DNA from: a virus
Taxonomy: Duplodnaviria; Caudoviricetes
Virus record (IMG/VR): IMGVR_UViG_3300012936_000015
Location: 1 to 58,420 of that record
Length of the DNA stretch: 58,420 bases
Reading direction: 5' to 3' (one strand)
Each line of letters starts with the position of its first letter. The first letter of the stretch is position 1. Position numbers and translations under genes: made by a program. Positions 1 to 58,420 of the stretch are shown one piece after another. The notes beneath the pieces are model-generated. The model saw only the letters and a list, made by a program, of their open reading frames with translations. It was not told the DNA's origin and ran no database searches.

Positions 1-20
1 CACACCACACCACACCAACC
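1..20 (+). repeat. (CCACA)n microsatellite-like array, continuation of 58349-58420 across the circular junction
   Basis: cacaccacaccacaccaacc at the start continues the same CACAC/CCACA units seen at the window end. Confidence 0.9.
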
Positions 21-25
21 AAAGT

Positions 26-65
26 AGGACAGCGACAGCAGGACACCGACAGCAGGACACCGACA
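26..65 (+). repeat. 14-bp tandem repeat CGACAGCAGGACAC (2 full copies plus partials)
   Basis: Exact copies at 33-46 and 47-60; partial copies at 26-32 and 61-65. Confidence 0.9.
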
Positions 66-78
66 AAAACACAGATTT

Positions 79-101
79 TAAATGTATCTTTAAAGAGACA
101 C
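79..101. repeat. Quasi-palindrome TAAATGTATCTTTAAAGAGACAC (exact direct repeat of 58329-58351)
   Basis: 23-bp identity to 58329-58351; member of the dispersed palindrome family. Confidence 0.9.
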
Positions 102-286
102 TTTCAATTATTTGTGTTTCAGTTGGTTAAAACACGAATTTTAACAAAAAAGTTGAGCCGGTCTTCCTGATTGACAGACTGCGACTACCTCTGTTAGAGG
201 GGAAAACCTGCACACCAGAACGCCACGCCCTGCACGTAAGCGAGCTACGTCACGCAAGCCACTTGCGTAAGCCATAGGAAAATAAA

Positions 287-318
287 TTTGGTGGTTATAT
301 ATATATATATTATATTTG
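287..318 (+). promoter_or_regulatory. Bacteroidota sigma70-type promoter
   Basis: TTTG at 287 and TATATTTG at 311-318; same 24-nt offset as the promoters at 405 and 2263. Confidence 0.75.
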
Positions 319-324
319 CTTTGA

Positions 325-403
325 AGTATTCATAATGAGAAAAGGGCAAGACCAAGGACAAGGGGTTACGAGGTTGAGTCCTTTTCTTTTTTCTACCCCT
401 TTT
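325..403 (+). ncRNA. Putative small structured RNA
   Basis: No ORF between two promoters; AGAAAAGGGC/GTCCTTTTCT stem followed by a U-run; loop AAGGGGT is complementary to downstream ACCCCTT. Confidence 0.4.
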
Positions 404-404
404 A

Positions 405-436
405 TTTGGTAATGTCTAAATTTTGTCTTATATTTG
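405..436 (+). promoter_or_regulatory. Bacteroidota sigma70-type early promoter
   Basis: TTTGG at 405 and TATATTTG at 429-436; shares AAATTTTGTCTTATATTTGTTTA with the promoter at 2263. Confidence 0.85.
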
Positions 437-497
437 TTTATTATTAACCGAGTTCTACCTCTCATTTATAGAGGTTGCTCACTAAAATTTATAAACT

Positions 498-1658
498 ATG
501 TGTGTTATAATAGTCAAGCAAAGCAAAGACAAAAAAGTTTCGCGAGGAGTTCTTAAAACCTCAAGCAAAGTAAATCCTCACGGATTGGGGGTTGTGTGGT
601 TAGATACATTTGAAGTATCTTATCATAAATCAAAAGATTACAAAGTATTAGATGTTAACAGACCTTATATTGCTCACTTTCGTTATGCGACAGTAGGTAA
701 GGTCAATCGTGCAAATACACACCCTTTCGTGTGTGGTAATAATGCAGATGAGTTGCTTATGATGAATGGGAGTATCTATTCATTAGGCGACCAACAAACG
801 TGTGACACTAAAGTTCTTGCTAATCAATTAGGCGACAAGCCAAGACAAATGTGGAAACAAGAGTTATCAAAATACGATTGTAGATTTACCACAATCAATA
901 CCCGTACGCGTACCTTTCAAATATATAATAAGGAGTTATGGACAAGAAAGAATGGGGTTTGGTTCAGTAAGGACAATGTGTTATTGGACAACGTGGTTGC
1001 AGTATATGGTACACTAAAAAAAGGTTACTCAAACTATCATCATTATTTAAGAAGTTCAAAGTATGTAGGTGGTGGAGTAACACAAGACAAGTATCCTCTA
1101 TTGATTGAGGGATTGCCTTATATGGTAAATAAAAAGGGGGTAGGTCATAACGTAGAGGTGGATGTATTCAAAGTATCCAACACCAAACTTGCAGACTTAG
1201 ACACCTTAGAGGGACACCCTCGTTGGTACAAGAGGGAGATAATACCCATTAAGCTAAAGAGTGGTAAGGTTATTGATTGTTGGTTGTACTTTAATGACAA
1301 ACATATTGGTAAGCATACCCAAATGCACAAGACCTACACTCAGTCGTTCTTTGGTTACAACAGACCAACGTGGAGTAACAAGTGGAATAACTATGGATTA
1401 AGTAAAAGAAAAGCACAAGTGCCCTCGTACGAACCAAAAGAGTTCGATTGGTCTCAGTCCACGTTTGACTTTGACAATGATTTGAAGGTAGACACCTTTC
1501 GCGAGGACGAAATTTTACGCGAAGAGGATTTGTACGATAGAAAACCATTCTGTGTAAATTGTTATAGCGATTTAGACTTTGACGGATTTTCAAACTATCA
1601 TTGTTCCGGTTGCGATAGTTGGTTCACGGAGAACGAAGTGTTAACAGACAATATATAA
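498..1658 (+). CDS. Class II glutamine amidotransferase (Ntn) fused to gamma-glutamylcyclotransferase (AIG2-like) and a C-terminal Zn ribbon
   Basis: N-terminal MC nucleophile, NPHGLG, HFRYAT, NTHPF, NG and DT motifs; GGCT motifs VYGTLKKG and LDTLEGHP; terminal CxxC...CxxC. Confidence 0.88.
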   Translation: MCVIIVKQSKDKKVSRGVLKTSSKVNPHGLGVVWLDTFEVSYHKSKDYKVLDVNRPYIAHFRYATVGKVNRANTHPFVCGNNADELLMMNGSIYSLGDQQTCDTKVLANQLGDKPRQMWKQELSKYDCRFTTINTRTRTFQIYNKELWTRKNGVWFSKDNVLLDNVVAVYGTLKKGYSNYHHYLRSSKYVGGGVTQDKYPLLIEGLPYMVNKKGVGHNVEVDVFKVSNTKLADLDTLEGHPRWYKREIIPIKLKSGKVIDCWLYFNDKHIGKHTQMHKTYTQSFFGYNRPTWSNKWNNYGLSKRKAQVPSYEPKEFDWSQSTFDFDNDLKVDTFREDEILREEDLYDRKPFCVNCYSDLDFDGFSNYHCSGCDSWFTENEVLTDNI

Positions 1659-1667
1659 TATAAATGT

Positions 1668-1698
1668 GTGGGGGTTGTTTATTTAAAGACACCCCCAC
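1668..1698 (+). terminator. Hairpin containing a TTTAAAGACAC palindrome-family half-site
   Basis: GTGGGGGT...ACCCCCAC stem just after the stop codon; no clear U-tract. Confidence 0.5.
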
Positions 1699-1713
1699 TT
1701 AAAAAACAAAATT

Positions 1714-1893
1714 ATGAACAAAGCAGATAAATTAATAAAAGACATCTATCACAATATCAATGAGTTGTTGGAACAGAATCATATGGTACACGGAGACAAT
1801 AATGAGTGTGGGGGTAGAGTGTTGGGTATAAGGCAAGAATACAACAAGGTATTAGATAGGATAGAGGAGTATTGGGGATTAGAACAATTTTAA
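1714..1893 (+). CDS. Small hypothetical protein (59 aa)
   Basis: Hand-translated MNKADKLIKD...WGLEQF*; AAAATTATG leader; below the ORF-track cutoff. Confidence 0.7.
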   Translation: MNKADKLIKDIYHNINELLEQNHMVHGDNNECGGRVLGIRQEYNKVLDRIEEYWGLEQF

Positions 1894-1915
1894 CAATTAA
1901 ATAATAAATAAAATT

Positions 1916-2071
1916 ATGAGAACAATGGAAATCGAAAAATTTATAGAACAATATATTTTGCCCACAGAAACATCACACACAAGATATTTATACTCAACGG
2001 GCGAAATAGATTACGATACTGAGTATTTAATAGAGTGTGCAACAGAATTAGGAATCAAATTAGAAAAATAA
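1916..2071 (+). CDS. Small acidic hypothetical protein (51 aa)
   Basis: Hand-translated MRTMEIEKF...GIKLEK*; AAATTATG leader. Confidence 0.7.
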   Translation: MRTMEIEKFIEQYILPTETSHTRYLYSTGEIDYDTEYLIECATELGIKLEK

Positions 2072-2075
2072 AATT

Positions 2076-2252
2076 ATGGAAACAAGAAACGATTTAGATT
2101 ATGCAAATTCTCAACCAAATGAGAATGAATTAGAACTAACAGATTTAAAAGAAGAGTTAGAGTGGTGGAGAACTTATGGAGAATATGTAAATACAAATTA
2201 CTCAGGCGTATGTGCAGAGGCTTCTGCTTATGCAGACGGAGATGTAGATTAA
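2076..2252 (+). CDS. Small acidic hypothetical protein (58 aa)
   Basis: Hand-translated METRNDLDY...ADGDVD*; starts 4 nt after the previous stop. Confidence 0.7.
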   Translation: METRNDLDYANSQPNENELELTDLKEELEWWRTYGEYVNTNYSGVCAEASAYADGDVD

Positions 2253-2262
2253 CTAAATAGAA

Positions 2263-2294
2263 TTTGGAGTTGTTCAAATTTTGTCTTATATTTG
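2263..2294 (+). promoter_or_regulatory. Bacteroidota sigma70-type early promoter
   Basis: TTTGG at 2263 and TATATTTG at 2287-2294; near-duplicate of 405-436. Confidence 0.85.
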
Positions 2295-2318
2295 TTTAAT
2301 AAATTAAATTATAATAAT

Positions 2319-2561
2319 ATGAAACAGTTTAAAAAAGACTTAAAAAAAATTATCAAATCAATGTTTAACACCACGTACGAAAGATTAAAACTATTAGTCT
2401 TATTACTTATGACCATTGGTTCATTGGGTGTTGGAATATACATCATAGGAACAACAATAGGAAGTTGTGGTTGGAATATACTCTATTTCTTATTGGGTTG
2501 TGTAGGTGTGTGGTTCGGTATTGGTATGATAGATATGTTTAAAGATTCATTTAAAAACTAA
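2319..2561 (+). CDS. Small membrane protein with two predicted TM helices
   Basis: ATG at 2319 lies downstream of the promoter; two hydrophobic Gly-rich segments. Confidence 0.75.
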   Translation: MKQFKKDLKKIIKSMFNTTYERLKLLVLLLMTIGSLGVGIYIIGTTIGSCGWNILYFLLGCVGVWFGIGMIDMFKDSFKN

Positions 2562-2581
2562 CAAATTAAAATTTTAAAATT

Positions 2582-2971
2582 ATGGGAAGGTATTATTCAG
2601 GCGACATAGACGGAAAGTTTTGGTTCGCAGTTCAAAGTTCAGATTGTGCAGATAGATTTGGTTCAACGGGTTCGACACCAAACTATTTAGATTATTGGTT
2701 TGACGAAAGTCACTTAGATTGTATTAAGAAAGAATTAAGTGAGATAGAAAAAAACTTAGGAGAAAACTTAGAGTTGCTCGAAGAGTTTTTTAAAACCAAC
2801 AATGGTTACAACGAACAGATGATTAAAGATTTCTACAAAGAAAAAGGTAAAACGATAGGAGACGGAGACCTTAAGCATTTAATCGAAGAGTACGCAGACT
2901 ATGAGTTTGGTAAGAAAATCAGAGATTGTGTTAAGGAAACCGGAGAATGTAGTTTTACGGCAGAATTTTAG
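2582..2971 (+). CDS. Hypothetical phage protein (MGRYYSGDIDGKFWF...)
   Basis: 129-aa ORF with an AAAATTATG leader, followed by a terminator. Confidence 0.85.
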   Translation: MGRYYSGDIDGKFWFAVQSSDCADRFGSTGSTPNYLDYWFDESHLDCIKKELSEIEKNLGENLELLEEFFKTNNGYNEQMIKDFYKEKGKTIGDGDLKHLIEEYADYEFGKKIRDCVKETGECSFTAEF

Positions 2972-2972
2972 T

Positions 2973-2988
2973 GTGTCTTTAAAGACAC
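2973..2988. repeat. Perfect 16-bp palindrome GTGTCTTTAAAGACAC
   Basis: Read directly; member of the dispersed palindrome family. Confidence 0.9.
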
Positions 2989-2994
2989 GAAAAG

Positions 2995-3018
2995 AGGGGA
3001 CTTTTGTCCCCTTTTTTT
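2995..3018 (+). terminator. Rho-independent terminator
   Basis: AGGGGAC-TTTT-GTCCCCT followed by a T-run. Confidence 0.85.
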
Positions 3019-3097
3019 ATGCTCAAAAATAAATAAACACTCACTTGCTTTTAATCTAATTTTATACTATCTTTATACTAAAATTAAATCAAATAAA

Positions 3098-3424
3098 ATG
3101 CAAGATAGAATTAAATTAACAATAAGTAGATTAGAAAAATCTAAAAACCCCTCGGCTTTTTATATTGAAAAGTTGAAGGAATTACTTCAGAGTCCAACCA
3201 AAGAAAAGTGGGTAAACACCGGACAGTATCACAATGCAAAAATTTTCAAACGAAACTATCCAGAGTTTGACATACCTAAAGGAGTTAAGCAGGTAATGTT
3301 TTATGCAGGAGATTATATCGTGTGTTTACACAACGATACTTTCGTATGGAATGGTTGCGAGTTCAAAGACCTAAGTGATATTGAAAATTGTATTTGGAAT
3401 AAAGAAAGTAAAAACTATGAGTAA
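3098..3424 (+). CDS. Hypothetical protein
   Basis: 108-aa ORF downstream of a promoter-like TTGC...TATCTTTA; overlaps the next start. Confidence 0.8.
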   Translation: MQDRIKLTISRLEKSKNPSAFYIEKLKELLQSPTKEKWVNTGQYHNAKIFKRNYPEFDIPKGVKQVMFYAGDYIVCLHNDTFVWNGCEFKDLSDIENCIWNKESKNYE

Positions 3425-3692
3425 AGAAAAAATACAACAAGTAAGCAGAAAGGTTTATGAGATGTTAGCATCTAAGAATGATGCGTATGGAGATTCGGCA
3501 CTGAGTCCTATAAATATATTTAGTAAAGGAAACGCAAGTGAATCCTTGTGTGCAAGAATAGACGACAAATTAGCGAGAATAAAAAATCGTGGGTTGTCAG
3601 ATGAAACCGAAGATACACTCTTTGATTTATGTGGATACCTTATATTATTAATAATAGCAAAAGAAAACGAAAATGAAAAAAGAGATATTTAA
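3417..3692 (+). CDS. DUF1599 / nucleotide-modification-associated domain 1 (all-alpha NTP-pyrophosphatase-like)
   Basis: KNDAYGDS, RIDDKLARI and EDTLFDLCGYLIL motifs; start placed at ATG 3417. Confidence 0.75.
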   Translation: MSKEKIQQVSRKVYEMLASKNDAYGDSALSPINIFSKGNASESLCARIDDKLARIKNRGLSDETEDTLFDLCGYLILLIIAKENENEKRDI

Positions 3693-3972
3693 TCAGTATG
3701 TAAAAAACGTTGCTCAAGCTTTTGAAGTTCAGGCATCAGACATTTTTACTAAAACAAAAGAAAGAACAAAAGTTGACGCAAGACACCTTTTATACTACCT
3801 GTGTAAAAAAAGACCTATGCGAATAACATACATTCAAAAGTACATGGAGGACAGAGGATATAAAATAAATCACTCTTCTATTATACACGGCATTACACAA
3901 GTAGAAAATAGAATAGAACAAGACCAAGATTACTTAACACTTATAGACAGAATTGCTAATCAAGATGTATAG
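3673..3972 (+). CDS. Stand-alone DnaA C-terminal (domain IV)-like HTH protein
   Basis: VAQAFEV...DIFTKTKERTKVDARHLLYYL...HSSIIHG follows the Bac_DnaA_C pattern. Confidence 0.75.
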   Translation: MKKEIFNQYVKNVAQAFEVQASDIFTKTKERTKVDARHLLYYLCKKRPMRITYIQKYMEDRGYKINHSSIIHGITQVENRIEQDQDYLTLIDRIANQDV

Positions 3973-4372
3973 TATCGACCAAGTATTTCAACAAGCATTA
4001 ATAGACAGAGAAAGTGCATTACTTAATAGTAGCTTATACCAAGCAAGACTATTGCGTGGTATAAAAATAGTTAGGGACAATGAAACTTTAGAGATTGAGA
4101 TATTTAATACCACAATAGGTGGAGATTTTTATAAAGAAATAACTCCAGAACAATATAAACTTTTTTTAGATAATGGTTGGAAAGTTGGGGTTTATGTTAT
4201 ATCTTTGTCTAACTATCGTAGAAAACTTGTTAAGATTGAACAGAGTATTAAAGACGAGTTAAGCAATAGAAAAAACGCAAAGAGTATTAAAATGGCTAAG
4301 CAACGTAGACTAACCATTCTTAAAAACTTTAGCGAAGTGTCAAACAAATTAAAAGAATTACAAAATGAGTAA
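3965..4372 (+). CDS. Hypothetical protein
   Basis: ORF overlapping both neighbours in the operon; ATG at 3965. Confidence 0.8.
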   Translation: MYSIDQVFQQALIDRESALLNSSLYQARLLRGIKIVRDNETLEIEIFNTTIGGDFYKEITPEQYKLFLDNGWKVGVYVISLSNYRRKLVKIEQSIKDELSNRKNAKSIKMAKQRRLTILKNFSEVSNKLKELQNE

Positions 4373-4967
4373 ATCAAAAAATTATTACAAAGAACTATCA
4401 GAACTACCTATTAAAAGATTAGTAGAAAAAAAAGGTGGGTTAGATTATTTATCGTGGTCTAACGCATGGGATATGTTAAAGAAAGTATATCCTAACGCAC
4501 AAAGAAAAGTTTATGAATGTGAGTCTACCGGACTTAATTATTTTTCAGACGGAATCAGTGCTTACGTAAAGGTGGGTATAATAGTAAATGATATAGAGCA
4601 TATTGATTACCTGCCGGTTATGGACTTTAGAAACAAATCTATACCTATGGCTAAAATGACATCATTTGATGTTAGCAAAACTATTCAAAGAGCAACGGCA
4701 AAGGCTATTGCAATGCACGGGTTAGGTCTTTCACTTTGGACAGGAGAAGATGTTCCCTCTCAACCCAAACCAAGTTTAGAAAACAAACAAATTACTTTAG
4801 ATATTGGAAGTGATTCGTGGGGTAAAGCATTAAAATATGTTGTTGCAAATAAGCATTTGGGCATTGAAAAACTTGTAGCTATGTTATCTAAAAAATACAA
4901 AGTAACAAGTGTGGTAAAAAAAGAGATTGAGAAAACTATTAACATGAATACTTTACAACCTAAATAA
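4365..4967 (+). CDS. Sak3/DUF1071-type single-strand annealing protein (Rad52-like)
   Basis: KKGGLDYLSWSNAW, LPVMDFRNK and IQRATAKAIAMHGLGLSLWTGED motifs. Confidence 0.85.
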   Translation: MSKSKNYYKELSELPIKRLVEKKGGLDYLSWSNAWDMLKKVYPNAQRKVYECESTGLNYFSDGISAYVKVGIIVNDIEHIDYLPVMDFRNKSIPMAKMTSFDVSKTIQRATAKAIAMHGLGLSLWTGEDVPSQPKPSLENKQITLDIGSDSWGKALKYVVANKHLGIEKLVAMLSKKYKVTSVVKKEIEKTINMNTLQPK

Positions 4968-4969
4968 TT

Positions 4970-5089
4970 ATGGAAAATATATTAACAATAATTTTAGTGG
5001 GAGTTGCATTTGGTATGGGTGTCTTAGCCGGTATGTATATAGTAACTCAAATGTCTAAATGGATAACTAAACAAATAAAAAAGAAATAG
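4970..5089 (+). CDS. Small single-TM membrane peptide (39 aa)
   Basis: Hand-translated MENILTIILVGVAFGMGVLAGMYIVTQMSKWITKQIKKK*. Confidence 0.7.
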   Translation: MENILTIILVGVAFGMGVLAGMYIVTQMSKWITKQIKKK

Positions 5090-5091
5090 CT

Positions 5092-5214
5092 ATGTGTTGG
5101 AATACAGAACCTTATCAAGAGTTAGTAGATAAAAAAGAGTGCTTATATTGTGGGGAAGAATCTAACAATGATTTTTGTTCAAAGGGTTGCAGTAAAGCTT
5201 ACTTTAATGATTAA
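5092..5214 (+). CDS. Small Zn-binding protein (40 aa)
   Basis: Hand-translated; CLYC...FCSKGC treble-clef-like motif. Confidence 0.7.
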   Translation: MCWNTEPYQELVDKKECLYCGEESNNDFCSKGCSKAYFND

Positions 5215-5220
5215 TAATAA

Positions 5221-5306
5221 CAAAGGGGGGATAGTAATGAGTAACATAATTATGTCGTCTCCGTTACTCACCCATGAAGGGACTTTGTGTACTTTTCCCC
5301 TTTTTG
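5221..5306 (+). ncRNA. Putative multi-stem structured RNA / attenuator
   Basis: Outer stem CAAAGGGGG...CCCCTTTTTG; inner stem TGAGTAAC/GTTACTCA; small CCC-ATGAA-GGG hairpin. Confidence 0.45.
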
Positions 5307-5323
5307 TTTTAACTTAAAAAACT

Positions 5324-5524
5324 ATGATTAAAAAAATAAATATTAAAGACTTAGCCTATTTATTAGCAAGAAAAAAAGTAGAAAAAAAATTTAAGAAAAG
5401 TGGATACTCCCCATACAAACATTGCATTGAAGAGTATGTCGGTCAATCTTTTACTAAAGAAGCCCAGAAGATATTCGATAAAGAGTATGCAGATTATTTA
5501 GAAACAATCAATAAAGCAAATTAA
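5324..5524 (+). CDS. Hypothetical protein
   Basis: 66-aa ORF abutting the next gene. Confidence 0.7.
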   Translation: MIKKINIKDLAYLLARKKVEKKFKKSGYSPYKHCIEEYVGQSFTKEAQKIFDKEYADYLETINKAN

Positions 5525-5525
5525 A

Positions 5526-6254
5526 ATGTCAAACGAAATATTAGAACTGTTAAAAGATGATGAGCAGTATTACAGTGGGGTGGGTAAAGAATACTTATCT
5601 AATTCAGATATTGGAACACTATTAAAAAACCCAAGAGAATTTGGTGCTGATAGACCGGACAACATAAACTTTATGAAGGGTCGCTTGTTTCATCAATTAA
5701 TTTTAGAACCAAACAAGGTCAAGAATATAAATTGTATTGATGTTAGTTCTCGTAATACAAAAGCATACAAAGAATATAGTAACGGAAGTATTGTGTTATT
5801 ACAAAAAGAAGTAGACGAAATTATAAAGCTAACCAAAGTTATGTTGGGTAATGTAGATTTCTTTGATATGATAAGAGAAAAGAATAATCAATACGAAGTA
5901 CCTATGATAAAAGAAATAAAAGGGGTAATGTGGAAAGGTAAAGCAGATATTGTAAACGAGCATGTGCTTATAGATTTAAAAACTACAAGCGACATATCTA
6001 AATTTAAATGGTCGGCAAGAGATTATAATTATGATAGTCAAGCTTACATATACGAACAACTTTTTGGTAAACCTTTATTCTTTTTGGTGGTTGACAAACA
6101 AACTCAAGCTTTGGGAATGTTTGAACCAACTCCAGAGTTTTTAGAAAAAGGAGAAAGAAAAGTAGAACAAGCAATAAGTGTATACAATCAATTCTTCAGT
6201 AAAGACGCAGAAGAAGATATAGAAACTTATTACATTAACGAACAATTAAATTAA
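5526..6254 (+). CDS. PD-(D/E)XK exonuclease (RecE/ExoVIII-like, DUF3799-type)
   Basis: YLSNS, GRLFHQLILEP, KGKADIV, IDLKTT and YDSQAYIY motifs; adjacent to the SSAP. Confidence 0.85.
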   Translation: MSNEILELLKDDEQYYSGVGKEYLSNSDIGTLLKNPREFGADRPDNINFMKGRLFHQLILEPNKVKNINCIDVSSRNTKAYKEYSNGSIVLLQKEVDEIIKLTKVMLGNVDFFDMIREKNNQYEVPMIKEIKGVMWKGKADIVNEHVLIDLKTTSDISKFKWSARDYNYDSQAYIYEQLFGKPLFFLVVDKQTQALGMFEPTPEFLEKGERKVEQAISVYNQFFSKDAEEDIETYYINEQLN

Positions 6255-6276
6255 TTATTAACTAAATTTTATAAAC

Positions 6277-6540
6277 ATGTCAGAAAAAGAAAAAATTTTC
6301 GCAGATGGTTTCTCTTTTAAAACGAGAGAAAATCAACCCGACTTTGTAGTCGGTAGAATGTCAATCAAAGTAGAAGACGCTTTAGCGTTTTTGAAAGAAC
6401 GTTCAAGTAATGGTTGGGTAAACCTAAATATCAATAGAGCAAGAAGTGGTAATTATTATTGCGAACTTGATACATGGAAACCTACAAACAACACAACAAG
6501 TGCCCCCGTAGAGGAGGTTAAAGAAGATTTACCCTTCTAA
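6277..6540 (+). CDS. Small ssDNA-binding-like protein
   Basis: Beta-rich core with an SSB-type acidic tail EDLPF; recombination-module context. Confidence 0.65.
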   Translation: MSEKEKIFADGFSFKTRENQPDFVVGRMSIKVEDALAFLKERSSNGWVNLNINRARSGNYYCELDTWKPTNNTTSAPVEEVKEDLPF

Positions 6541-6556
6541 TTTTGATGTGTGAACT

Positions 6557-6617
6557 TGAGAAGGTCTGTCATATTCCTTCTCAGGGGGGAGGTATCCATA
6601 AGCCTCCCCCTTTTTTT
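6557..6617 (+). terminator. Tandem hairpins ending in a Rho-independent terminator
   Basis: TGAGAAGG/CCTTCTCA hairpin, then GGGGGAGG/CCTCCCCC plus T7. Confidence 0.85.
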
Positions 6618-6777
6618 GTGCCGAAATGTCAAAACACAATACTAATAATATATATTAATGAAAATTTATTTTATAATTTATTTTATTTTTTTTAAATTCA
6701 GTTTAAAATCGACATTATCGACACTAACATTGATAATCAGAGACTTACGTCAAACAAAACGACACTAAAAACGACAT
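6618..6777. other. Putative replication-origin module A
   Basis: ATGTCAAAA, ~80-bp AT-rich tract, four CGACA(C/T) repeats and an IHF-like AATCAGAGACTTA, directly upstream of the primase-helicase; same layout at 55572-55732. Confidence 0.65.
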
Positions 6778-6781
6778 AGCA

Positions 6782-9199
6782 ATGACACAAAACATCACTA
6801 TATTTAAAAACATAAGAGAAACAGCTACACCCTTTTATAGAGAGGTATCAGTTGTGTTAGATAGAATACAAGAAGGTTCATCAAAAGAACTTGTAAAAAA
6901 AATTAGATTAGAAAAAGATAAATCAACTCGTAACGAGCTGAAAAAAGATTTACCGGCTATATGTTTTTCAGGAAAGTTTAATAAAAGAAATGATAATTCA
7001 ATAGTAGAACACAGTGGAATTATATGTTTAGATTTTGATGGATATAAAAAACAGAAAGATTTATTATCAGACAAAGAGCAGATAAGTAAAAACAAACATG
7101 TGTATTCTGTTTTTATTAGTCCTTCTGGTAATGGCTTGAAAGTTTTAATTAAGATACCACAAGACGCAGATAATCACGTGCATTACTTTAATTCTTTAGA
7201 AAAGCATTTCTCTTCGCCTTACTTTGATAAGACTTGTAAAAATCTTAGCAGGGTGTGCTATGAAAGTTACGACCCATTAATATATATAAATGAAAACTCT
7301 TCGGTATGGGATGTAATAGAAGACATTGAATACACAGAAGTAAATGTTCATAGAGACCCACCAACTATTCCTATCACAGATGAAAATAAAATTGTAGACA
7401 TATTAATAAAGTGGTGGCAGAAAAAATACCCAATGGTAGAAGGACAAAGAAATCAGAATGTGTATGTTCTTGCTATGGCTTTCAATGATTATGGAATAAA
7501 TAAATCGTTAGCATCATACGTACTTAATAATTATGCAACACAAGACTTTAATTTAAATGAGATACAAAGAACTATAGACAGTGCATATTCTCACTCTCAA
7601 AACTTTGGAACTAAATACTATGAAGATGAAGAGAGACTTAATATTATTAAATCTAAATTAAGAAGAGGGGTAACTAAAAAAGAAATCAGAAGTCAGTTAG
7701 AAGAAACAAGCTTAGATGATAAGACCATAGAAGCAGTGCTAAACAAAGTAGAAGAAGAAAACAAACTGAAACAATTTTGGACTAAGAATGATAAAGGAGT
7801 TATTAAGATAGTGCATATACTATTCAAACACTTTTTAGAAGACAACGGGTTTTACAAGTATTGTCCAGAAGGTAGTAAGAACTATGTCTTTGTAAGGGTA
7901 ACCAATAACCTTATAGACCATACGTCCGAAAAAGAAATCAAAGACTTTATATTAGACCACTTAATACAATTAGATGATAGCTCTATATATAATTATTTTG
8001 CTGACCAAACAAGATTGTTTAGGGAAGAGTTCTTAACATTATTATCTACGATAGATATTTACTTTATAGCAGATACCAAAGACTATGCTTATTTATACTA
8101 CAAAAATTGTGCAGTTCAAATAAGTAAGAATGAAATAAAAACAATAGACTATTTAGATTTAGGAGGTTATGTATGGAAAGACCATATTATAAATAGAAAC
8201 TTTAATCTATGTGATTCTCAGGATTGTGATTATAAAAGGTTTGTTTACAATGTTTGTGGGCAGGATAAAGAAAGAACACTATCTATGGAGAGCACAATAG
8301 GGTATATGTTACACGGACATAAAAACTTATCTTATTGTCCCGCTATTATATTAAATGATGAGGTAATATCAGACAACCCAGAAGGTGGTACGGGTAAAGG
8401 AATCTTCATGAACGCATTAGCACAAATGAAAAAGGTGGTAACTATAGATGGTAAGTCTTTTGCTTTTGAAAGGTCATTCGCTTATCAGCTTGTATCAGCA
8501 GACACTCAGATATTAGTATTTGATGATGTAAAGAAACATTTTGATTTTGAAAGACTGTTCAGTGTGGTAACAGAAGGTTTGACCTTAGAAAAGAAAAATA
8601 AAGACGCGATTAAAATACCTTTTGCAAAGTCTCCTAAGATAGCTATAACTACTAACTATGCTATAAAAGGGGCGGGTAATTCTTTTGCTCGTAGAAAATG
8701 GGAATTGGAATTGCATCAACATTATAATAAATCATACACTCCCTTAGATGATTTTGGTAAGCTTTTGTTTGGTGATTGGGGAGATGAGGAATGGTGTCAG
8801 TTTGATAACTACATGATTGGTTGTTTGCAGAATTATCTAACATCAGGATTACATAAAAGTAAGTTTGTAAACCTTAAGGTTAGACAGTTATCGGCAGAAA
8901 CTTCTCACGATTTTATAGAATGGTGTGGACTTATTAGGGGTTCTCAACCCAACCCTAAGCTTGTGGTAGATGTTAAAAATTATAAACATCAATTATACTT
9001 AGAGTTTATAGAAGAGTACCCTGACTATGCACCCAAGGCAAAAATGACAATCTCCAGGACTCGGTTTTATAAGTGGTTAGTATCTTATGCTTTATTTAGA
9101 GAGGGCATACAACCCGAAGAGGGTAGAGATTCAGCAGGAAGGTGGATAAGAATAAGAAGTAAAAAAGAATTAGAAGTCCAAACAAATATAGAGTTTTAA
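6782..9199 (+). CDS. Primase-helicase (VirE-N/BT4734-like AEP domain, PriCT, P-loop helicase)
   Basis: KKDLP, HSGIICLDFD, FISPSGNGLK, DKTCKNLSRVCYESYDP; EGQRN PriCT motif; Walker A GGTGKG and Walker B LVFDD. Confidence 0.88.
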   Translation: MTQNITIFKNIRETATPFYREVSVVLDRIQEGSSKELVKKIRLEKDKSTRNELKKDLPAICFSGKFNKRNDNSIVEHSGIICLDFDGYKKQKDLLSDKEQISKNKHVYSVFISPSGNGLKVLIKIPQDADNHVHYFNSLEKHFSSPYFDKTCKNLSRVCYESYDPLIYINENSSVWDVIEDIEYTEVNVHRDPPTIPITDENKIVDILIKWWQKKYPMVEGQRNQNVYVLAMAFNDYGINKSLASYVLNNYATQDFNLNEIQRTIDSAYSHSQNFGTKYYEDEERLNIIKSKLRRGVTKKEIRSQLEETSLDDKTIEAVLNKVEEENKLKQFWTKNDKGVIKIVHILFKHFLEDNGFYKYCPEGSKNYVFVRVTNNLIDHTSEKEIKDFILDHLIQLDDSSIYNYFADQTRLFREEFLTLLSTIDIYFIADTKDYAYLYYKNCAVQISKNEIKTIDYLDLGGYVWKDHIINRNFNLCDSQDCDYKRFVYNVCGQDKERTLSMESTIGYMLHGHKNLSYCPAIILNDEVISDNPEGGTGKGIFMNALAQMKKVVTIDGKSFAFERSFAYQLVSADTQILVFDDVKKHFDFERLFSVVTEGLTLEKKNKDAIKIPFAKSPKIAITTNYAIKGAGNSFARRKWELELHQHYNKSYTPLDDFGKLLFGDWGDEEWCQFDNYMIGCLQNYLTSGLHKSKFVNLKVRQLSAETSHDFIEWCGLIRGSQPNPKLVVDVKNYKHQLYLEFIEEYPDYAPKAKMTISRTRFYKWLVSYALFREGIQPEEGRDSAGRWIRIRSKKELEVQTNIEF

Positions 9200-9200
9200 A

Positions 9201-9446
9201 ATGAAATGGAACTTACACAGAGCAATGCTCAACTCTTACTACGTAATCATTAGGGGATATGACCCTTACTTAATTATAACAAAGGGTGGAGGGTTCTTTG
9301 CTCATGACCCCACGGGTGATTTAGATAAAGAAGAGGTTGAGGGTGTTCTAATATATTTTGAAGAAGAAGAAGACTATGCTAAGTGTCAAGAAATAAATGA
9401 TTTTATAAAACAAAGATGGAGTTTAGAAAATACCAATCAGAAATAA
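9201..9446 (+). CDS. Hypothetical protein
   Basis: 81-aa ORF in the operon; C-terminal EDYAKCQEI resembles a UVR-like motif. Confidence 0.75.
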   Translation: MKWNLHRAMLNSYYVIIRGYDPYLIITKGGGFFAHDPTGDLDKEEVEGVLIYFEEEEDYAKCQEINDFIKQRWSLENTNQK

Positions 9447-10645
9447 TAGACAAAGGGGTAGGTGTGATATTAAAGCACGGCTTTCTATATTTAGCTATGG
9501 AGGTTAGAACAGGTAAGACATTAACAAGTTTAGGTATAGCTCAAAGCTTGTTTGTAAACAATGTACTGTTCATAACTAAAAAGAAAGCTATACGTTCTAT
9601 AGAAAGCGACTATCAAAAGTTATCTCCAAAATTTAAATTGGTAGTAATTAACTATGAGTCTCTTCATAAAGCACCGATAATTAAATGGGATATGGTTATT
9701 TGTGATGAGGCTCACAGTTTAGGGGCGTTTCCTAAACCAAATAAAAGAGCAAGGGCTGTAAAGGATATTATATTCAAAACACGTGCCAAAGTAATACTTT
9801 TGTCAGGTACTCCAACACCAGAGTCTTACAGTCAGTTATACCATCAAGTTTTTGGTATAATTAAAAACCCTTTTAATGATTGTGTAAACTTTTATAAGTT
9901 TGCTCACAAATACGTAAAGATAAAAGAAAGAAAAATAAATGGACTGTTTATAAGAGATTACTCTAATGGTACAGAACTCATTATAGATAAAATGAAACCA
10001 TACACTATAAACTTTTCTCAACAAGAAGCAGGGTTCAAAACAAAAATATCTGAGCAGGTTTTATATGTAGACATGGATGATATAACTTACGAAGTAAGCA
10101 GTAAACTAAAAAGAGACCGAGTAGTAGAGGGGGAAGAAGAAATTATTTTAGCAGACACACCGGTAAAGCTAATGATGAAGTTACATCAGTTGTATTCAGG
10201 AACTATAAAATTTGAGAGTGGTAACAATATGGTTTTAGATTATAGCAAGGCGAACTTTATAAAAAATAACTTTAGTGGTAGAAAGATAGCGGTCTTTTAT
10301 AAATTTAAAGCAGAGCTCGAGGCTTTGAAAATAATCTTTGGGGATGATATAACAACAGACCTAAGTGTCTTTAAAGAGACAAATAAAAACATAGCATTGC
10401 AAATAGTTAGTGGAAGAGAAGGTATATCTTTGAAAGAAGCAGAACACATAGTATATTACAATATAGACTTTAGTGCCACAAGTTATTGGCAGAGCCGTGA
10501 TAGAATGACAACAAAAAACAGAATGAAAAATAGTGTTTATTGGGTGTTTTCTAAGGGGGGCATTGAAGATGATATATATAAAGCGGTTACTAAGAAGAAG
10601 GATTACACCGTAAAACATTTTAAAAAGGATTTACTATCTTTGTAG
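9416..10645 (+). CDS. SF2 (SNF2-like) DNA helicase
   Basis: Q motif FRKYQ, RTGKT, DEAH, LSGTP, EGISL and QSRDR motifs. Confidence 0.9.
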   Translation: MEFRKYQSEIIDKGVGVILKHGFLYLAMEVRTGKTLTSLGIAQSLFVNNVLFITKKKAIRSIESDYQKLSPKFKLVVINYESLHKAPIIKWDMVICDEAHSLGAFPKPNKRARAVKDIIFKTRAKVILLSGTPTPESYSQLYHQVFGIIKNPFNDCVNFYKFAHKYVKIKERKINGLFIRDYSNGTELIIDKMKPYTINFSQQEAGFKTKISEQVLYVDMDDITYEVSSKLKRDRVVEGEEEIILADTPVKLMMKLHQLYSGTIKFESGNNMVLDYSKANFIKNNFSGRKIAVFYKFKAELEALKIIFGDDITTDLSVFKETNKNIALQIVSGREGISLKEAEHIVYYNIDFSATSYWQSRDRMTTKNRMKNSVYWVFSKGGIEDDIYKAVTKKKDYTVKHFKKDLLSL

Positions 10646-10647
10646 TT

Positions 10648-10887
10648 ATGACTGAACAGCAGATACAATCTAAAAGAATCAAGCAGTTAGAGTCAGAAGG
10701 GTATTATGTTATCAAGCTAACAACTACAAATAAAAACGGAATACCCGATTTATTAGCAATACCAAAAGATAGTAAAGTTTTATTCGTTGAGGTTAAGAAG
10801 CCTGGGGGTAAGCTTTCTAAGTTACAGGAATATAGAATTAAAGAATTAAAAAAACATGGAATTCGAACCGAAATATATAGAGGATAA
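10648..10887 (+). CDS. VRR-NUC / Holliday-junction-resolvase-like nuclease
   Basis: EQQIQ, GIPDLL and FVEVKKPGGKLSKLQ motifs. Confidence 0.88.
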   Translation: MTEQQIQSKRIKQLESEGYYVIKLTTTNKNGIPDLLAIPKDSKVLFVEVKKPGGKLSKLQEYRIKELKKHGIRTEIYRG

Positions 10888-11173
10888 AGATATTAAGTGT
10901 AGATTTGACGACTACTTTATAGACGAGCTTATCACATTACCGTATGATGCGGCCATTGGAATTATGGATGCGGTTAAAAAAAACTCACACCTTTTGCCAG
11001 AGAAAAATGATTGGTCACAATTGGTAGCGGGTGTTATAAAAGGAAAGTCTCCTTTCTTTTTTGAATTAGAATACATAAAAGAAAAAGGACAAGACCCCAT
11101 CTATTTGGATGTGTTAGAAATAAATTGTGACGATTATTTAGATTATATAAACTTAAATCAATATTTAAAATGA
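10856..11173 (+). CDS. Hypothetical acidic protein
   Basis: 105-aa ORF overlapping both neighbours. Confidence 0.75.
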   Translation: MEFEPKYIEDKDIKCRFDDYFIDELITLPYDAAIGIMDAVKKNSHLLPEKNDWSQLVAGVIKGKSPFFFELEYIKEKGQDPIYLDVLEINCDDYLDYINLNQYLK

Positions 11174-11610
11174 AATTAACTGCTGAAGCACAAAGTGCAA
11201 AACAAATGGTAGAAAGAAGATATAACGTAAAACTACTTACTCGTTGTAGAACGTCACCTTATATAAAAGCCAGGTGCATGTTTTCAAAGTTATTATTTAA
11301 AAAGGGATATGGTTGTTTTGCTATAAGTAAAATGCTAAACCTAACCCACGCTACTGTATTAAATTACTTCAATAACTTCAATTGGTTTTACAAAACAGAT
11401 AAAGAATTTGCTGAAAGTTATGAACAATTTTATGAACAAATGCGTAATTCCTCTATAGTTTATACCGAAATGAACGAGTTTGAGTTAAAAAAAGAACTAC
11501 TTTTATTACAATCAGAGATAAAAAACCTATATTTACGCAACCGGGAGCTAGAAAACCAAAATAAAAAACTCAAAGAAAGCAAGGTTATGTATATAGAAAG
11601 TAGAATGTAA
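11170..11610 (+). CDS. Second DnaA domain IV-like HTH protein with a C-terminal coiled coil
   Basis: RCRTSPYIKARCMF...ISKMLNLTHATVLNY pattern. Confidence 0.7.
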   Translation: MKLTAEAQSAKQMVERRYNVKLLTRCRTSPYIKARCMFSKLLFKKGYGCFAISKMLNLTHATVLNYFNNFNWFYKTDKEFAESYEQFYEQMRNSSIVYTEMNEFELKKELLLLQSEIKNLYLRNRELENQNKKLKESKVMYIESRM

Positions 11611-11620
11611 TAAATTTATA

Positions 11621-11815
11621 ATGTCTAAAAAACCAAATGCAGTCGAAAGAAATAGACTAACTTACATTAATAATTTAATGGAGGAGGTCAACTCTGCTAC
11701 TGTCCAGGTTTATGAACATTTCGTAGATAAAGAATATACTGAAGCAAAGCACGCTACTTACAATTTAATTAAAAGACTTAAAGAAGTCATTCAATCCTTA
11801 GAAGATGAAGTTTAA
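11621..11815 (+). CDS. Hypothetical protein
   Basis: 64-aa ORF overlapping the next start. Confidence 0.7.
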   Translation: MSKKPNAVERNRLTYINNLMEEVNSATVQVYEHFVDKEYTEAKHATYNLIKRLKEVIQSLEDEV

Positions 11816-12524
11816 CTCAGATTTTCGTCCTCGTTTGAAGGGCAACAAAAAAAAAGCTTTTGATTATTTCACCAAAGATGAAAGAAGAATATTAGTGATA
11901 GGAGATATACATGCTCCTTTTGTTTTAAATGGATACCTGGAGTTTTGTCAAGAGGCTTATGCTAATCACAATTGTAATCAAGTAATTTTTATAGGGGACA
12001 TTTTAGATAACCACTATAGTTCTTTCCATCAGACCGACCCGAATGGTATGGGAGGGGGTCAAGAGCTTGAGCACGCTATCACCATAGTTCAAGAGTGGTA
12101 CAAAGCTTTTCCTGTGGCTGATGTGCTTATCGGTAACCATGACCGCATCATAATGAGGAAGGCTGTAGATTCAGATGTACCTAAACAATGGATTAAAAGT
12201 TATAACGAAGTTTTGGGAGTTGATTGGAATTGGACTGAAAGAATAGTATATGATGGTGTTCAATATGTTCATGGAGAAGGAGGTACTGCGCGTACAAAAG
12301 CAAAGAACGATATGATGTCAACCGTACAGGGTCATATACACACCCAATGTTACACGGAGTGGTTAGTGGGTAGAAACTTTAGAGTGTTTGGTATGCAGGT
12401 GGGATGTGGGATTGACGCAAAGTCTTATGCAGCAGCTTACGCAAAACATTTTAAAAGACAAGCCATCGGTTGTGGGGTGGTGTTGGGTGGACACACCGCT
12501 ATAAATTGCCTAATGAAGCTATGA
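11805..12524 (+). CDS. Calcineurin-like metallophosphoesterase
   Basis: GDIH, GDILD, GNHD, HG and GHIH motifs. Confidence 0.92.
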   Translation: MKFNSDFRPRLKGNKKKAFDYFTKDERRILVIGDIHAPFVLNGYLEFCQEAYANHNCNQVIFIGDILDNHYSSFHQTDPNGMGGGQELEHAITIVQEWYKAFPVADVLIGNHDRIIMRKAVDSDVPKQWIKSYNEVLGVDWNWTERIVYDGVQYVHGEGGTARTKAKNDMMSTVQGHIHTQCYTEWLVGRNFRVFGMQVGCGIDAKSYAAAYAKHFKRQAIGCGVVLGGHTAINCLMKL

Positions 12525-12934
12525 GATTTGAAACACAAGAAGATTTGTCGCGAGAAACAAAAGCGATAGAAAGATTTGTTAGACTGTTCAAAGGGACATA
12601 CAAAAAGCTAGGGCCTAATGATATTGATTTCCGCGTATTTGATAAAGACAAGAAAATTATAGCTTATGTGGAAGTAAAAGGTAAAAGCAGTTGGATAAAA
12701 AACGCTTTTCCTTTATACGTGGCCGCGAGAAAACTTGTAAAGCTTTGTGATAAAAGACTTAACCCTGTAGTTATGTGGGCTTGTAATGATGGTATCATAT
12801 ACGGAAAAGTACCAGAGCTTGTAGGTGAAATGAGATGGGGCGGAAGAAAAGATGTGCGAGACGAAAGTGTAAATGACCAAGAGCTCATGGTGTATTTTGA
12901 ATCTCAAAAAAACTTTAAGTATCTAAAGTATTAG
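12521..12934 (+). CDS. PD-(D/E)XK-family nuclease-like protein
   Basis: IDF...YVEVK motif; ATG at 12521 overlaps the upstream stop (ATGA). Confidence 0.65.
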   Translation: MRFETQEDLSRETKAIERFVRLFKGTYKKLGPNDIDFRVFDKDKKIIAYVEVKGKSSWIKNAFPLYVAARKLVKLCDKRLNPVVMWACNDGIIYGKVPELVGEMRWGGRKDVRDESVNDQELMVYFESQKNFKYLKY

Positions 12935-12938
12935 GAGT

Positions 12939-15900
12939 TTATTTTCTTTTAACTCCACCTCTTCTGCCGGTGCTCTTTCTACTACCACCACCTGTACTTC
13001 TGCTTTTTTTTCTACTTGCGTTTGGTCGATAAGAAGGACTGACACCTATAACATCATAGAAAGCTTCTTCACTAACTTCTCCTTGTTGAATTAATGTTCT
13101 AATAGGAAAATTAATATCTACACCGTCACCCTCTACACTTAACTGAAAGAATGGGTCAAATTGAAACCCTACCGCAAGCTCCGCTAAACTTTCTATTGTT
13201 TTAGCTCCCTTTTGTAGGGTGGATAAATCATCATTGGTCATAAACTTAAGGGTTTGGGTCATTACTCTGTTTAATGGGTTTACACCCTCTTGTACTTGTC
13301 TTGGGTTTTTCCCATCTATTTTATCAACAGCAAACTCTAGCGTGCCTCCTATAAGGGGTATTTGAGTAATAAGATTCATTCCCTTCATTGCTTTGCTCAT
13401 TTGTTCTAAAACCTCTTCTTTGTCTTCATCTTCCCCTTTGGTGTATTTAAATATGTTGGCCATAGCTACAAACAAAACGTTTGCTACACCCAAGTTTAAA
13501 ACTAAAGCTCTAATAGCATTAGAATCAACAGTACCTTTAGATGCCGCTCTATAAATATTAGTCATGCCCATATACACCTTGTTCATTTGTAGAAATAGGG
13601 TGCTACCAAACATAGTAAAAAATCTATTTGCAAAACCTGTTTTCATTTGTAATGGAATTTTTTCTGTTCCACCCCTTGTTTGCTGTGTTAATTCATAGTT
13701 TTCAAAAATTTCTGCTGCTACATCAGGGTCTACTCCTGCTCGTATATCAGCATTATAATTAGCCATATAACCCATAATACCCATAACATCACCTAACATG
13801 GTTGGAGAGCCCATAGCGGTTTTAAAAGCTCTTAAAAAGTCTCCCATACGTGTTTCCTTTTGACTAACACTACGGTCTACCGGACTACCAGACACTAAAC
13901 CATACAGGTCTCCCTCTAAACCCTTTTGAACCCTGTCTCTGAACACGGGGCTTAATTTATAGGCTTTTTGCAATTGCTTAGGAAGCGTTAGCATTATATA
14001 ACCCATGTCTGCCATAAAGGCAAGCAACTCAACAGGAGTAAGGGCCAAATCTAAAAGTTTAGTAGCACGGCTTTGTTTTTCTATTGGGGTTCTACTTCTA
14101 ATAAATTTATAATCTTCGAAAGCGTTAAAAAAAGATGAGGCTTGTTTAGGTATCTGCATCAACCTAAAGGCTAGAGCATAAGAAGTAAATTTGGTTTGTA
14201 GTTTTTCAAGAAAAGTCATTTGTCCGTCACTAATTGAGTCAGGATTAACGGCAAAGTTTATAGCTTGTTTTATACCTCTACCCAAACCGCTTGCGTCTAA
14301 TAAAACTTTTACTGCCGGTGTGTTAATAATAGCCGTTAAGTCTTTAACCCCTAACGCATAAGCCTTATAGTGCTCCATGCTGTTGACGTGATTTGTTAGA
14401 GTATCTAAAAAACCAACCCCTATTTTAACCTCACCTGTCTTATTGTTTCTTTCTTTTAGAGCCGAGTGTGTTTCGTCTGTAAATATGTTGCTAAAATTAC
14501 CCTTTATTAAAAGCTCTTCACTAGCTGATTTTCTCTCAAGTGTTTGGGTTGGAAAATAATTTTCTACATAATCTAAACTAATATCATTAGATTCCTTGTA
14601 AACCTTATTAACGCTATCAAAGTATTCGGTGCTTAAAAACTCAACTATCTTGTCAGCAAACTCTATGGTTTGAGGACCTAGTATTTTTTTTATTTCATCT
14701 ATTTTTTCGGGAGTAAAACCTTGCCTCTCAAGCTTAGCCCTTTGAACATCATTTTTACTTAAAGCATATATACGTAACAATTCGTCACCACTAAGCCGTA
14801 GAGTTTTCCCTTTTACATTTAAATCTATAATTCCAATGTAAAGCTTTTTCCTTATTTCTTTGTATCCTTTTGTTATACCAGGGATAGAGTTAGCTATTTC
14901 ATCAAATTTTTTATTTACCTTTTCAATTCCCAACAATTGATTTCTACGCATCTTTCTAAGTGGTTTGTAAATGTTGTTGTTGAAAAAGTTTTTACCTTCC
15001 AAGCTTCTGTCTAATATTTCAGTTAGCGTACCTAAGTGTGCAAGATATGTTTTAAAAAAGTCTCTTATACCTATAATGCTATCAAATTTTAAATTCAACT
15101 TTTTAAGGTATTCTTTTAAGTTTTTGTATAGTTTTTTATCTTTAAATATTTGGTTAATACTAGCCCTGTCTTGGTTTAACTCATTTTGATTTTTAGGAAT
15201 CTTATTACCGTCTTTGTCAGTTGTAAATAACTCTGGATATGTTTCTTCTATTTGTTTTGTTGCTTGCTCACTTAATCTCTCTTGTTTAGTAGCTCTCTCT
15301 AATCTTTTTAGTTGTAGTCTTCCAATAGATTCTGCCCTAGCTTCCTCTAATATTTTTAACTTAGCTTGTACTTCTTCCATACTCGCTGACATTATATCAC
15401 CTACAGTGTCAAAAGCTTTTATTTTATTAAGCATAGCTTGCTCTCTATCAGTCAGGGTTTCAGGATTGTTTAGGGCTTTTGATATTAACTCAGACTCAGT
15501 TATTTGAAGTTGGTTAAAAATAGTTTCAGGACTTATGTCGTTTTTAATTTTTTGAATCTCCGCATTTCTAGTATCACTATCTGAAATTAGGGCAACTTTT
15601 AATATATTATTTACTTGCTTGAAAAAGTCACGACCTATTGCATCCAAACCTTTACTAACCTTTCTACCTCCCGGTGTAACCGCAGCAGCAGCCTTTTTCC
15701 TTACCAACTTTTTAATTTTTTCTATTAGTTGATTTTTGATTTTAGATTTTTGTTTATCAATAATCTTCATTACCTCCTCTGTTTTAGCCACGTAATTTTG
15801 AGGGGTGAGGTCTGTTATTCTTTTTAATAATGAGTTTATCTGAGTTTGACTATAAGTTTCAGACTTAGGTAAAACTTTTCTAATAAGAGTACGCAATTGG

Positions 15901-18900
15901 TTTTGTAGACTCTTTATATCTTTTACTGCTAGTTTTTTATTCTTTATAATGTTTTTAATAGCACTTATTTCCTTTTGAATAGTTGGGTTAGATGTTATCC
16001 TTAAACTATTATCTAAGGCTACCTGCATAGCCATTTGAGTGTCTTTATTTTGTTTTTGATATAACTCACTTTCTTTTAATAATCTTTGCGCTTCTGCTCT
16101 TACGTCAGCATAGGTTCTAACTCTTCTTGCTCTTCTTTTACCTTCTGAAGTGGTGTAAGCAAATTTGTTGAGCTTGTTTTTTATCTCATTAAATAATCTA
16201 AAACCTTCTATAGCCCCACCGTCTATGTTTGTAAATTCAGTTGGTAATGTAACGTTTTCATCTACTTGTATTCTAAGAGCTTCATTTATATCTCTAGCCT
16301 TAAACCCTCTTGATTGCAAAACACTCTTAATAGATGCGTCTGATATGCCTTGTTGTCTTCCCTTATTAACTATATCAATAATAGAATCTGTAGAACTAAA
16401 CATAACATCAGGATTCTTTAATTGTATAAGTTGCTTATCAGTAAGCTTTATTTCTTTACCAGAAAATATATCTGCTAAAGCTGTTCCTAAAAACGTGTCG
16501 AGTGTCATGTTCTCAATATCGCTTACAGTTAAATCTTTGGACATCTTAAATTGAGACTTGATGTAAGTCCACATTCCTTGCAACCAATTTTTAAATTTAG
16601 AAATTAAACTAGCACTTGCAATATCTTCTCCCTTGTTAGCTATAAGTATAGCCATAGTTTCATTTACAGCACGCTTTACATCACCATTAAATTTACGTAG
16701 TTGTTTTTTGTAAAGCTGAGTCTGCATAACAAGCTCAGTACCCTTTTTGTAAATCTCTCTACCCTTTTCAGTAGTTTGTAGGTAATTTGTCCACACGTGT
16801 CCAAACTCGTGAATAGATGTATTAAAGAGTTCTGATTGACTATTATGTACTTCAGGGTTTATCCATATATCTCCATCCACGGTAACACCATAATAAGTGA
16901 CACCATCTCTGGTATAGTTTCTAACATCTTGTCTATTTATTACATTGTTAAAAGCCTCTTGTGTTGAACTTATGTTTACTGAAGGAAAAGACTTATTCAT
17001 AAAAGCCAACAGTTGTGTGTTGTTGTTTACAGGGTCACCCTCTGTAACTAAACCACTAATAACTTTCATAATCTCACTTGATGTTAAAGGGCCGTAAATA
17101 TTATAAGCTTGATTGACAGCATCAACCAACATTTTTTCATCTTTAAAACTAAATTGAGTTTCACCCATAACCTGCCTTTCTTTGTTTCTTAATACTTGCA
17201 TACTAGGGCTTTTTCGCATTGTGGGCTTTCTCCTTGTAGTTTTTCCTTTTTCTTCTAAAGCAGACCATGTTCTTTCTGCTCTTTCCGAAGTGTAGTTTTT
17301 ATCAGACTTTAAAGGTTGGTTATATGTTTCTTGCACGTAATCATTAGCAGATTCATACATTTGTTGACCCAACCCTAAACCTTGTAGTTCCGGATGTATT
17401 TCTGAAATAGTAACCGTTCCATTTTCTTTGCTCATCTCAATTCCCTCTTTACCAGAAACCATTTCTAATCTACCAACCAACTGACCATCGGCATGTAAAA
17501 ACACACGAGTTTTAAAAGGATTTACTTGATAGAAGTCTCTTTGCTCTTTGGTCATTTTACTCCCGTCCATTACCAAAAACTTAACCTCTGTTTCTTTGTT
17601 CTTTATTCGCTCAACTAAATCAGCATCCAATTCAAAAGATGGATTGTTGTTTTTAAATATACCGGTGGTAAACATCATACCACCACGGCTTCTTTCTGGA
17701 GATAGTTGATTAACTAAATTATTAAAAGCGTTTTGAATACCACCCTCCACCGGAGCTCTCTTCATTTTGGGAGTGTTAGATTTTTGTTGACTTTTAAACT
17801 CAACGAACTCTGCATTATCATCTATCTTTCCTTCTGTTTTAAACTCAACGTTTGTACCTCTATTTTCTCTTTTTATTCGAGCTATTTCTTTTCTATTTTC
17901 TCTCTTTGCTTCTTTAATGTCTTCTTTATAAGATTCAATTTCCGACTTAGCTTCTTCTCTTAATTCTATTTTATCGTCTCTTGTTAATCCTTTCTTAGCA
18001 AGGTCTTGTTTTAATTGTTGTTGGACTGAAGCGATTTCATTATTTAAATCCTCAATTTGACCATCAAGATTAGCATTTGCCTCATCAATTAATTGTTGAT
18101 TATTTAAATTAGCCTGAGTTTGTGTGTCTTCCTGTAAGCTTTTTTCTAAATCAACAACCCCTTGCATATCACTTTCTATCTCTGCTAACCTGCTTTCGTT
18201 TTCTGTAGCTAACTGTTTTTGAAAAGGGGTTAGCTTTTTATTGTTCATGTTTTTATTAGCAATCTCTGCAAGTAAACTATCTAGCCTTTCATTCTCTAAC
18301 TCGTTATTAGCATATCTATTTTTATCTGTACGCGTAGCTTTTGCCGGTGTTGGAATAGCCGGAGTTTCAGTTTCTACTTCAACCTCTTGCTCTTGGACTT
18401 GAGTAGTTTCGCTTTCAGGGGTAGTTTCTTGTTGGGTGTCTCTTGTTCCCATTGTTGCGCCATCTGTGGTTTGTTCGCCCACATCCACGCTCTCTGTTTT
18501 TGACTCTTGAATGGCATCGTCTAATATTTTTTTACGTTTATTATTTAATAAGTTTTTTACCTCGTTGTCGTTTGACACTACAGCATTTTCTAATTGACTA
18601 TCGGTCATTTTATCTAAGTCTCTTACAAACTGAGCCTTGGTTCTCATTTTACCATCAATCATGTAAACTGCTTTTCTTGATGGTTGTGATTGAACATCTC
18701 TTAAGGCATTTACATTTATGCCGTCTTTAACAATATTACCACTGTTTACTATCTGTGCTAACTCAGCATCTATATCTGCTATGGTGTTAGTGTTGATTTG
18801 TTTTAAATTATTAGTTCTTGAAAGGTCAGACTTAGCACTTAATAATTCCATAACTCGACTCACCGTTTTGTTAGATGCGTTTTTGCCTAACATCTCTTTA

Positions 18901-21686
18901 GCGGTTCTTTTAAACCCAATGTTTTTTTGTATCTGTTGGTCTTGCTCTGCACTTATTTTATTTAAGTTTCTCATGTTAGTAGACCAATTAGATATTTGAG
19001 CATCACTAACTGATTGATTGGCCATAAAATCAAAATCAATAAGATTATTAGCGAGCTTGGTGTTGTTACGTGTAGCGGTCTCAACTAATAAATTTACTCC
19101 GGCACTTGACGCATTGTTACCTAAACCACCCCATGATTCTAAAAATATTTCTTTACCATCAATTTCTTGACCCGCATTAACTTGCGCTAACAATTCACCG
19201 AAACCTTCAGCAAGAGGGTCAAACACGGCACGTTCTGCTACTTGACCGGCCACCTTTCTTCCTGTACTTACAAAAGGTCCAGACAAGCTGCTAAACACAC
19301 GACCTGCCAACCTTTTTGATATAAGGTCTACTAGTAGTATTGGAATACCTCTTTTAACACCTAGTTCTCCACCCTCTTTCCAAGCCTCCTTGTCAGACAT
19401 AGCTTTTTTTACTTCTTCAGGATTTGTTAAATCATAGCCCTGCTTTTCAAACCCCTCTATCAATGAGTTAGTGTATTCTAAAATAAAAGAAGATAGGGAC
19501 ATACCTGTATTAAAACCCTTTTTTGCCCCAATCAAACCCCCTGGTATTGCTCCTGCACCACCTGTCGTTGCCGCTCCTATTCCTGCACCACCAAGTGCTC
19601 CTCCCACCGTAGTTAGAGGAACAATCCAAGAGCCGTAAGGTAATAGCTGTGTTAAACTTTCTGCCATTAAAGCTACACCATTAGCAACAGCCATAGGAGC
19701 GTTTAAACCACTCTCTCCTAATACATATTGTTTAGCTTCTCCATCTTTAGCTCTGTCAAATCGGTAAAGAAGTTTAGATTGTCGAGGGTCTCTTGAAGCC
19801 ATTAGCTCAGCAAGTCTTTCTTGAACTTCTTCATCTGTTCCATCTATTAATCCAAGTTTCATTTTCAACAAAAGATTTCCCACCTTCCCTCTTTTCAAAG
19901 CGTTACCCAAAGAAATCTTGAAAGCCTTCATACCCGTTACATATTCCCTCATTAGGTTTTCATCATTTTTTCTACTGTAAAATGTTTTAGCTAATTCATA
20001 TTTATAAGCAGAAAACTCTCTAGTCTTTTTTACTAATTCATTTTGATTCTGAAGAGCAAGTATTTGATTTACCTGCTGTTCGTTTTCAGGCACAATACTA
20101 TCAAGCTGTTCTATTGGAACACCAAATGTTTGAAGGGAAAGAACTTCTAGTTGGTCTTTATAGTCTAAAGCTTCTTGATTTATTTTTGCTGCATTTTTTG
20201 CTTTTACCTCAAACGCATTTTGTAGTTGTAAATCTAATTTATCTCTTAAGTCTTCTCTTTCTGAAGACATTACTACGTCTCTTAAATCATCTCGTTGAGC
20301 CTCTAAAGACTTTATCTGATTCTCAATATCAGGGTCTAAATTACCTTCAAAAAAATATTCACCATAAAGTTTTTGTTCTTCCGGTGTTAAGTCACTAAGC
20401 TTTGTACCCTCATCTAATGATTTTAAAAAAGACACGTCATTACGAGCCTTTTCATAATTTTGAAACATTTCTTGTTCTGCAAAATAATCTAAACCATTTT
20501 CAGCATATATTTCTTGCGCTAATATTTCCGGAGCATCCACATGTTTCCAAGCTCCTTCAGCAAACTTTTTAGCCTCTTCTTCAGTATCAAAATAATATGC
20601 TTCATCTCTTGTTTTAGCAAACGCTAAAGCGTTTTCCCAATCGTTACCCTCAAACTCTTCCCACCTATCCGGAAAACTACTTTGTATCTCAGGGTTTGCA
20701 GGAAACAACATTGGAAAAGCCACAAACCTACCATCTTCTTCTGCATAAGACATTAAATGAGTAGATACCGAACCATCTCTATTTTGTCTACCCACCTTTC
20801 TGCTACGTTGAGCTTTGACCGCTTTAGTTATAAAATCATCTACTTGAACCTCTCTTTCTTCGGGTGATGTAGAATACTTTACAATAAACTCTTTTAAAGA
20901 TTTAGAAGACTCGGGGTCGTTAGTATTTACACTAACCTCTATTGAGTTCAGCCCGTCTAAAGTTCTAACTAAAACTTTATTACCTAAGCCTGTTGGTTCA
21001 AAAACAAAACCATACTTTGAAAACTTAGTAGTTAGATAATCAACTACTTCTCCTTCCTTTTGTTCGGTAAGTGAATCGTCTATTGTTACTATATCTTTTT
21101 GAAAAGGTATGTTTTCAAACAATAAATTGTTTTTTGCTGATTTCTTTTTTTCTCTTTCTATTTCAAGTTCTATTTGTCTTTCTTTCTCATATCTAAGTCT
21201 ATCTTCTTCTGCTTGCTTATCTAGCTTTTCTTGAAACTGTTGTCTTGTTACTACAGAACCATCTTCTTCTTCAACTAATTCGTCTTTAGGTAGTTCAGGA
21301 ATTTGAGCTGATATTTGGTCACTTCGTGCAGGTTCAGGAGACATGTCAATCTGCTCCTTTTCATATTCTGTTAAATCTAAGTTTTTTAAATACTGTGAAT
21401 AATCAGGTAAAGGTTTTTTATCTTCTGACGAATCCGAAGAACCATCCTCTGTAGGAGATTCCGTAATAGTGAGGTCGAGGTTTTTTTTTTCAGGTAAGGC
21501 TTTGTTGCCAATCAAAACAGAAAATTCTTCTAGGCTGTCCGTATAGCCTTCTTCCTTGGCTATTTCGTAGGATATTTTTAAAGCATCCAAGTCAGTAGCC
21601 AAAAGGTTAATAAAGTCTGACTTACTTTTTCTATACCCTTCTTCTATTGCTAAGTTATAGGCTAAATCTAAAGCATCTTCATTCAT
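12939..21686 (-). CDS. Giant internal virion / ejection polyvalent protein (2915 aa) with GNAT-like and zincin-like (HEFGH) domains
   Basis: Last gene of the late arc after the tail genes; Gly/Ala hydrophobic segment; HPELQGLGLGQQMY acetyl-CoA-binding-type motif; HEFGH. Confidence 0.75.
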   Translation of the reverse strand: MNEDALDLAYNLAIEEGYRKSKSDFINLLATDLDALKISYEIAKEEGYTDSLEEFSVLIGNKALPEKKNLDLTITESPTEDGSSDSSEDKKPLPDYSQYLKNLDLTEYEKEQIDMSPEPARSDQISAQIPELPKDELVEEEDGSVVTRQQFQEKLDKQAEEDRLRYEKERQIELEIEREKKKSAKNNLLFENIPFQKDIVTIDDSLTEQKEGEVVDYLTTKFSKYGFVFEPTGLGNKVLVRTLDGLNSIEVSVNTNDPESSKSLKEFIVKYSTSPEEREVQVDDFITKAVKAQRSRKVGRQNRDGSVSTHLMSYAEEDGRFVAFPMLFPANPEIQSSFPDRWEEFEGNDWENALAFAKTRDEAYYFDTEEEAKKFAEGAWKHVDAPEILAQEIYAENGLDYFAEQEMFQNYEKARNDVSFLKSLDEGTKLSDLTPEEQKLYGEYFFEGNLDPDIENQIKSLEAQRDDLRDVVMSSEREDLRDKLDLQLQNAFEVKAKNAAKINQEALDYKDQLEVLSLQTFGVPIEQLDSIVPENEQQVNQILALQNQNELVKKTREFSAYKYELAKTFYSRKNDENLMREYVTGMKAFKISLGNALKRGKVGNLLLKMKLGLIDGTDEEVQERLAELMASRDPRQSKLLYRFDRAKDGEAKQYVLGESGLNAPMAVANGVALMAESLTQLLPYGSWIVPLTTVGGALGGAGIGAATTGGAGAIPGGLIGAKKGFNTGMSLSSFILEYTNSLIEGFEKQGYDLTNPEEVKKAMSDKEAWKEGGELGVKRGIPILLVDLISKRLAGRVFSSLSGPFVSTGRKVAGQVAERAVFDPLAEGFGELLAQVNAGQEIDGKEIFLESWGGLGNNASSAGVNLLVETATRNNTKLANNLIDFDFMANQSVSDAQISNWSTNMRNLNKISAEQDQQIQKNIGFKRTAKEMLGKNASNKTVSRVMELLSAKSDLSRTNNLKQINTNTIADIDAELAQIVNSGNIVKDGINVNALRDVQSQPSRKAVYMIDGKMRTKAQFVRDLDKMTDSQLENAVVSNDNEVKNLLNNKRKKILDDAIQESKTESVDVGEQTTDGATMGTRDTQQETTPESETTQVQEQEVEVETETPAIPTPAKATRTDKNRYANNELENERLDSLLAEIANKNMNNKKLTPFQKQLATENESRLAEIESDMQGVVDLEKSLQEDTQTQANLNNQQLIDEANANLDGQIEDLNNEIASVQQQLKQDLAKKGLTRDDKIELREEAKSEIESYKEDIKEAKRENRKEIARIKRENRGTNVEFKTEGKIDDNAEFVEFKSQQKSNTPKMKRAPVEGGIQNAFNNLVNQLSPERSRGGMMFTTGIFKNNNPSFELDADLVERIKNKETEVKFLVMDGSKMTKEQRDFYQVNPFKTRVFLHADGQLVGRLEMVSGKEGIEMSKENGTVTISEIHPELQGLGLGQQMYESANDYVQETYNQPLKSDKNYTSERAERTWSALEEKGKTTRRKPTMRKSPSMQVLRNKERQVMGETQFSFKDEKMLVDAVNQAYNIYGPLTSSEIMKVISGLVTEGDPVNNNTQLLAFMNKSFPSVNISSTQEAFNNVINRQDVRNYTRDGVTYYGVTVDGDIWINPEVHNSQSELFNTSIHEFGHVWTNYLQTTEKGREIYKKGTELVMQTQLYKKQLRKFNGDVKRAVNETMAILIANKGEDIASASLISKFKNWLQGMWTYIKSQFKMSKDLTVSDIENMTLDTFLGTALADIFSGKEIKLTDKQLIQLKNPDVMFSSTDSIIDIVNKGRQQGISDASIKSVLQSRGFKARDINEALRIQVDENVTLPTEFTNIDGGAIEGFRLFNEIKNKLNKFAYTTSEGKRRARRVRTYADVRAEAQRLLKESELYQKQNKDTQMAMQVALDNSLRITSNPTIQKEISAIKNIIKNKKLAVKDIKSLQNQLRTLIRKVLPKSETYSQTQINSLLKRITDLTPQNYVAKTEEVMKIIDKQKSKIKNQLIEKIKKLVRKKAAAAVTPGGRKVSKGLDAIGRDFFKQVNNILKVALISDSDTRNAEIQKIKNDISPETIFNQLQITESELISKALNNPETLTDREQAMLNKIKAFDTVGDIMSASMEEVQAKLKILEEARAESIGRLQLKRLERATKQERLSEQATKQIEETYPELFTTDKDGNKIPKNQNELNQDRASINQIFKDKKLYKNLKEYLKKLNLKFDSIIGIRDFFKTYLAHLGTLTEILDRSLEGKNFFNNNIYKPLRKMRRNQLLGIEKVNKKFDEIANSIPGITKGYKEIRKKLYIGIIDLNVKGKTLRLSGDELLRIYALSKNDVQRAKLERQGFTPEKIDEIKKILGPQTIEFADKIVEFLSTEYFDSVNKVYKESNDISLDYVENYFPTQTLERKSASEELLIKGNFSNIFTDETHSALKERNNKTGEVKIGVGFLDTLTNHVNSMEHYKAYALGVKDLTAIINTPAVKVLLDASGLGRGIKQAINFAVNPDSISDGQMTFLEKLQTKFTSYALAFRLMQIPKQASSFFNAFEDYKFIRSRTPIEKQSRATKLLDLALTPVELLAFMADMGYIMLTLPKQLQKAYKLSPVFRDRVQKGLEGDLYGLVSGSPVDRSVSQKETRMGDFLRAFKTAMGSPTMLGDVMGIMGYMANYNADIRAGVDPDVAAEIFENYELTQQTRGGTEKIPLQMKTGFANRFFTMFGSTLFLQMNKVYMGMTNIYRAASKGTVDSNAIRALVLNLGVANVLFVAMANIFKYTKGEDEDKEEVLEQMSKAMKGMNLITQIPLIGGTLEFAVDKIDGKNPRQVQEGVNPLNRVMTQTLKFMTNDDLSTLQKGAKTIESLAELAVGFQFDPFFQLSVEGDGVDINFPIRTLIQQGEVSEEAFYDVIGVSPSYRPNASRKKSRSTGGGSRKSTGRRGGVKRK

Positions 21687-21693
21687 GACTTAA

Positions 21694-23808
21694 TTATTTG
21701 TTATAGTTCTTAAACCTATCTTTTTTATTTGTTCCGCCTCCGCCATCACCGCTTGCTCCTCTAAAAACACCATCACCACCATTCCATTGTTCTGCAGCGT
21801 CTATAATACCTAGTTGCATAAATAACCCTGCATTATTAAACTTCTCCCAATCTCCTTCTTGGAACATAGATATATAATCACTTGGTCTAATCTTTTTCCC
21901 ATCAGCCTTAGCTGCACTATTAAATAAGTCTTCTATGAGTTTGTTAAACAAATCCACATTAGCTTTGTCTTTATTTTCATCTGCATTTGTAGGTATAGTA
22001 ATTGGTGCAGTCATAATCTCAGGGTAGAATATAGTTATTGAACCATCATCTCCATCGCCACCATTTAAAGTTACTTTTTTACCATCGTCATTGGTATAAG
22101 TTATATCACTAATATTTTGTGTAATAGAACCGTCATTAGAATATGATTCAGTAGTTAAAAAGCCTAATATTTCTTTTGCATTTTTAGCAAACATATCAGC
22201 ATTTTTTGTAGAGCTAAATGCTAAATTCTTATATTCTAACAGAAAGTCACTTGGTCTTTCGATTTTATTATTTGCATCTTTTCTTTCAGACATATTAAAA
22301 TCAGCTTGGTCTTTTTTTATCGTAAGGGTATAGTCTCCTACACCATCACCTTTTTGCATGTCTTTATACAGACCTGAGTTAGCAATAGCTTTATTTAGAT
22401 TGTCTATATCTCTTCCTCCATCAACATGAGTTATAATAGCTTCTATAAACTCGGCAGGGTTGTCTCCTCTTGGTATTGGAGGTACTTCTATAAGATTCCC
22501 GTCACTATCTTTTTTAGTTATAAGAACATCATCACCCACAACTCTAATACTAAAAATATCCTCATTATCCCCTCCAATAGTAGAAAGAATTTGTGTAACA
22601 TCTTCATCGTCACCTGTCCATAATCTTGCTAGGTTTCTTACATAGTTTTCTGCTCCTTTTTTAGAATCAGACCTGTCAAATTCAGTACTAGTTAGAGCTC
22701 TGTCTTGAGCCCCTACTTTAATTTTTCTGTCTAACTGACCCAATATTTGTGTCTCAAGCATGTCTTGTATAACCTTATATTGTTTCTTTCCATTTTCAGT
22801 AGAAAAGTCAGGAACTAACAAACCGCTGTTCATTCTTTCAGGGTCATTTACCAATAGTATTTTATTTTCGTCTCCTGCCGCCTCATTAGGGTCCATGGTA
22901 AATTCATATTCTTCACCGGTATTAGGATTAAACTTTATATAGTCCATTAATATACTACCATTATCAACGTCATTTGTCATGCTACTATTAATCCAATTTT
23001 TTAGTGCTTCTTTAAACATAGGATTTTCTCTAGCATCGGTTATTGTTATCGGCCTTCCAAATTCTTTTTCTAACTTATCATAAGATGTAGATAGCTGATT
23101 TTCTATTTCATCTAACCTGCCCTCTAAATCATACTTGTCTATTCTTTGCTTAACTCTGTTTCTTAACTGCTGAACTTCTGCAAAATCATTTTGGTCTTGA
23201 CTTATACCACCCGTTAACTGCCCTTCTTCATCCTTTGCTCTTTTACCCAAAACAACTCTAAAGTTAGTAGGGTTAATATATAGAGCATGGTTTTCTAATT
23301 TACCCAAAGACTCTGCTTGCATCATTTGAAACTGTTCTTGTGCTGCAGAGCAGTCAATTACCTTTCCGTCAGGACCGGGTTTACCACAATTTTGCATACG
23401 AGCCATAGCCTCATCATAATCTTTATTCCATTCTTCCATAATGGCAAACGTTTGATTTGTGCCATCTTTTAAATTTTGAACTGCAACTGTATAATCTTTT
23501 AGGGATATATTACCACTTTTTAAATTCCTATCTAACATAAGCATGGCCTGCTTAGCATTGTCCGCATATTCAAGCAAAGTATCGTTTCTACCGGCATGAT
23601 TACCTAAAGGAGCATTGTCAAGGGTGGTTTGAATTGCTTCAGATTCTTCTTTTATTTTATTTCTCTGAAGTTCTTTTTCGGTCTGAACCGCCTGCATTGT
23701 TGTGTCAAGCTTGTTGCTTATAGCACTCCAATCTAAACTTTCTACAGCTTTACCTCTTGCGTAGCCCGTTGGCGCATTTCCTGATACATCTATTTTTCTT
23801 ACAGCCAT
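21694..23808 (-). CDS. Putative internal virion (ejection) protein
   Basis: 704 aa, helical; position matches podovirus core proteins. Confidence 0.6.
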   Translation of the reverse strand: MAVRKIDVSGNAPTGYARGKAVESLDWSAISNKLDTTMQAVQTEKELQRNKIKEESEAIQTTLDNAPLGNHAGRNDTLLEYADNAKQAMLMLDRNLKSGNISLKDYTVAVQNLKDGTNQTFAIMEEWNKDYDEAMARMQNCGKPGPDGKVIDCSAAQEQFQMMQAESLGKLENHALYINPTNFRVVLGKRAKDEEGQLTGGISQDQNDFAEVQQLRNRVKQRIDKYDLEGRLDEIENQLSTSYDKLEKEFGRPITITDARENPMFKEALKNWINSSMTNDVDNGSILMDYIKFNPNTGEEYEFTMDPNEAAGDENKILLVNDPERMNSGLLVPDFSTENGKKQYKVIQDMLETQILGQLDRKIKVGAQDRALTSTEFDRSDSKKGAENYVRNLARLWTGDDEDVTQILSTIGGDNEDIFSIRVVGDDVLITKKDSDGNLIEVPPIPRGDNPAEFIEAIITHVDGGRDIDNLNKAIANSGLYKDMQKGDGVGDYTLTIKKDQADFNMSERKDANNKIERPSDFLLEYKNLAFSSTKNADMFAKNAKEILGFLTTESYSNDGSITQNISDITYTNDDGKKVTLNGGDGDDGSITIFYPEIMTAPITIPTNADENKDKANVDLFNKLIEDLFNSAAKADGKKIRPSDYISMFQEGDWEKFNNAGLFMQLGIIDAAEQWNGGDGVFRGASGDGGGGTNKKDRFKNYNK

Positions 23809-23817
23809 ATTTAATAA

Positions 23818-24585
23818 TTACATGTTAAAATTTAGTAGATAAGGATTGGTGTTCTGCTGCTGATTATATTGACTCAATGATGTTGGCATTGTAGGTTGCA
23901 TACTTTGTATTTGTTGATTAGCCATCTGAACACTAGAAGGATTAAGCGACATCATACTAGTCGGAGGAGTAATATTACTTCTATAATTACCTTGAAAGTT
24001 TAACCCTGACAAATCAGTAGTGGCTTGGTCTGCTTTGCTAAATAGTGGAGTAAACTCTGAAGCTGCCATACCACCAAGTTTGATGGTGCTATCTATCCCT
24101 TGCTGTATCATTTTAGTACGAGTCGCTGCCGCATCTGCCGCTCTTTCTACATTACCTTGGTATTGACCTAAATCTAAAGCAACTTTAGCGTCTCTCAAAG
24201 CCATTTCTTCTTCTACCGTAGCTCTCTCTAATTCTTGCAGAGCACCAATTTGTTGATTTTGAATGTTTTGCTCTTGTGCTTGCTGAGCCTGTAAAACCTT
24301 TCCCGCAGTAGCCGCACCACCTCTTTCATCACCCTCTACCGCTTGTTGCATTTGTGCTGTAGAAGCCACAAGGTTTTGTTCTCTTGCTCTTTCATAAGGC
24401 TCCATAGATAAACTTAGCTCTTCCATGTAATTAGTTTCAAGCTTTTTACGAGCATCTTTCATAAATTTAGCCGCATCTCTTTCAGCTTTTGCTTGTATCT
24501 TTTTTTGTTTATTAGCTTGAATAAAACTACTCCCTGCACTTACGGCCGCACCTGCCGCCATTACTATTGTTGTTGCTGCTGCCAT
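23818..24585 (-). CDS. Putative internal virion protein
   Basis: Ala-rich hydrophobic N-terminus followed by a Gln/Ala coiled coil, like small podovirus ejection proteins. Confidence 0.6.
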   Translation of the reverse strand: MAAATTIVMAAGAAVSAGSSFIQANKQKKIQAKAERDAAKFMKDARKKLETNYMEELSLSMEPYERAREQNLVASTAQMQQAVEGDERGGAATAGKVLQAQQAQEQNIQNQQIGALQELERATVEEEMALRDAKVALDLGQYQGNVERAADAAATRTKMIQQGIDSTIKLGGMAASEFTPLFSKADQATTDLSGLNFQGNYRSNITPPTSMMSLNPSSVQMANQQIQSMQPTMPTSLSQYNQQQNTNPYLLNFNM

Positions 24586-24586
24586 A

Positions 24587-24997
24587 TTAATATACTTTTA
24601 TCATTTCTTGACTATATTGGTCTCCCGCATTATAACCAAGTTTTTCATAGGTTTTTATTAGTTTCTTATGCCTTAACAAAGCATAGCTATACTTTTTATT
24701 TTGTTTTTTACAAATCTCTCCTAACGTTAAAATTAAAAGGTCTAAAGCCTCTTCTCTTTGAGGTATCTTACGGTATTCTTTGTTTGATATAATCCAATCT
24801 ACCCAACCCACTTTAGAGTTTGTATTATAAACAAAACCTGCACAAACAGGTATATCTTTGTCCCAAACCATTACTCCCCCCGTCCCATTCTCAGGTAAAA
24901 AATCTCTTTGCGGAGGAGTCCACTTCCATTGTTTCCACCAAGGAACTAATATATTATCATAGTCCTCTGTTTTGAGTGGTGTTAAATTTAATTCCAT
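24587..24997 (-). CDS. GNAT-fold protein preceding the ejection genes
   Basis: VCAGFVY...WVDWIISNKEYRK...YEKLGY pattern; position like T7 gp13-type genes. Confidence 0.6.
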   Translation of the reverse strand: MELNLTPLKTEDYDNILVPWWKQWKWTPPQRDFLPENGTGGVMVWDKDIPVCAGFVYNTNSKVGWVDWIISNKEYRKIPQREEALDLLILTLGEICKKQNKKYSYALLRHKKLIKTYEKLGYNAGDQYSQEMIKVY

Positions 24998-25004
24998 TTC
25001 ACTA

Positions 25005-25012
25005 CAAAGATA
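25005..25012 (-). promoter_or_regulatory. Bacteroidota -7 element TATCTTTG
   Basis: CAAAGATA on the + strand just upstream of the 24997 start. Confidence 0.6.
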
Positions 25013-25035
25013 ATAAAAAATAAAGATAAGTTTTA

Positions 25036-25968
25036 TTATGGGTTGCTTTTCATTACCTCTGAGCCTATAGAAAATAATTCTACCGCACTAGAAGTAGTAA
25101 TTGATAATGTTATTTCTGCATAGTCTCCTAACAAACCATAAGATTCAACTTGTGTGTTTTTTACAAGAGTCAACATATTAATTAAATCCGCCCCAACTAT
25201 ACTAGAGGCCGGAGAAGAAGTACCGGGTGAAATATCAACTTCTATCATAGGTTGACCTACAAAAGGTGAATCAGGTGGAACGGGAGGTGTAGCAGAGTAA
25301 TCATTATTTACACCTATAGCTGTTATAACTCCTGTCCAAAATGAAAAAGATATATTACCCGCTACAATGTTAGATGTAATAGTAAGGTCTCCTACTGCTG
25401 CTAAGGGTGATATTTCAAAACCTAAAGGAAAATTTATTCGGTAATTAGTACCCCCTAAAGATTCAACATTTCCTATTGGAAAAGTACCTATACCCGACAC
25501 TCCCCTTGAATTTATAGCATCACCACCTAACAAGGTCGGAATGGTACTTAAACCAACGTTAGAGTTGGTAACATTGGGGTTATATATATAACTATACATG
25601 TGACCTTCTTTGCTTGACACCCACTCTTGGTCACCATTTATTGTTTCATTAAAATTAGTAGTATGAGGAGTTGATTCAAGATTAGAAACGATAGATGTAC
25701 CCCAACCCACCCCGGTAGTACCTATTAAGTTTATAGATTTAAAAACTTTAGTTTCTAAACTAGACTCATTTAATACTGTAGTTACACTACTTGCAAACTG
25801 TTGACCATAAAAATTAGCACGCAAAGGGTTTGTGTTATGCCTATACAAATCACCACCCTTAAAAGTATATAAATAATTATTACTGCCCTGTATCCATTCG
25901 GGAACAAAGCTATAAAAAGAAGGCCACCCTTTTACTCCTTCGCTATATGTTAATGTGTATGTTGCCAT
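25036..25968 (-). CDS. Tail protein, probable C-terminal part of a split nozzle/stabilization protein
   Basis: Starts TLTYSEGVKGWPSFYSFVP...LYRHN and contains KVFKSINL and KEG motifs recalled from stabilization-protein C-termini. Confidence 0.55.
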   Translation of the reverse strand: MATYTLTYSEGVKGWPSFYSFVPEWIQGSNNYLYTFKGGDLYRHNTNPLRANFYGQQFASSVTTVLNESSLETKVFKSINLIGTTGVGWGTSIVSNLESTPHTTNFNETINGDQEWVSSKEGHMYSYIYNPNVTNSNVGLSTIPTLLGGDAINSRGVSGIGTFPIGNVESLGGTNYRINFPLGFEISPLAAVGDLTITSNIVAGNISFSFWTGVITAIGVNNDYSATPPVPPDSPFVGQPMIEVDISPGTSSPASSIVGADLINMLTLVKNTQVESYGLLGDYAEITLSITTSSAVELFSIGSEVMKSNP

Positions 25969-25978
25969 AGTTTATTTT

Positions 25979-27382
25979 TTATTCATCTTCACATCTTACT
26001 ATTCTAGTTATTATTCCATGATTATCAATTTGTATCAAAGCAGTAGAAGATTCAGTGTCATAGTTCAAATCCACCTGATTACTAGTTCCAGGGAAAGTAA
26101 GGTCTATAGTTTTGTATTGATTTCCGTTTGTTATGTTCCCCGGATTTAAACCTAAAACTAAACTTACTTTGTACCATTGATATTTATTTGTACCACCCGT
26201 AGGATTAACCCCTGCCACTGCACCTTCATTCCACCTAAATTCTGAATTAGTTGGGTTTGGATTCATATAAGCAAAAGAATTAATTGCTAAAACATTATTT
26301 CCATAATTAGATTGCACATAAGCACCTATACCGCCTTCATATATAGAAACGCTTTCTGCCGCATTAAAAGTACTTACCATCCATAAAGTGTTTTGATAAT
26401 TAATAGTAGTCCCCGTACAACTAGGTGTTAAAGCACCATCGTTTGTTTCTAATAATAACTGACTCATATTAAAACCTTGAGGTGTTTGTGGGCATACAAT
26501 AGTAAATTCAAAACCTGTGTTATTATAACCACCTGCAAAATTTACCTCTACCTGTTGATTAAAAGATTGAGTTTTACATACAGGAATACAAAAAGTACCT
26601 ATTCGCAAGTCACAAGCTGCTACACCTGTGTTAGCTTGAACAACACCCGCTCCATCTAATCCCATAACAGCCATTTCGGTTACAGTATCATCACCCCTAC
26701 CACTACTAGCATTGTAATTACTTATTTCTATTTGCTGTGAAGAACCGGTAGGTAAAAACTGTGCTGTTGCATCATCCCATTCTTGAACATCAAAAACAGT
26801 AGAATCAGGTGACGCAGCATTATTAGAAATCGGAGGGGCAGGATAAGTGCCTATATTCCAACTACTAGATATACAACCCGGACTACCACTACCGGTCAAA
26901 CCCGCAAAATTAGTTGTATAATTACCCATAGTACCCACAAAAACTAAATTGTCATACACATTAGTGCTACCACTTGTATTATTATTAGCTGCATATCCAT
27001 TAAACTGCGCTACACCTTCTGCTATTATCTGTCCTTCAAACTTACACGCTATAGCATCAGGTTGGTTATCGGGGTCTATAGTTACTAAACACACCCCTTG
27101 ACCTACACCAAGGTCCGCATTTACTTTGTAAAGATTTGTAATCTGTGGGTCTACATTATAAACCGTACCACAAACAATAGTTGCAGGCTCACAAGTAGGG
27201 CAATTTAAACCCGGTCCTAAAGAGCATACACCTCCTGCTGCATTAGTTAAGTATCTAACAGTAACACCGTTTGAATAATATCCTTGTGGAGCACATGTAG
27301 TAAGTGCCGCATCTGTCCACACACCGGAAGCATACTCAAAGTTGTCTGTATTTATAAAATAAGGTCCAATAGTTGCAGGCAT
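25979..27382 (-). CDS. Cys-rich beta-structured tail-associated / receptor-binding-like protein
   Basis: 467 aa rich in Gly/Thr/Asn/Cys; APQGYYSNG motif; within the tail module. Confidence 0.5.
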   Translation of the reverse strand: MPATIGPYFINTDNFEYASGVWTDAALTTCAPQGYYSNGVTVRYLTNAAGGVCSLGPGLNCPTCEPATIVCGTVYNVDPQITNLYKVNADLGVGQGVCLVTIDPDNQPDAIACKFEGQIIAEGVAQFNGYAANNNTSGSTNVYDNLVFVGTMGNYTTNFAGLTGSGSPGCISSSWNIGTYPAPPISNNAASPDSTVFDVQEWDDATAQFLPTGSSQQIEISNYNASSGRGDDTVTEMAVMGLDGAGVVQANTGVAACDLRIGTFCIPVCKTQSFNQQVEVNFAGGYNNTGFEFTIVCPQTPQGFNMSQLLLETNDGALTPSCTGTTINYQNTLWMVSTFNAAESVSIYEGGIGAYVQSNYGNNVLAINSFAYMNPNPTNSEFRWNEGAVAGVNPTGGTNKYQWYKVSLVLGLNPGNITNGNQYKTIDLTFPGTSNQVDLNYDTESSTALIQIDNHGIITRIVRCEDE

Positions 27383-27413
27383 AATTAATTATTTTTTTTT
27401 GTTAATATTATAT

Positions 27414-30400
27414 TTAAGTACATACATTACAATTATTTAGTATTATTGAGACTAAATTTTCATATCCGGCTAAAACTGTGGGGTAAGCTCCGGCCGCACT
27501 TACACATATAGTTACCGGAACCCCTGGAGTTAAAGCTTGTGTTTGAGTTACCCCCGAAGTGTCAGTATAAGTAAAGCTAATCAAAGCTCCATTTCCTGTG
27601 TTCTGAACACTATTTGTAGATATAGTGTATGAAGAAGTTTGTGCTGCCGGACAAGCGCATTGACAACACACTTGGTCTATATTTGCAGGGTCTTCAGTAG
27701 CGGAAGGAAAGTGACATAACTCTACAGCAGTGGAAACCCTATAATCATATATTAGATATAAGACCTCTTGCCCTCCACCTCCTGCCGCAGCAGGCATAGT
27801 GCCCGTTACGCTATTTACAACTTCAGATGGTGTAGTAACAGTAGGATTTAAAGCAGGATATGTTGCATTAGCTAAAAGGTTCTGAACTCCCGCATAATTA
27901 CTGCAGTTAAAAGTAGGTCCTAAACCCGCAGTGTTTAATCTAAAAAACCCTAACCTATGTCTTGTAGTGTCAAACACAAAATTATCTGTAGATAAAACCT
28001 GTGTAGAGCGCACAGTAATAGTAGAACCATCCGTGGGAAATTGGTCTTCACCCTGAAAACCTGTTAAAGGGTCACATAAAGAAACAACATAAGCTCCCAC
28101 GTTTCCTAATAAACCATTCGGCATATTAAGTAAGAAATCCGGAGTAGTGCTATTGTCAGGAAACACCGGAGACACAAAAGAACCGGCTGTATAAGTTAAT
28201 TGATTATGAACTCTTTCAGGAGAAGGTATTGCATATTGAGGAGAGTTAACAACTAATCTTCTAATAACTAATTCTGTAGGAACAGGACACTGAACCACAA
28301 ACGTAACGTTAAGAGCAGTGGTGTCAAAAAAAGCTATACTTGCAGTAGTGGGGTTTTGAGTAGATTTAGTAAACGATAAAAAATTAGTACCAACAGCAAC
28401 ATAATTAACACCATTATAAGTTGCTGTTATTACATCTACAATAGTTTCAGTTTCCACTGTTACCACCCCTACTGTTGTTCCTAATTCCACGTCAAATACA
28501 ATAGTGGTTGTGTTAAATTGATAATTAAACGTTGCACCACAAGCAATGGGAGGAACTTCACTTGGCAAATTTCTATCAATATTACTAAACACATATTCGC
28601 TCATGTATGGGTCATATCCTCCTAATTTTATTTCATTAGATTCTGCTATAAACAAATCTCTAAAGAAACTTCTCATACCATATTCTGAAATAACTTCTAA
28701 CTGTTCTGTACTATGACTCCCCCCCTGTAGTTTGATTATAGCTCCTCTTTTTTCATCACTAAAAAATTTATTGTAACCATACTCAGCATAGCTTTCGGGG
28801 TTTTTACTTATACCATATTCTTCTAACCTTGCTATTTGTGTTCCTAAAACCACAGGTGTAGCCGTTACAGCACCACCACCCGTTGAATCAGATAATAAAT
28901 TTTTACCTGATAACACATAAGAAATTTTATCTTCTTGTAATACAAGAATATCACTTTTTCTACCTACTAATTTTTGAACAGGACCAAATGAATCTTCAAG
29001 AGGTTTAAAATTAAGAAGACCTAAGTTAAACTCATTTAACTTGTTTATATTACTAAAATCATTGTAAACCCCGCTGTAAGTTAAATCTGCATATCTTTCT
29101 GCTCTACCATAGTCTTGTGAAGCAGTAGATGTTACCCTATTACCTAACGCGAAAGAATCTCCTTTTGCTGAGTCTCTAATGGTATAACTTTCACAACCAT
29201 TACCAAAACAATAACAATTATAATTACTTAATAAAATTAACGCAGGGGTTCCTGCTGCTATATCTTGGTCTTGGTCTCCTGGAGCAGTTCCGGATAAATG
29301 ATTACCATTAGCCCCTATAGGGTAGTTATCTGCACCTTCAAACCAAACATCCGGCAAGCCATCAGTAGGGATGGTTTCAAAAATTAATAAATTTACCGCT
29401 CTAAAAATAGTTATTTCACCTGAAACTTTTGACTTAGCCTTGTCAGTTGTTCCACAAGCTTCAGTTCCACTAATTAAAAATCTTATGTTTTGGTTACCTG
29501 AATCCTCAAACCATTGATAATAATTAACACACTCTTCTCCGTTACCATTTAAAGCATCTATATTATTTGTGGTAATATTTATATATGTATTACTTATATC
29601 ACATGCTCCATCATTACCTACAAAAGCTTCACCTGAATTTTCTTCTATAATGTTCCCAATATTTTCAGAGTTCCACCAATCAATAACAGTAGCATAAGTA
29701 TCTCCTACAATAAAATCACTTGGTTCATATTTATATGTTCTACGCTCACAGTAGCCTCCACCACCCCACTTTCCTCTTCTTTCGAATTCTAACCTTATAC
29801 GAACTCGTGTACCCGCGGGCAGTTCCAATGGTGCTCCATAGGTATTTGTAGTTGCATCAAAAGCATTAAATGCAGAAGGGCCTAGTTTTAAAACAGGACA
29901 TCCTGAACCGCTTCTTGTTTTTGATTGCCAACCCGTAGTGGTTATAGCATCTGCAGGAATATCTAAATTAACACCACTTGCTTTAATTTTCATATATACA
30001 CCTGCCGGAGCATCCGTAGAAGGACCTGAAGGGTCAGCAGGGTCTATAGGTATTTTAATAAATCCTTCTGGTTGAGATTTTTTTTCTAAAACTGTTAAGT
30101 ATTTACAAGAATTTATAGGACCGGACATATCTGCTTTAACTACCAAACGAGTACCATCTTCTACTTTTCGTGCATTTTCTCCTTCTAATAAAATATACGC
30201 ATCTGCTGAACCGGTAGCTTGAAACACTTGATTTGCAAAAATTGTTTCGTACGTAGTCCCCGATGGTTTAATGCAAAACTTATAACTTTGTGCCCACCAA
30301 GGAGCTATTTGTGAAGTTGGTATTTCGACACGTATTCTGTTTTGAGTATCACTTGAACTACATCCAATATGCACAGCATTATTTAAACTTGTAAAAGCTG

Positions 30401-32309
30401 TAGTTGCTCTTTTAAAAGCATCCATATAAACTATACCAACCTCATATCCCCGATTACTATGTAAACTAGGTGGGGCTGCAGGTGTTGTATAAAACACTTC
30501 AACTTCTTTTATTCTATAGTAATGTAAATAAGACTTGGAATCATCAGTGGTGTCATTAGGGGTTTGACAATATCTAATAGCAGGAAATGTAAAAATTAAA
30601 GAATCTCCCAACGCAGATACTTGTATGCCCTGCCCATAAGCATCTACTCCATAATCTACTTTATACAAACCAAAATCAGTAACAAATGGTGGTTGAGCGG
30701 GTTGATAAGGACTTAATGTAGTGGTGAACCCTTCAGGAACTTTTTGATTCCAAAGGTCTGTTAAGCTATTTCCTAAATCAGCAGTAACCATAGGTTGTGC
30801 ACCAAAAGTTCCAATAGCGGTTAAAAAATTAGGATTAGCTGCTAAATCAGCTACACCACCAAAATCAAGAGGTAGTGTGTAATCAAACTCTATTGTAAAG
30901 GGTGTAGGTGGTACGGCTTGAGCAATTGTAGCTTGCGGGTTAGTTGCAGTAGTCCCACCAAGAATCTGCTGATTAAAACCTGACAAACTTTCTATAGAAA
31001 AACTTAACACTGAGCCCGCCAACAAAGTACTTGCAACACTGCTTAAATCTAAAGTAAACTGAGCGTTTGCAACAGTTTCAGGTGCGGGGCCAATATTATA
31101 AGTAAAAGGACCAAAACTAGCACCCGTAGTTAAGTCTGCCTCTCCTATATCATCAGATTGAACAGAACACTGATAGTCAATTCGAGTTTCAGGAGAGTTT
31201 GGTTCATCTGCATTTTTTAAATCATAGTTTTCAACATAGTTTCCATAAACCAATCTATTACCCATTATAGTTTGCGCCTTAGCAAACCTAGGCACGTTAT
31301 CATATAATCTTAATATTTCTGAATCGGGTAAAACAGTAAGTATCTTGCTAGTATCAAACTGTCTGCTTAAAAATATATTATCAGCTATATTGTCTTTGCT
31401 GATTCTTTCCATTATTTTTATTATGCTATTATCATTATCTTTCCATAACAATTCAATACCTGTAACCAATTCGCTTCCCGTGTTAAAGGTTATATTAGCA
31501 AGATTAAAATTATTTATCATTCCCTCATTTAAAAAACTTTGAGGACTAAAAGCAAATGATTTAGGAATAAAAGCAGGGTTGCTAAATTGTGAAGTAGCTG
31601 AATATTCACCATCAGCATAACGATACCTATATGCAAAAGAAATAAACCTTTCTTCTAAAAAATCTATTTCATCAGGGCCACTAGATAATGAAACTGTTGG
31701 TGCATAAGTAGGAGGTTTTTTGATAACTCTTATTTCTTCAGCAGAAAAATTATCTGTACTTATTACGTTACCCCCCGAAATTGTTGGCGCACCATAAGCT
31801 CTATTTACATTAATACATCTTGGAGGGTTTCTATCATCTGTCCATAAAAGTAAATCATCTACTAAATTTACTCCTGTAATTACAAATTGAGGATTAAAAT
31901 TTAAAGTGCTCCTATTAGCTGTTCCCTCTTGAACGCTAACCAAGTGGTAAGATATTTGTCCCGTGTTATCGTTAAAAGATACAACCAAATCTAATATGGT
32001 GGTTGTTACAACCCCCCCACCTACTGCTCCCGTAAATGCCGGGTCATGAACAAACCAATAAATAGTTTCGCTTTCATTATCAGGGATAGAACCTATACAT
32101 ACTGCACTGTCAGAAAGTTCTGTATTGTTAAACTGAAGAGTAGTAATTTTAGTATTACCCCTAGTTATTTCTATTGAACCAATTTCGGTATCTTCTGTAG
32201 AACCTAAACGCAAATTTTGAGCGTCTACATATTCTCCGGGTGGCAGTAAACGTTCATCTACCGACTTATTCATTTTACCTGCCGCAAATGTTCTTTTTAC
32301 CTGTACCAT
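27414..32309 (-). CDS. Tail nozzle / stabilization protein (P22 gp10 / crAss muzzle-like)
   Basis: N-terminal FAAGKMNKSVDERLLPPGEYVDAQN; LLWTDDRNPPRCIN; FAYRYRYADGEYS; GNRLVYGNY; YGISKNPES. Confidence 0.78.
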   Translation of the reverse strand: MVQVKRTFAAGKMNKSVDERLLPPGEYVDAQNLRLGSTEDTEIGSIEITRGNTKITTLQFNNTELSDSAVCIGSIPDNESETIYWFVHDPAFTGAVGGGVVTTTILDLVVSFNDNTGQISYHLVSVQEGTANRSTLNFNPQFVITGVNLVDDLLLWTDDRNPPRCINVNRAYGAPTISGGNVISTDNFSAEEIRVIKKPPTYAPTVSLSSGPDEIDFLEERFISFAYRYRYADGEYSATSQFSNPAFIPKSFAFSPQSFLNEGMINNFNLANITFNTGSELVTGIELLWKDNDNSIIKIMERISKDNIADNIFLSRQFDTSKILTVLPDSEILRLYDNVPRFAKAQTIMGNRLVYGNYVENYDLKNADEPNSPETRIDYQCSVQSDDIGEADLTTGASFGPFTYNIGPAPETVANAQFTLDLSSVASTLLAGSVLSFSIESLSGFNQQILGGTTATNPQATIAQAVPPTPFTIEFDYTLPLDFGGVADLAANPNFLTAIGTFGAQPMVTADLGNSLTDLWNQKVPEGFTTTLSPYQPAQPPFVTDFGLYKVDYGVDAYGQGIQVSALGDSLIFTFPAIRYCQTPNDTTDDSKSYLHYYRIKEVEVFYTTPAAPPSLHSNRGYEVGIVYMDAFKRATTAFTSLNNAVHIGCSSSDTQNRIRVEIPTSQIAPWWAQSYKFCIKPSGTTYETIFANQVFQATGSADAYILLEGENARKVEDGTRLVVKADMSGPINSCKYLTVLEKKSQPEGFIKIPIDPADPSGPSTDAPAGVYMKIKASGVNLDIPADAITTTGWQSKTRSGSGCPVLKLGPSAFNAFDATTNTYGAPLELPAGTRVRIRLEFERRGKWGGGGYCERRTYKYEPSDFIVGDTYATVIDWWNSENIGNIIEENSGEAFVGNDGACDISNTYINITTNNIDALNGNGEECVNYYQWFEDSGNQNIRFLISGTEACGTTDKAKSKVSGEITIFRAVNLLIFETIPTDGLPDVWFEGADNYPIGANGNHLSGTAPGDQDQDIAAGTPALILLSNYNCYCFGNGCESYTIRDSAKGDSFALGNRVTSTASQDYGRAERYADLTYSGVYNDFSNINKLNEFNLGLLNFKPLEDSFGPVQKLVGRKSDILVLQEDKISYVLSGKNLLSDSTGGGAVTATPVVLGTQIARLEEYGISKNPESYAEYGYNKFFSDEKRGAIIKLQGGSHSTEQLEVISEYGMRSFFRDLFIAESNEIKLGGYDPYMSEYVFSNIDRNLPSEVPPIACGATFNYQFNTTTIVFDVELGTTVGVVTVETETIVDVITATYNGVNYVAVGTNFLSFTKSTQNPTTASIAFFDTTALNVTFVVQCPVPTELVIRRLVVNSPQYAIPSPERVHNQLTYTAGSFVSPVFPDNSTTPDFLLNMPNGLLGNVGAYVVSLCDPLTGFQGEDQFPTDGSTITVRSTQVLSTDNFVFDTTRHRLGFFRLNTAGLGPTFNCSNYAGVQNLLANATYPALNPTVTTPSEVVNSVTGTMPAAAGGGGQEVLYLIYDYRVSTAVELCHFPSATEDPANIDQVCCQCACPAAQTSSYTISTNSVQNTGNGALISFTYTDTSGVTQTQALTPGVPVTICVSAAGAYPTVLAGYENLVSIILNNCNVCT

Positions 32310-33232
32310 TATTTAATCCATTTTTCTCTACCTCTTAAATTCATTAAGAGTCTGCCTGAGTGAATATTACTTAGTCTAAGCTTAGCATTTCTCATCAAAG
32401 CACTTTTTCTTTTTCTTTTCCTAGCAACTATATATTCTTGAACACCAAACTTACTTGATAGTATTGCATAATCTATATAAGCATATAAATAATCTTCAAA
32501 CAACTTGTTTACAGAAACTTTTGAGTCATTACCTCCTTCCATTCCATCGGAAATATATTCTAAAACACATTGCTCACCAATCATAGTAGAGTTAAAATTT
32601 ATAACACCTCCCTTTTTATCTATTCTAAATGTAGGATTCATATTAGCTGTTTCTGTGTTTAAGCCATAGCGAGCTCCTATATTATAATCAAAATACCAAC
32701 TACCTTCATAATAATATCCCTCTTGTCCATCAAAAGGATTGTTTTGATTTAGGTATATACTTTTTTTAGTGCCAGATATTCTATCTAAATCTAGGGGAGA
32801 AAATTGTGGACTAAGTATATTACCATCTTGGTCATATAAATAATTACCTTGATTATCTTTTAAATATGCCAAAGCTGTATTAGCTTGTATGTTTTCTGTT
32901 AATGGTCTTAAACAACCATCTTTGTATAAAGATATTCTAACCCAATTTACATAATCAGGAGGTAGTATCATAAAAGCTTGACTATTAACCTCTACTTGTA
33001 ATATTTTAACTTCTTTAAAAGCATCATAGTTTAACTCTTGAATTGCCCTTTTAGCATGAAATAATACTTTATATCTCTCTTCGTTGGACACAAGTGTGTC
33101 ATTATCATTATAGATTAACATATAATTATTAACTATATCAACTAAACTAATATATTGATAAGACCCCCAATTTGTGTCTATAGGAGATGCACCATTATTT
33201 GTATAATATTCTAAGTCTGATATATAAGCCAT
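32309..33232 (-). CDS. Putative head-tail ring/adaptor protein
   Basis: AKRAIQELNYD, LPPDYVNWVRI and LEYISDG motifs; directly upstream of the nozzle gene. Confidence 0.6.
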   Translation of the reverse strand: MAYISDLEYYTNNGASPIDTNWGSYQYISLVDIVNNYMLIYNDNDTLVSNEERYKVLFHAKRAIQELNYDAFKEVKILQVEVNSQAFMILPPDYVNWVRISLYKDGCLRPLTENIQANTALAYLKDNQGNYLYDQDGNILSPQFSPLDLDRISGTKKSIYLNQNNPFDGQEGYYYEGSWYFDYNIGARYGLNTETANMNPTFRIDKKGGVINFNSTMIGEQCVLEYISDGMEGGNDSKVSVNKLFEDYLYAYIDYAILSSKFGVQEYIVARKRKRKSALMRNAKLRLSNIHSGRLLMNLRGREKWIK

Positions 33233-33234
33233 AA

Positions 33235-34302
33235 TTATTTAGTTTTTTGTTCATTATCTTCAGCAGCCTCTAAAGCTTGACCATATTGAACCGCTTGAAC
33301 TTCTCTAATTGTAAGTCCTCCATATTGTAAAATTCTTGCTACTAAATCTTGAAAATTATCATCGGGTAACTCAAAATCTTGATAGTCAGCAGCACTCTCG
33401 TTAAATAAAGCTCTACCCGATACTGTCAAATAACTCCAATTAGGTCTTTTAGGGTATCTTATATATTGACAAAATACCATTCCTTTTTCATTTATAGTTT
33501 CAATAGGATATATTTCTGCAGCTTGATTGCCCGAATCTTTATCTCCTCGTAAAACGTATGCAGGGAACTGAGTGTTTGGGGCTGTCAAGTTAGAACCTGT
33601 TAAGTTAAATATTTTTTTCTGACTAACCTTTTCTATTTCTATCAATCCTTTTTTAGAAAATATTTTAAAAGAAGGTAATGTAGCTCCGTTTCTCCATATA
33701 AATAAATCTGATGTATATATTTGCATAGGAGGACCGGGTGTTACAAAAGACATTAAAGTAGATACAGGATATTCTGTAGCAGGGTCTCCTGCAGGTAGTA
33801 AATTAACTACGTAGTCACCAACAGACAATGCGGGACCTGTATCAAATCCAAAGTTTCCTCCTATATTATTACCTTTATCGGGAAAAGCAGTAGGTAAAGA
33901 AGTAACAGAAGCAGCAGGTATATCATATAATAAAGTAGGTAAATAAAACAATTTATTTATAAAATAATAATCATAAGGTAAACTATACAAATTATTTATA
34001 ACATTGCTATTAGCATTAACCGACCAATTTGCCGATTGAGGTTGAAAACTTTGATTAGTCAAAGCTACCGTTTCTGAAAAAATACTAATAGTTTCTTCTA
34101 TGCCTTTTGCAATATCAGGGTAGCCTGTATCTGCTCTTCTAGTTGCTCTCTTTGCGATTTGCATATTATAGTCCATAAACAAATCTTCAAAAATATCTAA
34201 CTGTGCTTGATGAGCAAACAAGTTAAATTCTTGCGGAGTCATATATCCGTAATTATTTTTGTTCAGCAGAGCTAAACACATTTGGTATACTTGGTTAATC
34301 AT
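33235..34302 (-). CDS. Putative head-tail ring/adaptor protein
   Basis: NKNNYGYMTPQEFNLFA...AQ and YIRYPKRP motifs, as in crAss-like ring proteins. Confidence 0.6.
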   Translation of the reverse strand: MINQVYQMCLALLNKNNYGYMTPQEFNLFAHQAQLDIFEDLFMDYNMQIAKRATRRADTGYPDIAKGIEETISIFSETVALTNQSFQPQSANWSVNANSNVINNLYSLPYDYYFINKLFYLPTLLYDIPAASVTSLPTAFPDKGNNIGGNFGFDTGPALSVGDYVVNLLPAGDPATEYPVSTLMSFVTPGPPMQIYTSDLFIWRNGATLPSFKIFSKKGLIEIEKVSQKKIFNLTGSNLTAPNTQFPAYVLRGDKDSGNQAAEIYPIETINEKGMVFCQYIRYPKRPNWSYLTVSGRALFNESAADYQDFELPDDNFQDLVARILQYGGLTIREVQAVQYGQALEAAEDNEQKTK

Positions 34303-34343
34303 AAATACAAAGATAATAAAAAAAAAAGGTGGGCTATTTTTTT

Positions 34344-34706
34344 TTAAGGTATCCGTTTCATAGAAATGTTTGTTATAAATAAAGGTGGTAATTGTTGTAC
34401 CGGTGGCGCATAAGGTTCGGGTAAAGGAAAATCATAACTTACTTCAGTAGAACCCATGCCTGTTCTTGCTGTTTGAAAAGCATTTTTAAAGCCTGTAATA
34501 ACTCTTTTGTTTATATCTTTAGTGTGAGTTAGTTGAACAAAAACTCCAGAGTTATAATAAATATTTATTTGAGTATCACTAGCTCGTTCACAGAATAACA
34601 TACCCTCTACCGGCAAGTATTCTTTTTGATAAGGATTTATAGCACTTTCTGTTTTATTCCAAAAATAAAAACATATATACTTATAATTTTGTGAAACTAT
34701 TGACAT
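34344..34706 (-). CDS. Hypothetical (possible virion) protein
   Basis: 120-aa ORF with its own TATCTTTG element upstream. Confidence 0.7.
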   Translation of the reverse strand: MSIVSQNYKYICFYFWNKTESAINPYQKEYLPVEGMLFCERASDTQINIYYNSGVFVQLTHTKDINKRVITGFKNAFQTARTGMGSTEVSYDFPLPEPYAPPVQQLPPLFITNISMKRIP

Positions 34707-34720
34707 AAAGCAAAGATAAT

Positions 34721-34745
34721 AAAAAAAGGGGACTAGTGTCCCCTT
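34721..34745 (-). terminator. Rho-independent terminator
   Basis: AAGGGGAC/GTCCCCTT stem; the A-run gives a U-tract on the - strand. Confidence 0.8.
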
Positions 34746-34769
34746 CTTTACTAAGTAGCGATTTAACTA

Positions 34770-35090
34770 TTAACCTATTGCAATACTTGAAATAGTTGCT
34801 GCCGCTCCTGTAGCATCAACTAAACCGGTTAAATCAACATCATATTTTGGACTTTTCCATGATGTTTGAAGAGCCGTAAGTATGGAGTCTTGAATACGGT
34901 CTTTTGCGCTTTCGTCAGAAGCTGCAAAAGCTGCACTAAAAGTAATAGTTGCAACATCTGTATTTGCATCTGAACCATAATACGTTAACGTAACCGTAGA
35001 TGTACTAGCTTGCAGTACTGTTATAACTCCGTTTATAGATAATAATTGTGGTGTTCCCCCATCTATAGGGAATGATAAAAATTTTTGCAT
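34770..35090 (-). CDS. Putative capsid decoration / small structural protein
   Basis: 106 aa, Ala/Thr-rich and beta-type; close to the capsid gene. Confidence 0.55.
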   Translation of the reverse strand: MQKFLSFPIDGGTPQLLSINGVITVLQASTSTVTLTYYGSDANTDVATITFSAAFAASDESAKDRIQDSILTALQTSWKSPKYDVDLTGLVDATGAAATISSIAIG

Positions 35091-35145
35091 AATATAAAAA
35101 ATAAAATATTTATGTGAGACTATTCTCGATACAAAGATACATTAT

Positions 35146-35883
35146 TTATTTAAGTGTTTTCTCAAGCAACTTTAATGCCTGCTCACCTTCTTCACTCTGT
35201 AAATAACTCGCAACTATATATACATCGTCTTCACCGGCAGGAACTACCACCATTCTCTTTTTATTTGATTTGGTGTTGAAATAAATATCTTTGCCTCTTT
35301 TTAATAAAATTCCTTCATCAAAAAACATTTGAACTTTTGCATTGAACTTTAACTGAGGGTCATTGATAAGATTAATAAACTCTTCAGGTTCATTTTTAGC
35401 AAAGACCAATATATCTCTTCTTATTTCTGCCGTACTTATTCTTGTAACATCTCCAAATAATACTCTACCAATCTCAACAACTTGCTCAACACTTAAAGAA
35501 CGAGCTTCTATAAGAGCATCAACCTGTAAATTTAAAGTTTCTACATCTTGTCTAGCATCTTTTTCATTGTTTATTTCTTCAAACTTTGTGCCATTTAAAG
35601 GATGTATTTCTAAAAATTTTTGCAGTAATTGATTTTGTTTTGGAACAAATAACATTCCATCTTCGAATATAATTGGTTCTAATATTACATTAGAATCTTG
35701 TTCATCTTCATAAATGCTTTTTTGATTAGCAGAATACCTAAGAGGTCTATTGACTCCTGTTTCTTCATCAAAGTGTAATATGGGAAATCGTCTTGTGTGA
35801 CGTGTGGGAAGCATATAGGATAGGGGTTGTTTGTTGCTTAATAACCTATATGACTTATCTTCAAATTTTTGTTTCTTTTTCAT
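35146..35883 (-). CDS. Hypothetical protein downstream of the capsid gene (probable virion/cargo protein)
   Basis: 245 aa; LRYSANQKSIYEDEQ and IIFEDGMLFVP motifs. Confidence 0.7.
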   Translation of the reverse strand: MKKKQKFEDKSYRLLSNKQPLSYMLPTRHTRRFPILHFDEETGVNRPLRYSANQKSIYEDEQDSNVILEPIIFEDGMLFVPKQNQLLQKFLEIHPLNGTKFEEINNEKDARQDVETLNLQVDALIEARSLSVEQVVEIGRVLFGDVTRISTAEIRRDILVFAKNEPEEFINLINDPQLKFNAKVQMFFDEGILLKRGKDIYFNTKSNKKRMVVVPAGEDDVYIVASYLQSEEGEQALKLLEKTLK

Positions 35884-35925
35884 TTTAATTTAATTTAATA
35901 TAATTTACTATTTAAAAGATAATAA

Positions 35926-35949
35926 GAGTGTCTCCTTAAAGAGACACTC
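35926..35949. repeat. Palindrome-family hairpin GAGTGTCTC-CTTAAA-GAGACACTC after the capsid gene
   Basis: Perfect 9-bp stem 17 nt downstream of the MCP stop. Confidence 0.85.
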
Positions 35950-35966
35950 CAATTATCAACCATCAA

Positions 35967-37421
35967 CTATGCGTTGAAAATTACAAAGTTGTTAGCACCT
36001 AAAGTACAAACACATCTTTCTGATAAAAAGTTTACTTGCATTTTATCAATATCAGATGCAGATGCACCTCCTGCTGAACCTGTAATCCACGTTTTGTAAC
36101 GTCTGTCTTCAGCTTGTGAAGCTCGGTATCTTACGTGTAAGAAAGGTCTTTTTGCATTTTTACCAAGAATTTGGTCATAAACGGTTGTAGAACCCGCAGG
36201 CACTAATAAACCATTTACTGCACCTCCTCCTGCTACTGCAGATAGACCTCCTCTCATTGTTGGGTCATTTAAGTATTTCCAATCTGACTTGTAAAAGTCA
36301 TATCCTCTTCGGAATCCTGTGAAACCTAGATTCAATGCCATTTCCTCATCATTATCGAATAAACCATAAGATGTACCACCTACACCATAAGAGTTTTGTG
36401 CCGCTAACATATCATCGATGTCAAAACCGAAGTCTCTGTTTACAAACACTACGTTCTCTTCAATAGCACCTTGCTTATCTAGTCTTGAAATAACTGTATC
36501 CCAATCAGCTAGAGCAACAGGGTTACCACCAGCCCAAACGTTTCCTCTTTGGTTTATAGTGTAAAAAATTCCTTCAGAACCTTTATTACCTATGCCATCA
36601 GCGTTAGTAGTAGCTATACCTGCCACACCTGAACCCGGGTCAGCCGGAACTGCTTCAATCATTGCAGTTTCAAGATAATCGTCAAAACGTAATCTTGTTT
36701 CATGCTCTGATTTTAAATACCATAAGTATCCTGATGCACCATCTTCAGTAGTCACTTCTACCCATCCTATTTGCGCCATATCTGAACCTGATACTGTGTA
36801 AGTATCTTTTAAGATAATTGGCGAATTATTAAAGAATAAGTCGTCAGCTTCTAATGAACCTTGCATACCTTGAGCTCCTTTTACAAATTCAGAACCGTAA
36901 ATAAATACAGTAAATGTGTCAGCCGCTCCACATGTAAAACCTGCTGCATCATAAAACTTTACAGTAAAAGTGTCTGCTGCACCGGCATTTAATGTAACAT
37001 TTGAAACTATCGCTTTATGAGAAGAAGAACCATTATTGTTTTGAATAAAAACAGTTTGACCTTTTCTAATAGCGATGTCAGTAGTAGCAGGAACATATCC
37101 CGCTTGAGCGTTTACTATAAATTGCTGTGTGTCTACAGCAGGAGCTACCGCTCCACCACCTGGTATTGCTATGTTTGTATATTTTGTATGTAACCTTCCT
37201 TGCTCCGCCCAACTAATTTGGTCAGACATTGAAGGCATTTCTGCTCCCACCATTCTTAAGAATGAAGAGATAGTTCTATTACCATATCTTTCAAATTCCT
37301 TTTCAAAAGTATCAGGTAGATACTGATTCAAGAAATCAAAATTAGTAATATAGTTTGATTGTAGGGCTACTTGCTCCGCATTTGGAAACAACTGAAACCC
37401 TGGGGTTGCTTGTATTGCCAT
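35967..37421 (-). CDS. Major capsid protein
   Basis: 484 aa following the scaffold gene; WAEQGRLH, YGSEF.KG, RFDDYLE and GSEG motifs; downstream hairpin. Confidence 0.85.
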   Translation of the reverse strand: MAIQATPGFQLFPNAEQVALQSNYITNFDFLNQYLPDTFEKEFERYGNRTISSFLRMVGAEMPSMSDQISWAEQGRLHTKYTNIAIPGGGAVAPAVDTQQFIVNAQAGYVPATTDIAIRKGQTVFIQNNNGSSSHKAIVSNVTLNAGAADTFTVKFYDAAGFTCGAADTFTVFIYGSEFVKGAQGMQGSLEADDLFFNNSPIILKDTYTVSGSDMAQIGWVEVTTEDGASGYLWYLKSEHETRLRFDDYLETAMIEAVPADPGSGVAGIATTNADGIGNKGSEGIFYTINQRGNVWAGGNPVALADWDTVISRLDKQGAIEENVVFVNRDFGFDIDDMLAAQNSYGVGGTSYGLFDNDEEMALNLGFTGFRRGYDFYKSDWKYLNDPTMRGGLSAVAGGGAVNGLLVPAGSTTVYDQILGKNAKRPFLHVRYRASQAEDRRYKTWITGSAGGASASDIDKMQVNFLSERCVCTLGANNFVIFNA

Positions 37422-37443
37422 TTTTAACTAATTTTTTTTATTA

Positions 37444-38583
37444 TTAACTCTTTTTAAAACTTTTTATTCTTAAACCACGTCCACTATCAGTGTTTAGTGA
37501 TTTAATTCTCATCCCTCCTTTACTAGTTACTTCAGGTGCGTTACGTGTAGACATTTTTATATTTTTAGTCTTACGCATCACATCTTCAGCAGCAGCAGAC
37601 TTGCCTTGCTCATAAAAGAACTGAGCAAATCTTTGGGGATTCATAGCCGCAGATAATGCCATGTGATATTTAGAAGCATCTTTAATTAAGCCATTTTCAT
37701 CTAAATGTTTAGATAAAAACTTTTCAGGACTTAACTGTTGCTTTTTAATATCATCAGCGCTACCGGGTGAATAAACTAGTTTTTGCTCCCCTATTTGCAA
37801 TTCAAAACCTTTGAACTCAGGATTAAAAACCTCGTTGGTTCGTTTAATAAAATACTCACGTTTTCTATTAACTTCCTCTTCAGCCGTCTTTGCGTCCTTA
37901 ACATATTGCTTATAGTTTTTTAAAATATTTTTATCCTCATCCGAAAGACTTTCTCCTCTTGACTCAACAGGTTGTCTGTAATTTTCTTTGAGTGAATTAA
38001 AATATTTCTTTGCCTTAGCAATATTCTTTTTTTTCTCTAACTTCTTTTTTCTTATAACATCAGGCTCGTCAACTTCTTTGTCATAAGAAAAGTCTTGTAG
38101 CATATAGCTAACATCTTCTTCATCTAATCCCTCTTCAGTAGCCATATAGTACTCTTTTAGTAGAGTATCTTCAGGTATGGTGTTAAAGTCTTTGTTAAGC
38201 TTAACATAGTCTTCAAAACCTCTACCCGTTTCTTTTCTATATTTTAAATAAGCAGAAACATCTTCAGGCAACTCTTCTTTATCCTCTCTCTCCCTGAATA
38301 ATTCATCTACCGATTTTATTTCTTTATTATACCTTTCATTTATATGTGAAAGTATATCATCTTCACTTAAGGCTTTTTTCTCTTCTTCCTGAGCCTTTTG
38401 TGTCGGAGGAACATCTTGTGTTTTTTCAACACTATTTGTTTCCTCTTTAGTTTCTGCAACAACCTGTTCTGTAGCTTGTTGTTTTTCTTCGTGTTTTTGT
38501 AGAAGTTCTTTTTCAATCTCTTGTTTAGATTTTTCTTCTACATGCTCTACAGCTTTTACTTTTATGTTTTTATTTAATTCCAT
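37444..38583 (-). CDS. Capsid scaffolding protein
   Basis: Acidic coiled-coil protein directly upstream of the MCP; FYEQGK motif. Confidence 0.7.
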   Translation of the reverse strand: MELNKNIKVKAVEHVEEKSKQEIEKELLQKHEEKQQATEQVVAETKEETNSVEKTQDVPPTQKAQEEEKKALSEDDILSHINERYNKEIKSVDELFREREDKEELPEDVSAYLKYRKETGRGFEDYVKLNKDFNTIPEDTLLKEYYMATEEGLDEEDVSYMLQDFSYDKEVDEPDVIRKKKLEKKKNIAKAKKYFNSLKENYRQPVESRGESLSDEDKNILKNYKQYVKDAKTAEEEVNRKREYFIKRTNEVFNPEFKGFELQIGEQKLVYSPGSADDIKKQQLSPEKFLSKHLDENGLIKDASKYHMALSAAMNPQRFAQFFYEQGKSAAAEDVMRKTKNIKMSTRNAPEVTSKGGMRIKSLNTDSGRGLRIKSFKKS

Positions 38584-38627
38584 TAGATATAATTTTATAC
38601 AAAGTTAATAATTTATTTAATACAGAT

Positions 38628-38876
38628 TTAGACATAAGGTTTTGTGACCTTAGCCCTTTTAGTGTTAGCCACAAACTGCTTTCCTTTTCTACCACCTCTC
38701 TTCTTTTTACGAGCAGTTTTTGCCCTTTCAGCTTTTGACATTGACATTGCTTTTTTATAAGGCAAGCACCTGTCAGGGTTTTTTTTATTCTTACTTGTAC
38801 CACAAGCACCCTTAATAGAACCATCTGTTCCTATTCTAACCCATTTTTCGCTTACCCATTTTTTTAGCTCTCCCAT
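38628..38876 (-). CDS. Small basic protein
   Basis: LKKWVSEKW...CG...RCLP pattern; Lys/Arg-rich. Confidence 0.75.
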   Translation of the reverse strand: MGELKKWVSEKWVRIGTDGSIKGACGTSKNKKNPDRCLPYKKAMSMSKAERAKTARKKKRGGRKGKQFVANTKRAKVTKPYV

Positions 38877-39170
38877 TTACTTTTTTTTATGTTTTTTTCT
38901 TATTGCTTCTTTTCCTTTCTTAAATATATTTGCTATTTTATTTTTGCCCATAACCTTAGCTCTTTGCTCGGCTACTGTTAAGATTTGTATTTTTCTAGCA
39001 AAAGGCTTAGAAATATTCTTTACTTTTCTTACAGTCTTATGTGCATCACTAACTGTAGCAAATTTAATACTTACAGTATCTTTTGGGTTTTCATCCGTAT
39101 ATAATCTTCTACCAGAACCTTTAGGTTTTTTACCCGTTCCTACTTTGGGGTCTTTATTTTTTCTTTGCAT
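38877..39170 (-). CDS. Small basic protein (LYTDENP motif)
   Basis: DPKVGTGKKPKGSGRRLYTDENPKDTV; ATG at 39170. Confidence 0.75.
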   Translation of the reverse strand: MQRKNKDPKVGTGKKPKGSGRRLYTDENPKDTVSIKFATVSDAHKTVRKVKNISKPFARKIQILTVAEQRAKVMGKNKIANIFKKGKEAIRKKHKKK

Positions 39171-39312
39171 GAACCTTTTGAACATCAAAAGCTGCAGATA
39201 AACTAGCTCCCTTGTGAGCTTTAAATTTACCCGTATGCTTCATTAATTTATATGAATTACCTTTTTTCATCCAATGAAAACCTGCCGGAGCTTTTACCAT
39301 TTTTTTTGCCAT
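39154..39312 (-). CDS. Small basic protein (52 aa)
   Basis: Hand-translated MAKKMVKAPAGFHWMKK...VHAKKK*. Confidence 0.7.
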   Translation of the reverse strand: MAKKMVKAPAGFHWMKKGNSYKLMKHTGKFKAHKGASLSAAFDVQKVHAKKK

Positions 39313-39323
39313 AGTTGTATTTT

Positions 39324-39482
39324 TTATTTTTTACCTTTTGCACCCTTAGCATAATTAGGGTCTTTACAATATTTACTTGCGCCCATTGCGGCATAAGCTG
39401 ACCATTTACCATATTTTTTCATAGCCCATGCTTTTCCCGCGGGACAAATTTTATTACCTTTTTTCTTTCTTGTTCTTGCCAT
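39324..39482 (-). CDS. Small basic protein (52 aa)
   Basis: MARTRKKKGNKICPAGKAWA...SAYA...CKDPNY; ATG 1 nt after the portal stop. Confidence 0.72.
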   Translation of the reverse strand: MARTRKKKGNKICPAGKAWAMKKYGKWSAYAAMGASKYCKDPNYAKGAKGKK

Positions 39483-39483
39483 A

Positions 39484-41928
39484 TTATCTAGGTCCGAATT
39501 GCGCCAAATCAAAACCATCTAAAGTGTCCTCATTAGATTCAAACTTTTGAGGCGGTAGATTGTTTTTCTTTTGGTCTATTAATCTACTTTGTTGATTATT
39601 TTGTTGTGTTATTCTATCTGCCTTAGCCTTTTCTCTTTGAGTCTCTCTTGATTGTAAAGCATTTTCACTTATGTCTCTAAGTTTTAAATTATACTCAAAC
39701 TCTTCTCTCATAAGTTGAGATTTTAACTGAGCCTCCTGTTTCATTTTTTCTACCTCAAACTGTATCTCTGCCTGCTTAAATTGTAATTTAGATTGTATCT
39801 CAGCTTGTTGTTTTTGCATTGCAAGTTGAGCAGCCATTTCTTGAGACTTTAATTGTTGTTGCGATTGCATAGCCTGTTGTTGCATTTTCATTTTTTCTTC
39901 CCTATCTTGCTTTTGCATACGCTTTACTTTTAACAACTGATTAGCAAGCTTTATGTTTTTTATCTCTCTAATATCTATTGCATCTTCTAAATTTATATCT
40001 TGTTTAGAAAGAGCCATCTGTATATTAGCTTCTAGCTTTTGTTTTTGCTCTTCGTCTGGAGAAACTTCTATAAATATACCAAAGTCATATATGTATAAAT
40101 CTTTTATGTCATTTAAAATAGAAACATTATACTTTCCTATTTTATTAATAAATGAATCTTTAAAATCAGAGTACTCTAATATATCAGCTACCCTATATGA
40201 TAAACCCTCTGCTAGTCTTCTATATAAAAACAAACTACCATCTAATATATGTCTAGTTGCAGTATTTGAATTTAATGCTGCTAGTTTTTGAACACCAACT
40301 AAAGAGTTAGGGTCAGGTGTGCTTCCGTCTCTAGCTTCATTTAACCCTGTAACCGCCCTAATCATGTTTAGATAATGATTGTAGTTGGATACTAAAGTTT
40401 GAACTTTACCCGCACCTGAGTTTGTATTTAGAGGTGTAATAGGTGTTCTAGCTTGATTAAAGTCACCATCTTGTGTGTAACTTCTACCTATAACACTACC
40501 TGTTTGAAAGTACAAACGCAAAGCATCTTCAGGATTATATTCATTACCTGTTCCTAAGTCTACTTCATTTAAACCATCTGCATCAATAAATACACCATCC
40601 GGAACAGTACGAGCAATAACTTGTTGTAACTTTAAATGAGTAATTTGTATTAAGTCAGCAAAAGGAATCATTCTTCTTACCAAAGATTCTATAACACCTT
40701 TATACATTCGTGGTGCTACAGCCACATAATTAGGTAGTGCATGCTGATGAGCTGACTTTGGTCTTACCATATTACTTGCCAACTCCCACTTTAATAAAAT
40801 GTTAGTACCCATAACCATAATACCATTGTACCAAACATCAATAGTCTTTTCTACTTTTTCAAAGTTACCCTCATCCATCATTTCTTGCGGTGGATTAAAG
40901 TCGTCACTTTTAGGAATCATTCTTACGTTTCCGTTCTCTGAAGTCTTTTTCTTATAAACAATTTTTTTAGTAGTTTTATAATTAAAGTACATTAACGTAG
41001 CAGTATCTTTATAAAAAATATCATTCTCATAATATTGAGCTACATTATAATAATTATACCAACTTTGACTATACTGTGTAATTTCTTCTAAATCCTGATT
41101 AGTTAAAGATTGGTCTATCTTTAACAATTCCGTAACAGGAACAGTTTTTATTTCACCCCAATAAAAACAATCTTTAAAATGTGGGTCTTCTGTATAGCTA
41201 TATACTACATTAGCAGGGTCTACATAACTTATCTTAACACCACTTCCTTCTAAGAACTCATGCTTTGCAATAGCAATACCCAAAGTGGTTAAATCATAAT
41301 CATACCTTTTTCTGAGGTCTTCATAATGGTTTTCATCAAACATGGTATTGATAGCTTCTTCTTCAGCTATTTCAATAGCAGGCTTATATTTAAGCTGCAT
41401 ATATAACTGTAACTCTTCATCCGTTTCTGGTAGTTCTTCAGGGTCCATACTAAAAGGGTCTACACCACCTTTTTTTTGAATAATCTCTAGTATGGGTTTA
41501 GCTGCCATTTGCCCCTCTATCATGTCTTGATATTTACTTCTCTTAGATTGAGACATAGCATCTTGTGCATAGGCTTTTACTTTAAACAATCTATCTGACA
41601 TTCCATTAACAACAATGTCAACAAATTTAGGAAGTATGGGTACAGGTGTCCAATCTAAATTTAAATGAGAAAGGTCACCATCTATAGCAATTTCGTTTTT
41701 ATATTTAGCAACTGATTGCTCTCCCCTTGCATATAATCTTAATCTGTGAAAATCTCTCCACTGACTATAATATCTGCACTGACTAGAGTCTTTTCTAAAC
41801 CACTCATATTGTATAGCTTGCCCGATTTGAAGACCGTACTCTTTAGTGGCCTTTTTCTCATCCGAAACGAATTGAGTTGGAAACGCTGCTTGATTTATTT
41901 CTATGGTTACTACTTTGTTGCTTTTCAT
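39484..41928 (-). CDS. Portal protein
   Basis: 814 aa directly downstream of TerL; PILPKFVDIVVNG and TGLNEARDG motifs; Gln-rich C-terminal coiled-coil barrel. Confidence 0.85.
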   Translation of the reverse strand: MKSNKVVTIEINQAAFPTQFVSDEKKATKEYGLQIGQAIQYEWFRKDSSQCRYYSQWRDFHRLRLYARGEQSVAKYKNEIAIDGDLSHLNLDWTPVPILPKFVDIVVNGMSDRLFKVKAYAQDAMSQSKRSKYQDMIEGQMAAKPILEIIQKKGGVDPFSMDPEELPETDEELQLYMQLKYKPAIEIAEEEAINTMFDENHYEDLRKRYDYDLTTLGIAIAKHEFLEGSGVKISYVDPANVVYSYTEDPHFKDCFYWGEIKTVPVTELLKIDQSLTNQDLEEITQYSQSWYNYYNVAQYYENDIFYKDTATLMYFNYKTTKKIVYKKKTSENGNVRMIPKSDDFNPPQEMMDEGNFEKVEKTIDVWYNGIMVMGTNILLKWELASNMVRPKSAHQHALPNYVAVAPRMYKGVIESLVRRMIPFADLIQITHLKLQQVIARTVPDGVFIDADGLNEVDLGTGNEYNPEDALRLYFQTGSVIGRSYTQDGDFNQARTPITPLNTNSGAGKVQTLVSNYNHYLNMIRAVTGLNEARDGSTPDPNSLVGVQKLAALNSNTATRHILDGSLFLYRRLAEGLSYRVADILEYSDFKDSFINKIGKYNVSILNDIKDLYIYDFGIFIEVSPDEEQKQKLEANIQMALSKQDINLEDAIDIREIKNIKLANQLLKVKRMQKQDREEKMKMQQQAMQSQQQLKSQEMAAQLAMQKQQAEIQSKLQFKQAEIQFEVEKMKQEAQLKSQLMREEFEYNLKLRDISENALQSRETQREKAKADRITQQNNQQSRLIDQKKNNLPPQKFESNEDTLDGFDLAQFGPR

Positions 41929-44171
41929 TGTATTATTTCACTCCTTAATCCACGGTTATTATACCTTGCAAAGTTAATACTTATTTTTGATTGTTTTTTG
42001 TTTGATGCGTATAGATGCTTCTGATTTGCCATAATCGCCAAGCCTGAACTAATAGTAGCATCATAATCAGTTCGATTATTTATATCAAATTTAGCCCAAT
42101 CTTCTAATGTTCTTATAAAAGGCATACTGCCCATAATGTCACTTTCTCTATAGGTTTCTGTTAAATCTAAACCTACATATTTTTCTACATAAGACTCTAT
42201 AGCTGCGGCATGAGCTTGCTTTACATCTTCAGAACTATTAGGTATACCACCTAGTTCCTTTTCTGTTTTAGAAAGTTTTAACAATGGTTTATCAGGTCTG
42301 TTTATTGAAAACCCTCTATATCCTCTGTTTTTTAAATGATACAATAATCTTGGCTTATTGTTTTCTACTAAAATAGGCATACCGTAAAAAACACAAGCCA
42401 TTAAAACTTCTTCAAAAAATATTTCTGCTGTTTGAGGTCTTGCAATGTATTCTAAAAAAAACTCATTGCTAGGTATTTCATCCATATTAAATTTGGTCAA
42501 CCCATGTAATGCACCATTAGAACCTTTACCACCAACTGTTCCTGATATATCATAAGAGTCACAACCAAAAGAACCTAAGTGCTCGTTGCCTGGATACTTA
42601 ACACCCCTTCTTTCTACTACATTATTTTGCATTTGTTTTGGTAGCAACCAACTTATTAAAAACCTTCCTCTACTATTTGGAGTCCATATAACATTACTAT
42701 CCTTAATTCCATTTGCCCAACTAAAACTACCCCTAGTCAAATGGTGTTCTTTAATTAAAGAATCATTATAATCTATTTGTTGATATATTTTAGTTAAATT
42801 AAAAAGAGAAGACTTGCTTTCATCTCTAAATGCGTGAGACTCTGTTCTAGGAAACTGTCTATAAAACTCATTCAAAGCATCGGCATCTGATTTTAACGAA
42901 TCCACTTCTGCTTTCCAATAATCTATAGCTCCTTGATATATATACTCCCCATCTACACCCTCTACTTCTTTTTTAGGATTATAAAAAACAGGCATACCAT
43001 ATCTATCTATAAAACCCTCCATATTCCACTCCATGGGTATAAACAAAGAATACATTCCACTTTTTGTTTGACCATTTGCGTTTCTTGTATTTACATTAGA
43101 GTCTTCAAATAGTTTTTTAAAATTACCACCCCCTTTAGATAAAGCATTAGATGTAGAACCCATTAAACACTTCCCTATTATTTTACTACCTAATCTTAAA
43201 CATGTTTTAGTAACCCTCCAATTATTTAAAATGTTATTTGGCTTCACCCACTTACCACTTTCATCATGTACTAATAGCAATAATTTTTCCCCATCATAAG
43301 AGTTGTCGTCAGTATTCTTCCAATCTATTGTAGTGTCTAAGCCATACAGCTCTTCATTAGCCACATCATACATATTTTTTTTTGTAATCTTAGATGCAGG
43401 TATTCTAAAAGCTAATTCAGTTTTTGGTTTATCCATACCATCTTGAATAGGCTTGAAAAAAAATGGGAGTCTGCTAGAAATAGGAACTACTTTGTCAGTA
43501 AACATTTTTTTTGCATCAGAACCGGTTTTAGATAATATACCCACTCTTGAATCTTTTGCTAATGTTCCTACATTAATACATTCTGAAGAGCCCATATATG
43601 AAAAACCCGACCTTCTTATTTTTAAATAAGTCATGCCAAAGCATCTTTTGTCAGCTCTACAAGCCTCCCAAAACAAAAAGAAAATTCTATTTGCCTCTCT
43701 ATAATCAGGATAACCAACATCTATATTAGTCCATTGTAAATACATATAATGAGACCCTGTAATATAAGTGGGTTTGCCTTTATTCATAAACCAATAACCA
43801 TCCTCTCTTTTATCAAACTCATTCTCTATATAATCTACCCACCTACTTTTAAATTCTTTAGGAGCATCATTCCATTGAAATATAGAGTTTATCTTAGACA
43901 AAGATTTTGGCAATTCTTTTCTTTCCCAATATTGTTTAGTAGTATTATCATCTCTGCTATAACACTTCTTAGGAGCTTGAGGAAGTCCTATTATAAGTCC
44001 TGATATATTTATTATATCACCAACTCGACCCGTTTTAGAAATGTTTACAAAATCATATTTTTCATTATACCCATACCGCCAAGTTCCACCTCTATTTTTA
44101 TTGGACAAAACTCTTTTAGGTATGTAGTTATCTAAAACTTTATATAAACTATTTTGAACGTCTTTCTGCAA
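41925..44171 (-). CDS. terL: Terminase large subunit
   Basis: KIRRSGFS Walker A variant, LLVHDESGKW Walker B, GSTSN, nuclease-domain GCDSYD and ENN. Confidence 0.88.
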   Translation of the reverse strand: MQKDVQNSLYKVLDNYIPKRVLSNKNRGGTWRYGYNEKYDFVNISKTGRVGDIINISGLIIGLPQAPKKCYSRDDNTTKQYWERKELPKSLSKINSIFQWNDAPKEFKSRWVDYIENEFDKREDGYWFMNKGKPTYITGSHYMYLQWTNIDVGYPDYREANRIFFLFWEACRADKRCFGMTYLKIRRSGFSYMGSSECINVGTLAKDSRVGILSKTGSDAKKMFTDKVVPISSRLPFFFKPIQDGMDKPKTELAFRIPASKITKKNMYDVANEELYGLDTTIDWKNTDDNSYDGEKLLLLVHDESGKWVKPNNILNNWRVTKTCLRLGSKIIGKCLMGSTSNALSKGGGNFKKLFEDSNVNTRNANGQTKSGMYSLFIPMEWNMEGFIDRYGMPVFYNPKKEVEGVDGEYIYQGAIDYWKAEVDSLKSDADALNEFYRQFPRTESHAFRDESKSSLFNLTKIYQQIDYNDSLIKEHHLTRGSFSWANGIKDSNVIWTPNSRGRFLISWLLPKQMQNNVVERRGVKYPGNEHLGSFGCDSYDISGTVGGKGSNGALHGLTKFNMDEIPSNEFFLEYIARPQTAEIFFEEVLMACVFYGMPILVENNKPRLLYHLKNRGYRGFSINRPDKPLLKLSKTEKELGGIPNSSEDVKQAHAAAIESYVEKYVGLDLTETYRESDIMGSMPFIRTLEDWAKFDINNRTDYDATISSGLAIMANQKHLYASNKKQSKISINFARYNNRGLRSEIIQ

Positions 44172-44427
44172 AACCTTGTTTAGTATCTATTTTTTTAACA
44201 TTATCTAAATCTTTTAAACTTTCTTCTTCTCCATCTATTCTGTTTAATATTTCAAAAGCATCAAAGATTGCTAGCTTTTTAGTTGCTGCTGCATTTTTTA
44301 ATCTATCTGCCGCCAACTCGTCCTCTGGGTCAGGTTTAATAATTTCTTCTTTAGCCACTTTAATTAACTGCCTAACCGCTTTTCTACCCGCTTCTATAAT
44401 TTGTAATTTTAATTCTTTTGAATTCAT
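44149..44427 (-). CDS. Putative terminase small subunit
   Basis: Helical 92-aa ORF overlapping the terL start; ends in GFAERRSK. Confidence 0.5.
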   Translation of the reverse strand: MNSKELKLQIIEAGRKAVRQLIKVAKEEIIKPDPEDELAADRLKNAAATKKLAIFDAFEILNRIDGEEESLKDLDNVKKIDTKQGFAERRSK

Positions 44428-44428
44428 C

Positions 44429-44899
44429 TTAAGATAGTTTTAAAAACATTACTTGAACTAACCTTGAATCATTTCCTTCGCCAAAATTATCATATATATT
44501 TCTGGAGTGCTTATGGTAAGAATCAAAAGCCACTAACCTATTATACTTCATGTTTACAGTACAACTTTTCGAATTGTCTTCATTATAAAATGTTGTACCT
44601 GCTCCTTCAGGATATGTTTTATTTAAATATAACAAAATGGTTTTGTCGCCCATCATTTCATCTGAATGAATGTAATTTGGTTCTTTTTGTTTAAAAGGAG
44701 ATTGTCTTACAAAATTATACTTTACATGATAATCGTTAAATAACATCAAAACTAATTTTTGCAACTCATCGTTTTCTCTTAGCTGAATTCCTTTAAATAT
44801 ATTTTTACCATCTTCAACATCTACAAAATTATTTGATAATATATCTGAAACGTACTTATCAGGGTTTTTTATTATATCATCAAAAATAATTAGATTCAT
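44429..44899 (-). CDS. 2-oxoglutarate/Fe(II)-dependent oxygenase
   Basis: HSD...H facial triad; LLYLN, GTTFY, YNRLVAFD; distal Arg in RLVQVMF. Confidence 0.8.
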   Translation of the reverse strand: MNLIIFDDIIKNPDKYVSDILSNNFVDVEDGKNIFKGIQLRENDELQKLVLMLFNDYHVKYNFVRQSPFKQKEPNYIHSDEMMGDKTILLYLNKTYPEGAGTTFYNEDNSKSCTVNMKYNRLVAFDSYHKHSRNIYDNFGEGNDSRLVQVMFLKLS

Positions 44900-45459
44900 A
44901 ATTTTATAGTTATTTGGTGGTCGTATATTCTGTACACCTTTTCATCATCTAACATAAACTCATACTCTACATTAGGAACAAACGAAACTATGTCACCATT
45001 GTTTACACCCTTGCTTTTTAAATAATCATTAGCATATAACATTTCCCCCATCAAAGGCTCGTTAGAAGTATTTTTAAAAATTATACTTTCTTTTTTTTGA
45101 ATAGGCTTGACAAAGCAGTATCTATCATAAGTATTCCATCCACTTTTATTTTTAAATAAAAAAAACTGCTCATTATCTACTAAAAAATAATCATCTTTTA
45201 AAAAGCTTTTACCACTTTTTTGTTTACCACCTATGTCATAATAATATTTAAAAACATTATGATGAACTAACAAAACATCCCCTTTCTTAATATCTCCATT
45301 GTAATTTATTGGAGTTTCTATTACTTCAGCTTCTCTATTTGAAAAACTTGCATCCTCTTGAGATGTGCTAATTATAATGTCTTTACCTCCTATATTTTTA
45401 GTGTTATTGTATCTTTTTTTATTTACAGGAGATACTATAAACTGTGTGGGGGACCTCAT
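44896..45459 (-). CDS. Tandem GroES-like (two Cpn10-fold repeats) protein
   Basis: Two repeats of the GroES pattern: FIVSP...IKKGDVLL and CFVKP...VNNGDIVSF...YRI. Confidence 0.6.
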   Translation of the reverse strand: MRSPTQFIVSPVNKKRYNNTKNIGGKDIIISTSQEDASFSNREAEVIETPINYNGDIKKGDVLLVHHNVFKYYYDIGGKQKSGKSFLKDDYFLVDNEQFFLFKNKSGWNTYDRYCFVKPIQKKESIIFKNTSNEPLMGEMLYANDYLKSKGVNNGDIVSFVPNVEYEFMLDDEKVYRIYDHQITIKL

Positions 45460-45683
45460 TATATATTTATATTATATTCTAAAGACACAGGAACAGTGCT
45501 ACTAAACTCTTTCCATTTTAAAATAACATCACCTTCTCTAATATAAATTTTTACAGACTGAGAGTCTTCATCAAATTTAATAAGTTCTATGGTGTGATTT
45601 CCGCCCAAAACAGTTTGGCCTACGATATAGTGCATAGCTCCCGACTTGTAGTCAGGACCTACAGATATTTTTCTAATTTCCAT
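45459..45683 (-). CDS. Hypothetical protein
   Basis: IRKISVGPDYKSGAMHYIVGQ; overlaps the next start. Confidence 0.75.
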   Translation of the reverse strand: MEIRKISVGPDYKSGAMHYIVGQTVLGGNHTIELIKFDEDSQSVKIYIREGDVILKWKEFSSTVPVSLEYNINI

Positions 45684-45693
45684 TTTATTTTAT

Positions 45694-45960
45694 TTAAACA
45701 ACAATTTTAACGCTGTAGTTTCCTCCACCGTCATTAGTTTTGTATAATTGCCCTGTGCTCAGTCCTGCCGCTATAGCTGCAGCATTATTAGCCGCAGTAG
45801 GTAAATTAATTACTGCTCCCGTAGTAGCTCCACCTAACAATCCTAATAGTTGTTGTGCAGTAAAGTTTTTAGTAGCGTTGCTACTATTAACATCTGTACC
45901 AATTAATTTGTCTGTTAACTCCGGATTTGTTACGTCTGTATATGTACTAATTTTAGGCAT
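45694..45960 (-). CDS. Small protein resembling tail-fibre N- and C-terminal motifs
   Basis: MPKISTY...DKLIGTD...TKNFT start; NNAAAIAAGLSTGQLYKT end. Confidence 0.6.
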   Translation of the reverse strand: MPKISTYTDVTNPELTDKLIGTDVNSSNATKNFTAQQLLGLLGGATTGAVINLPTAANNAAAIAAGLSTGQLYKTNDGGGNYSVKIVV

Positions 45961-46283
45961 TATTTATTTTTTTTTAATTGTTCTTCTCTTTTTACTTTAA
46001 CCTCCTCTGGAGTTATTTCTTTCATATATTCAGATTTTTGTTTAGTAGAAACCTTTCCTGTCTCTAAGCTAATTTTAGCATCTTTTCCATATTTAGTAAC
46101 CATTACTCTTTCTTTCTCTACTAATTTGGTTTTTATTATACCAAGTACTTTTTTAACGTTTTCTTGTTCTAATATATTATCAGCTAATTTAAGTTTAGCT
46201 GAATTTAAATCTTGAATAACTTTTTTAATATCATCTAACTCTTCCTTAGTTAAATAATCATCTATTAATTCTTCTTTTGACAT
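45960..46283 (-). CDS. Hypothetical coiled-coil protein
   Basis: 107 aa; KYG...ISLETG motif. Confidence 0.7.
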   Translation of the reverse strand: MSKEELIDDYLTKEELDDIKKVIQDLNSAKLKLADNILEQENVKKVLGIIKTKLVEKERVMVTKYGKDAKISLETGKVSTKQKSEYMKEITPEEVKVKREEQLKKNK

Positions 46284-46315
46284 TTTGATTAAATTTTAAA
46301 TTATATACAAATATA

Positions 46316-46609
46316 CTAATATTTTCCTTGTCTGTTTTTTGGAGAAGATTTTGTTGAACCTCCTTTACCGGCCCACAATACTTTGCACGCCCAATACTGA
46401 GCACTTAGCTTACTTTTCTTTTCACCACACTTGTGTCTAGCTCTAAAACTTTTACGTGCTGCAGTAGAGTAATTATGCCCATAACCTTTAGCACCAAAAT
46501 GAATAAGCTTTTCTTTACCACCCTCACAAGCTTTTACCATTCTTTTTTTACCTAGCCTAGTACTTCTCATCACCTTATTACAAGGCATATCTTTTTTACT
46601 TCTTCTCAT
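46316..46609 (-). CDS. Small basic protein of a marine-virus DUF type
   Basis: KK.MV...KLIHFG...ARKSFRARHKC...YWAC..LW pattern. Confidence 0.75.
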   Translation of the reverse strand: MRRSKKDMPCNKVMRSTRLGKKRMVKACEGGKEKLIHFGAKGYGHNYSTAARKSFRARHKCGEKKSKLSAQYWACKVLWAGKGGSTKSSPKNRQGKY

Positions 46610-47001
46610 TGTTTTTTAACCTTTTCAAGTGACCTTCCTCCAAAATAACTCGCTACAATTGTAATTAACACAAGCTGTAAAAGGTCAACCCATTTTCCTT
46701 CAACTTTGAAATCAATAAAGCCTGCATCAATAAATATTAGTAACATAGTACATACAATAACAAAAACTAAAACAAGTGGTCGTACATTTTTACTTAACCA
46801 CGAATCACTTGCCATGTCTACTTTCCATCTATCCGTTATATTTGCTTCTATTTTTGCTTGATGGTTTAAAACTAATTCTTTTAATTTTCTTTTAGCTTCT
46901 TTTTTTTCTGCATCTGTAGTAACTAAATTGTCTACAATCGCTCCCGCAGAATCAAGTAGCTTACTTGCACCATCTCCTAATATTTTATTTAAAACTTTCA
47001 T
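46606..47001 (-). CDS. Holin (3TM 'gene-transfer release' type)
   Basis: RWKVDMASDSWLSKNVRP, hydrophobic helices and YFGGRSLEK; next to the endolysin. Confidence 0.8.
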   Translation of the reverse strand: MKVLNKILGDGASKLLDSAGAIVDNLVTTDAEKKEAKRKLKELVLNHQAKIEANITDRWKVDMASDSWLSKNVRPLVLVFVIVCTMLLIFIDAGFIDFKVEGKWVDLLQLVLITIVASYFGGRSLEKVKKQ

Positions 47002-47606
47002 ACTAATAAATCTTTACTATCTAATAATGTATATGTAAAACTATTACCCCACTTATCGCGTGCTACTCTGCATATATCCATAAACTCATGCCAATCATCA
47101 TTAGCAGCTATTACTTGACAACCTGCTGACCATTTATCTACTTGGGTAGATTTTTTTCCTCCCCACTTTGTTGCTCTATGAATATTAATTCCAAACAATC
47201 CCGTTTGTGTATTGTCATTACTTAAATCAAACTTACCGTCTTTATTAGCATCACGATATACTGTGACCGGTCTACATTGCCCTAACGCTTCGTATCTACC
47301 TTGGTGTAATCTTATTTTATGAGAACCGCGAAACTGACCTTCCTTCAATACGGCCACCCCTTCCTTTCTCATTATATTCTGCTCCCAATATCTTCCGGGG
47401 TCAGTAGTGCAATCATAACAATAAAACTCCCAATGACCATCACACATAAAAGATAAAGTTATTTTATCATCAAACTTATTAGTAACTTCTGTTCCTGTTT
47501 CAGAGTTTCTTACTCCAACTATGTTGAGATTATAGTCTCCGTTTTCAAACCATGCAAAACCTTTACTCTTTACTGTTTTCTCTATTATGTCTTTTGATAA
47601 ATTCAT
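46998..47606 (-). CDS. Putative endolysin with a YkuD/L,D-transpeptidase-like catalytic motif
   Basis: GINIH-x16-SAGCQV; NIVGVR and TTDPG motifs; adjacent to the holin. Confidence 0.7.
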   Translation of the reverse strand: MNLSKDIIEKTVKSKGFAWFENGDYNLNIVGVRNSETGTEVTNKFDDKITLSFMCDGHWEFYCYDCTTDPGRYWEQNIMRKEGVAVLKEGQFRGSHKIRLHQGRYEALGQCRPVTVYRDANKDGKFDLSNDNTQTGLFGINIHRATKWGGKKSTQVDKWSAGCQVIAANDDWHEFMDICRVARDKWGNSFTYTLLDSKDLLV

Positions 47607-47608
47607 AA

Positions 47609-47968
47609 TTACATAAATTTCTTTAATACTAATTCTTCTACTTTTTTTTGAGCCTCCTTAATACATAATTGAAATGTTAAATCAGCTTCATGTTTCTCGA
47701 CTACTTCTTTATTATAAAATATAATAACTGTAGGAACAGAAAGTATTTTGTATTTTTTTACAAGATTAGGAGAGTCTTCTACATTAACCATATAAGTTTT
47801 TACATCCTTAAACTTAGATAAGTCAACCATATTATCTTTATTCCATTCTGCATAAAACTCTACAACAACAATATCTTCTTTTAAAGCATCACTAAAATCA
47901 TCTTCTTTAATTGACATCTGACCAAAAGAAAATGCCGTTGTTAATAATAATAAAAATAAAAACTTCAT
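47609..47968 (-). CDS. Exported thioredoxin-fold protein lacking CxxC
   Basis: Signal peptide MKFLFLLLLTTAFSFG; VVVEFYAEWN in place of WCxxC; cis-Pro motif SVPTVIIF. Confidence 0.75.
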   Translation of the reverse strand: MKFLFLLLLTTAFSFGQMSIKEDDFSDALKEDIVVVEFYAEWNKDNMVDLSKFKDVKTYMVNVEDSPNLVKKYKILSVPTVIIFYNKEVVEKHEADLTFQLCIKEAQKKVEELVLKKFM

Positions 47969-48252
47969 TTTTGTATTACTTCGTACAAACGTTCATCCAT
48001 TACATCTAATTTTTTTTCTATAGCATCTAAACTTTCTTTATTAGATAAAACAGTTTGTCTTATTAATTCATTTTTCATGTTTATTTCATTAGCACTTGGG
48101 TAATCATCAAACTTTTCTACTTTAACTTCTATAGCGTTAACTTGACCAACTAAATTATAATAAGTTCCAACTAAACCTACAACCATTACAACAAAGCTTA
48201 TTAAAAACTTCAAGTCGGTACTTACTTTTGTGTTCTCGCTTATTTTAGCCAT
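47965..48252 (-). CDS. Single-TM membrane protein with a periplasmic coiled coil
   Basis: TM segment FLISFVVMVVGLVGTYY followed by heptad repeats. Confidence 0.7.
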   Translation of the reverse strand: MAKISENTKVSTDLKFLISFVVMVVGLVGTYYNLVGQVNAIEVKVEKFDDYPSANEINMKNELIRQTVLSNKESLDAIEKKLDVMDERLYEVIQK

Positions 48253-48815
48253 TTTACTTTTCCGTTTTGAATATAAATACTTTCAGGCTTTCTAATTGAC
48301 TGCCCATTTAAATTAAACATAATATTACTACCTTTTGAATCTTCAATTATTTCTATAATATTAGTGTTACATGGTAGCCCTGTATCACAATCAATAAACT
48401 CTTCTATATATATCCACTCTGTTTCTGTTATATACAAAGTGTCTAATATATCTTCATAAACATATACTGTATCTATTTCAGTAATAGTATTAGTTATAAA
48501 TACAGTATCAGTTAAATTAATATATTCTATTACATCTACATATACCGTATCACATTCTATTATCTCTATAGCACAATCAACAATAGATGTTGGGCCTTCT
48601 GTGTTTTCATCTGAAGCATCTACACAATCTTCCCATCCATCATTTATCCAAGAAGCTTGAACGCAACCATTAGGGCTATACTCTGTCCAATTATTTTCAT
48701 CATCACCACAATAAAAGCCACCTGCTTGTGAACACACCAAACAATTATTATTGTATTCTTGTGAAAACAAGAACCCGCTAAACAAAGTAAATAGTAGTAA
48801 TATGTATTTTTTCAT
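48240..48815 (-). CDS. Secreted protein with an LDL-receptor class A-like module, DTV repeats and a T9SS-CTD-like tail
   Basis: Signal peptide; C..FYC...GCVQASWINDGWEDCVDASDE; FNLNGQ...IYIQNGKVKWLK C-terminus. Confidence 0.65.
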   Translation of the reverse strand: MKKYILLLFTLFSGFLFSQEYNNNCLVCSQAGGFYCGDDENNWTEYSPNGCVQASWINDGWEDCVDASDENTEGPTSIVDCAIEIIECDTVYVDVIEYINLTDTVFITNTITEIDTVYVYEDILDTLYITETEWIYIEEFIDCDTGLPCNTNIIEIIEDSKGSNIMFNLNGQSIRKPESIYIQNGKVKWLK

Positions 48816-48817
48816 AC

Positions 48818-49834
48818 TTAAAAGAATAAATAGTTAAACCCAAATTTTAATTCATATACAGGTTTCATCCAATACCTCTGGTGTGTTCCTTCTACAAAGA
48901 TTCCTAAGTTCTTTGTTATACGTGAACCAAACACAACTCCTGCATCCCATTCCGCCCAATCACTGTTCTCGACTCCATACTCAAATGAGTAATCATCAAG
49001 CCCATAATGCAAAGGTAGTAAATTATACCATATATGAATCCATAGTTTTGGAGTCCATTTATAGTATGAAACGCCTAAAACAGCGCTAATTTCGTTTTGA
49101 TTGCCTAATTTTTCTAGTTCTTTCTCGTTAAAAGACGCAACTGCGTTGCCAAAATAATGTTTGTAAAACTCATCATTTGATGTTGCAATAAGCTCTTCAC
49201 CACTAAACCAATGCCAATCTCCTCCTACAAATTGCCTACTGTAACCAAAGTCTGCAGCCAACTCAACAAAAGTAGTTTCACCTGGAGTCCAAAAGTCTTC
49301 TATAGGATTAACTCCGTATACAGGGTGGTTACGAAAACATACACCTGCAGTAAAATCCCATGACCCCTTCGTAATTCTAAACCGACTATCCAAAGATGTG
49401 TATTCTAAATTTACTCTTTGATTGTCGGTGTATTGTATTTTAGAAACTGTTTTATCTCCGAGATAACGTAACCAAAAATTAGCATTATTAAATGTTTCAC
49501 CACGATGGCGTATAAAAGAATAATTAAGGAGATACTCCCAACCATTAGCGTTCCCAACAGTAACGTTGTCTGAAACAGTTCTTTCAGTACCGTAGTACCA
49601 CGTTTTAACTTTATATTCATAATCAAATCTAGCAATTTTTCTAATACCTATAGTTAAATTGTAGTCATAGGGGTTAATTTTTGTTACATCTTCATACCCT
49701 CTATCAATAGCTATATAGTTTTCTCTTTCCACCATAGACGTTCCCATAGTAAAAGAAGTATATAGTGTAGAGTATTTAAAAAATTGTCCAAAAGAAAGTA
49801 ATGGAAATAATAGTAATAGCAATAATATTTTCAT
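48818..49834 (-). CDS. Putative outer-membrane beta-barrel protein
   Basis: Signal peptide; alternating aromatic/hydrophobic beta-strands; C-terminal YELKFGFNYLFF beta-signal-like end. Confidence 0.65.
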   Translation of the reverse strand: MKILLLLLLFPLLSFGQFFKYSTLYTSFTMGTSMVERENYIAIDRGYEDVTKINPYDYNLTIGIRKIARFDYEYKVKTWYYGTERTVSDNVTVGNANGWEYLLNYSFIRHRGETFNNANFWLRYLGDKTVSKIQYTDNQRVNLEYTSLDSRFRITKGSWDFTAGVCFRNHPVYGVNPIEDFWTPGETTFVELAADFGYSRQFVGGDWHWFSGEELIATSNDEFYKHYFGNAVASFNEKELEKLGNQNEISAVLGVSYYKWTPKLWIHIWYNLLPLHYGLDDYSFEYGVENSDWAEWDAGVVFGSRITKNLGIFVEGTHQRYWMKPVYELKFGFNYLFF

Positions 49835-49959
49835 CGTCCTTGACCTCTATAAAGTTTTACATAATTAGTAGCTCCCTTTGTAGGTGAAGACTTGCTTTTG
49901 CTGTGTCTTTTGTGCTTGGTCTTTTTGTTGGGTTGAAACCGAAATACGTTTTTTGCCAT
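49831..49959 (-). CDS. Small basic peptide ending YRGQGR (42 aa)
   Basis: Hand-translated MAKNVFRF...KLYRGQGR*; ATGA overlap with the barrel gene. Confidence 0.75.
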   Translation of the reverse strand: MAKNVFRFQPNKKTKHKRHSKSKSSPTKGATNYVKLYRGQGR

Positions 49960-50018
49960 CTTTTATAAAGTATTTTATTTTATAATTACCCCCCAATGTT
50001 ACTCCTGTTGTCCACATA

Positions 50019-50594
50019 TTAATTAAATATAGCGTGAATTGTGCCTGTAAATACAGGAGTTCTCCTTAAAAACATAGCCTGAAGTGGTATTAGTTGTGAC
50101 ACAGAACCTGTCGGCAGTGCTGTATCAGCTGTTAGGGTTATACTATCAAATAACTCAGTCATTATATTAAAATTTGCAGAAGCAGCAGAATTAGTTTTAC
50201 ACGTTACATATAAATTACAAGGTCTGGTATTTCTTTTAAATATCATTACACTACCTCCTACAAAACCAACACGGTCACTTAACTTAAGCGTGGTTTGATT
50301 TACTACCTCCACAATGGTGCTATAAGAACTATATCTTGGATTATAAAATGTATCACCAATTTCAAAAACTCCATTTCTTAACTCAGTTTCAAATTCTGGT
50401 GAAGCGCCTGGAGGGCCTACTGTAACCTCTGTATTAGGAACAGCTCCCCCAACTACCGTTATATTACCATAAGCCTTTATCAAGTTTGCAGGATTAGGTA
50501 TGGGAGTGCTTGATGAGCCTTCACTACCACTAGCTGAATGAGCACTATCAAGTATTTTTATTATTCTTGTTCCGTATGAATTTGTTATTGCCAT
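50019..50594 (-). CDS. Hypothetical (possible structural) protein
   Basis: 191-aa beta-rich ORF. Confidence 0.75.
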   Translation of the reverse strand: MAITNSYGTRIIKILDSAHSASGSEGSSSTPIPNPANLIKAYGNITVVGGAVPNTEVTVGPPGASPEFETELRNGVFEIGDTFYNPRYSSYSTIVEVVNQTTLKLSDRVGFVGGSVMIFKRNTRPCNLYVTCKTNSAASANFNIMTELFDSITLTADTALPTGSVSQLIPLQAMFLRRTPVFTGTIHAIFN

Positions 50595-50608
50595 GTCTAT
50601 ATTTTTAT

Positions 50609-50827
50609 TTATTTATCATAAGGAAAAATTCTGTTTAAGGTGTCTCTTCGTTTACCACACCCGCAATCTTTTCCTGTTGCTTTTGCTACCGCATCTACAG
50701 CTTTTTTTATTCCTGTAGCTTTGGTAAATTTCTCTATTGTATCCCCCAACCCTCGACTCCTTTGGTTAGAAGGTACATAATCATTTGCTTTAGGAGCTAA
50801 GCCTAATAAATGTCTTCTTGTGGGCAT
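50609..50827 (-). CDS. Small phage protein (GLGDT...DCGC motif)
   Basis: SRGLGDTIEKFTKATGIK...DCGCGKRRDTLN; ATG at 50827. Confidence 0.78.
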   Translation of the reverse strand: MPTRRHLLGLAPKANDYVPSNQRSRGLGDTIEKFTKATGIKKAVDAVAKATGKDCGCGKRRDTLNRIFPYDK

Positions 50828-50829
50828 AC

Positions 50830-50997
50830 TTAACAATTACAATTTTTATTAAAACCTATGTTAAATATAATAAATTTAGCACATCCTCTTGACATGTCTC
50901 CTTTGATTTCTAACAAAGTCAACCCTCCTATTCTGCACTCTATTGCTATTTTATCCCACTGTCTTGCGTTACTTGAAAAATAATTTACAAATTTCAT
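50830..50997 (-). CDS. Small hypothetical protein (55 aa)
   Basis: Hand-translated MKFVNYF...NKNCNC*; fills the gap between neighbours with 2-3 nt spacing. Confidence 0.65.
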   Translation of the reverse strand: MKFVNYFSSNARQWDKIAIECRIGGLTLLEIKGDMSRGCAKFIIFNIGFNKNCNC

Positions 50998-51000
50998 ATT

Positions 51001-51468
51001 TTATTTTTTTAATTTTTTTCTTTTTAACCCTACTCTTTGTGTTTTAGGAACACCTTTGTAGCTTTTCTTTTTAACTCTTCTACCCTTTAAAGTATCAACA
51101 GTCTTACTCGTCTCCATGTGTTTTCTGTTGTATTTTAAAACTTTTTTGCTCTTTGCTGTTGGCCCTTTTATCTTTTGTTTTACAACTCTTCTTTCTGTTA
51201 ACGTTCCCTCTTTAGGTCTATCTACCTGAACCTGTTTCATCCCCCCTTGTGTTTTTACAACTTTTCTTTTTCTGCCCGTTATAGGATTTTTATATCTTCT
51301 AGTGGTAACTGTTCTTCCAAATACATCTTTTGATTTGGTTTGTTTATATACAGGCTTAACTGCTTTTTTAACTGCGGCAGCAGTTTTTTTAGCAGCAGTC
51401 TTTATGCCTTTTCGCGCTTTACGCAAAGCATTACCTACTTTAGTGCCCCCTGGTTTTTTCTTAGCCAT
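51001..51468 (-). CDS. Lys/Arg-rich basic protein
   Basis: 155 aa; histone-H1-like KTAAKKTAAAVKKAVK. Confidence 0.75.
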   Translation of the reverse strand: MAKKKPGGTKVGNALRKARKGIKTAAKKTAAAVKKAVKPVYKQTKSKDVFGRTVTTRRYKNPITGRKRKVVKTQGGMKQVQVDRPKEGTLTERRVVKQKIKGPTAKSKKVLKYNRKHMETSKTVDTLKGRRVKKKSYKGVPKTQRVGLKRKKLKK

Positions 51469-51476
51469 TTTTATTA

Positions 51477-51677
51477 TTATTTATTTTTACAACCAAAATT
51501 TTTAGCGTAATTAGCCATCTTAACTACACTTTCTGTATACTTTTTAGTATTCTTCATTACAGCATCGGCAGCGGAACAGGCATCTTTGAACCCGTTCCTT
51601 TTTGCCCATGATGTGAATTTCCCTTCATTTTTTTCTTTTATGGCGGGAAATTTCTTAGTTCTGCCCTTCATCGCCAT
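51477..51677 (-). CDS. Small basic protein
   Basis: IKEKNEGKFT.WAK...KMANYAKN pattern. Confidence 0.75.
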   Translation of the reverse strand: MAMKGRTKKFPAIKEKNEGKFTSWAKRNGFKDACSAADAVMKNTKKYTESVVKMANYAKNFGCKNK

Positions 51678-51931
51678 TACGACTTGCGCATTACTCCTGT
51701 TCTATTACTACCAACTTTAGTTTTAAAAGCATATTCTAATTTGCTTTTTACACTTTTTGGATAGTGCTTGTCTTCCATCATTGAATGGTTGCCCATATAA
51801 GCGTGACCATATTTTGACTTAGACATTCCTTTAGACTCGTCTCTTCTAGACTTCATAGATTGCTTGTGAGAACCTTTATGTTTCATTCCCAAAGACTCAT
51901 CTAATCTTGCGTTATAACCTTGATGTTTCAT
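51677..51931 (-). CDS. Small basic protein
   Basis: QGYNARLDESLG...SRRDESKGM. Confidence 0.75.
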   Translation of the reverse strand: MKHQGYNARLDESLGMKHKGSHKQSMKSRRDESKGMSKSKYGHAYMGNHSMMEDKHYPKSVKSKLEYAFKTKVGSNRTGVMRKS

Positions 51932-51949
51932 TTTTTAACAATTTATTAA

Positions 51950-52114
51950 TTAGTACGTACTTTTCATTTCACTTCCATAACCTGGATTCATTTTTAATGA
52001 ACCGTTATTTAATTTAGCAAACTCATTGGCTTGAGCTTTCCCAACTGTGTTGTATGGAAATTTTTTTACTTTCATTTTGCCCGTATCCGGACAACTGTAT
52101 TTTACTGTTGGCAT
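51950..52114 (-). CDS. Small basic protein (54 aa)
   Basis: Hand-translated MPTVKYSCPDTGKMKVKKFPYNTVGK...STY*; TATCTTTG element upstream. Confidence 0.7.
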   Translation of the reverse strand: MPTVKYSCPDTGKMKVKKFPYNTVGKAQANEFAKLNNGSLKMNPGYGSEMKSTY

Positions 52115-52147
52115 ATTATATATTTTTATTTTACAAAGATAACAAAA

Positions 52148-52567
52148 TTATGCTTTCTTCTTTTTATCTTTTTTATTTAAACTCTTACTTGTAGCGCTAA
52201 TAGTTCTAATAGCTTCTCCAAACTTACCCTGTTTAATATTTTTTACAGTGTCTTTTGCTCCTTTATAAACTTTATAGGCATTAGTATCTTTAGCCTTATT
52301 AACCTTATCTACTACTTTTTTAACAACCTTACCTACTTTAGTATTTTTTGCTTTTTCTACTTTTGCTTTTACTTTGTCAGCAGCCTGTTCTATTCCTGTT
52401 TTACCGGTAGTTTTCTTTATAAACTTCCTAGTTGTTTTTCTATTTTCTTTAGCCTTTTTTTTATCATCTTTAGACATTAAGACTTTACCTTTCTTAGCTT
52501 TTTTAATAGCTCTTTTTTCAAATCTTTCTTCTCTTTTAGCGCGTAATTTATCTCCGAATCTACTCAT
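52148..52567 (-). CDS. Lys-rich basic protein
   Basis: 139 aa; starts MSRFG like the upstream gene. Confidence 0.75.
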   Translation of the reverse strand: MSRFGDKLRAKREERFEKRAIKKAKKGKVLMSKDDKKKAKENRKTTRKFIKKTTGKTGIEQAADKVKAKVEKAKNTKVGKVVKKVVDKVNKAKDTNAYKVYKGAKDTVKNIKQGKFGEAIRTISATSKSLNKKDKKKKA

Positions 52568-52571
52568 AGTT

Positions 52572-52793
52572 TTATATTTTTCTACCTGTATAGGTTTTCT
52601 TTTTACCTTTTTCTTTTAATTTATCTTTAGTTGCTTTGACTATTTTTTTTCCTAACTTATAACCTGCTTTAGCCATTGTATATGCTGACTTTAAAGGGTT
52701 AGGTGCTGTGCCTGTATACATAGCTCTAGACGTATCAAGCTTTTCAGTAGCATACTTTTTTTTCTCTTTTTGTTTATTACCAAATCTACTCAT
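52572..52793 (-). CDS. Lys-rich basic protein
   Basis: 73 aa; starts MSRFG. Confidence 0.7.
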   Translation of the reverse strand: MSRFGNKQKEKKKYATEKLDTSRAMYTGTAPNPLKSAYTMAKAGYKLGKKIVKATKDKLKEKGKKKTYTGRKI

Positions 52794-52794
52794 G

Positions 52795-53052
52795 TTACAT
52801 TTTTTGTTTGGTTCGCTTACCTCTAAAATAATTTACTTCTTTTCTCTTTTTTCCTTTTTTATCAAACTTCTCAACTTTTCTTAAATTATTAACTGCGTTA
52901 TTTCTTTTTACTTTAGTAACTACTTTTTTAACACTTCCATCTTTTCTTTTTTTCACTTTTATTTTCGCAGATTCTCCATCCATCTTAGCTTCATATTTTA
53001 AAGTTTTATTGTTTTTTCTTTTTTTATCTCTTAGTTTTTTTAATATAGCCAT
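52795..53052 (-). CDS. Lys-rich basic protein
   Basis: 85 aa, extremely Lys/Arg-rich. Confidence 0.7.
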   Translation of the reverse strand: MAILKKLRDKKRKNNKTLKYEAKMDGESAKIKVKKRKDGSVKKVVTKVKRNNAVNNLRKVEKFDKKGKKRKEVNYFRGKRTKQKM

Positions 53053-53054
53053 AG

Positions 53055-53195
53055 TTATTTCTTTTTATTTTTAGCAATGAATTTTGCTTTAGGGTCTGCT
53101 GCAGTAATATTTGGATTATTGTCTAATCCATATTTTACACTCTGCATGCCAAGGTTGTTTTTCTTGCCATTCATTTTTTTTCCAAGTTTTGACAT
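53055..53195 (-). CDS. Small basic protein (46 aa)
   Basis: Hand-translated MSKLGKKMNGKKNNLGMQSVKYGLDNNP...KKK*. Confidence 0.7.
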   Translation of the reverse strand: MSKLGKKMNGKKNNLGMQSVKYGLDNNPNITAADPKAKFIAKNKKK

Positions 53196-53202
53196 AATAG
53201 TT

Positions 53203-53221
53203 TATCTTTGTAGCAAAGTTA
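53203..53221. promoter_or_regulatory. Overlapping opposed -7 elements
   Basis: TATCTTTG on + (53203-53210) and TAACTTTG on - (53214-53221) between divergent genes. Confidence 0.7.
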
Positions 53222-53236
53222 ATAAAATAAAATTTA

Positions 53237-53671
53237 ATGAATTCGAATTACCTAAAGTATTGGAGAGTCATAAGATACTTCATAAAATCTAAGTATAAAC
53301 TTACACAAGCTGACTTAGACATTTTAATTTTTCTTTATGATGAGAGTTATTTTTCTAAAGACAAATTCAAAGAGTTTGACGAGCTGCTCAGTTGGAACAT
53401 AAATAGATTTGATAACTTACTCAGAGATGGGTGGATACAAGTATTTAGAAAATACGATGGTAAAAGAAAAGCTCTCTATACTTTATCTTATAAGTCAATA
53501 AGAATGATTAGTTCTATATATAAAAAATTAAGTGGGGAAGAGATACCCACTAGTCCTTCAGCCAATCCTATGTTTAAAAGAAAAGTTTCTTATAGCGACA
53601 AGGTTTATAGAAATATGATAATAGAAATGAACAGGATTATAAAACAACAACGACATTCATCTGACGAATAA
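53237..53671 (+). CDS. Winged-HTH (MarR-like) transcriptional regulator
   Basis: KYKLTQADLDILIFL...LLRDGWI...LYTLSYK pattern; only credible + strand gene inside the late arc. Confidence 0.6.
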   Translation: MNSNYLKYWRVIRYFIKSKYKLTQADLDILIFLYDESYFSKDKFKEFDELLSWNINRFDNLLRDGWIQVFRKYDGKRKALYTLSYKSIRMISSIYKKLSGEEIPTSPSANPMFKRKVSYSDKVYRNMIIEMNRIIKQQRHSSDE

Positions 53672-53894
53672 TAGCTACCACCTCATTGTTTAGTAACATG
53701 GTGTGTCCTGAGTTCTGGTCATAGTATATCTCGTCACCTTCCTTTATAATCTCAACATCTGTACCTACGTTTAACACTTTACCTTTTCTATATCTTAACT
53801 TAGACGTTTCTTCTCCTGAAAGTAAAAGGCCTGACTGCGTAGTTACTTCTTCATCTATTGGTTTTATTATAATATATGTTCCTATTGCTTGCAT
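53637..53894 (-). CDS. groES: Co-chaperonin GroES
   Basis: IIKP, mobile loop TTQSGLLL, GKVLNVG and IKEGDEIYY. Confidence 0.92.
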   Translation of the reverse strand: MQAIGTYIIIKPIDEEVTTQSGLLLSGEETSKLRYRKGKVLNVGTDVEIIKEGDEIYYDQNSGHTMLLNNEVVAIIRQMNVVVVL

Positions 53895-55504
53895 GTTGTA
53901 TCGTATGAACGTGCCATTGTAATAATAGCGTTAGTACTAAGTATGGTGTTTGCTACCGATATTGCGTTACTTAATGCACTTACAGTAACTTTAGTAGGGT
54001 CTATAACTCCTAAATCTATCATTTTACCCTTTTTTTCTGTTACTACATTATATCCTTCGCCTTTTCCAAGTTTAGATGATAGGTAAATATCTTCTATATT
54101 TAACCCTGCATTTTCAAGTATTTGTTTTAATGGAGACAATAAAGAGTCTAATAAAATTGCGTAAGCAATTTTTTCGGCATCAGATTTTCCACTTTTTAGT
54201 TCTGAAGAAATATTCATCAAGGCTACTCCACTACCTGGCAATATCCCGTCAGATAAAGCAGAACGAACCGCACAAACTGCATCATCTACCCTGTCATACA
54301 GTTCTTTTTGCTCTAAATCAGTATTACCTCCTACATGTATAACCCCTACACCTCCGGTCAATGAGGCTATACGTGATAGTATAAACTCTCTATCAGCTTT
54401 GGTCTTAGCTCTTTTGTGAGCATCTTTTAACTCAGACACTCTGCCCTCTAACTTTTCTTGATGCTCCTCATCTTTTGGTGAACAAAGGACGACAGTGGAG
54501 TCTCTCCCAACTATCACCTTGGACGCTCTCCCTAAATCGGAGAAGTTTACAATACTCAAGTCGTCCCCTGTTTTCTCAGAAAAATAAGTTGCACCTACTG
54601 ACATGGCTATGTCTTGCATTAACTCATGAGTTTTCCAACCAAATGAGGGTGGTGGTATAACACACACCTTCAATCCTCTTTTCATAACGTTAGCCGCTAA
54701 CGTATTAACAACATTAGCTGAACATGGAGCTATAATAAGTAGTTTTTTACCTTCTTGAATAATTGGTTTTAATATTCCTTCTATATTTAATACATTACTT
54801 ATCTCTGCATCAGACACAAGTATGTTAACATTTTCTAATATACACTCGTCTTTCTTTTGATTATTAACAAAAAGAGTGCTTGAATAACCCCTATCTATCT
54901 TTATTCCTTCAGTGGTTTCAGAATAAGTTTCTGAATTAGAAGACTTTTCCACTGTCACTATCCCGTTTTCTCCTACCACATTGTAAGTTTCAGATATTAT
55001 ATTTCCAACAAACTCATCATTGTTAGCAGAAATAGTAGCCACATGGTTAATAGTATTCTTGTCCACTTTGACACTATCTCTTTTTAACATCTCAATTATT
55101 TGAATAGTATATGAAGATAGTGCTCTAATAACTTCAGTAACACTAACATCAGGGTTCTTACCTAATAGTCTTGTAGTATTCTTAACTATAGACTCAGTTA
55201 AAACAATAGCCGTGGTTGTTCCGTCTCCGGCTAAAGTAGCTGTTCTTTCAGCAGCTTGTTTCATTATTCTAACTGCTAAGTTTTCAACAGGGTCAAGAAG
55301 CTCAACTGCTTTTGCAACTGTCACTCCGTCTTTGGTAACAGTAATGCTTGCCGTATGGTCTGGTGATTCTATAAGCACAGTATTGCCTCGCGGCCCTAAC
55401 GTGCTCTTTACTGCATTTGCAATTTTAGTAATTCCTTTGATTAATTTATCTCGACCTTCCGAACCGAAGTCAAGCTCCTTGGGGATGTATCCTGTATTAT
55501 TCAT
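53882..55504 (-). CDS. groEL: Chaperonin GroEL
   Basis: STLGPRG, TKDGVTVAK, AGDGTTTA, GVIDPTKV; no GGM tail. Confidence 0.97.
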   Translation of the reverse strand: MNNTGYIPKELDFGSEGRDKLIKGITKIANAVKSTLGPRGNTVLIESPDHTASITVTKDGVTVAKAVELLDPVENLAVRIMKQAAERTATLAGDGTTTAIVLTESIVKNTTRLLGKNPDVSVTEVIRALSSYTIQIIEMLKRDSVKVDKNTINHVATISANNDEFVGNIISETYNVVGENGIVTVEKSSNSETYSETTEGIKIDRGYSSTLFVNNQKKDECILENVNILVSDAEISNVLNIEGILKPIIQEGKKLLIIAPCSANVVNTLAANVMKRGLKVCVIPPPSFGWKTHELMQDIAMSVGATYFSEKTGDDLSIVNFSDLGRASKVIVGRDSTVVLCSPKDEEHQEKLEGRVSELKDAHKRAKTKADREFILSRIASLTGGVGVIHVGGNTDLEQKELYDRVDDAVCAVRSALSDGILPGSGVALMNISSELKSGKSDAEKIAYAILLDSLLSPLKQILENAGLNIEDIYLSSKLGKGEGYNVVTEKKGKMIDLGVIDPTKVTVSALSNAISVANTILSTNAIITMARSYDTTCKQ

Positions 55505-55571
55505 TAATTTAAATTTAAGTTTAATTTACTGCAAATATAGGAATTATTTTCTTATACCACTAACTTTAGTT

Positions 55572-55732
55572 ATGTCAAAATTTTTTACTCTATTTATATA
55601 TATATATTTTCCCTCCTTATTAAAAAAAAATTCATAAAAAAACCTTCTCCAAATTGACATTTTCGACACTACCCTTGATTATCAGTTAGTTAGCTATCTA
55701 TTTTCGACACTAAAATCGACACTAATAGTGTC
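55572..55732. other. Putative replication-origin module B
   Basis: Same motif order and spacing as 6618-6777, with IHF-like TATCAGTTAGTTA. Confidence 0.6.
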
Positions 55733-55823
55733 AATAATTAACACTATTTTTGCAATATGGCTATAGATATAACAAATTACTTATATATACTTATAATGAT
55801 TATTATGTTTTTGTTGGGGCTAT

Positions 55824-55850
55824 AAAAGAAAAGGGAGCATATAGCTCCCT
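55824..55850 (-). terminator. Rho-independent terminator
   Basis: AGGGAGC/GCTCCCT stem; the A-rich run gives a U-tract on the - strand. Confidence 0.75.
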
Positions 55851-55876
55851 AATCCGTGTCAAACAAAGGGGTAAAA

Positions 55877-56083
55877 TTATTTCTTAAACAATTTCTTCAT
55901 AGAAGACATCATCTCTTCTTTCATTTGCTTTTGTTGCTCTGCAAGTTCTATACCCGCAGCAATATCTCTTATCAAGCTTGAGCTCTTCATTGCTCGTCTC
56001 ATTTTAGCGGCACGAGTAATTCCCATTTCTGAATCAGGTCTGTCATTTACTAACCTGCCGTTTTTTATATGTAGTCCGTCCAT
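55877..56083 (-). CDS. Hypothetical protein (68 aa)
   Basis: MDGLHIKNGRLVNDRP...; TATCTTTG element upstream and its own terminator. Confidence 0.7.
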   Translation of the reverse strand: MDGLHIKNGRLVNDRPDSEMGITRAAKMRRAMKSSSLIRDIAAGIELAEQQKQMKEEMMSSMKKLFKK

Positions 56084-56272
56084 AGTAGTGTTATTTATCT
56101 GTGATATACAAAGATACAAAAATTTATTAGATATATGTAGTGTTTAGGCTCCCCCCCATCCTACACCTACCACCGCCCACAGCAAACCGATTTTTTTTTA
56201 GGGGGTGGGGGTTGTTTTTTTGTCCGTTAGTCTCAATTTTTTTGGAATTTTTGCCGGCTCTGTATCTCTGTT

Positions 56273-56292
56273 AGTGTCTCTTTAAGGATACA
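56273..56292. repeat. Palindrome-family copy AGTGTCTCTTTAAGGATACA (inverted relative to the 79-101 and 58329-58351 copies)
   Basis: Reverse complement matches TGTATCTTTAAAGAGACAC with one mismatch. Confidence 0.85.
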
Positions 56293-56337
56293 AACCACAC
56301 CGAACAACGCGAACCCCTTCCCCTCTCTCTCTGTTGT

Positions 56338-56363
56338 CCCCTTCCCCCTTTCCCCCCTTCCCC
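56338..56363 (-). other. G-quadruplex-forming tract
   Basis: The - strand reads GGGG-AA-GGGGGG-AAA-GGGGG-AA-GGGG. Confidence 0.65.
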
Positions 56364-56617
56364 TCACTACATAAAAAAGCTTTAACACATAAAGAGGAAA
56401 GAGACCACCCCCGAACGCGTGCCGATTTACACAAATAAAACATAGTGAAAAGCTCTAATATAATTGACTGAATAACAGATATAAACAACACAAAGTTTAT
56501 AAAATGTTAAAATTTATTTTTTATTTCGTGTTTTTTCTTTGTTTTAATCGAGAATTAAACTATATTTAAACAATTATTAATCGGAGGGACTATAACCCTC
56601 GTAAAATTTTTAAAATT

Positions 56618-57247
56618 ATGAGAAATTTATTAGAGTTAGAGACTACAATCCTAACAGAAAATCAAACATTAAGAAACGGGTTCAGAGTTGAGGAAATCAA
56701 CGAGAATCTAAATCAAATTTTTGCCGGTGGACTATCTAAGTTCAATTCATCTGTAAAAATGGCGAAAGTAGTCAAGAAATCAATGGACTTTTTTAATTCT
56801 GAGGAGTGTCAAAATCAGTTAAATGAGGAGGGCATTTCGTGGACTAAGGAAGAGTTTTTTATGAAGTTATTTGGGTGGAAGAGGGCATTTGGTTACAAAA
56901 TGCTAAAACTTGCAGAGGTTCATCCGAGTACAATTAGAAGTTTTGTGAACAAAATGCAAACACTCAGAGATAATGGAGAAGACACCAAAGAGACCTCAAT
57001 AAGTGTTGAAAATTGTTTGAAGTTTGTTCGAGGTGGTGGAGAAGAAACCAACAACGAACCGACCACACCAAACCCAACCACTTTGCAAATGGTTTGCTTA
57101 ATAGACGGGATGAAGAAAAAAGTTGTAGTTAAATTAAACGGACAAATTAAGTGTGATTTAACAGATGAACAACTTGAGTTACAAATTGAAGTTTTAAAGC
57201 AAATTGTACTAAATAACCAAGCAGAACGCGAGGGGATGGGAAATTAA
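56618..57247 (+). CDS. Hypothetical early protein
   Basis: 209 aa; first gene of the + arc; AAAATTATG leader. Confidence 0.85.
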   Translation: MRNLLELETTILTENQTLRNGFRVEEINENLNQIFAGGLSKFNSSVKMAKVVKKSMDFFNSEECQNQLNEEGISWTKEEFFMKLFGWKRAFGYKMLKLAEVHPSTIRSFVNKMQTLRDNGEDTKETSISVENCLKFVRGGGEETNNEPTTPNPTTLQMVCLIDGMKKKVVVKLNGQIKCDLTDEQLELQIEVLKQIVLNNQAEREGMGN

Positions 57248-57278
57248 ATAAATCAATAACAAATTAAATTTAAAAATT

Positions 57279-58274
57279 ATGAATAATTCAATCGGTATAA
57301 CATACCAAAACACAGGACTAACGAGCCGAGGAACTTTAAGAAGTTATCACTCGAGCCCGAGCCCTAACTTTATTAATAAAACCCCTTATAACGTTGATTT
57401 ACGTGGGTTAAAACCAACAGAGAAACGAAGACTGTTAACTTTTGAGGGTGGCGAATTTCACTCAAATTATGCAGTCGGCTTTGAAATTGAAAAGACCTAT
57501 TTCAACAGATTTGAAAACAACGATAGAGGTTCAAGAATCGGAGAACTTGCACTTTTTAAGGGGTTCGAACTTGATTCGAGTTGTGGAGTTGAAGCAATTA
57601 CCCACATTTTACCATTGCTTCCTCGAGGCTTATGGAGAAATAAGGTTTACAATATGTTTCACCAAGCTAAGCACATTTTAGAGGATGAATTTTCACCGAG
57701 TAATTCAGATTGTGGTGGACACATTACTTTATCTTGTAAGGGGTTAACGTCAACGGAGTTATTCGAAAAAGTAGCTAAATACTCAGGTCTAATTATGAGC
57801 CTTTACCGAATGAGGTTAACTAACCCTTATTGTAACCATAATATGACCTTTAGAACCTCTAACTATGATTGGATTAATGGGACACTGAGCCGAACCGGTC
57901 GCAGAAATACGCGTATTTCCTCATATAAGTACGCGTTCTGTAAATTGGGCACAAATGGAACGATTGAATTCAGAGTTCCCCCAAGAGTTACCGGAGTCAA
58001 GCAGTTAATGAAAAGATACGAATTATTTTATGAGTTGATTGATTGTGCCGTTAATGAGGTTGGTTGGTCTAAGTTTATGAACCGAGTTAAGCCGATTATA
58101 TTATCAATGTATCCGGACAATGAGAACAAAGCGAAGTTAATTCTTAGCCAAGCGAAGTATTTTCAAAGGTTCATTAATACTAACGGACTGAGAACCTCTG
58201 AAGTAACAGATATTTATATGGAGTGTAACACTCCAGAGAGACAAGAAAAGAGAAAAGAGTGGTTCAGATTGTGA
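57279..58274 (+). CDS. Putative amidoligase (COOH-NH2 ligase, glutamine-synthetase-like fold)
   Basis: GFEIE, D-S-S...E, CGGHI, KY and TIEFR motifs; next gene across the junction is the GATase-GGCT. Confidence 0.8.
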   Translation: MNNSIGITYQNTGLTSRGTLRSYHSSPSPNFINKTPYNVDLRGLKPTEKRRLLTFEGGEFHSNYAVGFEIEKTYFNRFENNDRGSRIGELALFKGFELDSSCGVEAITHILPLLPRGLWRNKVYNMFHQAKHILEDEFSPSNSDCGGHITLSCKGLTSTELFEKVAKYSGLIMSLYRMRLTNPYCNHNMTFRTSNYDWINGTLSRTGRRNTRISSYKYAFCKLGTNGTIEFRVPPRVTGVKQLMKRYELFYELIDCAVNEVGWSKFMNRVKPIILSMYPDNENKAKLILSQAKYFQRFINTNGLRTSEVTDIYMECNTPERQEKRKEWFRL

Positions 58275-58298
58275 ATCACTTTTTTAATTCTTTTAAAT

Positions 58299-58325
58299 GG
58301 GGGGACTTTGTCCCCCTTTTTTTTT
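58299..58325 (+). terminator. Rho-independent terminator
   Basis: GGGGGAC-TTT-GTCCCCC plus T9. Confidence 0.88.
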
Positions 58326-58328
58326 GGC

Positions 58329-58351
58329 TAAATGTATCTTTAAAGAGACAC
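58329..58351. repeat. Quasi-palindrome TAAATGTATCTTTAAAGAGACAC (direct repeat of 79-101)
   Basis: Exact 23-bp match. Confidence 0.9.
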
Positions 58352-58420
58352 CACACACCACACCACACCACACACCACACCACACACCACACACCACACC
58401 AAACACCACACCACACACAC
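58349..58420 (+). repeat. Irregular (CCACA/CCACACA)n array
   Basis: 72 bp composed only of C and A, running to the window end. Confidence 0.92.

Follow-up and report, generated by a model that had tools for sequence, protein, structure and literature searches.

The window, that is, the whole 58,420-nt stretch of DNA from a marine Bacteroidota phage analysed here (genome completeness 96%), encodes a set of proteins targeted to the envelope that is conserved, restricted to phages and physically linked to the lysis genes. The conserved unit is a triad composed of a predicted outer-membrane β-barrel, a small protein with one transmembrane segment (TM protein) and a protein with a thioredoxin fold, and not the five-gene cassette that an earlier note on this DNA had proposed. 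Our preferred reading, which we put forward tentatively, is that this triad constitutes a lysis-linked trans-envelope complex standing in for a spanin. No description of the module was found in the literature.

The earlier note had described five tightly packed genes running directly into an endolysin and a holin gene, and the coordinates confirm this arrangement (Table 1). The five ORFs are real genes, and a chance origin of the cassette is very unlikely. In addition to its PHROG assignment, the holin matches the Pfam family GTA_holin_3TM slightly under the cut-off (1.2e-4). Bacteroidota-style export leaders had been assigned to three of the products, correctly so: as read from the sequence, the hydrophobic leaders end in SFG-Q, LFS-Q and SFG-Q (the hyphen marks the cleavage site), and the Gln following cleavage is invariant or nearly so among relatives, which agrees with the Bacteroidetes Q-rule as outlined in PMC5837995. 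Searches of six proteins with PADLOC profiles gave no matching family at E≤0.1. The 42-aa ORF encodes a very basic product (pI about 11.7; 11.65) and was recovered by tblastn in only 10 of 80 related loci, and therefore stands outside the conserved module, although it had previously been counted as a cassette member.

Table 1. Genes of the envelope cassette and the adjoining lysis genes in the window.
Gene	Position	Strand	Remarks
42-aa ORF	49831-49959	minus	4-nt overlap with start of barrel gene
Barrel gene, 338 aa	48818-49834	minus	2-nt gap to LDLa-like gene
LDLa-like acidic protein gene, 191 aa	48240-48815	minus	13-nt overlap with TM gene
TM protein gene, 95 aa	47965-48252	minus	4-nt overlap with thioredoxin gene
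Thioredoxin-fold gene, 119 aa	47609-47968	minus	2-nt gap to endolysin gene
Endolysin gene, 202 aa	46998-47606	minus	phrog_3000 2.1e-34; phrog_33083 'endolysin' 8.5e-13; 4-nt overlap with holin gene
Holin gene, 131 aa	46606-47001	minus	phrog_3427 holin 1.6e-25

The 338-aa protein is predicted to be an exported outer-membrane β-barrel of the 12-strand class, as the earlier note, which also remarked on its terminal Phe, had suspected. Its leader reads MKILLLLLLFPLLSFG followed by the post-cleavage Q, its C-terminus reads ...NYLFF, and the AlphaFold2 model (pLDDT 72.4, pTM 0.68) contains about 12 long strands. Thus, a signal peptide, amphipathic strands and a C-terminal aromatic residue, the hallmarks of outer-membrane barrels, are all present by prediction. 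Comparison of the model by VIA-align returned outer-membrane barrels in all of the top 17 rows (Z 14.3-10.0), including EstA (14.3), KdgM (13.5), NanC (13.4), NalP (13.0), Tsx (12.3), LpxR (12.3) and OMPLA (11.0), and Foldseek yielded 101 matches at E≤0.001, with FapF, EspP and NanC in the lead. Hydrophobic and polar faces alternate along the predicted strands; invariant residues are mostly found on the polar face, and the invariant polar or aromatic residues R65, E100, R123, R151, R168, W265, H267, W269 and N271 face the predicted lumen. The near-invariant residues Ser250 and His267 sit on adjacent predicted strands; no catalytic motif was detected in the protein and no active-site arrangement in the DSSP string.

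At the sequence level, the barrel has no Pfam or NCBIfam match at E≤1, and its family profile retrieved no PDB sequence at E≤10. Likewise, neither the window protein nor 24 diverse family members matched PorP_SprF (PF11751) at E≤1, and PF11751 had no match at E≤10 in a six-frame translation of the window. The barrel is the founder of a phage-restricted family that comprises 1534 clusters at 90% identity, and none of the 120 clusters listed contains a Pfam domain. When the genomes of 185,579 species were searched, the barrel was found on just 3 MAG contigs, which argues against a function expressed in lysogens. It is also the most conserved gene of the module, with 62-97% identity in the 80 related loci of set 1 and a median identity of 68% versus 37-45% for its partners.

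The 95-aa TM protein possesses one hydrophobic segment according to hydropathy (residues 10-28) and no other, in line with the single N-terminal transmembrane helix claimed before. The alignment reveals a conserved EFxMKDxxIR motif, the C-terminal part looks helical, and the periplasmic part would comprise only about 55 residues in the presumed topology. A match to phrog_20984 (function unknown) was obtained at E 1.6e-5, and the profile found no significant PDB match, the coiled-coil matches having E≥0.29. The thioredoxin-fold protein matches Pfam PF00085 (1.8e-7; 31.6 bits, over the cut-off of 23.5) and, under the cut-off, TIGR01068 (3.8e-9), and its profile retrieved 203 thioredoxin/PDI sequences from the PDB at E≤1e-3, in which the two Cys align with Asn residues. 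These results bear out the proposal of a Cys-less thioredoxin fold: WNKDN stands where thioredoxin has WCGPC, placing NxxN at the CxxC positions, and the cis-Pro (PT) loop is kept. All 13 aligned sequences, drawn from three loci sets and one MAG locus, share N43, N46, P79 and T80; the 57 distinct set-1 sequences have no CxxC and likewise carry Asn at both positions, and the mature protein has one Cys. Judged by these residues, the protein is redox-dead and probably serves as a binding or adaptor domain. The genes for the TM protein and the thioredoxin-fold protein form an obligate adjacent pair, being neighbours in 63, 75, 49 and 1 loci of four sets and in all 78 loci centred on the thioredoxin gene, 70 of which also carry the barrel gene within 6 kb.

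The remaining exported product, the 191-aa protein, is very acidic (mature pI about 4.05) with 9 Cys. Its Cys-rich module at the N-terminus contains an LDLa-like Ca-cage motif and is followed by a variable stalk of DT[IV]-rich repeats and a short domain at the C-terminus. A genuine LDLa module has six Cys and the Ca2+ cage CxxxxWxCDGxxDCxDxSDE; the protein has the acidic cluster DGWEDCVDASDE, and a near-invariant Asn occupies the fourth Cys position. The LDLa-like motif noted earlier is consistent with the weak matches to Pfam Ldl_recept_a (PF00057) in 23 of 30 relatives (best 7.3e-4); however, the match of the window protein itself (E 0.0069, 17 bits, profile positions 13-35 of 37) falls under the cut-off of 24.1. 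With the family profile, 47 PDB sequences were retrieved at E≤10 (best E 0.0049), most of which are modules of the LDLa type. The AF2 model has a pLDDT of 57.8, with values below 50 in the repeats, and shows one helix and a few short strands in the 42 residues after the last Cys. C-terminal sorting domains (CTDs) of the T9SS are Ig-like seven-strand domains as characterised in PMC11285876, and the CTD-like tail previously ascribed to the protein did not withstand scrutiny: Por_Secre_tail (PF18962) had no match among 30 family members at E≤1 or anywhere in the window at E≤10, and no LDLa-like protein was retrieved at E≤10 by a profile derived from 14 phage CTDs. The LDLa-like gene immediately follows the barrel gene in 70 of 70 set-1 loci with room. 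It is present in 81 of 243 loci, essentially only in the window's subfamily, and represents an accessory specific to the latter.

The cassette genes do co-occur in relatives, as the earlier note had anticipated, with the qualification that conservation extends to the triad and not to the LDLa-like gene and the 42-aa gene. Hundreds of contigs from uncultured marine viruses, 30-245 kb in length, carry the triad, and near-identical DNA occurs in marine metagenomes of 14 studies. The order barrel, (LDLa), TM, thioredoxin is observed in 63 of 70 set-1, 75 of 75 set-2 and 38 of 72 set-3 loci as well as in the single MAG contig with room, and 15 further set-3 loci, plus 2 carrying the LDLa-like gene, have the order TM, thioredoxin, barrel. 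Seven set-1 and 11 set-3 loci with room have the barrel without the TM-thioredoxin pair. In set 2, the TM gene starts within 60 nt of the barrel end in 54 of 75 loci with no cargo gene between the two, endolysin and holin genes follow, and the module adjoins ribonucleotide reductase genes.

Linkage to lysis genes was counted over a distance of 1.5 kb in the 175 loci that contain all three triad genes and offer room. An endolysin gene was detected in 93 and an endolysin or holin gene in 101 of them; in the other 74, no lysis gene was found within this distance. The endolysins belong to three unrelated families, namely M15 (34), the 202-aa type (44) and PG_binding_1+Amidase_2 (15), and the endolysin slot is swappable. 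The 202-aa endolysin was recovered by tblastn in just 7 of 80 set-1 loci, its slot is taken by a phrog_894 M15 endolysin in loci L001-L012, and L056 and L057 have the endolysin just upstream of the barrel. In the closest relatives of the window, the four envelope genes are kept and both endolysin and holin are exchanged, with an M15 peptidase in the endolysin slot. The barrel and LDLa families were not found in five relatives, cultured or near, that had been selected for their similar terminases, with a positive control for the barrel profile only, indicating that the module is dispensable for such phages.

Known o-spanins are lipid-anchored, and many flavobacterial phage genomes carry, to our knowledge, no annotated spanin. 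According to the definitions given in PMC6139136, an i-spanin has an N-terminal TMD in N-in/C-out topology and a helical or coiled-coil periplasmic domain, and the o-spanin is an outer-membrane lipoprotein whose gene lies within, overlaps or adjoins the i-spanin gene. The architecture of the TM protein is i-spanin-like, and the window encodes no other N-terminally anchored protein. Two lipobox scans covering all ORFs of at least 25 aa on both strands yielded no candidate from 40000 to 53000; outside this interval, they picked up only antisense fragments within larger genes. These scans thus uncovered no lipoprotein gene in the window and no canonical spanin beside the module, in agreement with the previous failure to recognise a lipoprotein o-spanin. 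A unimolecular spanin, i.e. an N-terminal lipobox combined with a C-terminal TMD, was likewise missing from the lipobox scans and from the ORFs with hydrophobic segments, and no spanin family of Pfam or PHROG matched. Among relatives, 17 of 202 loci have small lipoprotein genes in or beside the module. In 6 loci, a separate neighbour analysis identified a 62-aa gene after the thioredoxin gene whose product has a lipobox-like start and a hydrophobic C-terminus and could be a true spanin there. About 15% of phages with Gram-negative hosts have no recognisable spanin according to one report (10.1101/515445), and for Bacteroidetes phages the pertinent part of a 2025 survey catalogues unimolecular spanins only (PMC12596118).

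The earlier note had envisaged a trans-envelope machine, either for non-spanin outer-membrane disruption or for surface remodelling or exclusion. Its core survives in the conserved envelope set tied to lysis genes with no canonical spanin beside it, and its five-gene unit and T9SS-type LDLa tail do not; outer-membrane disruption, cargo display and exclusion of other phages are each conceivable for the module. In the model that we favour, the barrel would be exported by Sec and then inserted into the host outer membrane, presumably via BAM. The 95-aa protein would act as inner-membrane anchor with its C-terminus in the periplasm, and the NxxN thioredoxin-fold protein as soluble periplasmic adaptor. 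By contacting each other, the three proteins would bridge both membranes through the peptidoglycan in the fashion of a spanin complex, with barrel and thioredoxin in the position that an outer-membrane lipoprotein normally occupies. After removal of the wall by holin and endolysin, the complex may destabilise or fuse the outer membrane. In the window's subfamily, the acidic LDLa-like protein might be an extra partner that docks on the barrel or passes through it and binds Ca2+.

A role in lysis is suggested by the conserved gene order, the adjacency of the TM and thioredoxin genes and the linkage to non-homologous types of lysis genes, by the retention of the envelope genes in close relatives that have swapped endolysin and holin, and by the i-spanin-like architecture of the TM protein in a 96%-complete genome without a lipobox ORF. 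Several points count against it. A periplasmic part of about 55 residues is too short for the TM protein to cross the periplasm alone, and a fusogenic role is not obvious for an integral barrel; being far more conserved than its partners and having invariant residues along the predicted lumen, the barrel resembles a channel or the interior of an enzyme more closely than a passive anchor. Further points against a role in lysis are the 74 of 175 loci in which no lysis gene was found within 1.5 kb, the loci that have the barrel without the TM-thioredoxin pair, the lipoprotein genes in 17 of 202 loci and the dispensability of the module. Finally, the set-3 barrel genes that abut T9SS cargo genes point to secretion rather than lysis.

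The barrel could indeed serve secreted proteins of the phage as a dedicated shuttle, anchor or channel in the outer membrane, much as PorP/SprF barrels partner neighbouring T9SS substrates. We consider this reading rather unlikely, though far from negligible. TM protein and thioredoxin would then be periplasmic helpers, and the outcome would be late decoration or remodelling of the surface, e.g. with polysaccharide- or Ca2+-binding proteins, and not membrane breakage. Cargo-like genes touch the barrel gene in two subfamilies, as is typical for the linkage of PorP/SprF-type barrels to genes of secreted substrates: the LDLa-like gene follows it in 70 of 70 set-1 loci, and in set 3 the Por_Secre_tail proteins exceed the Pfam cut-off in 6 of 6 cases scanned (35.7-47.6 bits vs 27), with a CTD-bearing ORF that ends at the barrel start in 25 loci and in MAG contig L082, and about 1.3 kb or less upstream in 14 more loci. 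Moreover, the LDLa stalk, with relatives varying from 148 to 310 aa as compared to 91-114 aa for the TM protein, suits an exposed surface protein better than a fixed-length bridge, and polypeptide-secretion barrels, i.e. the autotransporters EstA, NalP and EspP as well as FapF, are among the best structural matches. However, the barrel has no sequence link to PorP_SprF in the searches described above, the LDLa-like tail is not a recognisable CTD, the set-2 triad has endolysin and holin next to it and no cargo gene between barrel and TM gene, and the invariant TM-thioredoxin pair would be left without a role. In addition, the set-3 CTDs match Por_Secre_tail, which we take to be a type A signal. 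Type A CTDs are recognised by PorV and not by PorP-like barrels, as stated in PMC12618676. As for use of the host T9SS, also proposed earlier, the LDLa tail failed every profile test, and genuine T9SS cargo genes adjoin barrel homologues in another subfamily.

Superinfection exclusion or receptor masking appears improbable. Here, the module would alter or block host surface receptors, keeping other phages out or sparing progeny from loss on cell debris. All products are envelope-targeted, and phages do encode outer-membrane proteins and lipoproteins with such roles, e.g. Lom and Bor of lambda and Llp of T5. However, bacterial genomes, and hence prophages, the usual site of exclusion genes, are essentially devoid of the family, no PADLOC family matched, the genes lie in a late, lysis-proximal block, and the extreme conservation of the barrel lumen is unlike the surfaces shaped by receptor mimicry or arms races. 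The invariant polar and aromatic residues facing the predicted lumen would fit an auxiliary nucleoside or acidic-sugar channel (Tsx, KdgM/NanC-like) or a lipid-A/phospholipid hydrolase (LpxR, OMPLA-like), with TM protein and thioredoxin as assembly chaperones. The Z scores of these structural neighbours (Tsx 12.3, KdgM 13.5, NanC 13.4, LpxR 12.3, OMPLA 11.0) and the ribonucleotide reductase genes beside the set-2 module agree with this idea, which we nevertheless regard as very improbable: no catalytic motif was detected, similarity among 12-strand barrels is generic, and the lysis linkage remains unexplained unless the enzyme attacks the outer membrane, in which case the idea merges with a role in lysis.

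How Bacteroidota phages pass the outer membrane is poorly known, and the module is abundant, phage-restricted and unannotated. If the triad supplied the missing outer-membrane step, it would represent a new class of lysis proteins and the first case of a phage whose release relies on a self-encoded integral barrel and hence on the BAM machinery of its host. If it were a cargo shuttle instead, phages would bring T9SS substrates together with their own outer-membrane partner, and surface presentation by infected flavobacteria during algal blooms would be seen differently. In either case, both the barrel and the NxxN thioredoxin lend themselves to clean tests. Both functions might even be combined, a doubtful but far-reaching idea: a BAM-inserted barrel, coupled via the NxxN thioredoxin adaptor to the inner-membrane anchor, would double as exit or docking port for cargo, namely LDLa-like Ca2+ binders in the window and giant proteins with T9SS tags in relatives. 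A single coordinated system across the envelope would in that case handle both late surface remodelling and lysis, and marine Bacteroidota phages would have a fourth type of machinery for breaching the outer membrane.

Among known proteins, autotransporter β-domains, FapF and the 12-strand barrels KdgM/NanC/Tsx are the best structural neighbours of the barrel model (Z 14.3-11.2; 162-211 residues aligned, rmsd 3.8-5.3), with a sequence identity of 6-12% and no attached passenger in the phage protein; the common fold class is generic and does not establish a common function. With PorP/SprF and their type B cargo, the module shares a Bacteroidota outer-membrane barrel of about 300-350 aa whose gene lies beside that of a secreted protein (PMC9143113, PMC12618676). 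Type B substrates are described as genetically linked to PorP/SprF shuttles (PMC12618676), precedents being the PorE-PorP-PG1035 complex and SprF-SprB (PMC9143113), and in P. gingivalis the periplasmic partner PorE joins the barrel-cargo complex (PMC9143113, PMC12618676). In contrast, the phage barrels form a phage-restricted family that does not match PF11751, they are accompanied by a TM protein and a thioredoxin fold instead of PorE, and the neighbouring gene product has no recognisable CTD (window) or a Por_Secre_tail CTD (set 3). There is one report of T9SS cargo encoded by a phage, 'Cryophage' (PMC7468147), which, like our set-3 relatives, is a Bacteroidota phage encoding proteins with T9SS sorting domains; the passage of that report on the subject covers cargo genes only, with no dedicated barrel, TM protein or thioredoxin, and the would-be cargo of the window differs by having no detectable CTD.

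As to lysis, the disruptin of phiKT (gp28), a cationic peptide, serves a spanin-less podophage as an alternative to spanins in outer-membrane disruption according to 10.1101/515445. The 42-aa ORF is also small and highly cationic; unlike disruptin, it is just one of numerous small Lys-rich genes in this DNA, and only 10 of the 80 related loci have it. Compared with the two-component spanins Rz/Rz1 of lambda, the module has no lipoprotein partner, its outer-membrane component being an integral barrel plus a soluble thioredoxin fold, and the periplasmic part of its TM protein is just about 55 residues long. Like Rz/Rz1, however, it is encoded by adjacent or overlapping genes in or beside the holin-endolysin cassette, includes a putative inner-membrane protein that has its anchor at the N-terminus and looks helical in its presumed periplasmic part, and may carry out the same job, namely the outer-membrane step of lysis.

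Seven co-directional ORFs on the minus strand (46606-49959), overlapping by 4-13 nt or spaced 2 nt apart, make up the gene block. Its four larger envelope proteins are called barrel, LDLa protein, TM and Trx here, and barrel, TM and Trx together the triad.

Gene block in order of transcription, other window features, and examples from related loci (L numbers)
Locus	Position	Strand	Feature	Length (aa)	Family match
window	49831-49959	minus	basic ORF	42	
window	48818-49834	minus	barrel	338	
window	48240-48815	minus	LDLa protein	191	
window	47965-48252	minus	TM	95	
window	47609-47968	minus	Trx	119	
window	46998-47606	minus	endolysin	202	phrog_3000 (2.1e-34); phrog_33083 'endolysin' (8.5e-13)
window	46606-47001	minus	holin	131	phrog_3427 (1.6e-25)
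window	41925-44171		large-terminase homologue	748	
window	50019-50594	minus	ORF directly upstream of the block	191	
window	53882-55504	minus	full-length GroEL		NCBIfam PRK12849 (2e-137)
L013	7784-8158		endonuclease		phrog_452
L024	5292-5648		endonuclease		phrog_452
L024	2432-2623		Pro-rich lipoprotein		
L054	7044-7205		Pro-rich lipoprotein		
L060	7565-7798		two-segment protein		
L099	6941-7195		two-segment protein		
L085	5061-6606		region with a 207-aa protein between holin and M15 endolysin		
L101	9534-9959		second exported protein		
L114	5925-6353		second exported protein		
L175	2002-5001		CTD protein		
L176	1280-4999		CTD protein		
L248	1216-5004		CTD protein		
L197	3283-3471		ORF after Trx	62	

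The genome (58,420 bp) has an estimated completeness of 96% in IMG/VR. Its 748-aa terminase homologue shares 77% identity with a protein annotated as large terminase in an uncultured podovirus, and 45%, 37-38% and 31% with podophage matches from Flavobacterium, Cellulophaga and Tenacibaculum, respectively. This similarity to flavobacterial podophages indicates that the host is almost certainly a flavobacterium. Window scans for sigma-70-like promoters (37 vs 39.3 expected), terminators (4 vs 3.1 expected) and the Bacteroidota -7 motif TANNTTTG (102 occurrences vs 92 expected) gave counts not above chance, so we make no claim on operon boundaries. The genome also encodes a full-length GroEL. 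The slot directly upstream of the block is hypervariable: its 191-aa ORF has a tblastn match in 0/80 related loci, L001 with its 97% identical barrel included. In MW202828.1 the corresponding position is taken by a 156-aa ORF, whose C-terminus looks similar by eye.

Related loci were collected from IMG/VR with the window barrel as query (set 1, window-like; 100 relatives, 80 kept) and with two distant family members (sets 2 and 3, more distant barrel subfamilies; 221 and 110 relatives, 80 kept each), the latter queries taken from the 297 matches at E<=1e-3 that a family profile gave among 1.84 billion representatives. With three MAG contigs from a genome collection this amounted to 243 loci, in which all ORFs of at least 40 aa were compared with profiles of the four proteins. 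The barrel was present in 240 loci, TM in 209 and Trx in 206. Gene order was counted in loci that continue for 1.5 kb or more past the barrel. In set 1, 63 of 70 such loci show the order barrel, LDLa, TM, Trx, and 7 barrel and LDLa only. All 75 loci of set 2 have barrel, TM, Trx, with the TM start no more than 60 nt from the barrel end in 54. The same order is found in 38 of 72 loci of set 3, with TM, Trx, barrel in 15 (plus two that include LDLa) and the barrel alone in 11. A reverse search with a set-3 Trx yielded 80 loci, several of them on contigs already in set 3; among those with room, TM adjoins Trx in 78/78 and a barrel lies within 6 kb in 70/78. Taken together, profile counts, gene orders and Trx-centred loci show that the triad is the conserved core, with TM and Trx as an obligate pair, to which the window's subfamily adds the LDLa protein. 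The five-gene cassette proposed in the earlier note is thereby narrowed: co-occurrence of barrel, TM and Trx holds, whereas the LDLa protein is found in only 81/243 loci and the 42-aa ORF in 10/80 related loci (tblastn).

Further genes recur around the triad. Many relatives, though not the window, encode before TM or after Trx a conserved protein of 70-87 aa with no family match and, by eye, two hydrophobic segments; at no more than 1.5 kb from the triad it occurs in 31 loci of set 1, 36 of set 2 and 18 of set 3. A staphylococcal-nuclease-like endonuclease lacking a signal peptide (phrog_452, 3.8e-37) is repeatedly found in or beside the module. A few genes past the triad, set 2 and some set-3 loci encode a second exported protein of 141-142 aa, which ends in GFGLKF or GFGLRF and has no Pfam match. 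It resembles an outer-membrane barrel of 8 strands. A membrane protein of 370-407 aa is recurrent in the same region.

The barrel carries a hydrophobic leader ending SFG|Q and terminates in NYLFF. Its AlphaFold2 model, computed from a 30-sequence alignment, has about twelve long strands (pLDDT 72.4, pTM 0.68). The top 17 rows of an exhaustive structural comparison consist of outer-membrane barrels only, that is, the EstA autotransporter domain (Z 14.3), KdgM (13.5), NanC (13.4), NalP (13.0), Tsx (12.3), LpxR (12.3), FapF (11.2) and OMPLA (11.0) among others, and Foldseek was concordant (101 matches at E<=0.001). These predictions bear out the earlier assignment of the 338-aa protein as an outer-membrane barrel. 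At the sequence level, neither the window barrel nor 24 diverse relatives matched Pfam or NCBIfam at E<=1, and the family profile matched no PDB sequence at E<=10. The barrel is the slowest-evolving member, with a median identity to the window of 68% as compared to 45%, 39% and 37.5% for the others. Its invariant residues are mostly on the polar face of the predicted strands, which in the model is presumably the lumen side; an RKIARFDYEYK stretch of the barrel is likewise invariant. Distant relatives (A2 columns about 320-345; P0005-P0041) contain a long-loop insertion with DxNxDGxxD-like motifs, e.g. in P0006, P0007 and P0016; it resembles Ca2+-binding loops, is missing in the window barrel and has a parallel in the Ca2+-cage resemblance of the LDLa partner.

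Trx has the classical thioredoxin fold: its Pfam score of 31.6 bits exceeds the cut-off, and its profile matches 203 PDB thioredoxin/PDI sequences at E<=1e-3. Asn occupies both active-site Cys positions, the cis-Pro loop is retained, and N-x-x-N and P-T are invariant among sequences taken from all three sets and a single MAG locus. TM possesses one N-terminal hydrophobic helix and a conserved EFxMKDxxIR motif. The LDLa protein is very acidic (mature pI about 4.05) and contains nine Cys. Its Cys-rich N-domain gives sub-threshold but recurrent matches to the Ca2+-cage half of LDL-receptor class A modules, and is followed by a DT[IV]-rich repeat stalk, left unfolded in the model (pLDDT below 50), and a short tail. 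This low-confidence model had no Foldseek match in the PDB at E<=0.001; LDLa modules, along with two entries of P. gingivalis T9SS cargo, ranked no better than E 2.8-8.6 and carry no weight here. The T9SS-like tail previously ascribed to the LDLa protein received no support from profiles: Por_Secre_tail, the Pfam family of the T9SS C-terminal sorting domain (CTD), matched 0/30 relatives and, at E<=10, had no match in the window; a phage-built CTD profile likewise gave no match at E<=10. Only 42 residues follow the final Cys, seemingly too few for the CTD, a seven-strand fold as described in PMC11285876. A C-terminal tail common to LDLa proteins and large Cys-rich set-3 proteins encoded after Trx was considered and dropped, as regex and tail profile match the LDLa family only, plus one ORF each. 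The predicted +1 Gln is kept in all three leaders (barrel, LDLa protein, Trx), which fits the Q-rule for Bacteroidetes signal peptides (PMC5837995), earlier observed for phage proteins of Porphyromonas (PMC10367356).

The barrel family comprises 1534 clusters at 90% identity. Among the 120 clusters listed, none has a Pfam domain, the longest contigs do not exceed about 94 kb, and 'hypothetical protein' is the only functional name given by any source. The IMG/VR contigs range from 30 to 245 kb, so the module spans very different phage types. In the genomes of 185,579 prokaryotic species, the barrel was detected on only three MAG contigs. Two of these are labelled Woesearchaeota, L083 (PBPJ01000041.1; barrel, TM gene and start of a Trx match) and L084 (PBPJ01000028.1; barrel only); the products of L083 have Bacteroidota-style leaders, and both contigs are most likely phage DNA mis-binned into an archaeal MAG. 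Barrel and LDLa profiles each found 0/5 in five terminase-similar records (MW202828.1, an Elemovirus, Cellulophaga phi13:2 and phi38:1, Tenacibaculum Gundel_1), the barrel profile having a positive control (1.1e-130) and the LDLa profile none, and tblastn of both proteins against 50,697 phage records gave no match. ESM Atlas neighbours of barrel and Trx belong to viral clusters only, with generic barrel or thioredoxin names. Near-identical DNA occurs in marine metagenomes of 14 studies.

The lysis genes beside the module change in type. The closest relatives (L001-L012) retain the four envelope genes next to an M15 peptidase endolysin (phrog_894, 4.6e-34) and a different holin. Set 2 typically has the triad followed by a small 2-TM protein, an endolysin and a Phage_holin_4_1 holin, with the endolysin slot occupied by the 202-aa type or by PG_binding_1+Amidase_2 (1.1e-13 and 7.8e-8); in L056 and L057 the endolysin is directly upstream of the barrel. 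Of the loci, 175 contain the whole triad and extend 1.5 kb or more past its downstream end. At least 93 of them have an endolysin within 1.5 kb (M15 34, 202-aa type 44, amidase 15), a count that is not a probability since the loci are mutually related, and at least 101 an endolysin or holin; the queries covered three endolysin families, which makes both counts minimum values. Shared descent alone hardly explains why one neighbourhood should come with three non-homologous endolysins.

That no lipoprotein o-spanin had been recognised stands: neither of two lipobox scans of the window turned up a plausible lipoprotein gene. Lipoprotein genes in or beside the module occur in 17/202 loci. In a few set-1 loci the barrel and LDLa genes are separated by genes for small lipoproteins rich in Pro (53-63 aa). 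A separate neighbour analysis found a 62-aa ORF after Trx in six set-2/3 loci (L197 and five others), which starts with a lipobox-like sequence and has a hydrophobic C-terminal end. Neither type has a PHROG or Pfam match, and both are candidate minimal o- or u-spanins. MW202828.1 (L085), the nearest named relative, is without the triad. Between its holin (phrog_199) and M15 endolysin lies a 207-aa protein that starts with a hydrophobic anchor, contains DT[IV]-type repeats and has a beta-strand-like C-terminal end; it may be another unconventional outer-membrane lysis factor; homology to the LDLa family was not significant (hhalign probability 5%).

We rank a lysis function first, tentatively and at somewhat less than an even chance, with the module as a spanin analogue without a lipoprotein. 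The triad and its position beside lysis genes of changing type are invariant and the cargo neighbours are subfamily-specific, hence this ranking. TM would be the inner-membrane anchor, Trx a periplasmic adaptor and the barrel the outer-membrane end of a wall-threading link, which would act once the endolysin has worked. Several points count against a lysis function: the short periplasmic part of TM, the integral barrel as an unproven fusogen, the 74/175 loci with no lysis gene detected nearby, the loci with a barrel but without TM-Trx, the presence of lipoprotein genes in or beside the module in a minority of loci, and the lipobox-plus-hydrophobic-tail ORF after Trx in six loci. So does the channel-like conservation of the modelled lumen. 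A channel or enzyme is the most improbable reading of those considered, and an exclusion function is hardly less so (PADLOC matched no family).

That the barrel serves as a shuttle or anchor for secreted cargo ranks second and is rather unlikely. In set 3, the gene directly upstream of the barrel often encodes a 900-1400-aa protein with signal peptide and T9SS sorting domain, and Por_Secre_tail was found in 6/6 scanned proteins (35.7-47.6 bits vs a cut-off of 27). By the CTD profile, an ORF ends at the barrel start in 25 set-3 loci and MAG contig L082, and within about 1.3 kb upstream in 14 more. Such CTD-protein loci are found among L171-L250; one large CTD protein also has an AMPK1_CBM-like carbohydrate-binding domain, and a 245-aa example from set 2 a cohesin domain. 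Phage-encoded T9SS cargo has been described in one report (PMC7468147). In flavobacteria, type B CTD substrates are described as genetically linked to shuttling or anchoring PorP/SprF barrels (PMC12618676), and PorP as complexed with periplasmic PorE and cargo (PMC9143113). A barrel gene beside a cargo gene follows a truly similar logic in the phages. However, membership of the phage barrel in PorP/SprF fails at the sequence level (no PorP_SprF match in the window at E<=10), and set 2 is mostly without a cargo gene.

Searches of the literature on phage lysis, spanins, phage-encoded outer-membrane barrels and Bacteroidota T9SS returned no description of a phage barrel/TM/thioredoxin module. Known solutions for the outer-membrane step are two-component and unimolecular spanins (PMC6139136) and the cationic peptide of phiKT (10.1101/515445). 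Bacteroidetes phages are stated to use unimolecular spanins (PMC12596118), the only statement on these phages found in the sources; beside these solutions the triad, if it serves lysis, would represent a further one.
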